A DNA stretch of 64,000 nucleotides, from NCBI GenBank assembly GCA_028279475.1, contig JANQNR010000010.1, positions 91,692 through 155,691 of the forward strand, written 5' to 3'. The notes under the pieces were generated by a model. It was not told the origin of the DNA. It saw nothing but the letters and a program-made list of their open reading frames with translations, and did no database searches. Below are positions 1 to 64,000 of this stretch, piece after piece. The position numbers were made by a program, and so were the translations under genes. The DNA comes from Rickettsiales bacterium (lineage in GTDB: Bacteria > Pseudomonadota > Alphaproteobacteria > Rickettsiales > UBA998). Numbering within the stretch: position 1 is the first letter of the stretch; every line of letters starts with the position of its first letter.

Positions 1-659
1 TCAAGACGTTTGACTATTCGCTCTATGTCTCCCTTAAGGAATACAAAGCATTGGAAATCGAGCGCTTCGCCTCAGGAGATATTATCGCCTATGCGACCGT
101 GTTTCGCCCGGCGGAAGACATTATCACGATTGATCGGGGTGCGGCACCACGCCGTATGACGCCGCCGTCTCATGAAAAAACAAAGCCTGCCTCAAAAACG
201 CAGAACCCGCCGACAAAACCTACTGAAAAGCCGTCAACAACCTCAAAAATAAAATCAGAAGCCAATAATGCGCAGGATTCTGCTCAGATTTTTGAACTGC
301 CGGTACATACGCCTACCCCTGCTACCGTCCCGGCAAAACCGACGCCAGGATCTAACCGGCTCATTCCTGCCATGCCGCATGATGGCAATCATTCGGGTGC
401 AATTCAGGTGAATTTGCGTATGGCGTCCAAGCTGGTTGATGAGGCACTGCGCAATGATATGCGCGTGACCGATGTCATCCGCAAAGCGCTCGGGCTTGGG
501 GTTCATAATACGGATCAAGTTTCTTTCGACCTGCAACTCAGCGAGAAAGATTATAAGGTACTTGCCGACCGCTTTGATGTCGACCTGTCTGACAAAGATA
601 AAATCCACGAATTTATCATGGAAGAACTCAGCCACTTCACCGGTGAGCCGCAGGATTAA
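1..659 (+). CDS. Hypothetical protein, 5' end probably outside the window. Pro/Thr/Lys-rich low-complexity middle and two ribbon-helix-helix-like segments at the C-terminus
   Basis: The frame is open from nt 3 with no upstream stop; the ORF-track start at 51 is TTG. C-terminal segments IQVNLRMASKLVDEALRNDMRVTDVIRKAL and VSFDLQLSEKDYKVLADRF resemble RHH strand-helix-helix motifs. No family recognised. Confidence 0.5.
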   Translation, partial: KTFDYSLYVSLKEYKALEIERFASGDIIAYATVFRPAEDIITIDRGAAPRRMTPPSHEKTKPASKTQNPPTKPTEKPSTTSKIKSEANNAQDSAQIFELPVHTPTPATVPAKPTPGSNRLIPAMPHDGNHSGAIQVNLRMASKLVDEALRNDMRVTDVIRKALGLGVHNTDQVSFDLQLSEKDYKVLADRFDVDLSDKDKIHEFIMEELSHFTGEPQD

Positions 660-745
660 TTACCCGATTATCCCCTTAGCATACGTACAAATAAAGTGGC
701 AAAAACCCTATTCCCTGTTGTAGTATTTTTTGGTAGACTTGTCTT

Positions 746-1042
746 ATGGATAAAGAAGAAAAAGAACAAGTTATTGTTTCTAGTGATGAAAAAGCAGAAG
801 TGGTGCGTTTGCCTGTGCCGCCTGACAGGGCGGTACCTAAATTTTGCACCAGCATGAATCTTAACAGATTGAAAAACAATTCAATTATAGTATCTTTGAT
901 CTTTAGTGAGGAGCCAGAGTCAGCAGCATTGATAGAGAGAGTGGTGATAGGATTAGATCATGCAAAATCACTCCATGAAGTGCTTGGTAAGCTCTTAGAA
1001 GATGTAGAGAAAGAAAGAGAAGACAACGATGCAAATGATTGA
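746..1042 (+). CDS. Hypothetical small acidic protein (98 aa)
   Basis: ORF co-directional with its neighbours; its 3' end overlaps the next ORF by 14 nt. The region is AT-richer than its flanks. No recognisable family. Confidence 0.45.
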   Translation: MDKEEKEQVIVSSDEKAEVVRLPVPPDRAVPKFCTSMNLNRLKNNSIIVSLIFSEEPESAALIERVVIGLDHAKSLHEVLGKLLEDVEKEREDNDAND

Positions 1043-1238
1043 TTATAGCATTACTCCTACCCCTATTTATGTCGAATATCGAACGGCAGGAAAGATTGAA
1101 AGTATGCAGGAGTATAATACTTCATCTTCCGATCCTATTGATAAGATTCGCAATTATTTGGTGCACGAAATACGCGCGATTCGTTCTTTTAGGAAGAACT
1201 TGAAAGAAAACTATCCCGCCCTATTCCCCAATGGCTGA
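1029..1238 (+). CDS. Hypothetical small protein (69 aa)
   Basis: ORF overlapping the upstream and downstream ORFs by 14 nt and 8 nt, an operon-like arrangement. No recognisable family. Confidence 0.4.
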   Translation: MQMIDYSITPTPIYVEYRTAGKIESMQEYNTSSSDPIDKIRNYLVHEIRAIRSFRKNLKENYPALFPNG

Positions 1239-1524
1239 CATAGACGCACACGAACTGGCTGACCTAATCAAAGAATGGAAGGATGAGTATGCTGCTCTCA
1301 CCCGAGAAGTGGGAGATGCCTGCAAACAACTTGAAAACGCAAGAAGTGATTATGTGGCATATAAAGAAACATGGGGCGGGTGTATAAAACGACACATAGT
1401 CATCATTTGTGTGGTGCTCATATCATTTTTTGTTCTTTTAGCAAGCTGGAGGTATGAAAATTTCTCCATTAACTGGTGTAAATTTGAGCTTCGCAAACAA
1501 ACATGCCAAGAAGAAAATTTATAG
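1231..1524 (+). CDS. Hypothetical coiled-coil protein with a single transmembrane helix (97 aa)
   Basis: The N-terminal heptad-like segment ELADLIKEWKDEYAALTREVGDACKQLE is followed by the hydrophobic stretch HIVIICVVLISFFVLLASW. Last gene before a strong terminator. Confidence 0.45.
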   Translation: MADIDAHELADLIKEWKDEYAALTREVGDACKQLENARSDYVAYKETWGGCIKRHIVIICVVLISFFVLLASWRYENFSINWCKFELRKQTCQEENL

Positions 1525-1601
1525 CACGCTTTACTAGCGCTGACCTCAGATCTCATGTCATGGAAAACGTTTGATTCGTGATACTTTCCTGATAGTTAAG
1601 T

Positions 1602-1637
1602 GACCGTGGAGATGCAAATCCTCACGGTCTTTTTTTT
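1602..1637 (+). terminator. Rho-independent terminator closing the 1-1524 gene set
   Basis: The stem gaccgtg...cacggtc is followed by an 8-nt T-run at 1630-1637. Confidence 0.7.
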
Positions 1638-1651
1638 GTAGTATTTCTTAT

Positions 1652-1762
1652 TTTATTTCAGACAAGGAGTTCAAGGTGAGGAGAACGTAAGCGTAGTAGA
1701 CCTACGTGCGTACCGACGAATCCGATGGACGACGACGTATCAAATGAAATAGGGAATACTAC
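1652..1762. repeat. Dispersed ~110-bp imperfect palindromic element, family C copy 1
   Basis: Aligns by eye with 44582-44692. Shared blocks are ttttattt, ttcaaggtgaggag, ccgacgaatccga, aaatgaaa and gggaa(a)tacta. The inner hairpin cgtag/ctacg is replaced by cgtac/gtacg in the other copy. Outer ends pair (ttatttca with tgaaata). Confidence 0.5.
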
Positions 1763-1763
1763 A

Positions 1764-2204
1764 TTACCGCACCACCCCGTATTCATCCCAATCGACTCCA
1801 TCCTCTGACACGGTTTCCCCGCGCATGGAAGGGCCGTGCGTGTGGACGCGTTCGGTATCGCCGCACACCAGGTAATGCCAGTCCGGCAGGTCATACCCCT
1901 TTGCCACCAGCCGGTACGCGCAGGTGTGAGGCAACCAATGCAGCTCCTGCACATTCTGCGGCGTCACCTTTACACAATCGGGCACGTTTGTTTGGCGATT
2001 GGCGTAATCGGTGCAGCGGTGTGACTCCAGACACAAATATTCACAGGCAATATTGGATAAGGCCATGCGCCCGGTAGTGCCATCCTCAATGCGAATCTGA
2101 CAGCACAAGCCACAGCCATCACAGAGCGACTCCCATTCCTGCTCACTCATCTGCTCCATCGGTTTGGCGAGGAAGGCCGGTTGGTTCACGTCACCCCATC
2201 CCAA
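1764..2204 (-). CDS. ycgN: YcgN/UPF0260 family cysteine-cluster protein
   Basis: The motif EWESLCDGCGLCC, and WLPHTCAYRL...DLPDWH further on, match the E. coli YcgN pattern (AEWESLCDGCGQCC ... WLPMTCAYRLL...DLPAWH). Confidence 0.85.
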   Translation of the reverse strand: MGWGDVNQPAFLAKPMEQMSEQEWESLCDGCGLCCQIRIEDGTTGRMALSNIACEYLCLESHRCTDYANRQTNVPDCVKVTPQNVQELHWLPHTCAYRLVAKGYDLPDWHYLVCGDTERVHTHGPSMRGETVSEDGVDWDEYGVVR

Positions 2205-3106
2205 AACACTGCTGCCGGATTAGTGCCATACAGCACTTCCAGTGCCCGTAACCCGGTAGGCGACGTCACGTTGATTTCCGTCAGATACTCACCGATCAAA
2301 TCCAGCCCGGCGAAATACAGCCCCTTCGCCTGTAACTCCGGTGCAATGCGTTCACACAATGCCTGCTGCGTGGCATTCAGCTCTACCGCAACCGGACTGC
2401 CGCCAACGCGCATATTGGCACGAATTTCCCCTTGCGCAGGGTTACGGGCAAAAGCGCCCACCACCTGCCCACCGATCAGAATCACCCGGATATCCTGCGT
2501 GGCTACTTCCGGCAAAAACGGTTGGGCAATGATGGGTAATGGGTCACGCGCTTGCAGCATTTCCAGCAATGCCTGCACGTTGTCTCCGCCCTTACGCAAG
2601 CGCAACACCGCATGACCTCCCCAGCCATACAGTGGCTTGATGATGATGTCACCATGCCGCTCAAGAAACGCCAATATCGCGTCCTTATGCGATGTCATCA
2701 AGGTGTCGGGCATGGCATCGACATAATCCAACGGCAGTAACTTCTCCGCATGAGAACGCACGGCGGTGGGATCATTGAGCACCCGCGTGTCGCCACCAAT
2801 CCGATCCAGCCAGTAGGTCGCGGTGATATAGCCCATATCAAAGGGTGGGTCCTGACGCATTAGCACGACATCCATTGCCTGTAACGGCTGCTCCTGCTCG
2901 TCCCCTAATCGGAACCACGATTCGCCCTCCTCTACCGACAGAGGATACAACAACGCCCGCACCGCCCCCTCTTTCCAGCACAGTGATTCCGCCGCGTAGT
3001 AATACAGTGTGTATCCACGACGCGCCGCTTCCCGCAACAACACAATCGTCGAATCGCCTGCCGGGTTCAGCGTCTTCGGTGCATCCATCTGTATGGCTAT
3101 TTTCAT
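2186..3106 (-). CDS. gshB: Glutathione synthetase (prokaryotic ATP-grasp type)
   Basis: The N-terminus MKIAIQMDAPKTLNPAGDSTIVLLREAARRG and the ATP-grasp C-terminal half (IIKPLYGWGG, GEIRANMRVGG, YFAGLDLIGEYLTEINVTSP) are typical of GshB. Confidence 0.9.
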   Translation of the reverse strand: MKIAIQMDAPKTLNPAGDSTIVLLREAARRGYTLYYYAAESLCWKEGAVRALLYPLSVEEGESWFRLGDEQEQPLQAMDVVLMRQDPPFDMGYITATYWLDRIGGDTRVLNDPTAVRSHAEKLLPLDYVDAMPDTLMTSHKDAILAFLERHGDIIIKPLYGWGGHAVLRLRKGGDNVQALLEMLQARDPLPIIAQPFLPEVATQDIRVILIGGQVVGAFARNPAQGEIRANMRVGGSPVAVELNATQQALCERIAPELQAKGLYFAGLDLIGEYLTEINVTSPTGLRALEVLYGTNPAAVFWDGVT

Positions 3107-4341
3107 GCGCTCGCCTGCCCAGCGTCTTCATTGCACGCTTCGTGCTCGTAATGCTCATAAGCGGCGGCAACCGTGGCCAACCGACCAATCAGCCCCAGCC
3201 CGGCCTGCTGCGTAAACGCCTCCTCGCTGAACGGGTCAAACCGCATGCCGGACGCGTTGAGGTTCGTCTCTTCATCACGCCCTTCATTGATGCGCCACAC
3301 CTTGCCAACCGGCTCCCCACCAACCAGATACACGACCGGCTCCGCGATCTGCCCGTCCACCATATCCGTGGTTGGCACGCCTTCCTGAATGATGACATCG
3401 GTATTGTGCACCCCTTCCTTAATGACGTTCATCTTGTTGCGAGTTTTCTTGTTCATCTCGAACACTTCCTCACCGGATTTCACCGTCATGATGCCCATGC
3501 CATAGGTGCCGCTATCCGCTTTCACATACACATACGGGTCACGCGCAATCCCGTATTCCTCATATTTTTTGCGAATGGCGTGGATGGTTTTATCCACTCC
3601 GATCGCCACGCATTCCAGCCCTTTGCGCTCCTTGAAATTGATCTTGCCACAATGGTGAATGGTCGTGGAAAACAGCCAGGGGTCTAACGCGAAGGCACGG
3701 GCGAACTCATTGGCCACCTGGTTATACGCCGTGAAATGGACGCTCTTTCGGCGGCGATACCACCCCATCCCCGGCGGTGGAAAGACCGGCTGCCGGGCAT
3801 CACACAAAATTTTTGGACACCCGCTGCTGAGATCATTATTCACAAAGATCATATCCGGCACGAATCCGCTGAGCGTCCGTAACGTCGCCCCGTCCAATTC
3901 AATCGCTTCGCCTCGAATGGTGCCACCGTCCGTACGTTGCAACTCGATCGACGTTTCCTCTTCCGACAGATCGAACCGTCCCAGCGCCACCTCCAAGCCG
4001 GCGGCCTCACACATATCCATGATTACCTGTACATTATCGAAATAAGGCTGATTGCGCGTATGGCTCTCTGACATAATCAACACACGCTGCACCGAATAAG
4101 ACAGCGCATCCATATATGCCTGAAACGCCTGAGCGGCACGATCCTTACCGGCATCGGTCAAATTATTAAATCCGGCAGGAAACAAATTGGTATCGACGGG
4201 TGCCACCTTGAATCCGGCATGGCGAACATCGACTGAGCTATAAATCGGCACCTGCCGCAACCGATACGCCTTATCGAACCACGCGGCGATCTCATCGGTG
4301 CGATCATGGGATAATGTGTTCAGTGTTGTCAGTATATCCAT
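3103..4341 (-). CDS. Putative glutamate--cysteine ligase of the rare proteobacterial (Thiobacillus ferrooxidans-type) family. The call rests largely on coupling to gshB
   Basis: A ~410-aa ORF whose stop overlaps the gshB start by 4 nt. The N-terminal motif VDVRHAGFKVAPVDTNLFPAGFNNL is as I recall for that family. The start is placed at MDILTT (4341); the alternative at 4359 also avoids rsmE. Confidence 0.55.
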   Translation of the reverse strand: MDILTTLNTLSHDRTDEIAAWFDKAYRLRQVPIYSSVDVRHAGFKVAPVDTNLFPAGFNNLTDAGKDRAAQAFQAYMDALSYSVQRVLIMSESHTRNQPYFDNVQVIMDMCEAAGLEVALGRFDLSEEETSIELQRTDGGTIRGEAIELDGATLRTLSGFVPDMIFVNNDLSSGCPKILCDARQPVFPPPGMGWYRRRKSVHFTAYNQVANEFARAFALDPWLFSTTIHHCGKINFKERKGLECVAIGVDKTIHAIRKKYEEYGIARDPYVYVKADSGTYGMGIMTVKSGEEVFEMNKKTRNKMNVIKEGVHNTDVIIQEGVPTTDMVDGQIAEPVVYLVGGEPVGKVWRINEGRDEETNLNASGMRFDPFSEEAFTQQAGLGLIGRLATVAAAYEHYEHEACNEDAGQASA

Positions 4342-4382
4342 ATGGATTTTGCAGCGCATAGTAGTAGAATAAGCGATACTGT

Positions 4383-5135
4383 CTAGTACCAGTCCCCACA
4401 ATATAGTTGCAGTAGGGTTAAAGATGCAAGGGCAGCGGTGTCTGCGCGTAAAATACGGGGCCCCAATGACAGGCCCTGCGTAAAGTCATACTGTTTGAGC
4501 AAAGCAAATTCCTCTGGACTGAATCCGCCTTCCGGGCCAATCAGCATGGCCAATGGCGGTTGTTTATCTGCTAATAGCTGCGCTGCCGCCGCACCATTCC
4601 CCGACTCATCGCCGTAGATGAGGGGTATAAATTTTCCCTCTCCCAGAGGGAGAGGTTTTTTATCATCCCACCCCGCCAGCACTTCCGGCAATGGGCGGTA
4701 CGGTTCAATAACCGGAACATCCAGCCGCTGCGTCTGTTCCGCCGCTTCGATGGCATGAGCCTGCAACCGCTCATGGTTAACACGCGAGACAATGGTGCGC
4801 TGCGTCTTGACCGGCAACAGGCGTGATACGCCAAGCTCGGTGGCTTTTTCGACCAGATAATCAATCCGCCCGGCCTTGATCGGTGCGAACAGCAACCAGA
4901 TATCCGGGCTGGCGGTGAAGGGGCAAGTCTGTTCCGTCACCTCTAGCGTCACCTGCTTTTTGCGGATGTCCCGGATCACTGCGTGCCACTCCCCGTCGTG
5001 GCCATTGAACAACCGCACCGCATCGCCAGTTTTCAGGCGCATCACCTGCACCAGATAATGCGCCTGCTTTTCCGACACGGTCAGTGAAGCGCCTTTGTGA
5101 AGGGCATCGGTGATATAGAGGCGTGGGTTGGGCAT
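4383..5135 (-). CDS. rsmE: 16S rRNA (uracil1498-N3)-methyltransferase
   Basis: RLYITDALHKGASLTVSEKQAHYLVQVMRLKTGD is followed by the C-terminal SPOUT motifs LIGPEGGFSPEE and GPRILRADTAA. Confidence 0.9.
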   Translation of the reverse strand: MPNPRLYITDALHKGASLTVSEKQAHYLVQVMRLKTGDAVRLFNGHDGEWHAVIRDIRKKQVTLEVTEQTCPFTASPDIWLLFAPIKAGRIDYLVEKATELGVSRLLPVKTQRTIVSRVNHERLQAHAIEAAEQTQRLDVPVIEPYRPLPEVLAGWDDKKPLPLGEGKFIPLIYGDESGNGAAAAQLLADKQPPLAMLIGPEGGFSPEEFALLKQYDFTQGLSLGPRILRADTAALASLTLLQLYCGDWY

Positions 5136-5175
5136 GGAAATACTATAAATTGAAGTGATTTAATTCTCGGTATAC

Positions 5176-5306
5176 TATTCCCCCCTTGCGGGGGAGTCGA
5201 AGAGCCGGAGGCGATTCGGTGGGGGGTAGAATAATAGATACTACTTTTATGACCCCCCACCCAATCAGACGTTGTCCTCTTGGACTCCCCCGCAAGGGGG
5301 GAGTGG
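5176..5306. repeat. GC-rich nested palindromic element, family P copy 1
   Basis: A perfect 19-bp inverted repeat, ccccccttgcgggggagtc (5180-5198) and gactcccccgcaagggggg (5283-5301), encloses the inner IR ggtggggggt / accccccacc. A second copy lies at 42144-42277. Confidence 0.7.
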
Positions 5307-5402
5307 TATGCATGATGTTTCAAAGTTAGTATAAACGCCTAACAGTCAGCCATAAAAGTAAATCTTGTAGCGTACGCTCTCCATCTTTGTTAAAACGCAT
5401 GT

Positions 5403-6680
5403 ATGACCCAAACCGCATTACACCACACCACCGACATTCCCGCCCTGATGCACCAGATCGGCCAGCAGGCGAAGCAGGCGTACCGTGCGCTGGCGACTGC
5501 CACCCCGGAGGCCAAGAACGCAGCGCTGCACGCCGCCGCCGATGCGCTACTCGCGCGTACCACCGCCTTGCAGGAGGCCAACGCACAGGACATGGAGTTC
5601 GGGCGGCAAAAGGGACTATCCCACGCCATGCTCGACCGCCTGCTGCTCAACGATGCGCGTATTCAGGGGATGGCTGAGGGCCTGCGCGCCATTGCCGCCC
5701 TGCCCGACCCGGTCGGCCATGAGTTGGAACGCACCACCCAGCCTAACGGGTTGACCATCGCCAAAGTCTCCGTACCACTCGGCGTGATCGGCATCATCTA
5801 TGAATCGCGCCCGAACGTCACCGCCGACGCCGGAGGGCTGTGCCTGAAATCCGGCAATGCCGCCATTTTGCGCGGCGGATCGGAAAGCCTGCACTCTTCT
5901 TCCGCCATTGCCGCCTGCCTGCATGAAGGGTTGCAAGCCGCCGGACTGCCTGAATACGCGATCCAACTTATCCCCACCCGTGACCGCGCCGCCGTTGGTG
6001 AAATGCTCACCATGACGGACAGCATCGACATCATTGTACCACGCGGCGGCAAAGGGCTGACTGAGCGTATCGCCCGTGACAGCCGCATCCCCACCATCCA
6101 GCATCTGGACGGCAATTGCCATGTCTACGTGCATCGTTCCGCCGATGCGGACAAGGCCGTGCATATCATTCAGAATGCCAAATTGCGGCGCACCGGCATT
6201 TGCGGCGCGGCAGAATCGCTGGTCATCGACGAATCTATCATCGACGCACTGCTCCCCGACATCATCAACGCACTGGACGGCGTAGAGATACGCGGTGACG
6301 CACGGGCGCAGCAAGCAGATAGCCGTGTGGTATCGGCCTCCGATGCCGACTGGGGGCAGGAATATCTGGACGCCATCATTTCCGTAAAAACCGTATCCGG
6401 CATTGAAGACGCCATCGCCCATATCAACCATTACAGCTCGTACCATACCGATGCGATCATCGCTGAAGACACACAAGCTGTCGCCGCATTCCAGCAGCAG
6501 GTTGACAGCGCCATTGTGATGCATAACACCTCGACCCAGTTCGCCGATGGCGGTGAATTCGGCATGGGCGCAGAGATCGGCATTTCCACCGGACGCCTGC
6601 ACGCACGAGGCCCGGTCGGCTGCCGCGAACTCACCACCTACAAATATGTCGTCACCAGCGACGGCGCGGTGCGCGCTTAA
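5403..6680 (+). CDS. proA: Glutamate-5-semialdehyde dehydrogenase (gamma-glutamyl phosphate reductase)
   Basis: Full-length similarity pattern to ProA: [71 protein letters not shown]. Confidence 0.95.
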
Positions 6681-6750
6681 GCCAGGCAAACGAAAAAACA
6701 CTTGGCATCACCGGAAACGCTTGCTAGAAAAGCGTCTTGCTGTAGCGTGT

Positions 6751-6825
6751 TCCTCGGTAGCTCAGTGGTAGAGCAATCGGCTGTTAACCGATCGGTCGCT
6801 GGTTCGAATCCGGCCCGGGGAGCCA
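6751..6825 (+). tRNA. tRNA-Asn (anticodon GTT), CCA encoded
   Basis: Cloverleaf readable by eye. The acceptor stem tcctcgg/ccgggga has one G-U pair. The D arm is agctcagtggtagagc, the anticodon loop ctGTTaa, the T arm ggttcgaatcc, and the 3' end is gcca. Confidence 0.95.
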
Positions 6826-6961
6826 TTCTCAGGAAAACCGTCTCGTGAAAAATCTCCACCATCTTGAGCGGTTAAACAACACATACCACCTGAAACGCGC
6901 GCCATATACAGTTTCTTAACCCCCACCATGCACACTGATATTTTCAAGGTGGAGGAAAACG

Positions 6962-7711
6962 ATGCAAGCGTATGAAGTATTAGCGGGGGACATGATCTTC
7001 TCCGAAGGCGATCCTGGGGAATATGCCTGTATTATCCGTACTGGACGCGTGCAGATCCTCAAGCATACGAAACAGGGCGAAGTCGAACTGGCTGTATTGA
7101 AAGAAGGGGAAGTGTTCGGTGAGATGGCGCTGTTCGAACCGCGGGATGACCGCTCCGCCAGCGCCCGCGCATTGGATCACGTAATCGTCGATGTGTTGAG
7201 CGCCGGTGAAATGCAGGAGATGCTTCAGCAAGCACCACCATTGTTACAACCCTTCCTCACCGCAATGGTATCACGGCTGAGAGAAATGAACCGACGGCTG
7301 GCGGAAAAAGAGCGGGCAACGGTGTTGCTGGGTCATAGCATCAACGTGCTCCATATCACGCCTTCAGGGTCGCTCAAGAACAACATCGCTCCGTTTGAAC
7401 TAAAAACTGCGAATCTGCCATACACAATAGGCGGTTACGAAGACAATCTGCCGGAACCACCGCATAGCACCGATCTAGAGATTCCCTGCGACCCAGCACG
7501 GATGAATGTCAGCTATGAACATTGTTCCATCGAGAATCATGATGATGGGGTATATGTCGTGGATCACGGCAGTCGCTTCAAGACCACTGTCAACGACAAG
7601 CTGATTGGGCGGGGCGAAGCAACCACCAAGGCACTCCTGCTGCCGGGTGATAACGAAATCATTCTGGGTGATCCTTCGCAGGCGATGACACTATCAGTGC
7701 GTTGCGAATAA
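6962..7711 (+). CDS. Cyclic-nucleotide-binding domain protein with a C-terminal degenerate FHA domain
   Basis: The N-terminal cNMP-binding pattern is GDMIFSEGDPGEYACIIRTGRVQIL...GEVFGEMALF...RSASARA. The C-terminal FHA-like pattern is YTIGG...VSYEHCSI...VYVVDHGSRFKTTVNDKLI...LPGDNEIILGD. The SD ggagga lies upstream. Confidence 0.7.
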   Translation: MQAYEVLAGDMIFSEGDPGEYACIIRTGRVQILKHTKQGEVELAVLKEGEVFGEMALFEPRDDRSASARALDHVIVDVLSAGEMQEMLQQAPPLLQPFLTAMVSRLREMNRRLAEKERATVLLGHSINVLHITPSGSLKNNIAPFELKTANLPYTIGGYEDNLPEPPHSTDLEIPCDPARMNVSYEHCSIENHDDGVYVVDHGSRFKTTVNDKLIGRGEATTKALLLPGDNEIILGDPSQAMTLSVRCE

Positions 7712-7737
7712 TCGTCTAAGAGCCTGCTGTGACGTGA

Positions 7738-8904
7738 CTAGCCCTGCGCACCGGCAAGTTCTTTACGGCGCTCCTGCTCTTTCGGTGCATCCAGTGAACT
7801 GCGACTGATTGGACGGAAGGTAAAGGCATCTTCTGTCAGGTTTGGTGCCGGAACATCCGGCTCGGAAACAGGTGCTGCTTTCACAACTTCAGGCTGCTGC
7901 TTGGCAATCGGAGTCGGTTGATCGCTCGATGCTTCCGCCTTCGGTGCCGACTGCACTACCGTCTCTTCCTCTGCCACAGGCGCACTTGCATCCTGAGGCA
8001 CACCTTGCTCTTCTTCCTGACGTAGTTTTTCGACCCGTTCATTAATCCGTTCGATATTCAGTGTTTTCAGCAAATCTCGCACTTCCTGACGCGCAGCGAT
8101 GTGAGACATGGAGACTTTCACATTGGCATTGGCTTCCATAACGTCCAATACGGTCAGCCCTTGCAGAAACAATTCACGATAGATCACCCGCTCACTGAAT
8201 CCTGGTGCTGCACGAAACCCGATACGGCGAGACAGGTCGGTGGTGACCTTGGCCATAAAGCGCTTATTCTTGGCGTCAATATTACTCAGGCGGTTACGCA
8301 TCACAATCCAGTCAATCGAACCACCGTCACGCTTGGCACGCTGCAATTTCTGTTCCCAGACGATTTCACTGTAAATACTCGGCTTAATAATTTCCAGCGT
8401 CCGTCCATCTACCGACGCCAGCACGTCCAGATCAACAAAACTGTCATTGATGGGCGTAATAATCGTATCGGCGAAAGAATGCGCCAGACGCGACAGATAA
8501 GTATCGTTTCCAGGCGTATCGATCACTACAAAATCGCAACTTCCGTAAATCGTAGACAGTGCCTGTGCGAATCGCTCACGCTCATCGCGCTTGGCTTCTT
8601 CCTGAGAATCAAACGGACTTTTATTCACCACCGCATGCCGAGGCATCGGCAGCGATACGCCTTCCTTGGCGATGGTCTGGCGGCGATTTTCCACATAACG
8701 AGTCAGGGAACGCTGGCGAGAATCCAAATCAATACAACCAACAGAAAATCCCAGCCGCAGCAGCGATACAATCAGGTGCATCGTTGTCGTTGTTTTTCCA
8801 CATCCACCTTTTTCATTGCCGACGATGATGACATGCGCTTTGCCAAAATCTTTAGATAGTTGGCCTGACGTGGTTGTTTCCGCTTGTCCCAACGATTGCT
8901 CCAT
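7738..8904 (-). CDS. mipZ: Division-plane positioning ATPase MipZ (ParA superfamily) with a long acidic/Pro-Ala-rich C-terminal extension
   Basis: VIIVGNEKGGCGKTTTTMHL...IDLDSRQRSLTRYVENRR...VIDTPG...NDSFVDLDVL...VIYRELF matches Caulobacter MipZ almost motif for motif. The start at MEQSLGQ follows the SD gagggagag. About 100 residues follow the MipZ core. Confidence 0.85.
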   Translation of the reverse strand: MEQSLGQAETTTSGQLSKDFGKAHVIIVGNEKGGCGKTTTTMHLIVSLLRLGFSVGCIDLDSRQRSLTRYVENRRQTIAKEGVSLPMPRHAVVNKSPFDSQEEAKRDERERFAQALSTIYGSCDFVVIDTPGNDTYLSRLAHSFADTIITPINDSFVDLDVLASVDGRTLEIIKPSIYSEIVWEQKLQRAKRDGGSIDWIVMRNRLSNIDAKNKRFMAKVTTDLSRRIGFRAAPGFSERVIYRELFLQGLTVLDVMEANANVKVSMSHIAARQEVRDLLKTLNIERINERVEKLRQEEEQGVPQDASAPVAEEETVVQSAPKAEASSDQPTPIAKQQPEVVKAAPVSEPDVPAPNLTEDAFTFRPISRSSLDAPKEQERRKELAGAQG

Positions 8905-9028
8905 AGAAAAACTCTCCCTCAATGCCTGTCTGCATGGTTGCAATGAACGTGTTTACACTACTCCATCATCACGAAATGTAAATAGGGTTTTGCAAAAAAC
9001 GCGACCGAAGCCCTATGAAAGGCGAGTT

Positions 9029-9320
9029 GTATAGCACGTTGCGTTTATGATTGCGTGTTTTATACTCGTTCAACTTTAAAATTTCCTGTGAAATTTTGAA
9101 GTTGAAGGTCGAGTATAACCTCTAAAATATAGCAGTTTTTCAACGTAAGAACGTTCCTGAATAGGAAATTCTTACGTTGAACTGCTATACACGTCATCAT
9201 AAACGCAAAGTCGTGCTATACATCATATAATATATAGCAGTTCCTTGACTTTATGATAGGTGCTACCACCCAAAATACATAGAAGACGCAGGCAGTCATA
9301 AAGTCAAACTGCTATATAGG
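9029..9320. repeat. Composite AT-rich palindromic element, family R copy 1 (hairpin A plus two tatagcag...ctgctata hairpins within an outer stem)
   Basis: Hairpin A is tatactcg...cgagtata (9061-9117). Hairpin B is tatagcag...ctgctata (9128-9189). The outer IR is tatagcacgttgcgtttatga / tcataaacgcaa..cgtgctata. The third hairpin spans 9232-9318. A homologous unit lies at 46133-46266. Confidence 0.6.
9310..9318 (+). promoter_or_regulatory. Candidate extended -10 element (TGcTATATA) upstream of proC
   Basis: tgctatata lies ~80 nt upstream of the proC ATG and forms the right arm of a family R hairpin. I could not see a convincing -35. Confidence 0.3.
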
Positions 9321-9398
9321 GAGGGAACCGTTTTTCAGACTTGACGTGCCGCGCGTTATACCGTCTTGATCGAAATTCATTTCTTAAAAGGACTATGT

Positions 9399-10229
9399 AT
9401 GAATTCCCTGTTAATGATCGGATGCGGACATATGGGACAGGCAATGTTGACACGCTGGCTGGAAATGGATGTCCTACCGAAACAAGTAGTGGTAGTGAAA
9501 CCGTCCCCATTGCCGAATATGCTGGCGATGCAGGATAAAATTCACTGGCATGCTACACTCGATGAGGTGACCATGTCGCCCGCTGCCATTCTACTGGCCG
9601 TCAAACCTCAACATTTACCGGAATTATTGCCTGCCCTGGCACACCGGTTTGGTACGGCGCCACTCTATATTTCGATTGCCGCCGGATGCACGCTGGCATT
9701 CTATCGGCAGATGCTCGGCGATACGGTGCGGATCGTTCGTGCCATGCCTAATACGCCTGTGATGATTGGAGAAGGCATCACGACGCTAATCACTGCGATA
9801 CCATTGGATACTACCGAGCAACAACCATTGGATAACTGGTTCAATGCATTGGGTGATGTCTATTGGTTGGAAGATGAAACGCTTATGGATACAGCGACAG
9901 CCATCGCTGGAAGTGGTCCCGCCTATGTTTATCTGTTTATGGAGGCATTGGCGGCGGCAGGTACGACACATGGATTACCTGACGAGATGGCACTACAAAT
10001 GGCCATACAGACAGTACATGGCAGTGCCCAAATGGCGCAACAGCAGGCAACTTCCAAACATCCGCACATATTGACCGCTTTGCGTGAACAGGTGACCAGC
10101 AAAGGCGGCACGACTGCGGCAGCATTGCAACAACTGATGGATAATCCGACATTGTTTACCTTGATGGATCAGGCCGTACAGGCAGCGATTGACCGCGCAC
10201 GACGGCTCTCCACCGAAAGCCATCCATAA
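9399..10229 (+). CDS. proC: Pyrroline-5-carboxylate reductase
   Basis: The Rossmann start LLMIGCGHMGQAML is followed by AVKPQ, VRAMPNTPVMIGEG, GSGPAYVYLFMEAL and VTSKGGTTAAAL. The start at MNSLL follows an SD. Confidence 0.9.
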   Translation: MNSLLMIGCGHMGQAMLTRWLEMDVLPKQVVVVKPSPLPNMLAMQDKIHWHATLDEVTMSPAAILLAVKPQHLPELLPALAHRFGTAPLYISIAAGCTLAFYRQMLGDTVRIVRAMPNTPVMIGEGITTLITAIPLDTTEQQPLDNWFNALGDVYWLEDETLMDTATAIAGSGPAYVYLFMEALAAAGTTHGLPDEMALQMAIQTVHGSAQMAQQQATSKHPHILTALREQVTSKGGTTAAALQQLMDNPTLFTLMDQAVQAAIDRARRLSTESHP

Positions 10230-10375
10230 TGTAAGGATTCGCTTATATTATTGTGCGTTGCACAAAAGGGGTTGACAACACAATTAAAAGCCTCCATATT
10301 GCACTGCAATGTAGGTTGGGTTTTTGCCCCCTGCTCGCAATAATACTAAGTATGACGACAACAGGAGATATAGTC

Positions 10376-10795
10376 ATGGCAACAAAAAATACTGCTTCTG
10401 ATTTTTTCAAGAGCTTCTCTAATTACAACGTTCCAACCGTTGATTTTAATGAACTGTTCAATCTGGGACGCCGCAACCTGGAAGCATGCTCTGCTGCAAA
10501 TCAAGTAATCATTGAAGGTGCGCAGGCAGTTAACAAACGCGGCGCAGAAGTCTGCCAAAACAATGTAGAAAAATGCCTGAGCGCATCCCGCGATATTTTG
10601 AGCAGTGCATCACCGGAAGCCAATACGCAAAAGCAATCTGAAGTGACTAAGGATGTGCTGGAATCTTGCGTTAGCTCTGCACGCGAGATCACTGAAATGG
10701 TATCCAAATCAGCTTTTGAAGCGTTTGACGTAATCAACAAGCGTTGTGCCGAAGCCATGGACGAGGCAGCAAAGATCGCTAAAAAAGCAGCGTAA
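10376..10795 (+). CDS. Phasin family (PHA granule-associated) protein
   Basis: A ~140-aa helical protein. The N-terminal NELFNLGRRNLEACSAANQVIIEGAQAV and the overall composition are typical of alphaproteobacterial phasins. The SD aggaga lies before MATKN. Confidence 0.75.
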   Translation: MATKNTASDFFKSFSNYNVPTVDFNELFNLGRRNLEACSAANQVIIEGAQAVNKRGAEVCQNNVEKCLSASRDILSSASPEANTQKQSEVTKDVLESCVSSAREITEMVSKSAFEAFDVINKRCAEAMDEAAKIAKKAA

Positions 10796-10800
10796 CATTC

Positions 10801-10855
10801 GCGCCGACACCGGCGTTTTTTGAAAAGCGGGACGGGCTTCGTTCCGCTTTTTTTG
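10801..10855 (+). terminator. Two tandem rho-independent terminators after the phasin gene
   Basis: The first hairpin is cgccg-acac-cggcg plus T6. The second is agcgggac...gttccgct plus T8. Confidence 0.6.
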
Positions 10856-10960
10856 TTCACATGCTCCTATTGCTACTCTATGGTTGCAACAGTAGTGAAT
10901 GCATGCGCAACCTCTTACTATATATGCTGCATACACTCATCAAACAGCAGGAGAGCCCCT

Positions 10961-12166
10961 ATGTGTGCAGATATTGTCGTTCCATCCCTCGGTGAGTCAG
11001 TTAGTGAGGCCACCATTGCCAAATGGTTCAAACAACCGGGTGACGGTGTCAAGAAAGATGAGCCATTGGTGGAGTTGGAAACGGATAAGGTGTCCATGGA
11101 AGTCAACTCTCCGGCAGATGGTGTATTGGAGTCCATTGCTGTAGACGAAGATGCGACCGTCGAAGTCGGCGCTGTACTAGGACAGGTCAAAGAAGGGGCC
11201 GCACCGGAAACAACGGCATCCGAACCAGCACAAGAACAGGGTGCCGCTTACAGTGCTAGCGATGATCAAATAACCAGCAAAGCGGCCACCGAACAGACAG
11301 ATGGCCCGGCAGCGGCCAAACTACTGGCAGAAAACCCCGGATTAAGCCGTGAAATGATTCCTGCTTCCGGTAAGGATGGCCGTATTACTAAAGGCGATAT
11401 TCTTTCTGCGCTGAAATCCGGTGGTGCCACCACCAGCGCGGCGTCTACTGTTCCCATACCACGAGGTGAGCGTGAAGAGCGCGTTAAAATGTCAAAACTG
11501 CGCCAGGTCATTGCTAAGCGATTGAAAGAATCGCAAAGCACCGCCGCCATTTTGACCACCTTCAACGAAATTGACATGTCCAATGTCATCCAGTTGCGCT
11601 CCCAGTATAAGGAAGATTTTGAGAAAAAATTCGGTATCAAGCTCGGCTTTATGGGATTCTTTGTCAAAGCAGCAGTAACGGCATTAAAAGAGATTCCGGA
11701 AGTCAACGCACAGATTGATGGAAATGAAATTATCTATAAAAATTATTATGACATTGGGGTTGCCGTTGGTACTGAACAAGGTTTGGTCGTGCCGGTCATT
11801 CGTGATGCAGATGTGAAAACACTGTCTGAGATTGAAGCGGACATCGCTCAGAAAGCGGCACAGGCGCGGGAAGGTACCCTGGCAATGAAAGATTTGCAGG
11901 ACGGCACGTTTACCGTCTCAAACGGCGGCGTATATGGCTCGCTGATGTCAACGCCGATTATCAACCCGCCACAATCCGGTATCCTGGGCATGCATAAAAC
12001 CGAGCAACGCCCCGTAGTCGTCAACGGCGAAATAGTGATTCGTCCGATGATGTACGTCGCACTCTCCTATGACCATCGCATTATTGATGGCCGCGAATCC
12101 GTTACATTCCTGAAACGCATCAAAGAGTCAATCGAAGATCCGCGCCGCTTCCTGATTGGTTTGTAA
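10961..12166 (+). CDS. sucB: Dihydrolipoyllysine-residue succinyltransferase (E2 of 2-oxoglutarate dehydrogenase)
   Basis: The lipoyl domain is [44 protein letters not shown]. The catalytic C-terminus is [29 protein letters not shown]...[12 protein letters not shown]. The start at MCADI follows the SD aggaga. Confidence 0.9.
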
Positions 12167-12315
12167 CGTTAACTAACCATATCTTGTAATCCAGGCATCA
12201 GTTAAGGAAAAAATAACGCCTTTACGCTACCAATGGATGGAGAAGTCATTGCATTCTGTCCCTATGTATCTGAAATATATATGGTGACACTGTAATGAGT
12301 GGATCATAAAAAATA

Positions 12316-13971
12316 ATGGATATTATGAGTAACGACGAATCTCAGAAAGGAGCCCCTCCTCCTCCCCCTCCGCCACCGCGACCACCAGCGGGAGACAAGC
12401 CGTCATTTCCTCCTATGCAGCGACTATTTGAGGCCGACCATAAAGCTGCTTCAAAAACTGAAACAACGATTCAAGAAGGAGTGGAACGTCCTACCGTAAC
12501 TAGCGCACCGCCTCCGCCTCCACGCCCAGACATGCCCCCGACGAGGCCAGAATTGGGGAACGCTCCCCAACCTGCGCCGCAAGCTGCACCTACTACATCG
12601 CCACCATTGCCCCCTATGCCGGAAAAACCTCCGGCCGTCACCAGCGCGCCACCCCCGCCTCCGCCTGCTCGTGAACCAGTAGCAACAGCACCTTCTCCGG
12701 CATCGCCTCCGCCTCCACCAGAGGCTCCAGTCATGCCTGCACCTGTCCCGCCGCCACCTGAACCAGCGCCGGAACCTACACCACCTCCGCCACCTGCTGC
12801 TACCGCTGCCCCGCCGGCACCTCCCACAGAAAAAAGCGGCATGGCGATTACTCAGGCGGTATTTGATCAGGCTATCGCCCAGCATGTATTGTGGCTGGAC
12901 ACGGATGGAAAAGAAGGGCGGCGCGCCAATTTTTCCAATGTTTCGTTCGAGGGAATTGATTTCTCAGGTGCTAATTTACAGCAAGCAAATCTTCGAGGAT
13001 CCAATCTTCGCCTTTGCGATTTACGCGGTGCCATCATGATGGATGCAGATTTAACGGAGGCTACACTGGATCAATGTAATGCCGCCGGATCTGACTGGAG
13101 TCGGGTAAATCTTGCCTCTGCCAGCCTGAATAACACACTATTGGAAGACATTGTGCTCACACAAGCCAATGCATTGGGCGCCAATATTCATCAAGCGAAC
13201 CTGAAGGGGGCTCAACTGGAACGCATCGTATTGCGTAATGCCTCTCTGGTTGAGACGGATTTTAGTGGCGCCAATCTGAGTCATGCCACGTGTCGAAGTG
13301 CTGATTTTACGCATGCGCGCCTAAACGATGCAATCCTGCATCAGACGGACATGCGTGATACACATTGTAACGGCACTGATTTCACCAATGCACAACTGGA
13401 ACAAGCATCCTTTAAAAATGCCCATTTCCAGGATGTTCCCTTCACCGTCACGGACTTTACGGCAGCCAATGATATACCCGTACAGGGTCAAAACCAGGGC
13501 TTGCAAATGGAAAAAGAACATATTGCCCAGGAGAAAAGCGAGCTAAAGCGTATGGAAGGTGAAATCGAACAGCGTCAAAGTGAAGTCACAGAAATGAGGT
13601 TACAGTTAGAAGAACAGCGCAACCTCATTCTGTCATTAAAAGCAGATGAAACCGTCTATATCAGCGGCCTGACCAAATTGCGTACCCGGATGAGGCTGAT
13701 TCGCCTGATATGGATTGTATGCTCTTTATTGTTACTGGCGGTAACGGCGCTGACCGTGATGTCCTTGGATATTGACGCGTTGAATATGCTGGAGCTAGGG
13801 ATTGTACTGATCATTCCGGTAGCGATATTAACACTGGTCATGTTCAGCCTGGCACAAGTATCTGGAGCATTGCGCCGTATTGAACATCATTCGATGATTC
13901 GGGAACGTAAAATCGCGGCGCTGACGCAAAGCGGGGAAGCGGCCAATCCTTCGGTTGACCCGGCGGGATAA
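12316..13971 (+). CDS. Proline-rich, pentapeptide-repeat, coiled-coil protein with two C-terminal transmembrane helices
   Basis: Residues ~10-170 carry multiple polyproline tracts, including the duplicated VTSAPPPPP. The middle ~190 aa are pentapeptide repeats (ANLQQANLRGSNLRLCDLRGA...). A coiled coil follows (EKSELKRMEGEIEQRQSEVTEMRLQLEEQRN). Then come two hydrophobic helices. No signal peptide. Confidence 0.8.
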   Translation: MDIMSNDESQKGAPPPPPPPPRPPAGDKPSFPPMQRLFEADHKAASKTETTIQEGVERPTVTSAPPPPPRPDMPPTRPELGNAPQPAPQAAPTTSPPLPPMPEKPPAVTSAPPPPPPAREPVATAPSPASPPPPPEAPVMPAPVPPPPEPAPEPTPPPPPAATAAPPAPPTEKSGMAITQAVFDQAIAQHVLWLDTDGKEGRRANFSNVSFEGIDFSGANLQQANLRGSNLRLCDLRGAIMMDADLTEATLDQCNAAGSDWSRVNLASASLNNTLLEDIVLTQANALGANIHQANLKGAQLERIVLRNASLVETDFSGANLSHATCRSADFTHARLNDAILHQTDMRDTHCNGTDFTNAQLEQASFKNAHFQDVPFTVTDFTAANDIPVQGQNQGLQMEKEHIAQEKSELKRMEGEIEQRQSEVTEMRLQLEEQRNLILSLKADETVYISGLTKLRTRMRLIRLIWIVCSLLLLAVTALTVMSLDIDALNMLELGIVLIIPVAILTLVMFSLAQVSGALRRIEHHSMIRERKIAALTQSGEAANPSVDPAG

Positions 13972-14010
13972 TTGCTCTACACAGGGCAACCCACTTCATT
14001 ACAGATTTTT

Positions 14011-14568
14011 ATGACTCCGAAAGAACAACTGAAAAAACATATCTGCGTCTTCTGCGGCGCCCAAAATGCCGTACCGAAACAGCATCTGGAAGCAGGCCGT
14101 GCATTCGGCCAGGAAATGGCACAGCGAAAGCTGGGATTGGTCTATGGTGGTGGCGATTGCGGCGTCATGGGTGCCGTTGCGAATGCCGTATTGGAACACG
14201 GTGGCTGGGTCACCGGTGTATTTCCAGAAAACCTCCGCGCCATTGAAGAAGAGCATCAGCATCTGAATGAAACTATTCTGGTCGATGACATGCACTCCCG
14301 TAAACAGCTAATGTATAAGCGCTCGGAAATGTTCGTCATTTTTCCCGGCGGCTTCGGCACCATGGATGAAACCTTCGAAATCCTCACCTGGCGACAAATC
14401 GGCCTGCATGACAAGCCGGTGATTATTTTCAATCATGAGGGCTATTGGGATCATCTGGTAGCATTGTTTGATAATATCATTGATAACGGCTTTGCTACCC
14501 CCGAAACCCGTGACATCTATGAAGTAGTCGATACCATGGACGCCCTGCTGGAGCGGGTAGATCGTTAG
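14011..14568 (+). CDS. LOG family protein (cytokinin riboside 5'-monophosphate phosphoribohydrolase-like, TIGR00730-type)
   Basis: VFCGA, GLVYGGGDCGVMG, MHSRK and FPGGFGTMDETFE..TWRQIGLHDKP are LOG family signatures. Confidence 0.85.
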   Translation: MTPKEQLKKHICVFCGAQNAVPKQHLEAGRAFGQEMAQRKLGLVYGGGDCGVMGAVANAVLEHGGWVTGVFPENLRAIEEEHQHLNETILVDDMHSRKQLMYKRSEMFVIFPGGFGTMDETFEILTWRQIGLHDKPVIIFNHEGYWDHLVALFDNIIDNGFATPETRDIYEVVDTMDALLERVDR

Positions 14569-14579
14569 TAATAGCAGCT

Positions 14580-15392
14580 ATGTCAGTCCCTCCTCCTGAC
14601 ACTTCACTACCGCCAATCGACCAACTCATTTCCCTAATGCAGCAGCTGCGTGACCCGGAGCATGGTTGCCCCTGGGACAAGGAGCAAACCTTCGCTACTG
14701 TTGCCCCCTATACGCTGGAAGAAGCCTATGAGGTGGTGGATGCAATTGAACAGGGTGACATGGTCGCGCTACAATCCGAACTGGGAGATCTATTGTTACA
14801 GGTGATGTTCCATGCCCGCATGGCGGAAGAGGGAGGTCATTTCACCATTCATGACGTAGCGCGCGGCATTGTTGAAAAAATGATAACGCGGCACCCGCAT
14901 GTCTTCGGTGACGCCGATTACCCCGATGAAGCCTCGCATCGCCGCTTTTGGGAGACGCAGAAAGCACAAGAGCGGGCAGATGCCGGGCGCGTATCGGCAC
15001 TGGACGACATCCCTCTGGCATTGCCATCCCTGGTTCGGGCACAAAAACTGCAAAAGCGTGCAGCGCGGGTGGGATTTGACTGGGCGGATCGTGCGGACGT
15101 ACTGGCCAAAGTCAAAGAAGAGCTGATGGAGGTCACGGAGGCGATGGAAGAAAACAACCCGGCGCATCTGAAAGAGGAAATTGGTGACTTGCTATTCACA
15201 ATTGTCAATCTAGCACGTGCTTCTGGTATCAGTGCGGATGAGGCAATGTGCAAAGCCAACCGAAAATTTGACACTCGATTCCGTCATATGGAGTCGCATG
15301 CAACAGCCGAGGGCACCACGCTGGATCAGGAATCACTGGCACAACTGGAACAACGCTGGCAAGCCGCCAAGCAGTCAGGACAACAGGATTAA
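14580..15392 (+). CDS. mazG: Nucleoside triphosphate pyrophosphohydrolase MazG
   Basis: GCPWDKEQTF..LEEAYEV.DAIE, ELGDLLLQVMFHARMAEE and a second MazG repeat (EEIGDLLFTIVNLAR). Confidence 0.9.
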   Translation: MSVPPPDTSLPPIDQLISLMQQLRDPEHGCPWDKEQTFATVAPYTLEEAYEVVDAIEQGDMVALQSELGDLLLQVMFHARMAEEGGHFTIHDVARGIVEKMITRHPHVFGDADYPDEASHRRFWETQKAQERADAGRVSALDDIPLALPSLVRAQKLQKRAARVGFDWADRADVLAKVKEELMEVTEAMEENNPAHLKEEIGDLLFTIVNLARASGISADEAMCKANRKFDTRFRHMESHATAEGTTLDQESLAQLEQRWQAAKQSGQQD

Positions 15393-15511
15393 GAAGGTTT
15401 CTTCGGGCGGTGCAGACCCGGTTTGGGCGCTTGTTTGCGGCGTTTGAGGTTATCGCGCAAATGATCTTTCAATCGTTCTTTTCGGGTAGGAGGCGTGTTC
15501 TTTTGCATCAT
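15389..15511 (-). CDS. Possible small basic protein (40 aa) translationally coupled to pdxJ
   Basis: The ATG overlaps the pdxJ TGA (ATGA). The product is [40 protein letters not shown]. Too short for the ORF track, where it is embedded in a longer spurious ORF. It resembles short Arg/Lys-rich alphaproteobacterial peptides, but I cannot name a family. Confidence 0.35.
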
Positions 15512-16227
15512 GAAGCCTCCTGGATGATATGTTTCATACGTGTGATAGCGGCGTCGAGTCCGACAAACATTGCTTCCCCCATCAGGAAATGACCAATATT
15601 CAATTCCACGATCTGAGGAACGGCGGCGATCAGCGGTGCGGTATCGTAATCCAGCCCATGGCCGCCATGGCATTCCAACCCCAACGCTTCCGCCTGCTGC
15701 GCCGATTCGCACAACGCTGCATGGATGGTCGCACGCGCATCCCCTTCTGCCAGGCAGTAATGCCCGGTATGGAACTCCACGCACGTTGCTCCTGCCCGCG
15801 CAGATGCGTCCACCTGCGTGATGGATGCTTCAATGAAGCAGGACACCCGAATACCCACTTCACGCAATGGCACGATAAAATCGGTCAGTCGCGCCTGCTG
15901 CCCGGCGACATCCAGCCCGCCCTCGGTGGTGAGCTCCTCGCGCTTTTCCGGCACCAGGCACACGGCGTGCGGGCGCAGTTCCAGAGCCAGCGCCTGCATC
16001 TCCTCGGTCGCGGCCATCTCAAAATTCACGGGGATGTCGAGACGCTCCTTTAGCGCGCGCATGTCGGCATCGCGGATATGGCGGCGGTCTTCGCGCAGGT
16101 GAGCAGTAATGCCGTCCGCCCCGGCGGCCTGCGCAGCCAGCGCCGCACGCACCGGACAGGGATGCACCCCACCTCGTGCATTACGCAACGTTGCCACATG
16201 GTCAATATTCACGCCGAGTCGGATCAT
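15508..16227 (-). CDS. pdxJ: Pyridoxine 5'-phosphate synthase
   Basis: [50 protein letters not shown] and NIGHFL.GEA are PdxJ motifs. Confidence 0.95.
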
Positions 16228-16288
16228 GTTCCTTCCTTATTGCAATTCGTCACTTAAGGCCAAACCGCAGGCGTGATCTATCCAAAAT

Positions 16289-16395
16289 CCCTCCCCCCCG
16301 CCTGCGGGGGGAGGTTAGGAGGGGGGCTACTGCAACATTCAACATTGTTGATACAGCCCCCACCCTGTCCCTCCCCCGTAAACGGGGGAGGGGAC
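16289..16395. repeat. GC-rich double-hairpin element related in architecture to family P
   Basis: The hairpins cctcccccccgcctgcggggggagg and ccctcccccgtaaacgggggaggg flank the run pair aggaggggggct ... agcccccaccct. Confidence 0.55.
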
Positions 16396-16512
16396 TTAAG
16401 GCGCAAGCCCGCAATGACGAGAACAATTACCATACAACGCCCCTCGTATAACGCACACAAAAAAAACCACCCCAGGGGAGTGGTCGATCAGAGAACTATA
16501 ACAAAAAGCTGG

Positions 16513-16830
16513 CTAGGCTCCGTCTATTTTTCTCTCCGTGTGTTTAATGGTTAAGTCCTGCTGGTTAGATTCAGCAAGAAGCTTTTCGTAGGCCTCTTGC
16601 TGCTCTTGCAGCATTTTTGTGGCCTCGTCGTTAGCTTTACTAGCAACTTTGAGAGCTTGCCCTTTTTCCAGAAGAGCCCTCTCGTATTCACGAGACTGCT
16701 GAATTACTGCCCCCCCTCCGAGAGATACGCCGCTAAGCAAGGCTAACAATTTACCGCCCCATCCGTCTACGAAGGTGGAAGAACTCGCCAGAAGAAAGGC
16801 TACGCTAAAGCCTACAAAAAAGGGTTTCAT
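16513..16830 (-). CDS. Hypothetical exported coiled-coil protein (105 aa)
   Basis: The signal-like N-terminus MKPFFVGFSVAFLLASSS is followed by a helical Glu/Lys/Gln-rich segment. No family recognised. Confidence 0.55.
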   Translation of the reverse strand: MKPFFVGFSVAFLLASSSTFVDGWGGKLLALLSGVSLGGGAVIQQSREYERALLEKGQALKVASKANDEATKMLQEQQEAYEKLLAESNQQDLTIKHTERKIDGA

Positions 16831-17077
16831 AGGTTTTTACCCCATTATATACAAAACAACCTATTTTGCTTGTGTGACAAGCGTGAAGAAAGTGCAGGGA
16901 CATCCCCGCTCTTCCAATTCACAGCAACGGTGCCACCACTGCTTTACTCGTCATAAAATACAAACGAAAATAGATCAGTCTTCATCATAGCATTTTATTA
17001 ACCGGTGTTTCATGAAGATTGCGTGACAGCACAGCCATTGCATAATCTGTCCGTTCAATTGGATAAAGGGATAATAT

Positions 17078-17158
17078 CGTCATACCGGCGGAGGCCGGTA
17101 TCTGGTGCAGTGGTAATGGGTAGTCATTGGAGACCCCGGCCTACGCCGGGGTGACGCG
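17078..17158. repeat. REP-like double stem-loop element, family D copy 1
   Basis: cgtcataccggcgGaggccggtatct ... gagaccccggcctacgccggggtgacgcg. The second copy at 20530-20591 has the same two hairpins and a shorter spacer. Confidence 0.65.
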
Positions 17159-17213
17159 TAACTATGAAGCACTATTCCTTGCGGATATGCGCTACTCCCA
17201 TTATAGTCACGCC

Positions 17214-17999
17214 ATGAATACACCCACCACCTCCACCGCCAACTGGATTGGCATCTGGACCGTCTATCGCCGCGAAGTATGGCGCTTCGCCAAGGTCTGG
17301 AACCAGACCGTGATCGCGCCGGTCATCACCACACTGCTGTTTCTCGCCGTACTGACCCTGGCGCTGGGGGGCAGCTCGCGCGAGGTGGCCGGGATGCCGT
17401 TCAACGAATTCGTCGCGCCCGGACTGATCATGATGGCCGTGGTACAGAACGCCTTTGCCAATTCCTCCTCCTCACTGATGCTGGGCAAGATTCAGGGGGT
17501 GATTATCGACCTGCTGATGCCACCGCTTAAGGGCTGGGAGGTGACGCTGGGATTCGTCGCCGGGGGCGTTACGCGCGGCCTGCTGGTCGGCCTGACCGTC
17601 ATGGCGGCGGTGTATTATTTCGTGCCATTTTCCATCCATAACCCGGCACTCGCACTGTTTTATGTTGTTACCTCCAGCATCATGCTGGCGCTGCTCGGTA
17701 TGCTCGGCGGTGTCTATGCGCAGGGCTTTGACCAGCTCTCCGCCTTTACCAACTATATCGTTACGCCGCTATCGTTCCTGTCCGGCACGTTCTATTCCAT
17801 CCATTATCTGCCGGAATTCTGGCAGCAGGTCAGTCATTACAACCCGTTCTTTTACATGATTGACGGTTTCCGTTTCGCCATGACCGGCTATGCCGACGGT
17901 GACGTGATGCGCGGGGCATTGCTGATGGTCATCACCAATATCGCCTTGTGGACGCTGGTGCAGCATCTGTTTGCCAAGGGCTGGCGCTTGCGCAGCTAA
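17214..17999 (+). CDS. ABC-2 type transporter permease (YadH-like)
   Basis: Six predicted TM segments, with WTVYRREVWRFAKVWNQTVIAPVITTLLFL at the N-terminus and NPFFYMIDGFR near the C-terminus. The start is placed at MNTPTT because the longer ORF-track N-terminus is encoded by repeat D1. Confidence 0.8.
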   Translation: MNTPTTSTANWIGIWTVYRREVWRFAKVWNQTVIAPVITTLLFLAVLTLALGGSSREVAGMPFNEFVAPGLIMMAVVQNAFANSSSSLMLGKIQGVIIDLLMPPLKGWEVTLGFVAGGVTRGLLVGLTVMAAVYYFVPFSIHNPALALFYVVTSSIMLALLGMLGGVYAQGFDQLSAFTNYIVTPLSFLSGTFYSIHYLPEFWQQVSHYNPFFYMIDGFRFAMTGYADGDVMRGALLMVITNIALWTLVQHLFAKGWRLRS

Positions 18000-18050
18000 T
18001 GCCAGACGAAGCAACATGACAATTCTGGCACCTCCTGCCATAATCATGCT

Positions 18051-18989
18051 ATGAAACACCTCCTCATCACCGGCGCGAATGGCTTTATCGGCTCGCATCT
18101 GTGCCCGGCATTGCAGGCGCATGGCTACCGAATCACGCAGGCGGTGCGGCGCCTGCCCGATGCACCGATGCAGGACATGCATTACGTCGAAACCGGTAAT
18201 CTGGCCACGTTCGACGGGTGGGATGCTGCATTGCAGGGCATCGACACGGTCATTCATCTGGCCGGACGGGCGCACCAGACCAGCCGCGCACACGCACAGG
18301 ATGACGCCGCGTTCACCGAGGCGAACGTAACCGCCACTCGGCGCCTTATCGACGCGTGCGAACGCAATAACATCTCCCGCCTGCTCTTCCTCAGCACCAT
18401 CGCCGTGATGGGTGCAACCTCCGGCGATACGCCGTTCACAGCAACGAATCACAACCCCCAGACCCCCTATGCCCGCAGTAAGGCAGAGGCAGAAGTGGTG
18501 CTGCGCGCCTCTGGACTGGACTGGACCATTATCCGCATTCCACTGGTCTATGGACCGGGCGTCCGTGCCAATTTCCTCTCACTCATGCACACCGTGCAGC
18601 GTGGCCTCCCCCTGCCGCTCGGCTGTGTCCGAAATCGCCGCAGCCTGCTCTATACCGGCAATCTGGTGGACACGTTTGCACAGATTCTCTCCTGTGATGC
18701 ATCCATCCGCCAGACCCTGCTCATCGCCGATCAGGAAACACCGTCGTCTCCTGAACTGATCCGCGCATTGGCCTCGGCGATGGAGCGCCCCGCACGACTG
18801 CTCCCCGTTCCGCTTCCGTTGCTCAAAACTGGCGCGACACTACTCGGACGCCCGGCGCTCTATCATAAACTTTGCGGTAATCTGGTCATGGACTGCACCC
18901 CGTCCTATGACTTGTTAAACTGGCGACCTCTCGTCCCACAGGCGGATGGCTTGCGCGAAACGGCGCAGTGGTTTACACAAACAACATGA
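18051..18989 (+). CDS. NAD-dependent epimerase/dehydratase family protein
   Basis: The Rossmann motif is LITGANGFIGSHL. The catalytic YxxxK lies in PYARSKAEAE. The length is typical of UDP-sugar 4-epimerase-like SDRs. Confidence 0.85.
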   Translation: MKHLLITGANGFIGSHLCPALQAHGYRITQAVRRLPDAPMQDMHYVETGNLATFDGWDAALQGIDTVIHLAGRAHQTSRAHAQDDAAFTEANVTATRRLIDACERNNISRLLFLSTIAVMGATSGDTPFTATNHNPQTPYARSKAEAEVVLRASGLDWTIIRIPLVYGPGVRANFLSLMHTVQRGLPLPLGCVRNRRSLLYTGNLVDTFAQILSCDASIRQTLLIADQETPSSPELIRALASAMERPARLLPVPLPLLKTGATLLGRPALYHKLCGNLVMDCTPSYDLLNWRPLVPQADGLRETAQWFTQTT

Positions 18990-19849
18990 GAATTGCATAT
19001 GTCAATGGCAGTTATGTACCCTACCATCAGGCCGTGGTGCCGATGGAGGATCGCGGCTACCAATTCGCCGACGGCATCTATGAAGTAATGATGTTCTATG
19101 GGCGACGGTTTTTGGACTGGGACTTACACCTTGAACGCCTGCACCGCTCACTGGATGCACTGAACATTCCAGCACCGATGTCCGATAAGGCGCTAGCGCT
19201 GGTGGCGCGGGAACTGCTCGCCCGTAACCCCTATCCCGACGGGTATCTGTATCTGCAAATTACGCGAGGTGCGGCGCAACGCTCTCATACCTACAACAAC
19301 CCGTTGTCACCATTCTTGACCCTGTCAGTGATGCCGCCCAAAAAAGCGGCACCCCATGCCTACACGCAGGGAGTGAAAGTCATCACCCTGCCGGATGAGC
19401 GCTGGGGACGTTGTGATATTAAATCCATTGCCCTGCTGCCCAATATCCTGGCGTTGCAACAGGCCATGCAGGCCGGTGCGGCGGAAGCCTTTCTGTACGA
19501 TACCAATCAGTGCCTCACCGAAGGGACACGCTCCACCGCCTATATCGTCAAGGATGGCGCGGTGCACACCCACCCGGAGAGTCATGCCGTCCTACCCGGC
19601 GTACGTAAAATCATCATCCGGCGACTCTGCCAATTGCTGGACATCCCCTACTGTGAACGTCATATCCCGATGCCGGAGGTGCTGGCGGCAGATGAAGCCT
19701 TCCTGACCAGTGCGACCAGCCATGTCTTGCCGGTCATGCGCATTGACGATACCATGATCGGCGACGGCGCCGCCGGTACGGTCACCACACAACTACTCCA
19801 CGCCTACCGGCAACACGTCACACAACAAACGGGGAAATTATGGGACTGA
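18986..19849 (+). CDS. Class IV aminotransferase, D-amino-acid transaminase-like
   Basis: VNGSYVPYHQAVVPMEDRGYQFADGIYE, HLERL, LQITRG, DIKSIALLPN and EGTRSTAYIV follow the Dat/IlvE fold-type IV pattern. Confidence 0.8.
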   Translation: MRIAYVNGSYVPYHQAVVPMEDRGYQFADGIYEVMMFYGRRFLDWDLHLERLHRSLDALNIPAPMSDKALALVARELLARNPYPDGYLYLQITRGAAQRSHTYNNPLSPFLTLSVMPPKKAAPHAYTQGVKVITLPDERWGRCDIKSIALLPNILALQQAMQAGAAEAFLYDTNQCLTEGTRSTAYIVKDGAVHTHPESHAVLPGVRKIIIRRLCQLLDIPYCERHIPMPEVLAADEAFLTSATSHVLPVMRIDDTMIGDGAAGTVTTQLLHAYRQHVTQQTGKLWD

Positions 19850-20499
19850 CACCACCCAAAGCCATTCTATTCGACTGGGATAACACGCTGGTTGATACCT
19901 GGCCAATCATCTATCAGGCATTGCACGACACGATGGTGGCCTGGAGTATGGAGCCATGGTCGCTGGAAGAAGTCAAACTGAAGGTCGGCAAATCCCTGCG
20001 CGATGCCTTCCCTGAACTGTTTGCCGAGGACTGGGAGCGCGCCGGCGAGTATTACATGCAGCGCTACCGCAGCTATAATCTGGAACGATTAGAAGCGCTG
20101 CCTGATGTGCTACCGGTGCTGGAACATGTACAACAATCCCACCCGTTCATCGGCGTGGTCAGCAATAAACGCGGCGATAATCTGCGCACCGAGGTCGGGC
20201 ATATTGGCTGGGAACCCTATTTCGATGTGCTCGTCGGCGCCGGAGACGCCACCCGTGACAAACCACATCCCGATCCGGCACTACTGGCGCTAGACGGAAC
20301 GGACATTTCGGCAGGTGAGGACGTCTGGTTCGTCGGCGATACCATCACCGACCTGGAATGCGCCCAGGCTGCCGGTATGACGGCCATCCTATATGGTGAC
20401 GTGCCCGTTGATTCGGACAATCTCTATCGCGGCTTTCCCTTTGCTCACCATACACGCAATCACACGGAACTCCTTGCATTATTACGAGGATATACCTAA
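19840..20499 (+). CDS. HAD superfamily hydrolase (phosphoglycolate phosphatase-like)
   Basis: HAD motif I is AILFDWDNTLVDT, motif II GVVSNK and motif IV VGDTITDLECAQAAGM. Confidence 0.8.
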   Translation: MGLTPPKAILFDWDNTLVDTWPIIYQALHDTMVAWSMEPWSLEEVKLKVGKSLRDAFPELFAEDWERAGEYYMQRYRSYNLERLEALPDVLPVLEHVQQSHPFIGVVSNKRGDNLRTEVGHIGWEPYFDVLVGAGDATRDKPHPDPALLALDGTDISAGEDVWFVGDTITDLECAQAAGMTAILYGDVPVDSDNLYRGFPFAHHTRNHTELLALLRGYT

Positions 20500-20529
20500 A
20501 TAGTATTGTAAGATTAAGGATTAAAACCA

Positions 20530-20591
20530 CGTCATACCGGCGAAGGCCGGTATCTAACGCGGCGAGACTCCGACCTACGCCGGAGTGACAC
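20530..20591. repeat. REP-like double stem-loop element, family D copy 2
   Basis: cgtcataccggcgAaggccggtatct aacgcggc gagactccgacctacgccggagtgacac. See copy 1. Confidence 0.65.
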
Positions 20592-20615
20592 ATCAAATAA
20601 TCAAAGGAGACTCGT

Positions 20616-20702
20616 ATGAAACTATATGATTTTGGACTGGTGATTGCCATTGCCGGACTGGCCATGTTCGGTGCAGGCATTGTCGCAGAATATTACCTCT
20701 AG
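20616..20702 (+). CDS. Possible 28-aa hydrophobic peptide
   Basis: The ATG lies 8 nt after aaaggag. The product is MKLYDFGLVIAIAGLAMFGAGIVAEYYL, a single TM helix. Below the ORF-track size cut-off. Confidence 0.35.
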   Translation: MKLYDFGLVIAIAGLAMFGAGIVAEYYL

Positions 20703-21265
20703 AACAACTCAATATCATCACTATCGTCCGATGGATCGTCACCCTTGGCATAATCCTGCGTCAGGGTGTCGTCGGCCAGTCCATGTGCCTGAAACATTTC
20801 CAGCAGCGGCTCCCGGAATTCCTGTAACCTGACACGCTCTAATATAGTACGGCAATAAGGTGCCGCTCCTTTATCAATTGAGAAACTGCCTGTATCACCA
20901 TAAAGTGGCGCCAGTTCTTCTAAAATCTCGCAGGCATTCTCGATATACTGGCTGTTGCGATCCTGAAACTGCATATCCATCACCATCGCCCCGATATGTT
21001 CATGGATACGTTGCATCACCTGCATATGTTCCGTGGTTATTTCCACAACCGCGTGACGCGTTGCCGTATCCGATGAGGCCTGTACGATTGTGTCAATTGA
21101 CGCCATATAACGCTGCTGCATATCAATCGCTTCGGTCAAACCACGAAATTCGGCGCTGAGCTTCAAGGCCGTTTCTTCCACCAGCGTTGCCGCTTTGCGA
21201 AGTTTTTTCTCAATGACCTCAATACAGGCGGTCAACAACAGATGTCGTAGCATTTCCTGCGACAT
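20699..21265 (-). CDS. CheT/CheZ-like candidate CheY-P phosphatase (DxxxQ motif), last gene of the che operon
   Basis: A helical ~188-aa protein with MQFQDRNSQYIEN (compare CheZ QDFQDLTGQ) and the acidic C-terminus DDSDDIELF. The start at MSQEML follows the strong SD aggaggtg. Its position matches cheT/orf10 of the Sinorhizobium che operon. Confidence 0.6.
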   Translation of the reverse strand: MSQEMLRHLLLTACIEVIEKKLRKAATLVEETALKLSAEFRGLTEAIDMQQRYMASIDTIVQASSDTATRHAVVEITTEHMQVMQRIHEHIGAMVMDMQFQDRNSQYIENACEILEELAPLYGDTGSFSIDKGAAPYCRTILERVRLQEFREPLLEMFQAHGLADDTLTQDYAKGDDPSDDSDDIELF

Positions 21266-21290
21266 GGTGTCCACCTCCTGTCTACCTGTC

Positions 21291-22400
21291 TCAGTTGACG
21301 GCTGATTCAATGCGCTCATCTTCCACCTCCTCACATGTATGAATAATGGCCTGCGGCAATGCCTCTAGCGACAATTGCCGCACAACCGCACCACGTTCCT
21401 GCGCTGCTTTCGGCATTCCATAGACCACACAACTGGCTTGGTTCTGCCCAAACGTCATAGCACCGGCTTCCCGCATATTTAAGAGCCCATCTGCTCCATC
21501 CTCTCCCATACCGGTTAAAATCACCCCTATAGCATCTTTCCCCGCTTGCTGTGCCAGTGAATCAAACAGAGTATTCACAGAGGGACGGAATCCATTGACC
21601 GGTTCTTCTTCGTCGAGTTCACACCAATATTGCCCCATTCCTGCTCCCTCCTGACGTTTGATCCTCAGATGATAAAATCCCGGTGCAATATAAACATGTC
21701 CCGGCAGAATTTTCTGATGATGCTGCGCTTCAACCACTTTCATCGCACAGACTTTATCCAGCCGCCTGGCAAAGGAAGCCGTGAATACCGGCGGTGCGTG
21801 CTGGACAATGACAATCGGCGGCATATCACCCGGTAAGGGTTTTAGAACTTCGAGCAATGCTTCTACACCGCCGGTGGATGCCCCTATCCCGATAATCCAG
21901 GGACGAATCGACGCACCGGCACGAAAACGGTAACGTTTTGTTTTGGTTGGGGTGATAGTTGCATGATGAGATGAGTGACACCCTTTCTCAGCTGCAAATT
22001 TGACCTTCTTTGTCAGATCGGTCAATGTATGTTCCCATCCACCTTCCGCTGCACCGGAGGGCTTGGTGACGTAATCCACTGCGCCAGCTGCCAACGCCTC
22101 CACGGTTACATCCGCACCCTGCTCCGTAAGAGCTGATACCATTACCACCGGCATCGGGTGGCGTGCCATTACCTTTTTCAGGAAAGTCACACCATCCATC
22201 ATTGGCATGTTAACATCCAGCGTCAGCACATCTGGATGCAGCCTGGCAATCATCTCGGTCGCTTCGGTAGCATCACCCGCCGTACCCACAACCTTGATGG
22301 CCGGGTTACGGTTCAGCCAGGCACGGAACGTCTGACGAATGAACTGGGAATCGTCAACGATCAGTACCCGGATCAGTGAATTATCGGCCTCCGTACCCAT
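21291..22400 (-). CDS. cheB: Chemotaxis response regulator protein-glutamate methylesterase
   Basis: The receiver domain (RVLIVDDS...DVLTLDVNMPMMDG) is followed by the methylesterase domain (IGASTGG, QHMP-like VQHAPP, GMGEDGA). Confidence 0.95.
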   Translation of the reverse strand: MGTEADNSLIRVLIVDDSQFIRQTFRAWLNRNPAIKVVGTAGDATEATEMIARLHPDVLTLDVNMPMMDGVTFLKKVMARHPMPVVMVSALTEQGADVTVEALAAGAVDYVTKPSGAAEGGWEHTLTDLTKKVKFAAEKGCHSSHHATITPTKTKRYRFRAGASIRPWIIGIGASTGGVEALLEVLKPLPGDMPPIVIVQHAPPVFTASFARRLDKVCAMKVVEAQHHQKILPGHVYIAPGFYHLRIKRQEGAGMGQYWCELDEEEPVNGFRPSVNTLFDSLAQQAGKDAIGVILTGMGEDGADGLLNMREAGAMTFGQNQASCVVYGMPKAAQERGAVVRQLSLEALPQAIIHTCEEVEDERIESAVN

Positions 22401-23011
22401 CAGAACAGATCCACATCTCCGCCAATCGGCTTGTTTGCCAACGTTTCGGCAAAGCGTTTTTCCTCTTCGACAATTTTTTTGTCTTCGCTACGTTGCAGGT
22501 TACGCATCATTACTTTGCCGGTATCGGGGAAGTAATGAATGCGCCTTGGGTACGTGCCGCCCAGATCGGAACTGAGAATCAACAACCCCTCCTTCAAAAG
22601 ATATTCCCGGACAAACTGGATATTCTGACTGCCGATCAGCAGGTTGGAATCAATCACATTACCGCCACCAAATACCTTCACTTCCAGGCGCGATTTCACC
22701 GCCCCCAGTTGCAACAGCCCGTTAATCAGCTGCTCCATGGCGAACGCGCCATAGCGTGCCGCTTCACTGCTATCACTGCGCACATCGCTTTTGGTACGGG
22801 GCAGTAGAAAATGATTCATGCCCCCAACACCGGTCTTCGGATCACGGATACAGGCGGACACACAAGACCCCAGAATCGTCACCAGCATATGCTTCGACTG
22901 ATCCGTGACATAACAATCACCGGAAAACAGTTTGACGATGGTGTGATCTTTCGGCATGTCCCAACCGGATCGGCGGCGTTCCGATTGATGTTGCGGTACT
23001 GCTCCGGCCAT
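22400..23011 (-). CDS. cheD: Chemoreceptor glutamine deamidase
   Basis: LGSCVSACIRDP...GGMNHFLLP...EVKVFGGG is the CheD signature. The stop shares one nt with the cheB start. Confidence 0.9.
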   Translation of the reverse strand: MAGAVPQHQSERRRSGWDMPKDHTIVKLFSGDCYVTDQSKHMLVTILGSCVSACIRDPKTGVGGMNHFLLPRTKSDVRSDSSEAARYGAFAMEQLINGLLQLGAVKSRLEVKVFGGGNVIDSNLLIGSQNIQFVREYLLKEGLLILSSDLGGTYPRRIHYFPDTGKVMMRNLQRSEDKKIVEEEKRFAETLANKPIGGDVDLF

Positions 23012-23842
23012 TTATCCCAACCTCCTGTAGATGGTTCGCCCGGTCAGTTCAAAACTGTCCGATATTTTCCACAGACTTTCCGAATGGCCGATATACAGCC
23101 ACCCTCCTGGCTTCAACAGTTCGGCCATACGCGCAAACAGAGTGCGTTGGGTTTCCTTGTCGAAATAAATCACGACATTACGGCAGAAAATCACATCGAA
23201 CAGTCCCTGCATCGGCCATGGCTCCATCAGGTTCAGCCGCTTGAAAGTTACAAGATGCTTCACGTCTTGAGTCATCTGCATGGTGCCTGCTTCGTGTGAT
23301 TGCACATAACGTTGATAGTCCTTCGGTATCTTCTGACACATCTCTTCTGAATAGATGCCGCGCTGCCCAGTCTCCAGCATGTTGCTGTCAATATCCGTCG
23401 CCAGAATACGACCGTCCCAGCCCTGGTGTCCCTCGAGGGCCTGATGCAGGGTCATGGCGATGGAATAGGGCTCCGCCCCAGACGAACACCCCGCTGACCA
23501 GATACGCAACCGCTTCTTCGCCGGGGGATCAGCAAATAGGGGCGCCAGCACTTCATCACGCAAATGTTCAAAATGATGCAATTCCCTGAAAAAATGGGTT
23601 AAATTGGTCGTCATCGCATTGACAAAATTTGCGATTTCATCCTGCCCATCCTTTCCCTGCAACAGACTGCAATATTCACGGAAATGTTGGAGTCCCAACG
23701 CTCGCAATCGCCGCGCCAGCCGAGAATACACCATGGAGCGCTTATGCTCGGTGAGTACAATCCCGGTGCGTTCCTTGACCATGCTCATCAGAAACTGAAA
23801 ATCATGATCGCTGAACGTAAACTCTTCTGCCTGCTGTGCCAT
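23012..23842 (-). CDS. cheR: Chemotaxis protein methyltransferase
   Basis: FFRE..HF, LRIWSAGCSSGAEPYSIAM, ILATDID and IFCRNVVIYFD are CheR SAM-methyltransferase motifs. The start is placed at MAQQAEE. Confidence 0.9.
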   Translation of the reverse strand: MAQQAEEFTFSDHDFQFLMSMVKERTGIVLTEHKRSMVYSRLARRLRALGLQHFREYCSLLQGKDGQDEIANFVNAMTTNLTHFFRELHHFEHLRDEVLAPLFADPPAKKRLRIWSAGCSSGAEPYSIAMTLHQALEGHQGWDGRILATDIDSNMLETGQRGIYSEEMCQKIPKDYQRYVQSHEAGTMQMTQDVKHLVTFKRLNLMEPWPMQGLFDVIFCRNVVIYFDKETQRTLFARMAELLKPGGWLYIGHSESLWKISDSFELTGRTIYRRLG

Positions 23843-23944
23843 ATGCTTCCCTGATTCACCGCCATGCCGCATCAATACGCTATCCCATTGCAACCTCCTG
23901 CGTCTCACGGGGGCATTGCATACTGAAAATACCTGACCTTGCGT

Positions 23945-26509
23945 TTAAAACTCTTCCCAGCCGACATCATACTCACTACCGACCGCTGCCTTGCCAGCAC
24001 TCGATGCAGCAACTGCCGGCATATGCCCGTTTGCCTTACCATTAGCAACCGTCTTGGGAGTTGAAGTTGGCATTGGCATGACAGTGGCCGTTTCTACGGA
24101 TTGTGTATCACTATCATCAAGTTTGAAGAACGCCATTAGCTTATCCAGCTCTTGCGCCTGATCGAGCAGACTCTGAGCCGCCGCCGTATTCTCCTCCACC
24201 AACGCCGCATTCTGCTGCGTCATCTCGTCCATTTGAGATACGGCGGACGATACCTCATCAATCCCCGCTGCCTGCTCCTTACTGGCCGTAGCGATATCGG
24301 ACACCAATGTGGTGACTTCCCGAACCGAATCAACGATTTCCTTCAATGTCGCACCCGCCTTGTCCGCCAGTTCCACCCCGTTGCGTACCTGTTGACCGGA
24401 GGCTTCAATCAGCGACTTGATTTCCTTGGATGCGGATGCCGAACGTCCAGCCAGTGAACGCACTTCTGACGCCACAACGGCAAACCCTTTTCCAGCCTCA
24501 CCGGCGCGCGCCGCTTCCACGGCAGCATTCAGCGCAAGCAGATTGGTCTGGAAGGCAATCTCATCAATGACACCGATAATGTCAGAAATTTTCTGCGACG
24601 ATTTCTCAATCGAACTCATCGCCTCGACCGTCTGATTCACTACCGCGCCGCCTTCGTCTGCGACCCCACGCGCTTCACCGGCCAGTGAGCTCGCCTGCGT
24701 TGCATTGTCAGAATTTTGCCGCACCGTTCCGGTGAGTTGTTCCATCGACGCCGCCGTCTCCTCCAGCGAACTCGCCTGCTGCTCGGTTCGACCCGACAGA
24801 TCCAGACTACCGGAAGAAATTTCATTCGCTGCCGTCGATACTGACTGCGCGGAAACTTTTACCTTCTGTACGATGGAAATCAGCTTATCAATCGTATCGT
24901 TCAGGGATGATTTAATACCCCCAAACGCACCCTGATAATTATCTTCCATTTTCCTGGTTAACGTACCGTTTGCAACTTCCTGCAATACTGCCATACATTC
25001 TTCCATGCCGCGTTCGTTCTCTTTCTTGACCTGTACCTGCTCGGTCACATCCAACGCATATTTTATCACACTGGTAAATTCGCCGAACGCATCCTGAATC
25101 GGGGTATAGGATGCCTGCAACCACACCTCCTTTCCGTCTTTACGCAATCGGCAAAATTCCCCTGAGATAAATTCGCCCTGTCCTAAACGCTTCCAGAATT
25201 CCGCATACTCTGCCGATTGCGCATAGTCCGGCTTGGCAAACATACGGTGATGCTTGCCCTTAATTTCTTCCAGACTATACCCCATCGTGTTAAGGAAATT
25301 CTCATTGGCGCGCTGTATGTTCCCCTGCATATCAAACTCAATGGTTGCCTGCTCACGTTCAATCGCCTCAATACATCCCTGGAACCGCAGTGCTTTTTCC
25401 TTGGTTTCGGTGACATTTGCCTGAATGGAAATAAACCGCTCCAGGTTACCATCCTTGTCAAGGATTGGATTAATGGACAATGAAATCCAATACGGTGTTC
25501 CATTCTTGTGATAGTTCAGGATTTCATTATAGAATGGCTGCTGCGCTTCGATTTTACGCCGGATCTCCTTCTTGGTTTCCGGATCGGTTGCCGCTCCCTG
25601 AAGGAAATCACCAGGCTTTTTCCCCATAACGTCTTCCGCCTTATACCCGGTCATATTTTCAAAACCGGGGTTGACATATTCAATCCGCTCCTGCGAATCG
25701 GTAATAATCACCGAGTTGTCCGTGTTATTCGCGACCAATGACAGAATCTGTGCCTGTTGACGCTGCCTCACCAATTCTGTCACGTCAGTCGCATATTTCA
25801 CGATACGCACCGGTTGCCCATGATTGTTCAGAATAGGGTTGTAAGATGCCTGAATCCAAACTTCCGAACCATCTTTCCGATAACGCAAAAATTCATCGTT
25901 GAATGTTTCTCCTTTATTCAGACGCTCCCAGAATTCCTGGTACTCTTTGCCTTTGGAAAACTCCGGGGAGACGAACATGCGGTGATGCTGATCCTTGATT
26001 TCCTCCAGTGTATACCCCATCACATCCAGAAAGTTCTGGTTAGCACTGATGATCGAACCGTCCATCTGGAACTGGATCATCGCCTGTGATTTTTCCAGTG
26101 ACGATACCTTGGCGGCATCATCCGCCACCTGCCATTCGACAACGAATCCATCATTATTGCCCTGCTTGTCCGGCATCGGACTAACCACCAGATTGAAGAT
26201 ACGTCCGCCGATCAACAACGTCGTACTGAATGGCTTCGTCAATTCCGCCAGCATACGCCTCTGATGCGCCGGGTTCTTGTGGAACACGTCGATATTCTGC
26301 CCAATCAGGTTATCCACGTTAAAATGTGGCAAATCCTTGCGCAGATCTTCCTGTGCTTCCCCCAGCATCTCGATAATCGCCGGATTCATATAGGTAATAT
26401 TCAAATCCTTGTCCGCCGCCATGACATTGGTGCGTACCATATCCAGTGCTCTGGACTTCCTTTGTTCCAGAGTTTCGACAGGTTTACGTTTGAACAGAAA
26501 ATTAAGCAT
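23945..26509 (-). CDS. Soluble multi-PAS methyl-accepting chemotaxis protein ending in a GWEEF pentapeptide
   Basis: No TM segment is visible. There are at least three or four PAS units, two of which are clear paralogues ([28 protein letters not shown]... and [28 protein letters not shown]...). The MCP signalling domain is [31 protein letters not shown]. The C-terminus is DVGWEEF. Confidence 0.9.
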
Positions 26510-27080
26510 GATGCTCCTCCTTGACTGGTTCCTGGTGATTGTTCGCTACCGCCGACTGCACAAGCGCATCGACACTATCGCTACCGATTAATTGTTCCAT
26601 ATCCAGCAGCACGACCATGCGGTCTTCCAAAGCGATCAAACCGTCAATAAAATGCAGATCCTGACGCTGTCCGTCCGTTTCCGGCGCCGGTTTAATATCT
26701 GCCTCATTCACGGTGATAATGTCCGACACCGAATCGGCCAGCACCCCGATAATGCGCTCTCCCACGGCGATAATCACGATGACATGTTTCGGCGTTGCCT
26801 CCGTCAGTTCTCCGGTAAAACGCGTACGCAAGTCAAAAATCGGCAGAATCATGCCACGAAGATTCAGTACACCGCGTACATAAACAGGAGAATTCGGCAG
26901 ACGGGTGGCATCGGTCCACCCTTTCACTTCACGTACCTGCATAATATCAACGCCATATTCCTCATCACCCAGCGTAAACGTCAGGAACTGATGCAGGCTA
27001 TGCGAATCCTGCTCCTGATGGCCAGGATGCATGGTGATGGCTGCGTTTTCATTTATGTTATGTTGTTCTGTTTCCATCAT
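26502..27080 (-). CDS. cheW: Chemotaxis coupling protein CheW
   Basis: [22 protein letters not shown]....P.....[17 protein letters not shown] is the CheW domain pattern. Confidence 0.9.
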
Positions 27081-27084
27081 CTCC

Positions 27085-29061
27085 TCACGCTGCTAACGGT
27101 TGTTTTGTGTTATGCTCAACATCGTCGGCCAGACGGCATAGTCCGCCAATATCCAGAATCAGCGATACTTTCCCATCGCCCAGAATGGTGGCACCTGAAA
27201 TCCCTTCAATCCGATCCGCATTGTCTTCCAGCGTCTTGATGACGACCTGCTGTTGCCCAAGAATCTCATCGACGACCAAACCAATATGGCTGTCCCCATT
27301 CTCCACCAGCACTACCAGCGCTTCACCAACGGTCTCCAGTGCATCCGGAATCTTGAAATACTCATAGAGATAAATCAGTGGCACAAACTCCCCGCGCACC
27401 TTAATCACCCGCATACCGTTCACGACCGTGCGCACTTCCTGTGCTTCCGGGCGAATAGCTTCAAGAATATTGGCAATCGGAATGACGTAATGCTCCGCTC
27501 CGATGCGTACGATCATGCCGTCCAGAATCGCCAGCGTGAGCGGCAGAGTAATCGTAAAGACCGATCCTTCACCTTCTTGTGATGTAACGGCCACCGTCCC
27601 ACCAATTCCTTCAATATTCTTCTTCACCACATCCATCCCGACGCCACGCCCGGATACATCAGACAATACGGCGGCCGTTGAAAATCCCGGTGCAAATATC
27701 AGATTGGCAATTTCATGATCGCTTAATTGTGCATCGGCCGGCACCACGTCCTTCTCAATGGCTTTCTGCAGCACACGCTCCCGATTGATGCCCTGCCCGT
27801 CATCACGAATCCTGATGACAATTCTGCCACCGCTATGCTCCGCCGAGAGCAGCACATTTCCCTGACGTGGTTTCCCGGTCGTCTCCCTTTCCTCCGGCGT
27901 TTCAACTCCATGGTCAATGGCATTGCGAATCAGGTGGTTTAACGGATCGCTCAACTGCTCGATCACGGTTTTATCCACCTCCGTCTGCTCGCCCTGCATC
28001 ACAAGTTCCACTTCCTTGCCCAGTTTGGCGGACAAATCCCGCACCAGGCGTGGCATCCGCGCAAAAACCGACTTTACCGGCTGCATCCGCACTGCCATCA
28101 CCGCTTCCTGTAATTCACGGGTATGCTGCGATAATTCCTCAATACCGTTAATCAGATCCGGAAATTCCTGTTGTGGTAGCTGACGTGTCTGTGACGCCAG
28201 CATTGCCTGCGTAATCACTACTTCACCGACCATGTTAATCAGTGCATCGACCTTATCAATATCAACCCGTATCGACGTTGCTGCCGGAGCCACCGCCTTA
28301 ACGGATGTCGTTCCCGGACTCACTGCCGTCGACACTTTCTCATCGGCAGACTTATCTTCCAGCGTTATGTCCAGTGTGCATTCATCTTCGACAAATTCGA
28401 ACACCTCCCGAATTGCCGCTTCGCCCTTATCGGTTTCTAACGTGATCTCCCAGGCAAGGTAACACACATCCGGCTCATATTTTTCCCAGGCAGGCAGACG
28501 GCTGGTATCACAGCAAATGTCTGCATTCCCTAATTCCGATAACTCTCGCAGCAGCAACATCGGCTCATTGCCGTTGACCAGCAGGGTATCACCCGGCACG
28601 AAACGAATCTGATAGGTCTGCATGGAAGAAGGTGATGCTGACTGCCCATTGTCAGATGCTGCCGGCGTTTTCACATTACCGCCGATCAGTACCTCCAGTT
28701 CTTCCGACACATCCTTGCCCAGTCCCTCCGGCACCGGCTGCTCTTCCTGCGCCGCCACCACCATCTGGTAGACAATATCCCGGGATTTTAACAAGACATC
28801 GATCACCTGCCGGGTCGCTTGCACACGTCCTTCGCGCATTTCATCGAGCAAGGTTTCCTGAATATGGGTGAATGCTGCGATCTCATTCAGGTAGAATGCA
28901 CCGGCACCGCCCTTGATCGAATGCGCATCACGAAAGATAGCATTGAGGCTGTCATGGTCCGTACTGCCCTCATCGAGTTGCAACAGCCGCTCTTCCATAT
29001 CGGCGAGCAGTTCAAAGCACTCGGTGATATAGGTCTGCCGGAAATGCGCCAGATCATCCAT
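27085..29061 (-). CDS. cheA: Chemotaxis histidine kinase CheA
   Basis: The HPt box is RDAHSIKGGAG. The HATPase N and G boxes are HLIRNAIDHG, DDGQGI and GRGVGMDVV. A C-terminal CheW-like domain is present. The ATG shares one nt with the cheY stop (TAATG). Confidence 0.95.
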   Translation of the reverse strand: MDDLAHFRQTYITECFELLADMEERLLQLDEGSTDHDSLNAIFRDAHSIKGGAGAFYLNEIAAFTHIQETLLDEMREGRVQATRQVIDVLLKSRDIVYQMVVAAQEEQPVPEGLGKDVSEELEVLIGGNVKTPAASDNGQSASPSSMQTYQIRFVPGDTLLVNGNEPMLLLRELSELGNADICCDTSRLPAWEKYEPDVCYLAWEITLETDKGEAAIREVFEFVEDECTLDITLEDKSADEKVSTAVSPGTTSVKAVAPAATSIRVDIDKVDALINMVGEVVITQAMLASQTRQLPQQEFPDLINGIEELSQHTRELQEAVMAVRMQPVKSVFARMPRLVRDLSAKLGKEVELVMQGEQTEVDKTVIEQLSDPLNHLIRNAIDHGVETPEERETTGKPRQGNVLLSAEHSGGRIVIRIRDDGQGINRERVLQKAIEKDVVPADAQLSDHEIANLIFAPGFSTAAVLSDVSGRGVGMDVVKKNIEGIGGTVAVTSQEGEGSVFTITLPLTLAILDGMIVRIGAEHYVIPIANILEAIRPEAQEVRTVVNGMRVIKVRGEFVPLIYLYEYFKIPDALETVGEALVVLVENGDSHIGLVVDEILGQQQVVIKTLEDNADRIEGISGATILGDGKVSLILDIGGLCRLADDVEHNTKQPLAA

Positions 29062-29423
29062 TACGCACACACCTTGTTGACGACCTGAATCAGCTTTTCA
29101 GGATTGAATGGCTTGACGATCCACCCGGTTGCACCGGCAGACTTCCCCTCACTTTTCTTGCTGTCGTCGCTTTCTGTCGTCAGCATCAGAATCGGGGTGG
29201 TGCGATATTCCGGCTTTCCACGCAATGCACGAATCAACTCCATACCGTTCATGTTCGGCATGTTGAGATCCGTAATAATCACATCCAACGGCCCGGATAC
29301 CTTACTCAGCGCATCCTGGCCATCTTCCGCTTCAATGACTTCAAACCCTTCCTTTTTAAGGGTGAATGATACCATTTCACGCATGGTCTTTGAGTCATCG
29401 ACCGTTAGTGCTTTTTTACTCAT
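29061..29423 (-). CDS. cheY: Chemotaxis response regulator CheY
   Basis: A single receiver domain: KALTVDDS...VIITDLNMPNMNG...TTE....GATGWIVKPF. Confidence 0.95.
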   Translation of the reverse strand: MSKKALTVDDSKTMREMVSFTLKKEGFEVIEAEDGQDALSKVSGPLDVIITDLNMPNMNGMELIRALRGKPEYRTTPILMLTTESDDSKKSEGKSAGATGWIVKPFNPEKLIQVVNKVCA

Positions 29424-29715
29424 GTGATTGCTCCCTGGTTGTGAATAATTCCGACGTCATCCCCATCAACTGGAATGCCTCAGCGATTACGGGATGCGCC
29501 ATATCCCATTCTAACGCTGTGCCACGTTGTTGCGCGGTAAGCGTCATGGCTATCAAGAGTTGTATTCCCGGCGTTGTGATTCGTTCCAGATTCTGCATAT
29601 CCAACTCAGTTGGCCATTTATCATTATATTTAATCTTTCCAATGAGTTCCTCAACCTGATACAGATCAAGCACGCTTGAAATATCTAATTTAAATTGCTC
29701 TTCTTTGCTATTCAT
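29416..29715 (-). CDS. STAS-domain protein, CheS-like, first gene of the che operon
   Basis: A 99-aa protein with the STAS-like core LERITTPGIQLLIAMTLTAQQRGTALEWDMAHPVIAEAFQLMGM. It overlaps the cheY start by 8 nt. Its position and size resemble Sinorhizobium CheS. Confidence 0.65.
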   Translation of the reverse strand: MNSKEEQFKLDISSVLDLYQVEELIGKIKYNDKWPTELDMQNLERITTPGIQLLIAMTLTAQQRGTALEWDMAHPVIAEAFQLMGMTSELFTTREQSHE

Positions 29716-29779
29716 GCAACCTTTAATATGGTCTAATCGTAAAATTTTTGTAAATTAATACGTGAATAGATCACAAAAA

Positions 29780-29811
29780 ATCTATCTATAGTTGTTATTT
29801 TTTAGATAGAT
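29780..29811. promoter_or_regulatory. 9-bp inverted repeat (atctatcta N14 tagatagat) upstream of the che operon, a candidate operator
   Basis: A perfect IR lies 65-95 nt upstream of the first che start codon. An extra tagat copy lies at ~29767. Confidence 0.3.
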
Positions 29812-29870
29812 GCTTTCTTACCATGATCAGAGCAATATCATTTTGACTTATTGCTCACGCGTATCCTTGC

Positions 29871-30497
29871 TTACGGCGCATGGGGCGGACGGTTAACATG
29901 ATGCTGCGGCGGGGTTGGCTCCTCAGTCAACGAATCATCGCCACTAAAGACCAGCAAAATACTGGCCAGTGACGCCAGCAGAAATCCCAGTGCAATCGTC
30001 TGACCGAATAGGAAATACAGCGTATCAGCCAATGGTGGTGGCGTATCCACCCCGGAGCCCCCCATATGGAACGCATAAGGCATCAGTACAAAGGCGGCCA
30101 GCAACAATCCGCGATGATCCAGAAAGAGCACCAGCAACAATACGAGCAGCGCCGCCCCCCATCCCAACAAATAAATGGCCGGATAGAGCTGCGCATCCAG
30201 CGCCACCAACCCGCCTCCTAAAAAGGCCAGGATATAGGCAATTGGCAACATCCCCCAGCCATAACGGCGGAACCGGGCACAAATCCCGGTCAGCAAAATA
30301 ATCCCCAGCCATCCGGCCGGTGAAGTCAATACCGTCATAAAGCCGTATGTCAGCCCAGCACCGGGCGCCCCACCCGGTGGAATCACCACTAGCAAGATGG
30401 ACGCCAGCAGGAAGCAGACAAAAAATGTCGTATAAATACGCGTGATTGGCACAGTCGCAGTAATGGTTGGGTTAAATTGATTAAATACTGTCATCAT
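29871..30497 (-). CDS. Hypothetical polytopic inner-membrane protein (about six TM helices) with a Pro/His-rich tail
   Basis: The hydrophobicity pattern runs through 208 aa. No diagnostic motif is recognised, and HupE/UreJ-like motifs are absent. Confidence 0.55.
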   Translation of the reverse strand: MMTVFNQFNPTITATVPITRIYTTFFVCFLLASILLVVIPPGGAPGAGLTYGFMTVLTSPAGWLGIILLTGICARFRRYGWGMLPIAYILAFLGGGLVALDAQLYPAIYLLGWGAALLVLLLVLFLDHRGLLLAAFVLMPYAFHMGGSGVDTPPPLADTLYFLFGQTIALGFLLASLASILLVFSGDDSLTEEPTPPQHHVNRPPHAP

Positions 30498-30628
30498 AGT
30501 ATTAGTTCACAAATAATCAACATGTATAGTTTTTCTCGTTACAGATAAATACTTAATCTATGCTTCGTTTTTCTATTCCGCCCATGCACTTCATCATCAC
30601 TACGACGTGAACAGACTCCATATGACAT

Positions 30629-30658
30629 TAAAAAAAAAACAGGGACGGCCTATGCCGC
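30629..30658 (-). terminator. Possible terminator after the OmpA-family gene
   Basis: On the minus strand a short hairpin (cggc-atag-gccg) is followed, after 6 nt, by a run of about ten T. The stem is weak. Confidence 0.35.
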
Positions 30659-31515
30659 TACTCAATAAAAATCTCAACACGACGATTTTTCGGCTCACGC
30701 ACGCCGTCACCGGCGGCAATGTCCGGATCGGTTTCTCCGAAAGCAAACACGGACATGATGTCTTTCGGCACTCCGAACGTTGCCAGCAAGTCGCGTACGC
30801 TCACCGCCCGGCGCTCGGAAAGCTTCATGTTATAGCCGGCATCCCCCGACGTATCCGCATGGCCATTAAGCACTAGTTCAAACGGCTCGTTAATCGCCAG
30901 TATTTCCTGTGCTACCTTGCGCAACTGATCCAATGCCCGGGCACTCAATATCGAGCGATCCCACTCAAAATAAATCAGATAGGACGTCGCTACGGCAGCG
31001 GAAAGCCTGCTTCCACTGATACTACCGGACGCCCCACCCTGCTGCACCTGATGCCGCAATAACGCCAGGTGGTTATAAAATTGCTGCTGACACTGCTGAA
31101 TCCGATTAACCGGCGCGTCCGCTTCCGCTCGCACCAACCAGCAATCATACAATGTTTGCAACCGGGCATAAGCATCGGGATGCTTGGTTGCCGCATCGGT
31201 CACAGTAATCGCATCCAGCGCTTTTTTCCCTTCCACGAGTGTCGACTCATACCCGGCATAAAGTACGCCATCACGCGGCACTTCGGCAAATACCTCCTCG
31301 CCATAAGCTGCCGCCAGCCCTTTTTCTGCCATAAATTGCGAGGAGCGGTAGCGTCCTTCCGTCTGCTCCTCCTCAGCTAATGCCAGATAGTATTCAGAAA
31401 GCTTGGTCTGAAAAGCATTGCCGGATGGTTCAACGGCGCGCAATTCATCCAGGCTAGCATGGGTACAGGCCACGACCAGCCAACTCAGTAGTACAACACA
31501 GATAATGTGCTTCAT
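30658..31515 (-). CDS. OmpA-family lipoprotein (C-terminal peptidoglycan-binding OmpA-like domain)
   Basis: The lipobox is LSWLVVAC at the MKHII start. The C-terminal pattern is NGHADTSGDAGYNMKLSERRAVSVRDLL...GETDP....DGVREPKNRRVEI. Confidence 0.8.
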   Translation of the reverse strand: MKHIICVVLLSWLVVACTHASLDELRAVEPSGNAFQTKLSEYYLALAEEEQTEGRYRSSQFMAEKGLAAAYGEEVFAEVPRDGVLYAGYESTLVEGKKALDAITVTDAATKHPDAYARLQTLYDCWLVRAEADAPVNRIQQCQQQFYNHLALLRHQVQQGGASGSISGSRLSAAVATSYLIYFEWDRSILSARALDQLRKVAQEILAINEPFELVLNGHADTSGDAGYNMKLSERRAVSVRDLLATFGVPKDIMSVFAFGETDPDIAAGDGVREPKNRRVEIFIE

Positions 31516-31655
31516 AGCCTTATCCATAACAGCATATAGTGGTAATGCAAGCGCTCGCTGTGAGCGCCGCGACATAGTACTTGCAATTGTCACGCCAGTG
31601 CGGTAACTCCGCCTCACTATAAAAAAGAAATACAATTGAGGACACAGGAGTCACC

Positions 31656-32075
31656 ATGACACAGCGCACATTATCCATCATCAAGCCCGACGCAACACAA
31701 CGCAATCTAACCGGCAAAGTCAACGCTATCCTGGAAGAAAACGGGTTTCGTATCATCGCCCAGAAACGTATCCACCTTAGCCGTCGCCAGGCTGCAAAGT
31801 TCTATGACGTTCACAAAGAACGTCCGTTTTTCGGTGAGCTGGTAGAATATATGGTCTCCGAGCCAGTTGTCGTGCAGGTGCTGGAAGCCGACGACGCCGT
31901 AGTTAAATACCGTGAAGTCATGGGTGCTACCAACCCTGGCGACGCTGCTGAAGGCACCATCCGGAAATTGTTCGGTGAATCCATCGAACGCAACACGGTG
32001 CATGGTTCCGACAGCCCGGAAAACGCCGCAATCGAAATTGCGTTCTTCTTCAGTGGCATTGAACTGGTTGGATAG
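31656..32075 (+). CDS. ndk: Nucleoside diphosphate kinase
   Basis: [10 protein letters not shown], the FY..H..RPFF pattern, GATNP and NTVHGSDS (active-site His). Confidence 0.95.
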
Positions 32076-32095
32076 CCTGTCATCTTTTCAACCGT

Positions 32096-32224
32096 TGCGG
32101 CGGGGACACCGACCCATAGCGCCCGTCCCACGCCCAGTGGCGCCAAGCTCAGACCCAGATCACGTACCTGCTCGCGTAGCTCTTCCTCCGTCGGCAGCGG
32201 ATCAGGACGCGGCGGCGCAGGAAC
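32096..32224 (-). pseudogene. Tip-less remnant of the MuF-toxin linker region (homology arm B')
   Basis: Aligns with 33501-33629 with roughly 13 mismatches in ~130 nt by eye. It encodes PAPPRPDPLPTEEELREQVRDLGLSLAPLGVGRALWVGVPAA versus the same segment of the 377-aa toxin. Homology ends 20 nt from the ndk stop. Confidence 0.7.
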
Positions 32225-32245
32225 ACCCGGAGCCCTCCGGAGTTG

Positions 32246-32620
32246 TTACTCTTCAATAATCTCCACGGTACTTTCAGACCCATCGCTGGCGAGGACAAGT
32301 GCTAATGCCTCGGCTGCTTTTTGACGTACCGCTTCCATTTCGGGTAAGCTAATCAATACGGATGCATTATAATCATCATCGTCTAATGATTTGCTATCAT
32401 ATTCTAATTCACTGAGCGTGCGATCAGCAACGTCTGAAAACACCACCTCTCCTGATTTCAACATGTCAATAAGCAGTGAGTCATAAAATAAATCTAACAC
32501 TGCTTCATTGTAGGAATAAGACAAATCTTGTTCGTTCTCAAACCACGCAATTTCTTGAAACTCTCGGTTCGATAATGCTTGAAGTGCATCAATAATATTC
32601 TTTTTATATATTTTTATCAT
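32246..32620 (-). CDS. Candidate immunity protein 2 (124 aa, strongly acidic)
   Basis: The start overlaps the stop of the orphan toxin tip (ATGA). The body is low-GC. The position is as expected for a cognate immunity gene. No family recognised. Confidence 0.55.
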   Translation of the reverse strand: MIKIYKKNIIDALQALSNREFQEIAWFENEQDLSYSYNEAVLDLFYDSLLIDMLKSGEVVFSDVADRTLSELEYDSKSLDDDDYNASVLISLPEMEAVRQKAAEALALVLASDGSESTVEIIEE

Positions 32621-32958
32621 CTGAACAACTCCGGCTTAAATTGAAAATCCTTGATCGGTATGTGGGATTCCAGTGATTGTGCTGGCACTATGTTACCATT
32701 TTTATCGAGTGATTGCCCATTTTTCTGCCATCGTACATTGTCAACTTTCTGTCCAATGTTTGTATTGTTTGGCTTGCCTTTTTGTATACGCAAGTAATTA
32801 TGAGTATTTTTAGGGTCGACATACTTGACGCCTGTTCCTTTCCTTGACGGCTCTCGCACCCAATCCCTCGGCACACCGAGCGGTCGTCGGAATAGACGTT
32901 CGTCCCGATACCTCCTTAGCCGTTGTGCGGCATTGCGGGAGAGGGTGCGGATAGCTAT
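32617..32958 (-). pseudogene. Orphan (promoter-less, start-less) toxin C-terminal cassette CT2 preceded by homology arm A'
   Basis: The frame is open immediately after the imm1 stop. The first 19 codons (IAIRTLSRNAAQRLRRYRDER) match IRTLSRNAAQRLRGYRDER of the full-length toxin: 53 nt at 32899-32952 versus 33439-33491 with 4 mismatches. A different ~90-aa tip then follows (PRDWVREPSRKGTGVKYVDPKNTHNYLRIQKGKP...). Confidence 0.65.
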
Positions 32959-33120
32959 TTAATAATCGCCTGCGAATTTACGAAGGTCAATTTCTGCCGT
33001 CATTGCCTCAACAGCCTTATGATAATCGTCTTTCTTTATTATTCCTTGCCAGACAAGGCCATCAATAACAAGTTCGGCAAGTTCTTGGCTTGTAAGTTTC
33101 TCATCATCTGTTTTTTCCAT
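32959..33120 (-). CDS. Candidate immunity protein 1 (53 aa)
   Basis: The ATG lies 8 nt after the toxin stop, with gaagag between them. The product is MEKTDDEKLTSQELAELVIDGLVWQGIIKKDDYHKAVEAMTAEIDLRKFAGDY. Below the ORF-track cut-off. Confidence 0.5.
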   Translation of the reverse strand: MEKTDDEKLTSQELAELVIDGLVWQGIIKKDDYHKAVEAMTAEIDLRKFAGDY

Positions 33121-33128
33121 CACTCTTC

Positions 33129-34262
33129 TCACTCAACAAAATGTATTTTTCTGATATTTATCCCTTGTACTTTTAAATCAATCGCAGGTGGCCCACTTTT
33201 CGATTTAGGCCTAAACCCAACCCAGTCACCATTTGGTAGGTTGCGTCCCTCAGAACCTTTATATGATTTTGGCTTGAAAGCCCGCCCATTAGTAGAAAGT
33301 TCATCATATAGCTTTCTTGCAGAAAATTCATCGCCTTTCACTTCCCTTATTCTTGCTCCATCCCCTTTTCTACCAATAAAACGTCCATTTGGCATTAAAA
33401 TGTCTTGCAGCCTTCTTGAAGTTTGCCTTGCAAGGCGCTCGTCCCGATACCCCCTTAGTCGTTGTGCAGCATTGCGGGAGAGAGTGCGGATGCCGTCGAG
33501 TGCGGCGGGGACACCGACCCACAGCGCCCGTCCCACACCCAGCGTCGCCAAGCTCAGCCCCAGATCACGCACCTGCTCGCGTAACGCGTCCTCCGTCGGC
33601 AATGGATCAGGACGCGGCGGAGCAGGCACGCTCGGCGGCAACGGCTCGGCAACACACCGGCAACCATACGCCACACCAGGATGCCCGCCCGGCGGCGGAT
33701 CATCCCAGCTGAACACCCGGTCATCATAAAACGCATGCACATCACGCACCTGCTCGTCATCGGAGGAACGCCAGATATAGGCGAGCACCCCTGCCTCACG
33801 CTGACGTCGTGCATCGAGGTTACGCTGCATCCGTCGCTGCACGCCCAGCGCCTCATGCAGAATGCGCCGTTCCACTTGCACCAGCAACGGCTCCTGACGG
33901 GTGAAGGCCTTGCGTTGTGGCATCATCGCTTTGCGTTGTTGTCCCGGCAGCAGGCGCTCCAACCGCTCGAACAGTTTGGTCATGCCGCGTACATATTGAT
34001 AGGCAAAATTGGCGCGCACCTCATCAAGATAGGGTTCCGTACCCAGCACCTCCGTATCCTTGCCCCATGACGCCAGCAGGTTAGAGAATTGTGCCCGGTG
34101 GTCGGCTTCTGCCTCTTCGACAATGTCCGGTGCCATCGCCATTGCATCCGAAACGGCAGTCAGTGCATCCAGCACCTCGATTTCCGAAAACCGCACCCGT
34201 TGCCGGCGTTTATACTCCCGGTATCGCGCTTCCCCATAGAATATCGCTGGTTCCTCGTACAT
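33129..34262 (-). CDS. MuF-domain (Phage_Mu_F / SPP1 gp7 family) polymorphic toxin with an unclassified basic C-terminal domain
   Basis: The MuF signature is YIWRSSDDEQVRDVHAFYDDRVFSWDDPPPGGHPGVAYGCRCVAEP. A Pro-rich linker follows. The C-terminal ~90 aa are Lys/Arg-rich (…GRNLPNGDWVGFRPKSKSGPPAIDLKVQGINIRKIHFVE). Confidence 0.8.
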   Translation of the reverse strand: MYEEPAIFYGEARYREYKRRQRVRFSEIEVLDALTAVSDAMAMAPDIVEEAEADHRAQFSNLLASWGKDTEVLGTEPYLDEVRANFAYQYVRGMTKLFERLERLLPGQQRKAMMPQRKAFTRQEPLLVQVERRILHEALGVQRRMQRNLDARRQREAGVLAYIWRSSDDEQVRDVHAFYDDRVFSWDDPPPGGHPGVAYGCRCVAEPLPPSVPAPPRPDPLPTEDALREQVRDLGLSLATLGVGRALWVGVPAALDGIRTLSRNAAQRLRGYRDERLARQTSRRLQDILMPNGRFIGRKGDGARIREVKGDEFSARKLYDELSTNGRAFKPKSYKGSEGRNLPNGDWVGFRPKSKSGPPAIDLKVQGINIRKIHFVE

Positions 34263-34393
34263 GCAAGGGAGAATGAAGAGGAAGACAGAGTGCCGGAAGG
34301 GGGGAACTGAAAAATTATGTCACCACACCAAAACTTAACCTGCCTGAAGTATCATTTGTCAAACGGTGTTATGCCGGTGTAGGGAAATACAAT

Positions 34394-35875
34394 ATGTCAA
34401 AACCGGGATTAGAATTACGCCAAGGTCAGTCACTGGTCATGACGCAGCAATTGCGTCAGTCCATCAGCCTGTTGCAACTCTCTACACCTGAACTTAATAA
34501 CGTCATCGAAGCGGAACTAGAGAAAAACCCGCTGCTTACGCGCGAAGAGGAACGGCAAGACACGGAGGTGCCAGCCAGCACGACCAAGGATGACCCCCAT
34601 CCTGATGCGGAACCACCGGGTGAACCACTTCCACAACAGCAAGAGATCGCCACAGAATCTGTCGATATGGATGCCGGCGATGTCTGGGGGGAATCCGACA
34701 CACGTTACACGCTGGATCGCGACGGTGCACAGAGCATGAGGCATGGCACATCCGACCTGTCCGACCTCATTGAACAGCGAGTGGCATCCGGCACGACATT
34801 GCACGAAGCACTGATGGCACAAATGCGACTTCGCACCCATTCTGCACTGGAAGAGAAAATTGCCGAAGCCATGGTTGATATGGTGGATAGCGCCGGGTAC
34901 CTGCCGCCGGACGCCCAGGAACGCGCCGCGCAACTGGGCATTGACAGCCCGGACTATGTCCGTACCATCGGCTATCTTCAGGAATGCGAACCAACCGGTG
35001 TCGGTGCGCGTAGCCTCCAGGAATGCCTCAGCCTGCAACTAGCCGAACAGGGGTTGCTCAGTACATCGATGCAGCAATTACTGGAACATCTGGAACTGGT
35101 TGCAAAAGGTGACCTGAAGCGCCTGTGCAAATTATGTGGCATCACACGGGAAGCGTTAGCAGAATTCATGGCAAATATACGGCGCTGCGATCCCAAGCCT
35201 GGCAGCCGCTACGATACGCACACCCCGCAAACCCTGATTCCGGAAGTACTGGTGCGTAAACATCCGGACGGCCAATGGGTCATCGAACTCAACCCGGAAA
35301 CCCTGCCTGGTGTCCTGCTGGATCAGGATTATACGCGCCGACTTAAGCAAGGCATCCGGGACAAAAACGACGCCAAGGCTGTTAACACGCATCTTACCAA
35401 TGCCAACTGGCTATTGCGTGCCATCGACCAACGCAACACGACCCTGCTCAACGTCGCCACTGAAATCGTAAAACAGCAAGAGCATTTCTTTGAATTTGGC
35501 ATTCAGTACCTCAAGCCCATGACACTGAAGGATATTGCCACCGAAGTGGATTGCCATGAAAGCACGGTCAGCCGGATCACCACCAGTAAATACCTGCACT
35601 GCACTCGCGGGACGTTTGAACTCAAATATTTCTTCACCTCCACGCTGGGCAACGCCAATGGCGGCACCGCCTATTCCAGCCGCACCGTGATGCACCTGAT
35701 TCAACAAATGACGGACGAAGAATCCCCGGACGCCATCCTGTCCGATGATGCGATGACTAAGCAGCTGAACCGTAAGGGCATTGATGTCGCCCGCCGCACT
35801 GTCGTCAAATATCGCAAACAAATGGGTATTCCTTCTTCCGTCGAACGCCGGCGCATAAAAAGAGTGCACCCGTAA
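34394..35875 (+). CDS. rpoN: RNA polymerase sigma-54 factor
   Basis: The N-terminal region I is LELRQGQSLVMTQQLRQSISLLQLS. The acidic region II follows. The C-terminal part holds an HTH and the RpoN box ARRTVVKYR. Confidence 0.95.
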   Translation: MSKPGLELRQGQSLVMTQQLRQSISLLQLSTPELNNVIEAELEKNPLLTREEERQDTEVPASTTKDDPHPDAEPPGEPLPQQQEIATESVDMDAGDVWGESDTRYTLDRDGAQSMRHGTSDLSDLIEQRVASGTTLHEALMAQMRLRTHSALEEKIAEAMVDMVDSAGYLPPDAQERAAQLGIDSPDYVRTIGYLQECEPTGVGARSLQECLSLQLAEQGLLSTSMQQLLEHLELVAKGDLKRLCKLCGITREALAEFMANIRRCDPKPGSRYDTHTPQTLIPEVLVRKHPDGQWVIELNPETLPGVLLDQDYTRRLKQGIRDKNDAKAVNTHLTNANWLLRAIDQRNTTLLNVATEIVKQQEHFFEFGIQYLKPMTLKDIATEVDCHESTVSRITTSKYLHCTRGTFELKYFFTSTLGNANGGTAYSSRTVMHLIQQMTDEESPDAILSDDAMTKQLNRKGIDVARRTVVKYRKQMGIPSSVERRRIKRVHP

Positions 35876-35888
35876 TCAACCATAGGGT

Positions 35889-36737
35889 TTACCCGCTCCG
35901 CGTGGTGGCCGTTTCCAACAGACGATCAAAGCCCGGCACATGCGGTTCACCACGAAAATTGATGGCATTACTAAACCGGGTCTTACAGGTGGTGAAGCGC
36001 TTATCACATCCTTCACTCAACACATAGGTATCGCCGATTGACGGCGCGTAAGGAAGCGGCAACATCAGGGTGATTTGACCAGGCTGGTAGGCTTTAACCT
36101 CGATGGCAATACCGTCATTGGCACCACCGGTAAAGGTCAGCACTCCATGCGCATAGGTATCGGAAATTTCGCCGCGACTACTGTCAAACAGGATCGTTGT
36201 GCCATCGACGCTGGTCAGCGACCCGGTAACCGTCCGCGCTCCCATATCGACCTTGCAGGCAGTATCTCCCAACTCCGCTCGACAAGTCGGACTATAGACA
36301 CTGCCAACCGTCTGGGTCAACTTCTGCGTAAGGCCACGGATTTCGGCGGTGAACTGCTCTCCACTCCAAGTGACCTCTCCCAGCCAACCAAATCGTAATG
36401 GTAGGGCACCTTGCGTCACATCCTCAACATTCACCTGAAATACCTCAATCTCAGCGAAATCGTACAGCCCGGCCAGAATATCCGCCTCGTCAATCACGGC
36501 GGAATCGAGCATACCTTCAATGTCGAGATTATCAACGGCCAGCGTCGCCGACCCGGCAATCGCAGTGGGCGTCAGACCGGATGCTGCCTCATAGGTAACA
36601 CCCTCAAACAGGATCGGCCGGTCATGATCGGTAAAGCCCAGCACGACCGCATCTCGGCGCGTCAGCTTCCAGCATGTGGCCAATGTCGTCACCTCCTGCA
36701 TCAGGTGATTTTGTAACGCTGTAGATAGTGTTTTCAT
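35889..36737 (-). CDS. GTA g13-like protein (DUF2163 / phage BR0599 family)
   Basis: LATCWKLTRRDAVVLGFTDHDRPILFEGVTYEAASG and the C-terminal CDKRFTTCKTRFSNAINFRGEPHVPG are the TIGR02218-type pattern. Confidence 0.85.
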   Translation of the reverse strand: MKTLSTALQNHLMQEVTTLATCWKLTRRDAVVLGFTDHDRPILFEGVTYEAASGLTPTAIAGSATLAVDNLDIEGMLDSAVIDEADILAGLYDFAEIEVFQVNVEDVTQGALPLRFGWLGEVTWSGEQFTAEIRGLTQKLTQTVGSVYSPTCRAELGDTACKVDMGARTVTGSLTSVDGTTILFDSSRGEISDTYAHGVLTFTGGANDGIAIEVKAYQPGQITLMLPLPYAPSIGDTYVLSEGCDKRFTTCKTRFSNAINFRGEPHVPGFDRLLETATTRSG

Positions 36738-36739
36738 CG

Positions 36740-37339
36740 TCAGACCTCCCGCACTTCAACCAGCGGAATGTCACCCCAGGAGTAAAGCCCGGCATCATCC
36801 AGTCGCGCAGTGAGCTGGTCGGTTTCAAACCTCACCGGTACATCAAATTCTCCATCCACGGAAATCGGCACGCCACTACCAGGCGCAGCACTGAACGTCA
36901 CCAGGCCGGTGGTAGCATCCACAACTACCCCCGAGATTTGCAACACCCCATCCAGAAACACATCCATGACACCCGCCACCGGGCGCGTGATCGGACGCGT
37001 GTAGGTCTCACTACCACTGCTATAGGTTTTAATCAGTTGAAACTGCGTGGTACTGCCGTCACCGGTGCCAATCACCTGACCGATCAATCGATAATCACTC
37101 CAATCCTTGAAGCGAAAGGCCTGCCACCGCCCAGCACGTGCCCTGAAAAACGCAATCAGCGCATCGAGCTGCGTCTGATTCTTGATGCCATGCGCAACAT
37201 TATAGACATTCCGCGCCTGCGCCCAGTTGCGGTTGCGCTTCTCATAACCACCAGCATTGGTAGTGATGACCGTAGAGAATACTGGCCCACCTGCCGAACC
37301 ATAGGCAATATCTTCTGGGAATCGTTCGTCACTGAACAT
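36740..37339 (-). CDS. GTA g12-like protein (DUF2460 / TIGR02217 family)
   Basis: ERFPEDIAYGSAGGPVFSTVITTNAGGYEKRNRNWAQARNVYNVAHGIK matches the conserved N-terminus of this family. The gene ends 2 nt before g13. Confidence 0.85.
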   Translation of the reverse strand: MFSDERFPEDIAYGSAGGPVFSTVITTNAGGYEKRNRNWAQARNVYNVAHGIKNQTQLDALIAFFRARAGRWQAFRFKDWSDYRLIGQVIGTGDGSTTQFQLIKTYSSGSETYTRPITRPVAGVMDVFLDGVLQISGVVVDATTGLVTFSAAPGSGVPISVDGEFDVPVRFETDQLTARLDDAGLYSWGDIPLVEVREV

Positions 37340-37482
37340 GTGTCTCTCCTTGTCGTAATCCAGCGCACGTTAAGACCGAACAAATGGCTCCGGAAGAGAA
37401 GAAATTCGACAAAACAAATGTCCGTTTTGGTAATTTCTATTTCCTTCTTTATTGCCTGCAATACTTCCTCTATACAGAGTGT

Positions 37483-38838
37483 ATGAACGCATCCAACATC
37501 ACTCTGACTCGCCCCACCTGGTCACGCCCGAAAGCGAAAAAGACCGCCTATGTTAATGCCCGCGTGATTGATCCGGCCTCGGCGTTGGACAGCAAAGGCT
37601 ATGTGCTGACCGCCGGTGATCGCATCACGGCGGTGGAGAAGGGCGAATTCGAAGACGATACGTCCCATGATTTTGAAGTGATCGACTGCGGCGGTCACGT
37701 ACTCTGCCCCGGCCTGATCGATATACAAGTGCATTTTCGTGAGCCGGGCTTTGAATATAAGGAAACGATCGAAACCGGCAGCCGTTCAGCCGCCGCCGGA
37801 GGTGTCACCACCGTCGCCTGTATGCCCAATACCGAGCCGGTACTGGATGACGTATCGCTGATTGACTTCATCCATAAGCGCAGCCGCGAAACCGGCTATG
37901 TCAATGTCCGCACCTACGGTGCGATTTCCAAAGGATTGAAAGGCGACGACCTGACGGAGATGGGACTGATGGTCGAGGCTGGTGCCGTTGGGTTTACCGA
38001 TGATGGGTTGCCTCTGATGAATGCCGGACTGATGCGTCAAGCCTTATCCTATTCCAAGGATTTAGGGGTGCCGATTGCCCAGCATGCGGAGGATTTGCAG
38101 CTGTCCGCTGGTGGCTGTATCAATGAAGGTGCCGTGTCTGCAAAGCTGGGTGTGAAAGGCATACCGAATGCCGCCGAAGCGGTCATGGTCGAGCGTGATA
38201 TCCTGCTGACCGAACTGACCGGCGGACAATACCATGTATTGCATATCACCACCGCTGAAGCGATTGATGCTGTGCGTCGCGCCAAGGAGAAAGGGTTGCA
38301 TGTGACCTGTGAAGCCGCGCCGCACCATTTTACCTTAACCGATGAGGACGTGCTGGAGCATCGTACCTTCTCCAAGATGAACCCACCGCTGCGGGCTGAG
38401 AAAGACCGCCGCGCCGTCCTGGAAGGGCTGAAGGACGGCACCATTGATGCCATCGCCACCGACCACGCCCCGCACGAACAGGAAAGCAAGCAGGACGTAC
38501 CACTCCAGACCGCCGCCTTCGGCATTGTCGGGCTGGAAACCATGCTGCCACTGTCATTGGCGTTAGTACATCGCAAAGAGATGAAGCTGATTGATGTGCT
38601 GGGTGCCATGACGTACAAGGCTGCCGACATTATCCATGTGGACGCCGGACGCCTGAAGAAGGGCGCGCAGGCCGATCTGACCCTGATTGATCCGGATTAT
38701 GACTGGACACTCAATCCCGACTCCTTTGTCAGTAAATCGAAAAACTCACCGTTTGACGGCACGTCGGTCAAGGGACGGGCGCTACGCACCGTGGTAGCAG
38801 GCGAGACGGTCTATAGCCTCAACGCAACGCGCGACTAA
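37483..38838 (+). CDS. pyrC: Dihydroorotase (multifunctional-complex / allantoinase-like type)
   Basis: [14 protein letters not shown] (metal-binding HxH), [23 protein letters not shown] and ATDHAPH. The start is placed at MNASNIT. Confidence 0.9.
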
Positions 38839-38842
38839 CCAC

Positions 38843-39289
38843 ATGTCCGACACGCCCAAACAGGTCACCATCTACACCGACGGCGCGTGCAGCGGCAATC
38901 CCGGCCCTGGCGGCTGGGGGGCGGTGCTGGTGTGTGGTGACAAGGAAAAGGAACTCTCCGGCGGCGAAGCCGACACGACCAATAACCGCATGGAATTACT
39001 GGCAGCGATTGAGGCGCTGAATGCCCTGACCTCCCACTGCCGGGTCGATCTCTATACCGACAGCCAATACGTCAAGAACGGCATCACCCAGTGGATTCAT
39101 GGCTGGCAGAAAAATGGCTGGAAAAACTCCCAGAAAAAGCCGGTGAAAAACGCCGATCTATGGCAATCACTACTCAAGGCGCAGGAAGCGCATGAGGTGG
39201 CGTGGCATTGGGTAAAAGGACATGCCGGCCACGAAGGCAATGAACGCGCCGACACCCTCGCCCGGCTGGCAGCGGTGCAGTATAGTTAA
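38843..39289 (+). CDS. rnhA: Ribonuclease HI
   Basis: [55 protein letters not shown]. Confidence 0.95.
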
Positions 39290-39292
39290 AGC

Positions 39293-39322
39293 AGGCAAAA
39301 AAAATCCCGCGATGACGCGGGA
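39293..39322 (-). terminator. Rho-independent terminator for the 39350-39700 gene (minus strand)
   Basis: The hairpin tcccgcg-atga-cgcggga is followed on the minus strand by a T-run of about ten. Confidence 0.6.
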
Positions 39323-39349
39323 AATTCAATGAAGTAGAGAGAAACCTAT

Positions 39350-39700
39350 CTACCTTATGATACCTTTAGCATAATGTTCGTGTCCGCGGGCAACCCCTCT
39401 CGAGATCATGGGAGTTCTTGCAGGCATGGAAGTCTGCAAGGTATAAAGGTCATCTTCGCTTAGTTTGTAGTTGATCTTTCGATCTTCTAAAGCTTTTTTG
39501 ACAACATCTCTAAACTTGTTAAGCCCACCGTCAGAATAGGGTTTGTCTTGACAGTACGAATATAATTCGCTGTCCCCCTCCATCACACGAACACCATAGG
39601 TATGCGTTTTCTTATCTCCTTCTTCAGTTGTTATTAATAGAAGGTCTATCGTTTGGTTGCCCACAACGATAGATTTCAGAACACTTTTTTGGATAGGCAT
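39350..39700 (-). CDS. Hypothetical protein (116 aa) on a small AT-rich islet
   Basis: The ORF has its own terminator and an AT-rich upstream region. No family recognised. Confidence 0.5.
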   Translation of the reverse strand: MPIQKSVLKSIVVGNQTIDLLLITTEEGDKKTHTYGVRVMEGDSELYSYCQDKPYSDGGLNKFRDVVKKALEDRKINYKLSEDDLYTLQTSMPARTPMISRGVARGHEHYAKGIIR

Positions 39701-39805
39701 CGGATAAATCCTCTGCTAAACATCATATTCTTACACAAGAAAGCTTATATAAGAAGAACCTAATGGTTATTTTTTACTAAGAAAACCCTCTATTGGCAAG
39801 CAAAA

Positions 39806-40132
39806 TCACTTACAATACGTACTCTTTTCCATCTCGCGGATGTCGACGGAGAGGCGATCGACCGAGGGGATGTGTTCTTTTACCAAGTCAAACACCTGCC
39901 GTGACAGATCGGCGCGCTCATGCTCCATCCGCCCGGAAAGGATCGCTACTGTCACATGCAAGAAATTTTCTGCCCCTTCCGGCAACAACACCTGCTCATA
40001 CGCAATCGCACGTGCTTTTACTGCCTGCGGCGAGAACAATCCGCACTCCGAGACCAGCCGGTGCACCGCCTTCAGCGCGTCCGGGATATGGGGGTGTAAT
40101 ACAGTGGAATATTCAAGAATGATATGGGGCAT
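39806..40132 (-). CDS. 5-carboxymethyl-2-hydroxymuconate isomerase family (tautomerase-like) protein
   Basis: It starts MPHIILEYS (catalytic Pro1 pattern, as in E. coli HpcD MPHFIVECS). Its length is ~108 aa and it ends SVDIREMEKSTYCK. The longer ORF-track N-terminus overlaps the EIIA gene and is rejected. Confidence 0.7.
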   Translation of the reverse strand: MPHIILEYSTVLHPHIPDALKAVHRLVSECGLFSPQAVKARAIAYEQVLLPEGAENFLHVTVAILSGRMEHERADLSRQVFDLVKEHIPSVDRLSVDIREMEKSTYCK

Positions 40133-40145
40133 GGCACTAAGATCG

Positions 40146-40559
40146 TTAACTAGCTTCTTCCAGCTCTTCCAACACTTCGCTGAGCACGTAGATATATTTC
40201 TTCGCAACTCCCTTCGATTCCTGCACGGCATCTTTAATGGAAAGCACCTGCCGCGTGGTCAGAAGCTTCAACAGCATCGCCAGGTTCATACCCGACATCA
40301 CTTCCACGTTCCAGCTTTGTGCCACGGAGATAGACAGGTTGCATGGCACGCCGCCGAACATGTCGGTGACAATCACCACCCCGCGCTGGCGATCAACCGC
40401 CTCAATGGCGCGCGCAATGGACTCGCGGACGCTTTCCATATCGTCCCCGATATTATAGCTGACGCATTTGACATAATCCTGGCGGCCAATCATTTCCTCG
40501 GCCACACTCATATAGGTCTGCGCCAACTCGCCATGCGCCACCAGCACCACGCCTAACAC
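40146..40559 (-). CDS. PTS EIIA component, mannose/fructose family
   Basis: GVVLVAHGELA (active-site His) and VIVTDMFGGVPCN match the alphaproteobacterial regulatory EIIA(Man). Confidence 0.85.
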   Translation of the reverse strand: MLGVVLVAHGELAQTYMSVAEEMIGRQDYVKCVSYNIGDDMESVRESIARAIEAVDRQRGVVIVTDMFGGVPCNLSISVAQSWNVEVMSGMNLAMLLKLLTTRQVLSIKDAVQESKGVAKKYIYVLSEVLEELEEAS

Positions 40560-40641
40560 GACGCGATTCCATCTATAATGTAATTGTTCAGACCTGTGAC
40601 CATAGCGTTCCTATACTAACACCGAAAATCATAACACGCTA

Positions 40642-41481
40642 TTAATGATCGAGTTCACGGTGCCGAATGGTGACGGAAATCCCCTCACTGGGGAGTAATG
40701 GTGCCAGTCGTTCCGTCATATAGACCGAACGATGCCGCCCTCCCGTGCACCCAATCGCCAATGTCAGATAGCTTTTCCCTTCGCGAACATACAAAGGAAT
40801 TAGAAAGCCAAGCAAGGTTTGCAAATGTTCTAGATAGGCCTTGCTATGGGCATCTTCCTCGATAAATGCCGCCACCTCTGCATCTTTACCCGTCAAGGGA
40901 CGCAATGCCTCATCATAGTGCGGGTTTTGCAAGCACCGCACATCAAATACCAGATCGGCATTCTCTGGCAGGCCAAATTGATAGGAAAACGACATCACTT
41001 GCACACTCAAGCCACTAGCCGCATGTCCGACCATTGACTGCAAATGCTGCTTCAGTTGATGCGGAGTCAGACGGCTGGTATCGAGCACCGTTTCCGCCTG
41101 TGCCCGCACCGGGACGAGCAGCGCCTCCTCCCGCTTCAGGCTCTCCGGGATGGAGTCGCCCTGAAATAATGGGTGGCGATGTTTGGTGGCATTATAACGG
41201 GCGATCAGCGTGTCATGATGGCAGGTAAGGAAAATCAGTGTGAGCTGATATTTCTCCCGCAATGACTCTAGCAAGGCTAAGAATGGTTCCGATTCAAACC
41301 CGTGCGAACGCACATCCAGGCACATCGCCAGACAGTCGAGCGTCCCCTCCACCGATGCCAGCACGTCTGAAACGGCAGAAAGCGGAAGATTGTCCATGCA
41401 CGCTACCCCGGCATCTTCAAACGCCTTGAGCGCAACAGACTTCCCCGCGCCAGAATAGCCGGTGATGATGAAGAGCCGCAT
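40642..41481 (-). CDS. rapZ: RNase adapter protein RapZ (YhbJ family P-loop protein)
   Basis: The Walker A motif is ITGYSGAGKS. Further motifs are MDNLP, DVRCLQNPHY and IGCTGGRHRSV. Confidence 0.9.
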   Translation of the reverse strand: MRLFIITGYSGAGKSVALKAFEDAGVACMDNLPLSAVSDVLASVEGTLDCLAMCLDVRSHGFESEPFLALLESLREKYQLTLIFLTCHHDTLIARYNATKHRHPLFQGDSIPESLKREEALLVPVRAQAETVLDTSRLTPHQLKQHLQSMVGHAASGLSVQVMSFSYQFGLPENADLVFDVRCLQNPHYDEALRPLTGKDAEVAAFIEEDAHSKAYLEHLQTLLGFLIPLYVREGKSYLTLAIGCTGGRHRSVYMTERLAPLLPSEGISVTIRHRELDH

Positions 41482-41494
41482 ATGACAGCGCTAT

Positions 41495-42091
41495 CTAGGC
41501 TGCGACACTTTTCCCTTCGGCAACATCAGGATCGACCCAAGCAATATTGCCATCCGGACGCCGGGAAATCGCATTTAGACGGCCATTGGCGTCATTAATA
41601 AACATCAGTACCGGCAAATCGCCCAGATCCATGCGCATCACGGCATCACTCACAGTGAGGCGTTCAATATGGGTCGGCGTTTCGGCGATAATCACCGGGT
41701 TATCACCCACCACCTCGTCTTCATCTTCTGAGGAAATCACGTAATGCGTGCCGGAGAACCGCTCCGCTGGCGTATCGGAAGCGCTGCTGGTGTGGTGGTT
41801 GGTGATCTGGCGTTTGTAACGGCGCAATTGTTTCTCAATCTTCTCAATGGCGGCGTCAAACACGCCGTAGGGGTCACTCCCCTCCTCGCGGGATTTTAGG
41901 CTCAGACGCGCATGCGTCCCCATATTCCCGGCAATATCAACGCGAAATGCATGTCCTTCCTTGGAAAGCACGACCTCAATCTTATTGATACGGTCGATAT
42001 ATTTGGAGACCGCCGCCGTGGTTTTTTCTTCGATATAGCTTTTGAGCGACTCGCCCACATCCACCTGTTTTCCGGATACGATAACTTGCAT
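41495..42091 (-). CDS. hpf: Ribosome hibernation promoting factor, long form
   Basis: The N-terminal MQVIVSGKQVDVGESLKSYIEEK (S30AE domain) is followed by the C-terminal dimerisation domain VIIAETPTHIERLTVSDAVMRMDL. The SD aggaga lies before the MQV start. Confidence 0.9.
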   Translation of the reverse strand: MQVIVSGKQVDVGESLKSYIEEKTTAAVSKYIDRINKIEVVLSKEGHAFRVDIAGNMGTHARLSLKSREEGSDPYGVFDAAIEKIEKQLRRYKRQITNHHTSSASDTPAERFSGTHYVISSEDEDEVVGDNPVIIAETPTHIERLTVSDAVMRMDLGDLPVLMFINDANGRLNAISRRPDGNIAWVDPDVAEGKSVAA

Positions 42092-42143
42092 GATTTGGTC
42101 TCCTGTTGATTTATTCGTTTTGGTCAGGCTCATGATCTCTCGG

Positions 42144-42277
42144 CTTCCCCCTTGCGGGGGAGCAGCAGAGTCAAGGCGATGGCGGAGCCGAAGACGATGC
42201 GTGGGGGGTCATACCCCCTCACCCAATCGGACAGCGCTACGCTTGTCCTCTTGGACTCTCCCGCAAGGGGAGAGTGG
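42144..42277. repeat. GC-rich nested palindromic element, family P copy 2
   Basis: cttcccccttgcgggggag ... gtggggggtc ataccccctcacccaatcggac ... gtcctcttggactctcccgcaaggggagagtgg. The shared blocks are in the same order as in copy 1 at 5176-5306. Confidence 0.7.
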
Positions 42278-42358
42278 CGGGACATAACCAGCATTGAGCC
42301 TACACTTACTAATATAGCACAAATCTGCTGCGGTGCAATGTTGAGGGTTATATGGCAG

Positions 42359-43084
42359 CTAATACTCAATAGATGCCAGAATCGCTGCTGCGGCTTCTGC
42401 CGGGTCATCTGCCTGCGTGATCGGGCGGCCAATCACCAGATAATCCGCGCCGCGCCCGATGGCTTCTGCCGGTGTCATCACCCGTTTCTGATCGTGACTG
42501 TCCGCACCGTCAGGGCGAATCCCCGGCACCACCAACAGGAACTCCCCGCCTATCTCCCGGCGCAACATCTCGATTTCATACGAGGAACACACCACCCCGT
42601 CCAGTTGTGCACTATGCGCCAGGTCGGCCATCCGCTTGACATGATCCGGCACCGTATCGCGAATCCCGGTCATCAGCAAATCATCCTGATCCATGCTGGT
42701 CAGCGCCGTCACCCCGATAATGTACGGACGCCGCTTGCCGGTTTTCTCCGCCACCTCCATCGATGCATCAATGGCCGACTGCAACATCGCACGCCCACCG
42801 GACGTATGCACCGTCATCATAAACGTATCAATCCCGGCAGTGGCTTTGATGGCACGCGCCACGGTGTTGGGGATGTCATGAAATTTCAGATCAAGAAAGA
42901 TGGGAATGCCCAACGCTTCAAACCGCCGCACCCCATCAGCTCCATGCGCTACGAAATATTCCAGTCCCAGCTTAATCGCCCCAACATGCGGTGCCACCTG
43001 CGTGGCCAGCGACATAGCATGAACAGCGTCAATCGTATCAATCGCACAAATAATCGGGTTGGAGTGGGATGAGACAGCGTTCAT
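42359..43084 (-). CDS. pyrF: Orotidine 5'-phosphate decarboxylase
   Basis: ICAIDT, FLDLKFHDIPNT, M.TVH..GG and VIGRPI are PyrF motifs. Confidence 0.95.
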   Translation of the reverse strand: MNAVSSHSNPIICAIDTIDAVHAMSLATQVAPHVGAIKLGLEYFVAHGADGVRRFEALGIPIFLDLKFHDIPNTVARAIKATAGIDTFMMTVHTSGGRAMLQSAIDASMEVAEKTGKRRPYIIGVTALTSMDQDDLLMTGIRDTVPDHVKRMADLAHSAQLDGVVCSSYEIEMLRREIGGEFLLVVPGIRPDGADSHDQKRVMTPAEAIGRGADYLVIGRPITQADDPAEAAAAILASIEY

Positions 43085-43297
43085 AACGCCGTATCATGCA
43101 GGATGCATGCCCAAAACGCTACTGTAAAAAACTGCTTCATAGCCCTACTCGTGTTGCCATATCTCGACACCGTCTGCCACCGGGGACTAAACCGCATAAA
43201 CATCATGAATGTGTAAGTATACATCATACGGAAACCCTTGACATTTTACCCGTAGGCGACTTTGTTCAAAGTTCACTCTAAACGGAAGCTTAATAAC

Positions 43298-44512
43298 ATG
43301 GAAAAACTGAAAGTCGCCACGCCGGTGGTGGAAATGGATGGCGATGAAATGACCCGGATTATCTGGGCATGGATCAAGGAAGAACTGATTCTTCCCTATC
43401 TGGAGATTGATCTGAAATATTTTGATCTCTCGGTCACGCATCGCGATGCCACGGACGATCAGGTGACGATTGACGCCGCCCATGCGGTTCGCGAGTATGG
43501 TGTTGGTGTAAAATGTGCCACCATTACGCCGGATCAGGGGCGTGTCAGCGAGTTTAACCTGAAAAAAATGTGGCGTTCACCCAATGGGACGATCCGTAAT
43601 ATTCTGGGCGGTACCATTTTCCGCGAGCCGATCACCATCGGCAATATTCCACGCTACGTCCCCGGTTGGGAGCAGCCGATCATCGTTGGTCGCCATGCCT
43701 TTGGCGATCAGTACCGGGCGACCGATCTGCGTATTCCTGGCAAAGGCAAGTTGACCCTCACCTTTACGCCAGAAAACGGTGAACCGATGGAACACCACGT
43801 ATTTGATTTCCCCGGGGAAGGGGTGGCGCTGTCGATGTATAATCATGACGCCTCGATCGAAGGCTTCGCTCGCGCCTGTTTCCATTATGCGCTAAGCCGG
43901 AAGTTACCGCTCTATTTGTCCACAAAGGATACCATCCTGAAAGTCTATGATGGCGAGTTTAAAGATATTTTCCAGGGCGTTTACGAAAACTCGTTCAAGA
44001 CTGAATTTGAAGCAGCCGGGTTGAGTTATGAGCACCGACTGATTGACGATATGGTTGCCTATGCCATTAAGTCGAATGGCGGGTTTGTCTGGGCGTGCAA
44101 GAATTATGATGGGGATGTGCAGTCCGATATTGTCGCGCAGGGATTTGGGTCGTTGGGGCTGATGACATCGGTACTGATTACGCCGGATGGGAATACGGTA
44201 GAAACCGAAGCGGCGCATGGCACGGTGACGCGCCATTACCGCCAGCATCAGCAGGGTAAGGAGACGTCGACCAACCCGATTGCTAGCATTTTTGCCTGGA
44301 CGTCAGGGTTGAAATACCGTGCCAAGTTCGATGATACACCAGCAGTAGCGCATTTCGCTGACACGCTGGAGCGCGCCTGCATTGAGGCAGTCGAGGGTGG
44401 AGAGATGACCAAGGATTTGGCGCTACTCGTTGGTGATACTCAGAAGCACCTCACCACGCGTCAATTCATGGATGCCGTGGGCGGACGCCTGAAGGCACTG
44501 CTGGGTGCATAA
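43298..44512 (+). CDS. icd: NADP-dependent isocitrate dehydrogenase (eukaryote-like dimeric subfamily)
   Basis: [48 protein letters not shown] and HGTVTRHYR. Confidence 0.95.
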
Positions 44513-44581
44513 GTCGGCTAAGCCATCGCTGTCTAAATGGAAAGAATGTGAGTTTGCTACAGATATTATAGTGTTTTCGCT

Positions 44582-44692
44582 TTTTATTTACGCTAAATGC
44601 TTCAAGGTGAGGAGGATTTTAGCGTACATAAGGTACGTGAATCCGACGAATCCGAAGAAGCATGACGCGTAAATGAAAATGGGAAATACTAT
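44582..44692. repeat. Dispersed palindromic element, family C copy 2 (its right end supplies the hemC start region)
   Basis: See 1652-1762. The aaatgaaaatgggaaatacta block contains the hemC ATG. Confidence 0.5.
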
Positions 44693-45569
44693 ACGAATTG
44701 GATCGCGTGCCAGCCCATTGGCGATGCGCCAGGCTGCGTTGTGTCGGGAGGCGCTGCTGCTGCATGTGCCGGAGGGGACGGACATCACCCTACACACATT
44801 CCAGACCTCCGGCGATGCCTATCAGGCGGGCAGCCTGTCGGAGATCGGGAATAAGGGGTTGTTCACCAAGGAAATCGAGCAGGCCTTGCTGCGCCATGAC
44901 ATTGATGTCGCGGTGCACTCCATGAAGGACGTGGCGACGCGCTTGCCGGAAGGGCTGATGATCCCTTCTGTGCTGCCGCGTGACGATGTGCGTGATGTAC
45001 TGCTCTGTGACGTGGCGCAGACGATTGACGGGTTGCCCGAAGGGGCCGTCGTGGGGACGTCGTCGCTGCGCCGGGCGGTGCAGTTGCGTTGGCAGCGGCC
45101 GGATGTGCAAATCGTGCCATATCGAGGAAATATACAGCGCCGGATGCATCGGCTGGAGGCGGGGGACGTCGATGCGACCTTATTGGCCGTGGCCGGGTTG
45201 CAGCGTATGGGAGTAACACCCCCTTATGCCAGTCCATTATCGACGCAATCCATGTTGCCCGCCGTGGCGCAGGGAGCAATTGGTCTGCAATGCCGCGAGG
45301 ACGATGTGCCCGTACGTGTATTACTGGAGGCGGTCAACCATGCGCCCACCCTGCTAGCCGTGGAAACCGAGCGCCATTTTCTTGCCTGTCTGGATGGTAG
45401 TTGTAAAACACCAATTGCCGGGTTAGCGCAACTGGAAGGCGATACGATCACGCTGGAAGGGGTATTGGCTGATCCGGAGGCGGTATGGCTGAAGCGGTCG
45501 CAACTCAGTGCAGCGCTAGAGGAGCACCTAAAGCTGGCGGAAACACTCGCCGATCAACTTCGGGGCTAA
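44673..45569 (+). CDS. hemC: Hydroxymethylbilane synthase (porphobilinogen deaminase)
   Basis: IRIGSRASPLAMRQA, T.GD, GLFTKE.E, D.AVHS.KD, RGN...R and the C-terminal cysteine region LDGSCKTPIAG. The start could be 44673 or 44679. Confidence 0.9.
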   Translation: MKMGNTIRIGSRASPLAMRQAALCREALLLHVPEGTDITLHTFQTSGDAYQAGSLSEIGNKGLFTKEIEQALLRHDIDVAVHSMKDVATRLPEGLMIPSVLPRDDVRDVLLCDVAQTIDGLPEGAVVGTSSLRRAVQLRWQRPDVQIVPYRGNIQRRMHRLEAGDVDATLLAVAGLQRMGVTPPYASPLSTQSMLPAVAQGAIGLQCREDDVPVRVLLEAVNHAPTLLAVETERHFLACLDGSCKTPIAGLAQLEGDTITLEGVLADPEAVWLKRSQLSAALEEHLKLAETLADQLRG

Positions 45570-46078
45570 ACCACTTCCGGTGCATCATAGACCAGGTAGC
45601 CTGCGCTAATATCAATCTCGGGAATGGTGCGTCGGTCGAATACAACCATAAAGGACTTGCCGTCTTTGGGGATGATTTCCAGCAGGTCACCAGCGCCGAA
45701 ATTATGGACGGCGTGGACGATGCCAACCGGTTGACCGTCGGGGGTGCGCACCTCTAGCCCGGCCATATCGCGGGCATAATAAGCATCGGTTTCGTCAATC
45801 TCCGGCAGGGCGCTAGCAGGCGCATACAGAGCAACGCCGCGCAGTTCTTCCGCCTGCTCTCGACTATTGCACCCATCAACCGCGACAATCCATTGCCCCT
45901 TGCTCTGTCCCTTACGCTCTAGCCGGTAGGTCGTCTGACCGGAGGCATCGGTTAAGGGTGCAAACGCAAAGACCGCGTCCGGTGCTTCGGTATGGGTGCG
46001 TAGCTTCACCAGTCCCCGCACCCCATGCGGCGCACTGAAAGTCGCTACTTTGATACGTTCATCCTGATTCTTTATCAT
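45566..46078 (-). CDS. rimM: 16S rRNA processing protein RimM
   Basis: G.PHGVRGLVKL....E.P is followed by a C-terminal PRC-barrel-like region. The start is placed at MIKNQDE. Confidence 0.85.
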   Translation of the reverse strand: MIKNQDERIKVATFSAPHGVRGLVKLRTHTEAPDAVFAFAPLTDASGQTTYRLERKGQSKGQWIVAVDGCNSREQAEELRGVALYAPASALPEIDETDAYYARDMAGLEVRTPDGQPVGIVHAVHNFGAGDLLEIIPKDGKSFMVVFDRRTIPEIDISAGYLVYDAPEVV

Positions 46079-46132
46079 GCGCCATATGTAGCATGGCCGG
46101 TGCCGCATAGTAGACATTTTTGTGATGCTTTC

Positions 46133-46266
46133 GTATATATACTCGTTTTCCTTTAAAATTCCTCATGGAATTTAAAGGAAAAGGTCGAGTATATCCTTTA
46201 AAATATAGCACTTCCTTGTCATACGAACTCCCTAAGTAGGGAATTCGTATGACAAAGTGCTATAGT
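46133..46266. repeat. Composite AT-rich palindromic element, family R copy 2
   Basis: Hairpin A (tatatactcg...cgagtatat, with the same ggt bulge), the linker cctttaaaa and hairpin B (tatagcac...gtgctata) come in the same order as in 9061-9189. The stem interiors differ but remain complementary. Confidence 0.6.
46258..46266 (+). promoter_or_regulatory. Candidate extended -10 element (TGcTATAGT) upstream of prfB
   Basis: tgctatagt ends 20 nt before the prfB ATG and forms the right arm of family R hairpin B. Confidence 0.3.
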
Positions 46267-46286
46267 TGCTAAAAACGGAGAAGAAA

Positions 46287-47391
46287 ATGAAAGCCGAAAT
46301 AGAGCAGTCGATTGCCAAGATTGATGAGTCCATGACCTTACTGCGGAGGTATCTTTGACTGGGATGCGGCAATAGCGCGACTGGCGGAACTCGATACGCA
46401 GGCGGAAGACCCAGAATTGTGGAATGACCAGGCCAAAGCGCAAACCCTCCTGAAAGAACGCACCCAATTGCAGGCGATGATCGATAAGATGCAGGCACTG
46501 CAACAGGGGTTCGAGGATCATCAGGCACTGGCCGAACTGGCCGATGAAGAAGGCGACGAGGAAGCGCTGGTAGAGGCCGAACAGGGGTTGGCTGATATTG
46601 TCCGCTCCTTGAAAACACTGGAGATCGAGAGTCTGCTCTCGGGGGAAGCCGATGCCAATGACTGCTTTTTGGAAATTCACTCCGGCGCGGGTGGCACCGA
46701 AAGTCAAGACTGGGCGGAGATGCTCCAGCGGATGTATCTGCGCTGGGCCGAACGGCGAGGGTTCAAGACCGAGATTATTGATGAACAGCCGGGTGAAGAG
46801 GCAGGCATCAAATCGACCTCGATCCGCATCGCCGGCCATAACGCCTATGGTTGGGCGAAGACGGAAAGCGGAGTGCACCGGCTGGTGCGTATCTCGCCGT
46901 TTGATAGCAATGCCCGCCGTCATACCAGCTTTTCCAGCGTGTGGGTAACGCCGGTGGTCGATGATACGATCGAGGTAGACATTGAAGAAAAGGATTTACG
47001 CATCGATACGTTCCGGGCATCAGGTGCGGGGGGACAGCATGTCAACAAGACCGACAGCGCCATTCGCATCACGCATGAGCCGTCCGGGATTGTCGTGCAA
47101 TGTCAGAATTCCCGCTCTCAGCACAAAAATCGTGCCGAGGCGATGTCGATGCTGAAATCGCGTCTGTATGAGCAGGAATTGCAGCGGCGTGAGGCCGAGG
47201 CGGATTCGGTCAACGCCCAGAAAACCGATAATGCCTGGGGGCACCAGATTCGTTCCTATGTACTGCACCCCTATCAGCTGGTGAAGGATTTACGCACGCA
47301 GGAGGAAACCGGCAATACCCAGGCGGTGCTGGACGGCGACCTGGATGCCTTCATGTCTGCTGCGCTAGCGCAGAAGGTGAGTGGGGAGTGA
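46287..47391 (+). CDS. prfB: Peptide chain release factor 2, expressed via a programmed +1 frameshift: join(46287..46355,46357..47391)
   Basis: ORF0 (MKAEIEQSIAKIDESMTLLRRYL) ends at an in-frame TGA within CTT TGA C. The +1 frame continues DWDAAIARLAELD...ELWNDQ into the 324-aa ORF carrying SPF and GGQ (SGAGGQHVNKTDSA) motifs. Confidence 0.9.
46345..46359 (+). promoter_or_regulatory. RF2 autoregulatory +1 frameshift site
   Basis: An internal SD-like GGAGG lies 3 nt upstream of the slippery CTT TGA C. Confidence 0.85.
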
Positions 47392-47498
47392 TAGCTTTTG
47401 TATGGTAAGTAGATACTGGTAATAAAGCGGCATTTTCTTAGCGCTTCATTAATATATTCGCGTGTAAGCTGTGAAGACAAAACCAATGCACGAATCTT

Positions 47499-47948
47499 AT
47501 GAGCGACGCTACACCCGCCAAACAACAGGAACAACGCCTCACCTTCCGCCTACTCTCCTACTGGCAGCGTATGCGGGGAGAGAAGGCGATGCCATCTTTG
47601 TCGGATTTGAATATCCGCGAGATCGAGGAAATCTGGCACTTTTCCTTCACCATTGATGTCACCGACCCGGACGAGCATGTGTTCCAGTATTTCGGCCCCG
47701 ACCTGGCGTCCATCTTTGGCACGGACTATACGGGTGATACGGTGACGGAAGCGATGAACGACGTCATCCTCAATAATACGATTGGTTCCTACACCAAGGC
47801 GATGGAGAAACGCGAACCGACCATGGAAGCCGCATCGTTTCATTATGACGGCAAAGAGCTGCGTTATCGGACATTGGTTGTACCACTTTCTTCGGATGGT
47901 GAAACTATCGACTATATTATGGGGACGACGAACTACAAGGCCTTCTAA
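47499..47948 (+). CDS. Small stand-alone PAS-like domain protein (149 aa)
   Basis: LLSYWQRMRGEKAMPSLSDLNIREI ... VVPLSSDGETIDYIMG resembles the short single-PAS proteins common in alphaproteobacteria. The call is from pattern memory only. Confidence 0.55.
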   Translation: MSDATPAKQQEQRLTFRLLSYWQRMRGEKAMPSLSDLNIREIEEIWHFSFTIDVTDPDEHVFQYFGPDLASIFGTDYTGDTVTEAMNDVILNNTIGSYTKAMEKREPTMEAASFHYDGKELRYRTLVVPLSSDGETIDYIMGTTNYKAF

Positions 47949-48017
47949 AATCTGCTAGACAAGGCACGGTTTTGGGTCTAGATGCGACGTCACTCTATTG
48001 TATCAGGCAGGTATGAC

Positions 48018-49643
48018 ATGACAAATGACGAATGGTGGCGCGGTGCCGTCATATACCAGATTTATCCCCGTAGCTTTCTGGATACGAATCAGGACGGCGT
48101 GGGTGATTTGTGCGGGATCACCGACCGGCTGGATTACGTCGCCCGGCTGGGCGTCGATGCGGTGTGGATTTCGCCGTTCTTTCCTTCGCCAATGAAAGAT
48201 TTTGGCTATGACGTCAGCGAGTATAAGAATGTTGACCCGATGTTCGGCACGCTGGATGATTTTCAGGGACTAGTCACTCGGGCACATGCGCTGGGGTTAA
48301 AGGTGATCATTGACCTGGTGGTCAGCCATACCTCCGATCAGCATCCGTGGTTCCGGGAAAGCCGTTCCAGCCGCGATAACCCCAAAGCCGACTGGTATGT
48401 CTGGGTTGATCCGCAGCCGGACGGACGCCCGCCGAATAACTGGCTCTCCATTTTCGGTGGTGGCGCGTGGGAATGGGATACGACACGTCGGCAATTCTAC
48501 CTGCATAATTTCCTCACCAGTCAACCGGACTTGAACTACCATAACCCCGAAGTGGTGGAAGCATTGAAAGACGTGGCGGAATTCTGGATGCGTCTGGGGG
48601 TCGATGGATTCCGCATGGATGCGGTCAACTGGTATTTCCATGATCGGGAACTGCGCGATAATCCACCCAATGAAGGAGGATTGCTGCCCTATGCGCCGGA
48701 GTCGAGCAATTACGTGATGCAGGAGCATAAATACAACAAAACCCGCCCGGAAATGCTGGGTTTCCTGGAGGAGATGCGCCAGCTGTTTGACCAGTATGGT
48801 GTGGTGAGCCTGGGCGAGTTAACGGCGAAGAACGCCGTGGAACTGATGCCGACCTATACCGAAAAAGACAAGCGCCTGCATTTTGTCTATACGTTCGGAC
48901 TGCTGACGGAGGAATGCAGCGCTGCACATTTCCGCGACGTGATCGCCGAAGTGGAATCGCATATGGAAAGCGGCTGGGTATGCTGGTCGTTCAGTAATCA
49001 TGACGTGATTCGCGTCGTCTCACGCTGGCGGCATGAAAGCGTCCCGATGGAACGTCAGGCCAAGTTCCTGCTGGCGCTGCTGTTGTCGTTGCGTGGTTCG
49101 GTCTGCCTGTATCAGGGCGAAGAGCTGGGGCTGCCGGAAGTAGAAATCGCCTTTGAGGATTTGCAGGACCCGTTCGGGATTCGCCTGTGGCCGGAATTTA
49201 AAGGGCGAGACGGCTGCCGTACGCCGATGCCGTGGCACATTACCCTGCCCAATGGCGGATTTTCGAACACCAAACCGTGGTTGCCGGTGCCACTGATGCA
49301 TCTGGAGAAATCCGTGGATGTGCAGGAGATGAAAACGGAGTCGGTGTTGCATTTCTCCCGGCATTTCCTGGAATGGCGCAAACAGCAAAAGGCACTGGTG
49401 CAGGGTAGCCTGCAACTGATTGACGTGCCCGAGCCATTGCTGGCGTTTGAACGCTCCGGTGACGGCGAAACGATCCTGGCCATTTTCAACGTGTCGGAAG
49501 AGATTCAGTCGCTGGATTTGAGTGAGTATTACGGGTTCATCAGCCCGACCGACCCGCATGGATTTGAGTACAAGCTGGCGCATAACGTGCTGACCCTGCC
49601 GGGGCATTCGGCGTTTTTTGCGTTTGTGAACCCGTCACAGTAG
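48018..49643 (+). CDS. GH13 alpha-glucosidase / oligo-1,6-glucosidase family protein
   Basis: WWRGAVIYQIYPRSF.D.N.DG.GDL.GI...LDY...LGVDA.WISP, DLV.SHTS, GFRMDAV, GE.. and FSNHD are the GH13 conserved regions. Confidence 0.9.
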   Translation: MTNDEWWRGAVIYQIYPRSFLDTNQDGVGDLCGITDRLDYVARLGVDAVWISPFFPSPMKDFGYDVSEYKNVDPMFGTLDDFQGLVTRAHALGLKVIIDLVVSHTSDQHPWFRESRSSRDNPKADWYVWVDPQPDGRPPNNWLSIFGGGAWEWDTTRRQFYLHNFLTSQPDLNYHNPEVVEALKDVAEFWMRLGVDGFRMDAVNWYFHDRELRDNPPNEGGLLPYAPESSNYVMQEHKYNKTRPEMLGFLEEMRQLFDQYGVVSLGELTAKNAVELMPTYTEKDKRLHFVYTFGLLTEECSAAHFRDVIAEVESHMESGWVCWSFSNHDVIRVVSRWRHESVPMERQAKFLLALLLSLRGSVCLYQGEELGLPEVEIAFEDLQDPFGIRLWPEFKGRDGCRTPMPWHITLPNGGFSNTKPWLPVPLMHLEKSVDVQEMKTESVLHFSRHFLEWRKQQKALVQGSLQLIDVPEPLLAFERSGDGETILAIFNVSEEIQSLDLSEYYGFISPTDPHGFEYKLAHNVLTLPGHSAFFAFVNPSQ

Positions 49644-49707
49644 GCTGGCAGTTAGCAGTTGTCGGTTGGCCGTCAGCAAACTACAAACAGCCAACCGCTA
49701 ACTGGAC

Positions 49708-49742
49708 AAAAAAAAATACACCATGCGAAATGCAGAGGGTGT
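49708..49742 (-). terminator. Rho-independent terminator for the lipoprotein gene (minus strand)
   Basis: On the minus strand the tacacc...ggtgta stem is followed by T9. Confidence 0.6.
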
Positions 49743-49771
49743 AATGAGATCATGTACTATAGTCGTATGTG

Positions 49772-50308
49772 CTATTGTTGTTGGTTTGGACAGGTGGAAA
49801 TAGTGCCAAAGTCTGTAATGGCGACGGACGAACCGGCTCCACCAAGACTTGATAACATTGCCTCAACCTCGGTGATTTTTACACCGGCAATATTGGTTCG
49901 ATTGTCTTGCTTGGTAAGATCACCAAAACAGGTTTTTAGCTTTTTCAGGGCACTGCCAATGATAATCGCCTGGTTAGAACGATTCTCAAAAACAGGACTC
50001 TGCATAGCCACTGATAAAATGTTCCCTTCCTTTTTGAGAAAGTTAACGCGGACAATAACGTTATCCGCCACCGTCTCGGCATCAACCACAGGCTTTTGAA
50101 CCTGCACTTTTGTCTCTCCATTGCTTGTAGGCGCTGGAGAAGATGCAATTTTCGGCGTTGCCACCAATTCCACTTCCTCAGGCCTTGATTCAGCCCTTGT
50201 TATGGGCTGCTCCTCCACGTATTCACGTGATGGAACTGCCTGAGGCTCCACACTTCCGGGTGTGGCGCACCCGGAAGCGGCCAACAACAAAACTAAAAGA
50301 ATTCGCAT
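49772..50308 (-). CDS. Hypothetical lipoprotein (178 aa)
   Basis: The signal peptide and lipobox are MRILLVLLLAASGC. A Pro/Glu-rich linker leads to a ~100-aa globular part. No family recognised. Confidence 0.65.
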   Translation of the reverse strand: MRILLVLLLAASGCATPGSVEPQAVPSREYVEEQPITRAESRPEEVELVATPKIASSPAPTSNGETKVQVQKPVVDAETVADNVIVRVNFLKKEGNILSVAMQSPVFENRSNQAIIIGSALKKLKTCFGDLTKQDNRTNIAGVKITEVEAMLSSLGGAGSSVAITDFGTISTCPNQQQ

Positions 50309-50456
50309 GATCTTTATTACCCTTATACTACTATACGGGTGGTCAATATCATGATCAGCTGCCCTAATGTCACGTGGCGTGACGGCGGAATATTACTGAC
50401 CATGACGGTCATCACTATCGATTTCACAAAGGAAAAAGATAAAAATAACTGCCAAT

Positions 50457-50465
50457 AGTATAGCA
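50457..50465 (-). promoter_or_regulatory. Candidate extended -10 (TGcTATACT on the minus strand) upstream of the lipoprotein gene
   Basis: It lies within the 13-nt string agtatagcagaat, which recurs identically at 50841-50853. It is ~150 nt upstream of the start codon. Confidence 0.3.
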
Positions 50466-50528
50466 GAATCAAGAGGATGGAAGTGTGACAGTTTCGTGGC
50501 GATTGGGTATCAGGCGGCTTACTGCCAT

Positions 50529-50556
50529 AAAAAAGCCCCAGCCGGGTGGCTGGGGT
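50529..50556 (-). terminator. Rho-independent terminator for the small membrane gene (minus strand)
   Basis: On the minus strand the stem ccccagcc-accc-ggctgggg is followed by c and T6. Confidence 0.65.
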
Positions 50557-50564
50557 TAACTCGC

Positions 50565-50720
50565 CTACTCTACCCGTTCGCGACTAGGCTGCGGGGTAGG
50601 AGCGGGCGGATTCTGGCGCAAATCAAACCCGATAAGAATAAGTATTATTGCCAGAAAAACTAATATCGTTAAGCATAACGCTGATATTAGTTTAAAGTAG
50701 AGTATGTCGTTTTCTCGCAT
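50565..50720 (-). CDS. Hypothetical small membrane protein (51 aa; could start upstream at 50786)
   Basis: The product MRENDILYFKLISALCLTILVFLAIILILIGF has one TM helix and a Pro-rich tail. GGAGG lies 13 nt upstream. The gene is bracketed by the promoter-like motif and a terminator. Confidence 0.45.
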   Translation of the reverse strand: MRENDILYFKLISALCLTILVFLAIILILIGFDLRQNPPAPTPQPSRERVE

Positions 50721-50840
50721 ACTCTTTTGAGCACCTCCTTTTGAAGGTAAACAACACGCCATAACACCCTCGGCGATCGTTAGCACCGGGGGCTGCTTGT
50801 CATGACGATCAGGGTTTTAAAAAACCGAACTGATGGTACC

Positions 50841-50849
50841 AGTATAGCA
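50841..50849 (-). promoter_or_regulatory. Candidate extended -10 (TGcTATACT on the minus strand) upstream of the small membrane gene
   Basis: The same 13-nt string as at 50457-50469. Confidence 0.3.
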
Positions 50850-50890
50850 GAATGCAGGGCTTGGCAGTGTGAAGGTTTGATGGCAGTCCG

Positions 50891-53068
50891 CTATATATCC
50901 TGTCCCAGCAACGCGCACGCCGCTTCCACAATCGTTTCCTTGCTGGGCAGGGTCAGGGTGGATGCCTTCCCGATGGGGATAAAGCTGTCTTTGGCGCAAA
51001 GGCGTGCAATCTGAAACGACTGGTGCTGCGCACGTGCCAGCAAGGTCAGCAGCCCTTCACTGATCGATCCGGTCTGACGGCATTCATCGACCATCAGAAT
51101 ATAGCTGAATGTCTCGATCGCATCCAGAATCGCCTGTTCCGGTAGCGGGTGCAACCAGCACAGATCGATCACCGTACAATAGATGTCATGTTCGTCCGCC
51201 AGAAGTTTCATCGCCTGACAGGAGAGATAAGTGCCATTGCCATAGGTGAGAATGCACAGATCATGGCCGGTGCCATAATGCCGAATCTGTTGAAAGGGAA
51301 TGGTGGTTGTGCGGGCGTCCTGATAGCAATCGGACCAGCCCTGATCGCCTTGTTCATGCAGGTCACGGGTGCCGTACAGTGCGATGGGCTCCAGAAAGAT
51401 CACCACACGCTGCTCTTCTTCACAGAGCCGCACACATTCACGCAGCATGGCTACCGCATTGGCACCATTACTGGGACAGGCAACAATAATCCCCGGAATG
51501 TCACGTAATACGGCGATACTGTTGTCGTTATGAAAATGCCCACCAAAGCCCTTCTGGTAGGCAAGCCCGGCAATGCGCACAATCATCGGGTTGGTGAATT
51601 GTCCTTTTGAGAAAAAGCTGAGCGTGGCCGCTTCTCCGCGTAGCTGGTCTTCAGCGTTGTGCAGATAGGCAAGAAATTGTATTTCAACGATCGGCAATAA
51701 TTGGTTATGCGCCATACCGATCGCAAGCCCAAGAATGCTTTGTTCATCCAGCAAGGTATCAATGACGCGATGCTTTCCGAAGCGCTGGAGCAGTTTTTTC
51801 GTGACCCCATAGACGCCGCCCTTTTTGCCAATATCCTCACCAGCCAGCACCATCTGCGGGTGGTCGTGCATGAGTTCATGCAGCGCCATATTCAGCAAGC
51901 GTACCATGGGGAGCGCTTTATCGGCATCGGCCATGGGAGGTAACGTATTGTTGGACGGTCGTGGCGGAACGCTGCGCGCAGGCGGCACAATACTCGCCAT
52001 GACATCGTTGGCGCTGGAAAGCTTGGGGCGTGTGATGGCGCGTGCCGCCTCTTCTTCCACTTCCTTTGCGATCTGTTGATAAAGGGTGATGATGTCCTCT
52101 GACGTGAGGATCCGATGATCCAATAGCAATCGCGCCGAATGGAGCAACGGGTCCTTAGCATTCATCTCAGCGATCTGCGCATCTGACAGGTAGCTGCTTT
52201 GTACGTCTGAGCCGGCATGCCCCATCAGCCGGACACACTCCATATGCAGAAAGACCGGTGCTCGGCGTCCACGGGCATGATCGGCGGTTTTTTTCGCCAT
52301 CTGATAGGTGTCGATCAGGTTGAGGCCATTGCAGCGCAGATAGGTAATACCGGGTTTGGATTGCATGCAGGCGGCCACCCATCCTTCCGGTGTCGGTACG
52401 GAAATGCCGATACCGTTATCTTCACAGATAAAGACGATCGGCACATGCATCCCCTGATATGCCATCCAGGCGGCAGTATTGATGGCTCCCTGCGCGGTAG
52501 AATGATTCAGCGACGCATCGCCAAAACTGCACAGAATCACGCCATCATCACGCAACGCACCCTGATGGCCACCGCTTCTGGCAATGCCGATACTGGCCGC
52601 CGTTCCCACGGCTTTGGGCAGGTGTGAAGCGATAGTACTGGTTTGGGGAGGAATAAAGAGCGATTTACTGCCAAGCACCTTATGGCGTCCGCCGGCAATC
52701 GGGTCGTCAGACGAGGCGGTAAAGCTCAATAATAAATCACGCATCGGATGCTGATTCGGCAGTTGCTTGGCGCGTTGGATGAAAAATGCCGCGTCACGAT
52801 AATGCAGAAAGGCCATATCATCTGGGCGGAACGCGGCAGCAACGGCAGCCATGCCCTCATGGCCGGCGCTGCCGATGGTGTAAAAACTTTCTCCGCGTTG
52901 TTGCAGCCTGCGGGAACAATAATCGAGGTGACGGCTGAGAAGCTGACTTTTAAAGAGCGCTAATAACGGTAGGTCTGGCGGCAATGGTGCCGGGGATACC
53001 TCCGGCAGTGTTCCGGATGCTACGGATGATAGAAAGGCGTCATGCAGAAGATCGGCACCATCTATCAA
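50891..53068 (-). CDS. Fused E1 alpha/beta thiamine-diphosphate-dependent 2-oxoacid dehydrogenase component
   Basis: The N-terminal half is like E1-alpha (GSAGHEGMAA, GDASLNHSTAQGAIN). The C-terminal half is like E1-beta/transketolase (VLAGEDIGKKGGVYGVTKKL...RVIDTLLDEQSILGLAIGMA). Confidence 0.85.
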   Translation of the reverse strand: MIDGADLLHDAFLSSVASGTLPEVSPAPLPPDLPLLALFKSQLLSRHLDYCSRRLQQRGESFYTIGSAGHEGMAAVAAAFRPDDMAFLHYRDAAFFIQRAKQLPNQHPMRDLLLSFTASSDDPIAGGRHKVLGSKSLFIPPQTSTIASHLPKAVGTAASIGIARSGGHQGALRDDGVILCSFGDASLNHSTAQGAINTAAWMAYQGMHVPIVFICEDNGIGISVPTPEGWVAACMQSKPGITYLRCNGLNLIDTYQMAKKTADHARGRRAPVFLHMECVRLMGHAGSDVQSSYLSDAQIAEMNAKDPLLHSARLLLDHRILTSEDIITLYQQIAKEVEEEAARAITRPKLSSANDVMASIVPPARSVPPRPSNNTLPPMADADKALPMVRLLNMALHELMHDHPQMVLAGEDIGKKGGVYGVTKKLLQRFGKHRVIDTLLDEQSILGLAIGMAHNQLLPIVEIQFLAYLHNAEDQLRGEAATLSFFSKGQFTNPMIVRIAGLAYQKGFGGHFHNDNSIAVLRDIPGIIVACPSNGANAVAMLRECVRLCEEEQRVVIFLEPIALYGTRDLHEQGDQGWSDCYQDARTTTIPFQQIRHYGTGHDLCILTYGNGTYLSCQAMKLLADEHDIYCTVIDLCWLHPLPEQAILDAIETFSYILMVDECRQTGSISEGLLTLLARAQHQSFQIARLCAKDSFIPIGKASTLTLPSKETIVEAACALLGQDI

Positions 53069-54189
53069 CGCGCCAACTCCAACACCAATGTCGCCAACTC
53101 ATCCGCTGCCGATGGCGTGCCCAGGGTACGCGCCTCCTGTGCTGCACGCTCCAGCGTGGCTGGCAGGTTCAGGAACGATTCCAGCCGGGCGGCCAACGCT
53201 TCCGGGGTAAAGGCATCTTGTGGCATCAACCAGGCACCGCCCGCATCGTCAAGCGCTCGGGCATTTTCTTCCTGGTGCCCATCAGCAGAACTTGGTAATG
53301 GCACAAGAATTGAAGGACGGCCTGCACAGGTCAGCTCCGCAACTGTAGAGGCACCAGAACGAGCTACAACCAGATGGGCGCCTGCCAATCGTGCCGGAAT
53401 ATCGGGGAAAAATGGCATGAGCTCCGCCTGTACCTGCACGTCCTGATAAGCCTGACGCAGCGATTCCAGCTGTTCAGCACGCACCTGTTGGTCGATGCGC
53501 AGACGTTTGCGCAACGCTTCCGGCAGTAAGGCAACGGCTTTAGGCAGCACCTCGCCAAAAATCAACGCACCTTGTGATCCACCAGTAATGAGGAGTTGCA
53601 TCATCCCGTCAGATTGTAATTGCGGATAGGGTACATTACGCAATGCCTGAATGGCTGAACGCACCGGGTTGCCAACACGTGTCAGCTTCCCGGCATCATC
53701 CGGCGCGACCATGCCGGTAGATTCAAATGAGGAGGCAATGCGGTCAACGCGGGAAGCCAGTACGCGATTCGCTTTGCCTAGCAAGGCATTCTGCTCATGA
53801 ATAAGTGTGGGGAAACGTCCGGCTGCTGTCAGCATGGTTGGAAACGAAGGGTAGCCACCGAATCCGACAACCACATCCGGCTTGACCCTTGCAAGTATCC
53901 GGCGCGCCTGCCACATGGCCAACGCGTTATGGTAAGCACCGGAAAGCTTGCTGCGGAGCGTGGTGCCAAACGTCGCGGCAGAAATGAAATGGATAGGAAT
54001 GCGGGTTAGTGCCGACTCACTGCGTGTGCGGTAATCGTCAAAGCGGCGGTCGGTGACCAGTATCGGGTGATGCCCCTGCTCCAGCAACACTTCTGCCAAC
54101 GCTTCCGCCGGAAAAATATGGCCACCGGTGCCACCGGTTGCCAGGATGATCGTGCGGCTCTGCGTATTGCTCACGAGGTAGCGCTCCAA
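53065..54189 (-). CDS. murG: UDP-N-acetylglucosamine--N-acetylmuramyl-(pentapeptide) pyrophosphoryl-undecaprenol GlcNAc transferase
   Basis: ATGGTGGHIFPA, GGYPS, TGGSQGA, RSGASTVAEL and Q..NA are MurG motifs. Confidence 0.95.
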   Translation of the reverse strand: MERYLVSNTQSRTIILATGGTGGHIFPAEALAEVLLEQGHHPILVTDRRFDDYRTRSESALTRIPIHFISAATFGTTLRSKLSGAYHNALAMWQARRILARVKPDVVVGFGGYPSFPTMLTAAGRFPTLIHEQNALLGKANRVLASRVDRIASSFESTGMVAPDDAGKLTRVGNPVRSAIQALRNVPYPQLQSDGMMQLLITGGSQGALIFGEVLPKAVALLPEALRKRLRIDQQVRAEQLESLRQAYQDVQVQAELMPFFPDIPARLAGAHLVVARSGASTVAELTCAGRPSILVPLPSSADGHQEENARALDDAGGAWLMPQDAFTPEALAARLESFLNLPATLERAAQEARTLGTPSAADELATLVLELAR

Positions 54190-55343
54190 TGATAGGGGGT
54201 TGTGTGCGTGAGTGAGCCGAATTTACGTCGTGTCAGTCCCAAAATACACCCGGCAGTCATGGCCATGGCGAGCAACGACGAACCACCATAGCTCAAAAAG
54301 GGTAGCGTCATTCCCTTGGCTGGAAGTAGATGCACGGCAACACCCATATTGATGAATGCCTGTAATCCAAATTGTGCCACCAACCCAGTGACGGCCAGCA
54401 TGGGAAATAATTCCTGTACTTGTGCTGCCTTATAGAATCCACGAAGTACCAATGCCGCAAACATCATGATGGTGATGAGAGCAATGAATAATCCGAACTC
54501 TTCACCAATCACGGCATAAACAAAATCCGTATGCGCGTCGGGTAGCGACCATTTCACATCCCCTGCACCAGGACCCTGGCCAATCAACCCGCCGGAGGCA
54601 AAAGCCTCCAATGATTTGTTGACCTGGTAATTATCGGTTGAAGAAGGATCCAAAAACCCGTTAATCCGGTCGGCGACATGGGGAAACCAATGATACGCAC
54701 CAATCAGGATAGCGATCCCGACCACGCCTATCAACAGTACCCATAGCATGGGGATACCGGAAAGGAAGAGTTGTACGGCGAAGATGCTGGTCAACACCAT
54801 CAGCATGCCGATATCTGGTTGGAGCAAGAGCAGCAAGGCAGCAAAAACATACAGTCCTGAGGCGATTCGATAGCCAGGGAAACCGGGAATCTGCTGGCGC
54901 TCTGACAATACCCAGGCAACGACAATGACGAAGCACGGTTTCATAAATTCCGAGGGTTGCAGCGAGAGTGGTCCCAGCTTGAGCCAGCGTGTGGCACCTT
55001 TGGCGTCCATGCCTAGTACCGGTAATAAGGCCATAATGACCAGCGTGCCGAGCAGGCCGATACTGGCCAGTCGCCGAATAGTGCGACGTTCTAACGTCGC
55101 GAACCAGAGCATGGTAATGAAAGAGAGCAGAACAAACACCCATTGCCGAATCACGAAATGATATGGTTCCATACCGATACGGCGCGCGACCGGAGGACTG
55201 GACGCCAGTACCAGCACCGATCCGACAACCAGCAACGATAAAAAACCGGCCAGCAACCAACGATCGACCGTCCACCACAAAATATTAATCCGCCCAGCCC
55301 GCGTCCGGTCACGCCACATGCTTTCCCCCCAAACCCGTGACAC
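54171..55343 (-). CDS. ftsW: Cell division protein FtsW (SEDS family)
   Basis: A 10-TM SEDS pattern with SLQPSEFMKP, LLLLQPD.G, P.AHTDF.YAVIGEE.G and LP.KGMTLPF.SYGGSS. The start could be 55343 or 55319. Confidence 0.9.
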   Translation of the reverse strand: MSRVWGESMWRDRTRAGRINILWWTVDRWLLAGFLSLLVVGSVLVLASSPPVARRIGMEPYHFVIRQWVFVLLSFITMLWFATLERRTIRRLASIGLLGTLVIMALLPVLGMDAKGATRWLKLGPLSLQPSEFMKPCFVIVVAWVLSERQQIPGFPGYRIASGLYVFAALLLLLQPDIGMLMVLTSIFAVQLFLSGIPMLWVLLIGVVGIAILIGAYHWFPHVADRINGFLDPSSTDNYQVNKSLEAFASGGLIGQGPGAGDVKWSLPDAHTDFVYAVIGEEFGLFIALITIMMFAALVLRGFYKAAQVQELFPMLAVTGLVAQFGLQAFINMGVAVHLLPAKGMTLPFLSYGGSSLLAMAMTAGCILGLTRRKFGSLTHTTPYHWSATS

Positions 55344-55404
55344 TATTCATAACGTTCAACTATAATGTGTCTGGTTGGATTTGGACAGCGAAAATATTAG
55401 ATAG

Positions 55405-55540
55405 TGTAGGCACGAGATTTATGAATGAAGTCAAAACAGCAGGTTACGAGAACCGCAACGGAGTTGTACGTAAAAGTACATGAGTAGCGGAAGCGCAGTA
55501 ATCCTGATGTTTGCAGCCATTCAGAGACTCGTGACGGCAC
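55405..55540. repeat. Possible divergent member of the family C/F palindromic elements
   Basis: The ends ggcacgag ... ctcgtg(ac)ggcac are inverted. The core gagaaccgcaacggagttgtacgtaaaagtacatgag resembles the reverse complement of the 59817-59956 core (gagaaccggagtgtaagacatacatgag). The alignment is by eye only. Confidence 0.35.
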
Positions 55541-55611
55541 TATCTAGAGTGGGATGTATCAGCATTTCTCTGCTTGCCTTCGCCCTCGCATCACGCTAGC
55601 TCTGGGGCGCT

Positions 55612-56886
55612 ATGCATGATTTGAAATTTATACGTGAACATCCGGACGCATTTGACGCAGCAATGCACAAACGTGGACTAGAACCGCAGGCAACGCAGAT
55701 GCTAGCGCTGGATGAAGCGCGGCGCGCTTTGATCACCGAACAGGGTGAGTTACAGAATCAACGCAACACGCTGGCCAAACAGATTGGTATGAAGAAAAAA
55801 GCCGGAGAGGATGCGGACGATCTCATGGCCGAGTCGAAAACCATCAATACCCGCATTGCCGCCATTGATGCTGAATTAACCGAAGAATCAGAACTGGATC
55901 GGTTGCTGGCATCGCTACCGAATATCCTGGCCGATGATGTCCCGGATGGCAGTGATGAAGACGCCAATATCCTGCGTCACACATGGGGTGAGAAGCCAAG
56001 CCTTGCCTGTGAGCCAAAGCAGCATTTCGATCTCGGTGAAGCGCTCGGCATGATGGATTTTGAAGCGGCGGCAAAGATGTCCGGCGCGCGGTTTGTTGTG
56101 TTGAAGGACGGGTTAGCGCGCATGGAACGGGCGCTGGCGGCTTTGATGCTCGATATTCACACGCAGCAATTCGACTATGAAGAGGTGGTGCCGCCACTAT
56201 TGGTACGGGATCAGGCAATGTTCGGCACCGGGCAACTGCCCAAATTCGCGGAGGATAGTTTCCGCACCACGGATGGCTATTGGCTGATTCCCACCGCCGA
56301 AGTGTCGCTGACCAACCTGGTGGCAGACAGTATTCTTAGCGAGGAAGAGCTGCCGAAGCGTTTCTGTGCTTACACGCCATGCTTTCGTTCCGAGGCCGGA
56401 TCGGCAGGCCGGGATACGCGCGGCATGATCCGTCAACATCAGTTTTCCAAAGTCGAAATGGTGAGCATTACGACACCGGAACAATCAGTAGAAGAACATG
56501 AACGTATGCTTGGCGCGGCGGAACAGGTGTTGCAAACGCTGGGGCTACATTATCGGGTCATGGCGCTCTGTAGCGGCGATACCGGGTTTGGGTCCCAAAA
56601 AACCTATGATATTGAAGTGTGGCTGCCGGGGCAGGATGCCTACCGCGAAATTTCCAGCTGCTCCAATTTCGGCGCATTCCAGGCGCGTCGGATGAAGGCA
56701 CGCTTCCGCCGCACGGGTGAGAAAAAGCCGGAACCCGTGCACACGCTCAACGGCTCCGGGCTGGCCATTGGCCGTACCATGGTTGCTATCCTGGAAAATT
56801 ACCAACAAGCAGACGGTACTATTGTGATACCGAATGCGCTGGTGCCGTATATGGGTGGGCTCTCGGAATTGAGAATTGAGAATTGA
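55612..56886 (+). CDS. serS: Seryl-tRNA synthetase
   Basis: The N-terminal coiled-coil arm is followed by class II motifs (FRSEAGS.GRDTRG..R.HQF.KVE, GSGLA.GRT). Confidence 0.95.
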   Translation: MHDLKFIREHPDAFDAAMHKRGLEPQATQMLALDEARRALITEQGELQNQRNTLAKQIGMKKKAGEDADDLMAESKTINTRIAAIDAELTEESELDRLLASLPNILADDVPDGSDEDANILRHTWGEKPSLACEPKQHFDLGEALGMMDFEAAAKMSGARFVVLKDGLARMERALAALMLDIHTQQFDYEEVVPPLLVRDQAMFGTGQLPKFAEDSFRTTDGYWLIPTAEVSLTNLVADSILSEEELPKRFCAYTPCFRSEAGSAGRDTRGMIRQHQFSKVEMVSITTPEQSVEEHERMLGAAEQVLQTLGLHYRVMALCSGDTGFGSQKTYDIEVWLPGQDAYREISSCSNFGAFQARRMKARFRRTGEKKPEPVHTLNGSGLAIGRTMVAILENYQQADGTIVIPNALVPYMGGLSELRIEN

Positions 56887-56907
56887 GAATCGGGATTACC
56901 GCCTATC

Positions 56908-59688
56908 ATGTCTTCGATTCCCGATTCCCACATTCCCAATTCTAATACCCTCCTCCTCATTGACGGCTCCGGTTTCATCTTTCGTGCCTATCATAAATTG
57001 CCGCCGCTGACCCGTGCGGACGGGACACCCACCGGCGCAGTGTACGGCTTTACCACCATGCTATTAAAACTGCGCGAAGAGACGCAAGCGACCCATGCGG
57101 CGGTGGTGTTTGATGCCAAAGGCAAGAACTTCCGGCATGATCTGTATGAAGCGTACAAGGCGAATCGTCCTCCTGCACCGGAAGATCTGATCCCGCAATT
57201 TCCCCTCGTGCGCGACGCCGCTCGCGCGATGAGTCTGCCGGTCATTGAGCAGGAAGGCGTGGAAGCCGATGACATCATTGCTACCTATGCAAAGCAGGGA
57301 GCACAGCAGGGCATGCAGGTATCGATTGTGTCTTCCGATAAGGATTTGATGCAATTGCTGGGTGACGGCGTCACCATGTTCGACCCGATGAAAAACAAAC
57401 CACTGACACTGGAGGATGTCGAAGCCAAATTCGGCGTCACGCCGGATCAGGTGGTGGAAGTGCAGGCGCTGATGGGGGACAGCACCGACAATATTCCCGG
57501 TGTGCCGGGCATTGGCCCGAAAACGGCAGCGGAACTGATTCAGCGGTTTGGCACACTGGAAAACCTGCTGGATCACACACACGAAATCACCCAGAAGAAG
57601 CGCCGGGAAATGCTGGAAACTCATCGCGAGTTAGCGCTAATCTCAAAGCAGCTCGTTACCTTGAAGGCGGATTGCGATGGCCTGCCGGATGTGGATAGTT
57701 TCGGTATGCCGGACTTTGATGTGGCGCGATTACTGGAATTCTGTGAGGAACAGAATTTCACCACGATCGGCAAGCGCTTACGTAAACACTATGGAGTAGA
57801 AACAGCAGAGACCGACAGTTCAGCGAGTGCGGCGCTAAGCGATAAGCGAGACTATCACACCATCACCACCATCGAACAATTGCAGGAGGTGATACGCCAG
57901 ATTGAGCAGGTGGGACACGTGGCCTTTGATGTCGAAACGACGTCACTGGATGCAACCCAGGCGGAACTGGTCGGGCTGTCGCTGTGCAGTGAGATCGGTA
58001 CCGCCTGTTACCTGCCGTTGCAACATAAACAGGCAGACAGCGCAGGCGGGGATTTGTTTGCGCAGCAAACTACTCTGGCAGGAGGGCAAGTGCCGCTACA
58101 AGAAGCACTGTCCGCATTGAAGTCGATGCTGGAATCTCCCGCGATTCTCAAAATCGGTCAGAACATCAAATATGATGCGCTAGTGATGCGATCTTACGGC
58201 ATCGACATTACTGCGATGGATGACACCATGCTGCTCTCCTATTGTCTGGGGGCAGGTGCGCATAACCACAATATGGATGAGCTGGCAAAACGCCATCTGG
58301 ACATCACCCCTATCCCGTTTAAGGAGGTGGTCGGCACCGGTAAGGCGCAAATCACGTTTGATTACGTGCCTATCGAATGTGCCACCGACTATGCGGCGGA
58401 AGATGCTGACATCACCCTGCGGCTATGGACATTACTCAAACCGCAATTGCTCCTGTCGCATTTAAGCGCCGTGTATGAGCGCCTGGAACGCCCGCTCGTG
58501 CCGGTGATTACCGCCATGGAAGCGCATGGCGTGAAGGTCGATCGCACACGGCTGACGCATTTATCCAACCGCTTCGCCACCGATATGCACACGCTGGAGC
58601 AGGAAATCTACCGGCTGGCCGGGCAGCATTTCAATATTGGATCGCCGAAGCAACTGGGTGAGATTCTGTTTGATTCGCTGGCGCTGGCAAAAGGCAAGAA
58701 ATCCTCCAAAAGCGGTGCCTATGTCACCGATGCGGAAACGCTGGAGGAATTGACAGCGCAGGGACATGCATTGCCGGAAAAGGTGCTGGCCTGGCGACAA
58801 CTCTCCAAACTGAAAAGCACCTATACCGATGCGCTGATGCAGCAGATTCACCCAAAGACCGAACGCATCCATACCAGCTATTCGCTGGCGGCGACATCCA
58901 CCGGTCGCCTGAGTTCGTCCGATCCGAACCTGCAAAACATCCCGATTCGCACTGAGCAGGGGCGGATGATCCGCGAGGCGTTCATTGCCGAGGGCGGGTT
59001 CACTCTAATGGCGGCGGATTATTCGCAGATCGAGCTGCGCCTGCTTGCGCATATTGCCGGGATTAATGCGCTCAAAGATGCCTTCCGTGAGAATAAGGAT
59101 ATTCATGCCATCACCGCGTCGCAGGTATTTGGAGTGTCACCGAAAGCTGTGGATGGTGAGCTTCGCCGCAAGGCCAAGACCATCAATTTCGGCATTATCT
59201 ATGGCATCAGCGCCCATGGGCTGGCCACCCGGCTGGCGATTCCCAGAACGCAGGCGGCGGAATATATCGAGGCGTATTTCACCCAATATCCGGGGATTCG
59301 ACGCTATATGGAACGGGTCAAAGAAGAAGCCAGAGAGCAGGGCTACGTGACAACCTTGTGGGGGCGGCGCTGTCACACGCCGTTGATCCATGACAAAAAC
59401 CCCAATCGCCGCGCCTTTGCCGAGCGCGCCGCGATTAATGCGCCGTTGCAGGGCAGTGCGGCGGACATTATCAAGCGCGCCATGATCGCCGTGGATCGGT
59501 TACTGCGACAGGAACAGGCAACATCACGCATGTTGTTGCAGGTGCATGATGAACTGGTCTTTGAAATCGCGGACGGGGAAGACGCGCTCATTCCACGGAT
59601 TCAGCGCACCATGGAACAGGCTGCCGCGCTGGATGTGCCATTGGTGGTAGAGACCGGCACCGGCCAGCATTGGGGCGAAGCGCATTGA
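56908..59688 (+). CDS. polA: DNA polymerase I
   Basis: The 5'-nuclease domain is LLLIDGSGFIFRAYH. The 3'-5' exonuclease domain is FDVETTSLD. The polymerase motifs are DYSQIELR, RRKAKTINFGIIYG and QVHDELVFE. Confidence 0.95.
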   Translation: MSSIPDSHIPNSNTLLLIDGSGFIFRAYHKLPPLTRADGTPTGAVYGFTTMLLKLREETQATHAAVVFDAKGKNFRHDLYEAYKANRPPAPEDLIPQFPLVRDAARAMSLPVIEQEGVEADDIIATYAKQGAQQGMQVSIVSSDKDLMQLLGDGVTMFDPMKNKPLTLEDVEAKFGVTPDQVVEVQALMGDSTDNIPGVPGIGPKTAAELIQRFGTLENLLDHTHEITQKKRREMLETHRELALISKQLVTLKADCDGLPDVDSFGMPDFDVARLLEFCEEQNFTTIGKRLRKHYGVETAETDSSASAALSDKRDYHTITTIEQLQEVIRQIEQVGHVAFDVETTSLDATQAELVGLSLCSEIGTACYLPLQHKQADSAGGDLFAQQTTLAGGQVPLQEALSALKSMLESPAILKIGQNIKYDALVMRSYGIDITAMDDTMLLSYCLGAGAHNHNMDELAKRHLDITPIPFKEVVGTGKAQITFDYVPIECATDYAAEDADITLRLWTLLKPQLLLSHLSAVYERLERPLVPVITAMEAHGVKVDRTRLTHLSNRFATDMHTLEQEIYRLAGQHFNIGSPKQLGEILFDSLALAKGKKSSKSGAYVTDAETLEELTAQGHALPEKVLAWRQLSKLKSTYTDALMQQIHPKTERIHTSYSLAATSTGRLSSSDPNLQNIPIRTEQGRMIREAFIAEGGFTLMAADYSQIELRLLAHIAGINALKDAFRENKDIHAITASQVFGVSPKAVDGELRRKAKTINFGIIYGISAHGLATRLAIPRTQAAEYIEAYFTQYPGIRRYMERVKEEAREQGYVTTLWGRRCHTPLIHDKNPNRRAFAERAAINAPLQGSAADIIKRAMIAVDRLLRQEQATSRMLLQVHDELVFEIADGEDALIPRIQRTMEQAAALDVPLVVETGTGQHWGEAH

Positions 59689-59722
59689 TCCCGATCATTA
59701 ATTGGAAATCTACTACTATAAA

Positions 59723-59798
59723 TGGTAGGGGTGGAGGGACTTGAACCCCCGACAAAGGCGTTATGAGCGCCCTGCTCTAACCACTGAGCTACACCCCC
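59723..59798 (-). tRNA. tRNA with anticodon CAT, either elongator Met or lysidine-modified Ile2 (ileX-like body); not an initiator
   Basis: The reverse complement reads gggggtgtagctcagtggttagagcagggcgctCATaacgcctttgtcgggggttcaagtccctccacccctacca. It lacks the three G-C pairs next to the anticodon loop. The D arm and T arm resemble E. coli ileX. Confidence 0.9.
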
Positions 59799-59816
59799 AT
59801 GGGTAATCGAAACTTT

Positions 59817-59956
59817 AGACCTCTTGCATAACCGGTTTTATACGGCATCTACTTTGTCGTGTCCGTCCTCAAATCCTCATGTATGTCTTACACTCCGGTT
59901 CTCCGGGCGGGCACTCCTCGTATCTGCTCGCCTAAAATCGGTTATGCAAGAGGTCT
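59817..59956. repeat. 140-bp element with 24-bp terminal inverted repeats (MITE-like), family F, 18 nt from the tRNA
   Basis: agacctcttgcataaccggtttta (59817-59840) and taaaatcggttatgcaagaggtct (59933-59956) form an inverted repeat with 1 mismatch. No ORF lies inside. Confidence 0.7.
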
Positions 59957-59991
59957 TTTGTATAACTTAGTGAATACGGACAAGCAAGGCG

Positions 59992-61077
59992 CTAAGCTGC
60001 TTTAGAAAGCCCTATGGCCTGTTCATCAGCAAGCGCACAACGGCACTGGCCGAACTCCGCCGGACAGTAACGGGTTTTATGCGCGTTAATCAATGCTTCC
60101 TCCGATTCCACTGACAGGCAGAGTTCCTTTAACCCTTCAATGAAATGTTCCTGTACACCCAATGCCGGAATGCGGTGATATTCCGGTACGCCATGCTCAT
60201 CGGCCAGTTCCTTATATTCAATATCCAGTTCCACCAATGTTTCCGAATGTTCCGACACAAAGGCGACCGGCACTAAAATAATCGGCACCTTATCCTTACC
60301 CGCGCGGATAATCTCTTCCTCCGTTGAGGGACCAATCCATTTAAGCGGACCAACCCGGCTCTGGTAGCACACCACATAATCGAGCTGATCAAACATCAGC
60401 AGCTTGATAATCCTCTCAGCCGTACGCTCCACCTGCCATTGATAGGGATCGCCCGCCTGAATGATCTTCTCCGGCAATCCATGTGCCGAAAACAGTACCC
60501 GTGGACGCGCACTGGCCGCCACCTGAAAATAAACATCGCGTAACAATGCACCATGCGCATTGATGAAGGATTGCTGATCGGCATAACAGCAAACGTGCGT
60601 GGTCGGTGCATCCAGTCCTGCTGCTTTTGCCGCCCGTTTCCAATCGTCAAACGAGGATTGCGTCGTGGTTGTGGAGTATTGCGGATAGAGCGGTAACAAA
60701 ATGACATGATCCGGATCATATTCCTTCACCCGCGCCACTACCTCGTCACTCATCGGGTGCCAGTAACGCATGCATACGAACAGCTTACAGTCTCCTTCCG
60801 ATTCCAGCGCCGATTCCAGCGCCGATTTTTGCGCCATGGTCTGTTCCAGAATCGGTGACTTTCCACCAATTTCATCATAAATTTCCTGGGCAATGGGTGT
60901 ACGTTTCCAGGCAATAAAACGCGCTAAATTCTTGCGAACAAACCCGGGAGCACCAATAATCGCCGGATCATTGAACAGATTAAATAAAAACGGTTTCACC
61001 GATTCCGGCCCATCCGGTCCACCCAAATTCAACAGCACAATCGCTGTCTTGGTCTCTTTTGAAATGACTCGTGCCAT
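59992..61077 (-). CDS. hemH: Ferrochelatase
   Basis: ILLNLGGPD, LPLYPQYS.TT, FSAHGLP and AFVSEHSETL, plus a C-terminal Cys cluster. Confidence 0.95.
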   Translation of the reverse strand: MARVISKETKTAIVLLNLGGPDGPESVKPFLFNLFNDPAIIGAPGFVRKNLARFIAWKRTPIAQEIYDEIGGKSPILEQTMAQKSALESALESEGDCKLFVCMRYWHPMSDEVVARVKEYDPDHVILLPLYPQYSTTTTQSSFDDWKRAAKAAGLDAPTTHVCCYADQQSFINAHGALLRDVYFQVAASARPRVLFSAHGLPEKIIQAGDPYQWQVERTAERIIKLLMFDQLDYVVCYQSRVGPLKWIGPSTEEEIIRAGKDKVPIILVPVAFVSEHSETLVELDIEYKELADEHGVPEYHRIPALGVQEHFIEGLKELCLSVESEEALINAHKTRYCPAEFGQCRCALADEQAIGLSKAA

Positions 61078-61081
61078 GCCG

Positions 61082-62107
61082 TTATTCCTCCCGGATACAC
61101 TCCACCAATTCTTTCATATGCGATGGCGGCGTCGATGGCAAGACACCATGTCCCAGATTAAATACAAACGGACGATCTGCCATCACCTCTTTTAAGCGCT
61201 TCACTTCTGCCCGGACATACGCCATATCATGCACCAGCGCCAATGGATCGAGATTACCCTGCAAAACGATCGACTCCGGTATTCTTCGTGCTAGGATTCC
61301 CATATCCGTATACATATCCACTGACAAACCATCCGGTATCACCATCTCTGCATAACGCATCATATCCGCTGCACCGATAGCACGCGGAAATCCAATGACG
61401 GGTACATCGGGATGTGCAGCACGGATTGCTTCAACGATACGCTTTGCCGGTGCAAACACCAATGCTTCCCGTTTCCCTGCCGGGACATGCGATGCCCAGC
61501 TATCGAACAATTGTACTGCCTGCGCACCGGCTTCGATTTGTGCGATTAGATGCGCTGTGACTGCTTCCGTTAATGTTTCAATCAGCGCTGCAACTAGCCC
61601 TGGTGTTTTGTAAATCGCGCTGCGTGCGTTAATGAAATCCTGTTTTCCATTGCCGTCCAACATGTAACACAGCAATGTCCACGGTGCGCCTGCAAATCCA
61701 ATTAACGCCGTATCATCCGGCAATTCCTGGCGCGTTATACGCAACGCTTCATAGACCGGTTGAAGAAACTCGATCATAGCATCCTGATTCAATGCACTCA
61801 CGTCTTCTTCGGTTTCCAAAGGTTCGAGCCATGGTCCCTGCCCTTTGACGAAGGATAAATCTCGTCCAAGTCCGTGCGGTACCACCAATATGTCGGAAAA
61901 AATAATGGCTGCATCCATGCCAAACCGACGAATTGGTTGCAGCGTTACCTCACACGCTAGTTCCGGTGTATAGCATAAGGTCAGAAAATCACCTGCATCT
62001 TCTCTCAGTGCCCGATATTCGGGCAAATACCGACCAGCCTGTCGCATGATCCAGCATGGTGGAACGGTTGATATATGCCCTTGAAACGGTGCGAGAAATG
62101 GAATCAT
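61082..62107 (-). CDS. hemE: Uroporphyrinogen decarboxylase
   Basis: PPCWIMRQAGRYLPEYR, DAAIIFSDILV, GFAGAPWTL and FNLGHG. Confidence 0.95.
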   Translation of the reverse strand: MIPFLAPFQGHISTVPPCWIMRQAGRYLPEYRALREDAGDFLTLCYTPELACEVTLQPIRRFGMDAAIIFSDILVVPHGLGRDLSFVKGQGPWLEPLETEEDVSALNQDAMIEFLQPVYEALRITRQELPDDTALIGFAGAPWTLLCYMLDGNGKQDFINARSAIYKTPGLVAALIETLTEAVTAHLIAQIEAGAQAVQLFDSWASHVPAGKREALVFAPAKRIVEAIRAAHPDVPVIGFPRAIGAADMMRYAEMVIPDGLSVDMYTDMGILARRIPESIVLQGNLDPLALVHDMAYVRAEVKRLKEVMADRPFVFNLGHGVLPSTPPSHMKELVECIREE

Positions 62108-62580
62108 GGAGGCACTATAAAGCCGCGTTTACAGAAAGCAAGTATCTCTCATCATATGGAAGTATCCATTATGAGACGAACAAGAAAGCTCCCATATAAA
62201 AATAAAATAAATAATTTATGGTAGAAAGAGTAGATAGTGGAACGATAGGGAAATCGGGGATAAGTAATTATTCAATTTCTGTCCTTACGATTATCCACAT
62301 CCCAGAAGATGATAGATAATATATGAATAATGAAGAAGATATATAGGATTTTCATGGAGTATATTTGTGTAAATCAAAGATGTGAAGAATGGGGATAAGT
62401 ATCCTATCCCAGTTACGTTCATCCATAAGATTCACATGGCATCACTCTTTATAAGGTTAGGGTGAACCTTACCTGATCGCGTGGGCGAAATGGGGACAAA
62501 TGGCCTCCCTTGCTTTATCCGTCTCTCATGATATGACGGTTACAGAATTTATGCACAGGATTATCACTAGAAAAAAATCT
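62108..62580. other. Candidate chromosomal replication origin (AT-rich hemE-proximal intergenic region)
   Basis: A perfect DnaA box TTATCCACA lies at 62291-62299. TTATCCCCA lies on the minus strand at 62390-62398 (1 mismatch). TTATCCCCG lies on the minus strand at 62257-62265 (2 mismatches). An A/T tract lies at ~62190-62220. hemE adjacency is the conserved alphaproteobacterial oriC context. Confidence 0.45.
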
Positions 62581-63405
62581 ATGACAGGACAGATTCACAC
62601 CGTCATTATTATTCCGGCGCGTTATGCTTCGACGAGATTCCCGGGAAAACCATTGGCCATGATCGCCGGGCGAACCATGCTGGAGCGGGTCGTTGCGATT
62701 GCCCAAAAATCGGTAGAGAAGATGGGTTCGGAAGTGCAGGTGTTAGTTACCAGTGACGATGGCCGTATTGCCGAACATTGTGACCAGCTGGGGGTAATGT
62801 GCGTCATGACGAATGCCGCTTGTCCCAGTGGTACCGATCGAGTCGCGGAAGCAATACAGCAATTGCCGGACTCAGTGGATTTTATTATCAATTTTCAGGG
62901 GGACGCACCGCTGACGCCGCCACATTTTATACGAGCGATGATTGAAAGTTATAAAAACAGGCCATGCGATGTGGTAACGCCGGTGGTGCAACTGGATTGG
63001 CCGGCACTGGATGCGTTGCGCGATAGCAAGCAAGTCACGCCTTTCAGTGGTACCTGCGCAAGTTTTGTACCGGATTCAGGTCAGGCATTATGGTTCAGCA
63101 AAACTATTCTTCCTGCCATTCGTAAAGAGCAGGAATTACGAAAACAGCAATCAATGAGCCCCGTGTATCGGCATATCGGGTTATACGGCTATGCGCGTGA
63201 TGCGTTGCAACGTTTCCAGCAATTACCGGAAGGGTATTATGAAGCGTTGGAAGGATTAGAACAGTTGCGAATGCTGGAACATGGGATGCATATTCGTTGT
63301 GTTCCCGTATCCTATGAAGGCCGTGAAGGTATGTCCGGAGTCGATAGTCCGGAAGATGTAGCGCGTGCGGAAGCGCTTATTGCCAAATATGGAGAATTAG
63401 CGTGA
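62581..63405 (+). CDS. kdsB: 3-deoxy-manno-octulosonate cytidylyltransferase
   Basis: VIIIPARYASTRFPGKPL, VTSDDGRI, INFQGDAP, G.Y.Y and E.LEQLR.LE. The start is placed at MTGQIH. Confidence 0.9.
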   Translation: MTGQIHTVIIIPARYASTRFPGKPLAMIAGRTMLERVVAIAQKSVEKMGSEVQVLVTSDDGRIAEHCDQLGVMCVMTNAACPSGTDRVAEAIQQLPDSVDFIINFQGDAPLTPPHFIRAMIESYKNRPCDVVTPVVQLDWPALDALRDSKQVTPFSGTCASFVPDSGQALWFSKTILPAIRKEQELRKQQSMSPVYRHIGLYGYARDALQRFQQLPEGYYEALEGLEQLRMLEHGMHIRCVPVSYEGREGMSGVDSPEDVARAEALIAKYGELA

Positions 63406-64000
63406 CGACCCGGCTACTCATCGCCCGGCATGGGAATACATTTGCACAGAGTGAAACGCCGCGCCGGGTCGGAAGGACTGACATACCACTGGTTGCCAGC
63501 GGTGAAGCGCAAGGAAAGGCATTGGGTCAACATATCCAGGAACAAGGATGGAAACCTATCATCGCATTTACGTCGGAATTGCAGCGTACCATCCGAATGG
63601 CGGAATTGGTGAAAGAAGTGATCGGTGCGGATTTTCCCTGTCACCGTCTTCCATTCCTCAACGAAATTGATTACGGAGTCGATGAAAATTGCACGGAAGC
63701 AGAGGTCATTGCTCGCATAGGAAAAGAAGCAATTACACGCTGGGATGCGGAGGCGATAGCGCCGGATGGATGGCATATTGACGTTGAAGCGATTCGTAAA
63801 AGTTGGCAAACCTTTGCCCAGGAAATAAACACACACTATGTAGGAAAAACGGTGTTGGTGGTAACCAGTAACGGCATTGCCCGTTTTGCGCCAGTTCTGA
63901 CGGGAGATGAAACCGCCTTTCGTCGTGACTATTCGTTAAAACTAGCTACAGGGGCATTGGGCGTGCTGGAATATCATTCGACAGAACAGCATTGGACATG
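63402..64000 (+). CDS. Histidine phosphatase (phosphoglycerate mutase-like) family protein, 3' end outside the window
   Basis: The GTG start overlaps the kdsB stop. It has the LLIARHGNT (RHG) motif, TSELQRT and VLVVTSNGIARF. The frame is open to nt 64000. The ORF is absent from the ORF track because it has no stop in the window. Confidence 0.75.
   Translation, partial: MTTRLLIARHGNTFAQSETPRRVGRTDIPLVASGEAQGKALGQHIQEQGWKPIIAFTSELQRTIRMAELVKEVIGADFPCHRLPFLNEIDYGVDENCTEAEVIARIGKEAITRWDAEAIAPDGWHIDVEAIRKSWQTFAQEINTHYVGKTVLVVTSNGIARFAPVLTGDETAFRRDYSLKLATGALGVLEYHSTEQHWT

Follow-up and report, generated by a model that had tools for sequence, protein, structure and literature searches.

A pentapeptide-repeat protein with a predicted membrane hairpin and a conserved LOG-family gene neighbour in uncultured Alphaproteobacteria

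Pentapeptide-repeat proteins (PRPs) are abundant, and few of them have a known function. One open reading frame in the window, the 64-kb stretch of DNA analysed here in its whole length, raises the question of which role such a repeat domain takes when polyproline tracts precede it and hydrophobic helices follow it in the same polypeptide. A preliminary description had considered a host-interaction effector, its polyproline tracts recruiting host profilin, SH3 or EVH1 proteins, or else a cell-envelope scaffold. In the analysis presented here, the candidate host-interaction effector gives way to a conserved pair of genes confined to uncultured Alphaproteobacteria, which, with a partner enzyme, a conserved surface and an anchor, is unusually testable for a PRP family. 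The protein is built from the following segments.

12316–13971, forward strand: whole ORF, 551 aa, ATG start, predicted membrane-tethered PRP protein (ORF list, Pfam domains, AF2 model)
12316–12840, forward strand: proline-rich extension, residues 1–175, disordered and lineage-specific, with residues 1–139 presumptively translated (pLDDT, alignment, codon analysis)
12853–12900, forward strand: N-cap helix, residues 180–195 (AF2, alignment)
12913–13470, forward strand: pentapeptide-repeat beta-helix, residues 200–385, 37 units in about 9.5 coils, right-handed quadrilateral (Pfam, AF2, Foldseek)
12994–13416, forward strand: basic ladder R227, R307, R327, R347 and K367, putative ligand-binding stripe (alignment of 36 sequences)
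13480–13686, forward strand: coiled-coil stalk of ten heptads, residues 389–457, running on into TM1 in the model (AF2, heptad analysis)
13687–13869, forward strand: membrane hairpin, residues 458–518, with TM1 to about 483, acidic loop 484–490 and TM2 491–518 (hydropathy, AF2, alignment)
13870–13968, forward strand: basic tail, predicted cytoplasmic, residues 519–551 (RRIEHHSMIRERK...), helical to about 542 (AF2, alignment)

The reading frame with its strand, length and ATG start and most of the segments named in the preliminary description were recovered, in the order disordered N-terminus, beta-helix with cap, ten-heptad stalk, two-helix hairpin and basic tail. The approximately 190 residues of pentapeptide repeats match PF00805 in six stretches (118.3 bits, cut-off 20.2; E=8.8e-35), which together with matches to PF13599 and PF13576 span residues ~200–385, and the AF2 model folds residues 200–385 into a beta-helix with a pLDDT of 94–98. 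Foldseek matches the model to HetL, Qnr, MfpA and AlbG with a probability of 1.00, and HetL is equally the best natural PDB match of the family profile (E=4.6e-43). The N-cap helix is followed by a conserved motif, HxxWLxxxGxEGRRAN, with H190, W193, G198, G201 and R203 conserved to 100%; the same cap motif is present in unrelated PRPs of viral contigs, on which only such cap-bearing PRPs and no full-length family members were found. The anticipated heptad coiled coil is borne out by a register uninterrupted across residues 389–457, with position a hydrophobic in nine of ten heptads and an a/d occupancy of 0.70 versus 0.41 in shuffled sequences, a value matched by none of 5000 shuffles. Two hydrophobic helices, at ~458–483 and ~491–518, had equally been foreseen, but they do not lie at the extreme C-terminus, as a basic tail of 33 residues follows; W466 of the hairpin is 97% conserved in the family. 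No PDB relative and no match to any characterised family was found for the stalk and hairpin, DUF2207_C matches to this C-terminal module in 13 of 18 members being sub-threshold throughout. PF00805 proteins such as HetL, Np275/276 and the Rfr family share the tandem A(D/N)LXX units and the right-handed quadrilateral beta-helix; whereas their known structures are soluble and 150–260 aa long, the window protein adds a stalk of 70 residues, a hairpin, a fixed LOG partner and, within a single clade, an N-terminal polyproline region. The combination of PRP, stalk and hairpin is best read as a known fold in a new architectural arrangement, with a function that is putative only.

Hydropathy shows no hydrophobic stretch before residue 457, in agreement with the absence of an N-terminal signal peptide that had been pointed out earlier. 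Around the hairpin, the family averages 3.3 lysine and arginine residues ahead of TM1, 0.5 within the loop and 4.9 beyond TM2, and this positive-inside charge pattern predicts an inner-membrane hairpin with both termini inside and most of the protein on the cytoplasmic side. The C-terminal hairpin would thus anchor the PRP protein with the acidic loop in the periplasm and the basic flanks in the cytoplasm, while the stalk, ~70 residues and about 10 nm long, would hold the 9.5-coil beta-helix off the membrane. As to its oligomeric state, the protein is probably a dimer or higher oligomer.

The proline-rich extension consists to 38% of proline, and where at least five polyproline runs in the first ~170 residues had been described, six are found within residues 1–175 (14–21 with eight prolines, 65–69, 112–117, 131–135, 145–148 and 156–160), each of 4–8 prolines. 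Five of the six runs of at least five prolines in all six frames of the window fall into this ORF, and the sixth, at 17224, does not share the frame of the ORF called at that position. The GC content per codon position (0.75/0.71/0.40) and the mixture of proline codons (CCT 25, CCG 19, CCA 17, CCC 6) indicate coding periodicity rather than a DNA microsatellite; the two copies of the VTSAPPPPP segment share just 64% identity in their DNA. The gene call on an identical public contig begins at M140 (412 aa), so that translation of residues 1–139 is presumptive. Disorder is indicated by block-mean pLDDT values of 33–53, nearly all of the 135 residues below 50 falling into this region. Four PxxPx[RK] motifs are present in the window protein and no FPPPP, [FWYL]PPPP, PPxY or LFNEF motif, and Pfam found neither WH2 nor FH2 in eight N-terminal regions of the family even at E<=10. 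Long forms have the N-terminal motif MPxLSDLKKPxLR in common, which loosely recalls WH2; a WH2-like reading was rejected, as Pfam gave no WH2 match at that threshold and the window protein lacks the motif. Among the N-terminal regions of the family no similarity is significant after composition correction, and a match of 'APPPPPRPDM' to one relative (P0001), being below significance and possibly due to composition alone, was not accepted as homology. Proline runs reach 12 residues in relatives versus 5–8 in the window protein.

The family comprises 36 members found, every one of them from MAGs labelled uncultured Alphaproteobacteria or 'Rickettsiales' or from metagenomes of various kinds. The MAGs bearing a member include CBDFKY01, CAWDMW01, JAYUJH01, RDZH01, JAMWZD01, DBAY01, JAIEPI01, DBAU01, JBGTBD01, CAZMBI01, DDZS01 and RDXO01. 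This census is a lower bound, with at least 17 full-length single-stretch members among the 150 matches listed by the HMMER profile search. Most of the HMMER profile matches listed are long multi-PRP proteins. Divergence between lineages reaches 25–30% identity; conservation lies in the core, and the N-terminus varies or is missing, as 20 of the 36 members are short forms that start 0–28 residues ahead of the beta-helix cap and the long forms with the proline-rich extension make up a single clade. The proline-rich head thus appears to be a recent extension gained in one sub-clade and not the core function, and most likely it would serve as a flexible tether bearing short linear motifs. Such terminal motifs vary in the family (MPxLSDLKKPxLR; KGLFxxLLKK or GLFGKKA-COOH; VTYL-COOH). 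The PRP gene occurs in single copy, as a syntenic orthologue. Literature searches combining PRP with TIGR00730, SLOG with PRP, and PRP with polyproline and Alphaproteobacteria returned nothing on a PRP-hairpin family, which appears to be small, previously undescribed and restricted to Alphaproteobacteria.

What is conserved on the surface is a basic ladder, whose residues occupy the equivalent position in successive 20-residue coils on one face of the beta-helix and are lysine or arginine in 94–100% of the 36 sequences. Apart from this ladder the beta-helix is acidic (domain net charge -11; family range +3 to -16), and the conserved acidic residues D245, D345 and D348 flank the ladder. This basic stripe on the last coils, with the acidic residues beside it, may constitute the working surface of the protein.

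The second constant feature of the locus is found outside the ORF, where the flanking segments are as follows.

12167–12315, forward strand: AT-rich spacer of 149 nt between sucB and the PRP gene, likely promoter region (sequence scan)
14011–14568, forward strand: LOG/TIGR00730 gene encoding 185 aa, ATG at 14011 (TIGR00730 profile, motifs, adjacency)

The LOG gene starts 39 nt past the PRP stop codon, and its product reaches 189.9 bits against the TIGR00730 cut-off of 96.35, keeps the PGGFGTMDE and MHSRK motifs and scores 128.9 against the 300 bits of NF058542, the equivalog of cytokinin-riboside-monophosphate LOG. In 24/24 loci from 21 lineages the next gene downstream, in the same orientation, is a LOG gene; the gap was measured in 20 loci and amounts to 0–81 nt in 19 of them. 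Sampling conversely from LOG, a family member was found upstream in five of five loci. All other neighbours differ between loci; MipZ, RadC and SucB were considered as partners and rejected, not being conserved neighbours. No terminator-like site was found between the PRP and LOG genes and no consensus sigma-70 site in the upstream spacer, in a promoter and terminator scan whose sites were no commoner than expected by chance. From this arrangement we infer co-transcription and a physical or functional link between the two gene products, with the downstream LOG-family nucleotide 5'-monophosphate phosphoribohydrolase, presumably co-expressed, as the best candidate for a partner bound or regulated by the PRP protein or for an enzyme of the same pathway. 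Bacterial LOG-family enzymes are poorly understood beyond cytokinin production; if one of them had an obligate partner in the membrane, this would suggest that the cleavage of nucleotide monophosphates is controlled in space or by a ligand.

Considered together, these features lead us to propose, with moderate confidence, that the PRP protein is an inner-membrane-tethered, cytoplasm-facing scaffold or regulator functionally coupled to LOG, from a small alphaproteobacterial family; the word scaffold in the preliminary description is still the best one for it. Conserved adjacency could, on the other hand, mean shared transcription only, and an unlikely alternative is a membrane scaffold or landmark, acting for example in division, polarity or the envelope, which is unrelated to LOG and keeps its neighbour since LOG needs the upstream promoter. 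The same evidence from the model, the charge pattern and the stalk fits this alternative as well, hub proteins typically carry short terminal motifs that vary, and no PRP-LOG fusion occurs among the matches listed from either search. However, the 24/24 adjacencies persist although the PRP has diverged to 25–30% identity (LOG to 57%) and the other neighbours have been reshuffled, which by the usual logic of comparative genomics indicates a link stronger than promoter sharing normally maintains. Tethers of the ZipA type consist of a TM anchor, a P/Q-rich linker and a globular binding domain. They thereby resemble the window protein in the anchor, the disordered proline-rich segment and the cytoplasmic globular interaction domain, but with the order reversed and unrelated folds, which makes this an analogy only.

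The functional coupling to LOG can be extended, speculatively and with rather little probability, to a so far unrecognised two-component module, in which an oligomer of the PRP-hairpin protein would sense, or gate on, a purine- or nucleotide-derived ligand via the ladder, LOG would make or destroy this ligand, and a polyproline head with docking motifs would have been added in one clade. Such a PRP-LOG sensing module would be the housekeeping counterpart of the HalA/HalB logic. HalA of the Hailong system is a tetrameric membrane channel with an oligonucleotide-binding cytoplasmic crown and has a single nucleotide-handling enzyme as its partner (PMC13434031). That the window protein is itself a ligand-gated membrane effector or channel of the HalA kind, with the hairpins of an oligomer as pore, the beta-helix as a 'crown' binding a nucleotide-derived ligand via the ladder and LOG setting the ligand level, is considered quite improbable. 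The family profile does match the PRP-like segment of HalA (PDB 9nyi_A) with E=1.1e-3 and the window protein matches the NCBIfam HalA model with E=2.9e-7, both proteins join a PRP-like cytoplasmic part to TM helices, and both are encoded in a two-gene unit with a nucleotide-handling or nucleotide-processing enzyme, here along with a conserved basic stripe. The likeness is confined, however, to the repeat region (21–30 bits), the stalk and hairpin being dissimilar to HalA, and the score for NF051894 is 30 against a cut-off of 250 bits. Equally, the HalA partner HalB is a nucleotidyltransferase, for which no adjacent gene was found, the neighbour being the TIGR00730/LOG hydrolase, conserved to 57–84% across lineages like a core enzyme; and the pair is located not in a defence island or on viral contigs but among housekeeping genes, in single copy and apparently by vertical inheritance. 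PADLOC gave no Hailong match, and a reading as another defence system was set aside as noise (AbiZ at 0.0022, PsyrA at 0.0018).

A secreted or host-membrane-inserted effector, recruiting profilin, SH3 or EVH1 proteins by its polyproline and inserting a bilobed hydrophobic domain in the style of Inc proteins, is very improbable. It has in its favour the proline runs of 5–8 residues, with up to 12 in relatives, the four PxxPx[RK] motifs, the loosely WH2-like motif of the long forms, and PRP domains known from the T3SS effectors PipB2, PipB, SopA and NleL. The resemblance to FH1, WASP and ActA proposed in the preliminary description holds for the polyproline tracts but not for WH2, FH2 or FPPPP, and the proline-rich region is dispensable in the family, missing in 20/36 members and unconserved in sequence, and the window protein lacks the N-terminal motif shared by the long forms; WH2, FPPPP, PPxY and LFNEF were not detected within the limits given above. 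Effector models in NCBIfam reach 43–66 bits against cut-offs of 274–500 (PipB2 66.3 vs 354, PipB 58.7 vs 274, SopA 43 vs 500), and a HECT domain is lacking. Two TM helices with a loop of ~7 residues are shared with chlamydial Inc proteins and are not Inc-specific; the 64-kb window is alphaproteobacterial with chemotaxis, phasin and biosynthetic genes, unlike an obligate-intracellular T3SS genome. Its genes are of the kind found in free-living bacteria (che operon, phasin, MipZ, gshAB, proC, pdxJ, rpoN and GTA-like genes), no secretion-system genes were found within it, and the family genomes are biosynthetically competent, with purEK, hisD, nadC and fol genes near the loci that carry the orthologous LOG synteny (24/24). 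Together with the predicted cytoplasmic topology, these findings speak against the recruitment of host proteins. Homologues in free-living relatives with a defined envelope role had been named beforehand as evidence against host interaction; such homologues do in essence occur, but with no defined role in the envelope. One long-form locus adjoins an RCC1-repeat protein and another a TPS exoprotein, a hint that some lineages may engage in contacts with a host or between cells.

Least probable of all is a tethered DNA mimic regulating a topoisomerase from the membrane, in the manner of Qnr, MfpA and AlbG. In its favour are structure and sequence matches to these proteins, a similar beta-helix length and an acidic domain of net charge -11. 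The matches reflect the shared fold only, however, and stay far below the NCBIfam cut-offs (Qnr 50.4 vs 240, MfpA 43.2 vs 360), and gyrase genes are unlinked. The surface feature conserved most in the membrane-tethered window protein is the basic ladder, the reverse of what DNA mimicry calls for, and with a parallel stalk the two helices would stand side by side and not tail to tail as in the Qnr/MfpA rods.

The proline codons also leave their trace on the opposite strand.

12451–12885, reverse strand: antisense Arg/Trp-rich ORF, overlapping a Gly-rich ORF at 12471–12842 (ORF list)

Both antisense ORFs are mirror artefacts of the CCN codons and not genes, as had already been noted for this complement of the proline codons.

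The open reading frame at 12316-13971 (+) codes for a pentapeptide-repeat protein (PRP) of 551 aa whose architecture appears to be a new variation on the pentapeptide-repeat fold. Its strictly conserved partner gene is the TIGR00730-family gene LOG at 14011-14568 (+). In an AlphaFold2 model built on an alignment of 15 sequences, the protein is composed of the following segments:

Residues 1-175, proline-rich N-terminus, 38% proline with runs of 8, 5, 6, 5, 4 and 5 prolines; disordered (block-mean pLDDT 33-53, majority of residues <50)
Residues 180-195, cap helix
Residues 200-385, beta-helix (pLDDT 94-98)
Residues 389-483, single continuous helix from the stalk into TM1
Residues 484-490, turn
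Residues 491-542, helix comprising TM2 and the tail

Pfam assigns pentapeptide repeats to residues ~200-385 (E=8.8e-35), and pentapeptide-repeat proteins are the sole matches of the model in a Foldseek search against the PDB. The stalk (389-457) keeps a single heptad register through ten heptads with an a/d occupancy matched by 0 of 5000 shuffles; two hydrophobic helices follow by hydropathy and no hydrophobic stretch is found upstream of residue 457. The anatomy of polyproline tracts, pentapeptide repeats, coiled coil and two hydrophobic helices given in the preliminary description is thus accurate, and, equally, the antisense Gly-rich and Arg-rich ORFs, regarded there as the complement of the proline codons, are indeed mirror artefacts. 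As the proline tracts use all four CCN codons, with a GC content by codon position of 0.75/0.71/0.40 in this region, and the two 'VTSAPPPPP' copies show a DNA identity of only 64%, protein-level selection rather than repeat slippage is indicated. All frames of the 64-kb window together contain six runs of at least five prolines; five are located within this ORF, and the sixth, at 17224, is not in the reading frame of the ORF called at that position.

The start codon is annotated inconsistently, since in the annotation of a public contig that matches the window at 100% identity for 6350 nt (L023, 2723-3961) the gene has been called from M140 (412 aa), which places the start at 12733 instead of at the ATG at 12316 and omits most of the polyproline region. 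As the reading frame opens just two codons 5' of the ATG at 12316, the 149 nt upstream are AT-rich and N-terminal extensions are present in all close relatives, translation of the 551-aa form from this ATG is likely. The proline-rich head seems to have been added late and in one clade only. Of the 36 family members, twenty (377-443 aa) begin 0-28 residues ahead of the cap helix, and a neighbour-joining tree built from core sequences groups the members that have a long N-terminus (77-602 aa), including the window protein, into one clade, with P0032 and P0224 displaying a separate origin of a second, non-polyproline extension. With composition-corrected statistics, no other member's N-terminus is significantly similar to that of the window protein. 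A motif MPx[LMI][SA][DE][LIM]xxPx[LMS]R occurs near the N-terminus of 10 long forms in a 34-sequence table, plus L030 (loci listed: L001-L004, L006, L009-L011, L018, L030), but neither the window protein nor its closest relative P0011 contains it; Pfam does not recognise it as a WH2, with no match even at E<=10. Searches of the window protein for FPPPP, PPxY and LFNEF motifs were negative, and only low-information PxxPx[RK] matches were found.

A first search of 5.8 billion clusters recovered five full-length relatives with 36-48% identity, and twelve loci were identified among 185,579 species genomes scanned, all in uncultured 'Alphaproteobacteria' or 'Rickettsiales' MAGs. With further members from profile searches and two more from LOG-anchored look-ups, at least 36 distinct sequences have been assembled. 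No entry in Pfam, NCBIfam or the PDB covers stalk plus hairpin and no description of such a family was found in the literature searched; by these sequence searches it appears to be a small, uncharacterised family, so far restricted to uncultured Alphaproteobacteria. The closest relative (L020; GCA_010672725.1, JAAHFY010000094.1; 54% identity, its LOG 84% identical) derives from a MAG labelled Sphaerospermopsis, a cyanobacterium, on a contig that is probably mis-binned, since its neighbour genes sucB, rsmI, lppC and secretin look proteobacterial. One clade ends in (V/I/F)TYL-COOH (listed for P0010, P0012-17, P0166, P0185 and P0207) and another in RRKGLFGKKA-COOH (L012-14, P0263, L025, L028, P0234), while a third (P0005/L011/P0157) carries a similar KGKGLFxSLLKKDK inside the N-terminal disordered region; these clade-specific motifs resemble mobile peptide modules for docking or membrane binding.

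The cap motif HxxWLxxxGxEGRRAN shows almost no variation across all 36 sequences. PRPs on IMG/VR viral contigs (L032-L038) have WLx[ST][DE]G[KR]EG of the cap in common with the family but possess no stalk or hairpin, so that the cap represents a wider PRP N-cap type. R227, R307, R327, R347 and K367 (94-100% K/R) occupy the equivalent position in successive 20-residue coils and form a ladder on one face, flanked by the conserved acidic D245, D345, D348, D380 and D386. Because the beta-helix domain is acidic overall, this basic ladder stands out as specific. K+R residues average 3.3 ahead of TM1 and 4.9 past TM2, against 0.5 in the hairpin loop, which has a mean of 2.3 acidic residues; both termini are predicted to be cytoplasmic by the positive-inside rule, which would orient beta-helix and proline-rich head towards the bacterial cytoplasm.

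The LOG gene begins 39 nt past the stop codon of the PRP gene, and no site resembling a terminator was found in the interval. LOG is located immediately downstream on the same strand in 24/24 loci from 21 lineages (of 20 loci in which the gap was measured, 19 have one of 0-81 nt), and conversely, sampling from LOG, a family member is found upstream in 5/5 loci. Other neighbours vary, including sucB, purK, rpsR, lptE and radC upstream and mazG, ATP12, ubiA, addA, nagZ, sucB and a response regulator downstream. LOG is 57-84% identical across loci, versus 25-54% for the PRP protein, and retains its catalytic motifs; with 128.9 bits it stays below the 300-bit cut-off of the cytokinin-LOG equivalog model, and no PRP-LOG fusion occurs among the matches listed. 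Conserved adjacency across wide divergence is a classical signature of functional coupling, and as adjacency is kept across such divergence here, we infer that PRP and LOG are functionally coupled. The reading we favour, to which we give about an even chance, is that an inner-membrane tether holds a PRP scaffold or regulator facing the cytoplasm, whose working surface would be the conserved basic stripe and which would act jointly with a co-expressed LOG enzyme, the polyproline head being a disordered, lineage-specific tether. A scaffold without relation to LOG is rather unlikely.

Improbable is a ligand-gated membrane effector like HalA with its ligand controlled by LOG. HalA, a channel bearing a PRP and paired with a single nucleotide enzyme, provides a structural precedent (PMC13434031), and the window protein likewise combines a PRP part with a nucleotide-enzyme partner gene. 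The family profile matches only the PRP-like part of HalA (9nyi_A, E=1.1e-3); however, no defence context was found for the PRP-LOG pair and the window protein scores far below the cut-offs of the HalA, PipB2, PipB, SopA, Qnr and MfpA models, such matches being due to the shared repeat fold.

The PipB2, PipB and SopA scores also bear on the secreted effector initially proposed, which is largely unsupported and very improbable, as the proline head is clade-specific and predicted from charge to face the cytoplasm, and no secretion system or eukaryote-like domain exists in the 64-kb window. The window harbours gshA, gshB, a proA-like aldehyde dehydrogenase, proC, MipZ, phasin, sucB, mazG and pdxJ; a complete che operon (CheA, W, R, D, B and a PAS-MCP); rpoN, GTA-like genes, rapZ, hpf, icd, hemC and hemH; and ftsW, murG, serS and polA, while relatives' loci adjoin purEK, hisD, nadC, folate-pathway and MEP-pathway genes. 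Despite the 'Rickettsiales' labels, this gene content is unlike that of reduced obligate intracellular bacteria, and the context argues against an effector. On the other hand, one long-form locus (L030, a 1.9-Mb contig; 1-1759 and 1923-2540) lies next to genes for a eukaryote-like RCC1-repeat protein and an ICMT-like methyltransferase, and another (L002, 1-1591) next to that for a TPS-domain exoprotein; these neighbours might point to interaction with a host or between cells in the two lineages. A membrane-tethered DNA mimic is the least probable alternative.

Other features of the window are as follows:

51-659 (+), 20699-21334 (-), 29871-30497 (-) and 39840-40556 (+), ORFs of 200-240 aa with no Pfam match, the first two with no NCBIfam match either
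6962-7711 (+), N-terminal cyclic-nucleotide-binding and C-terminal FHA domain, an uncommon pairing, adjoining tRNA-Asn and mipZ
7738-8943 (-), MipZ homologue of 400 aa, with the MipZ domain at residues 36-296 only and ~100 extra C-terminal residues without assigned domain
33129-34262 (-) and 35889-37339 (-), a Mu-F-like gene and three GTA-type tail/baseplate genes (Gp84_N/BR0599, DUF2460), interrupted by rpoN (34394-35875); they resemble the broken-up remains of a GTA or prophage
50891-55343 (-), ftsW and murG, immediately followed downstream by the gene for a fused E1 alpha/beta dehydrogenase (724 aa)

The position of ftsW and murG outside a full dcw cluster is consistent with the scrambled operons noted in the preliminary description.
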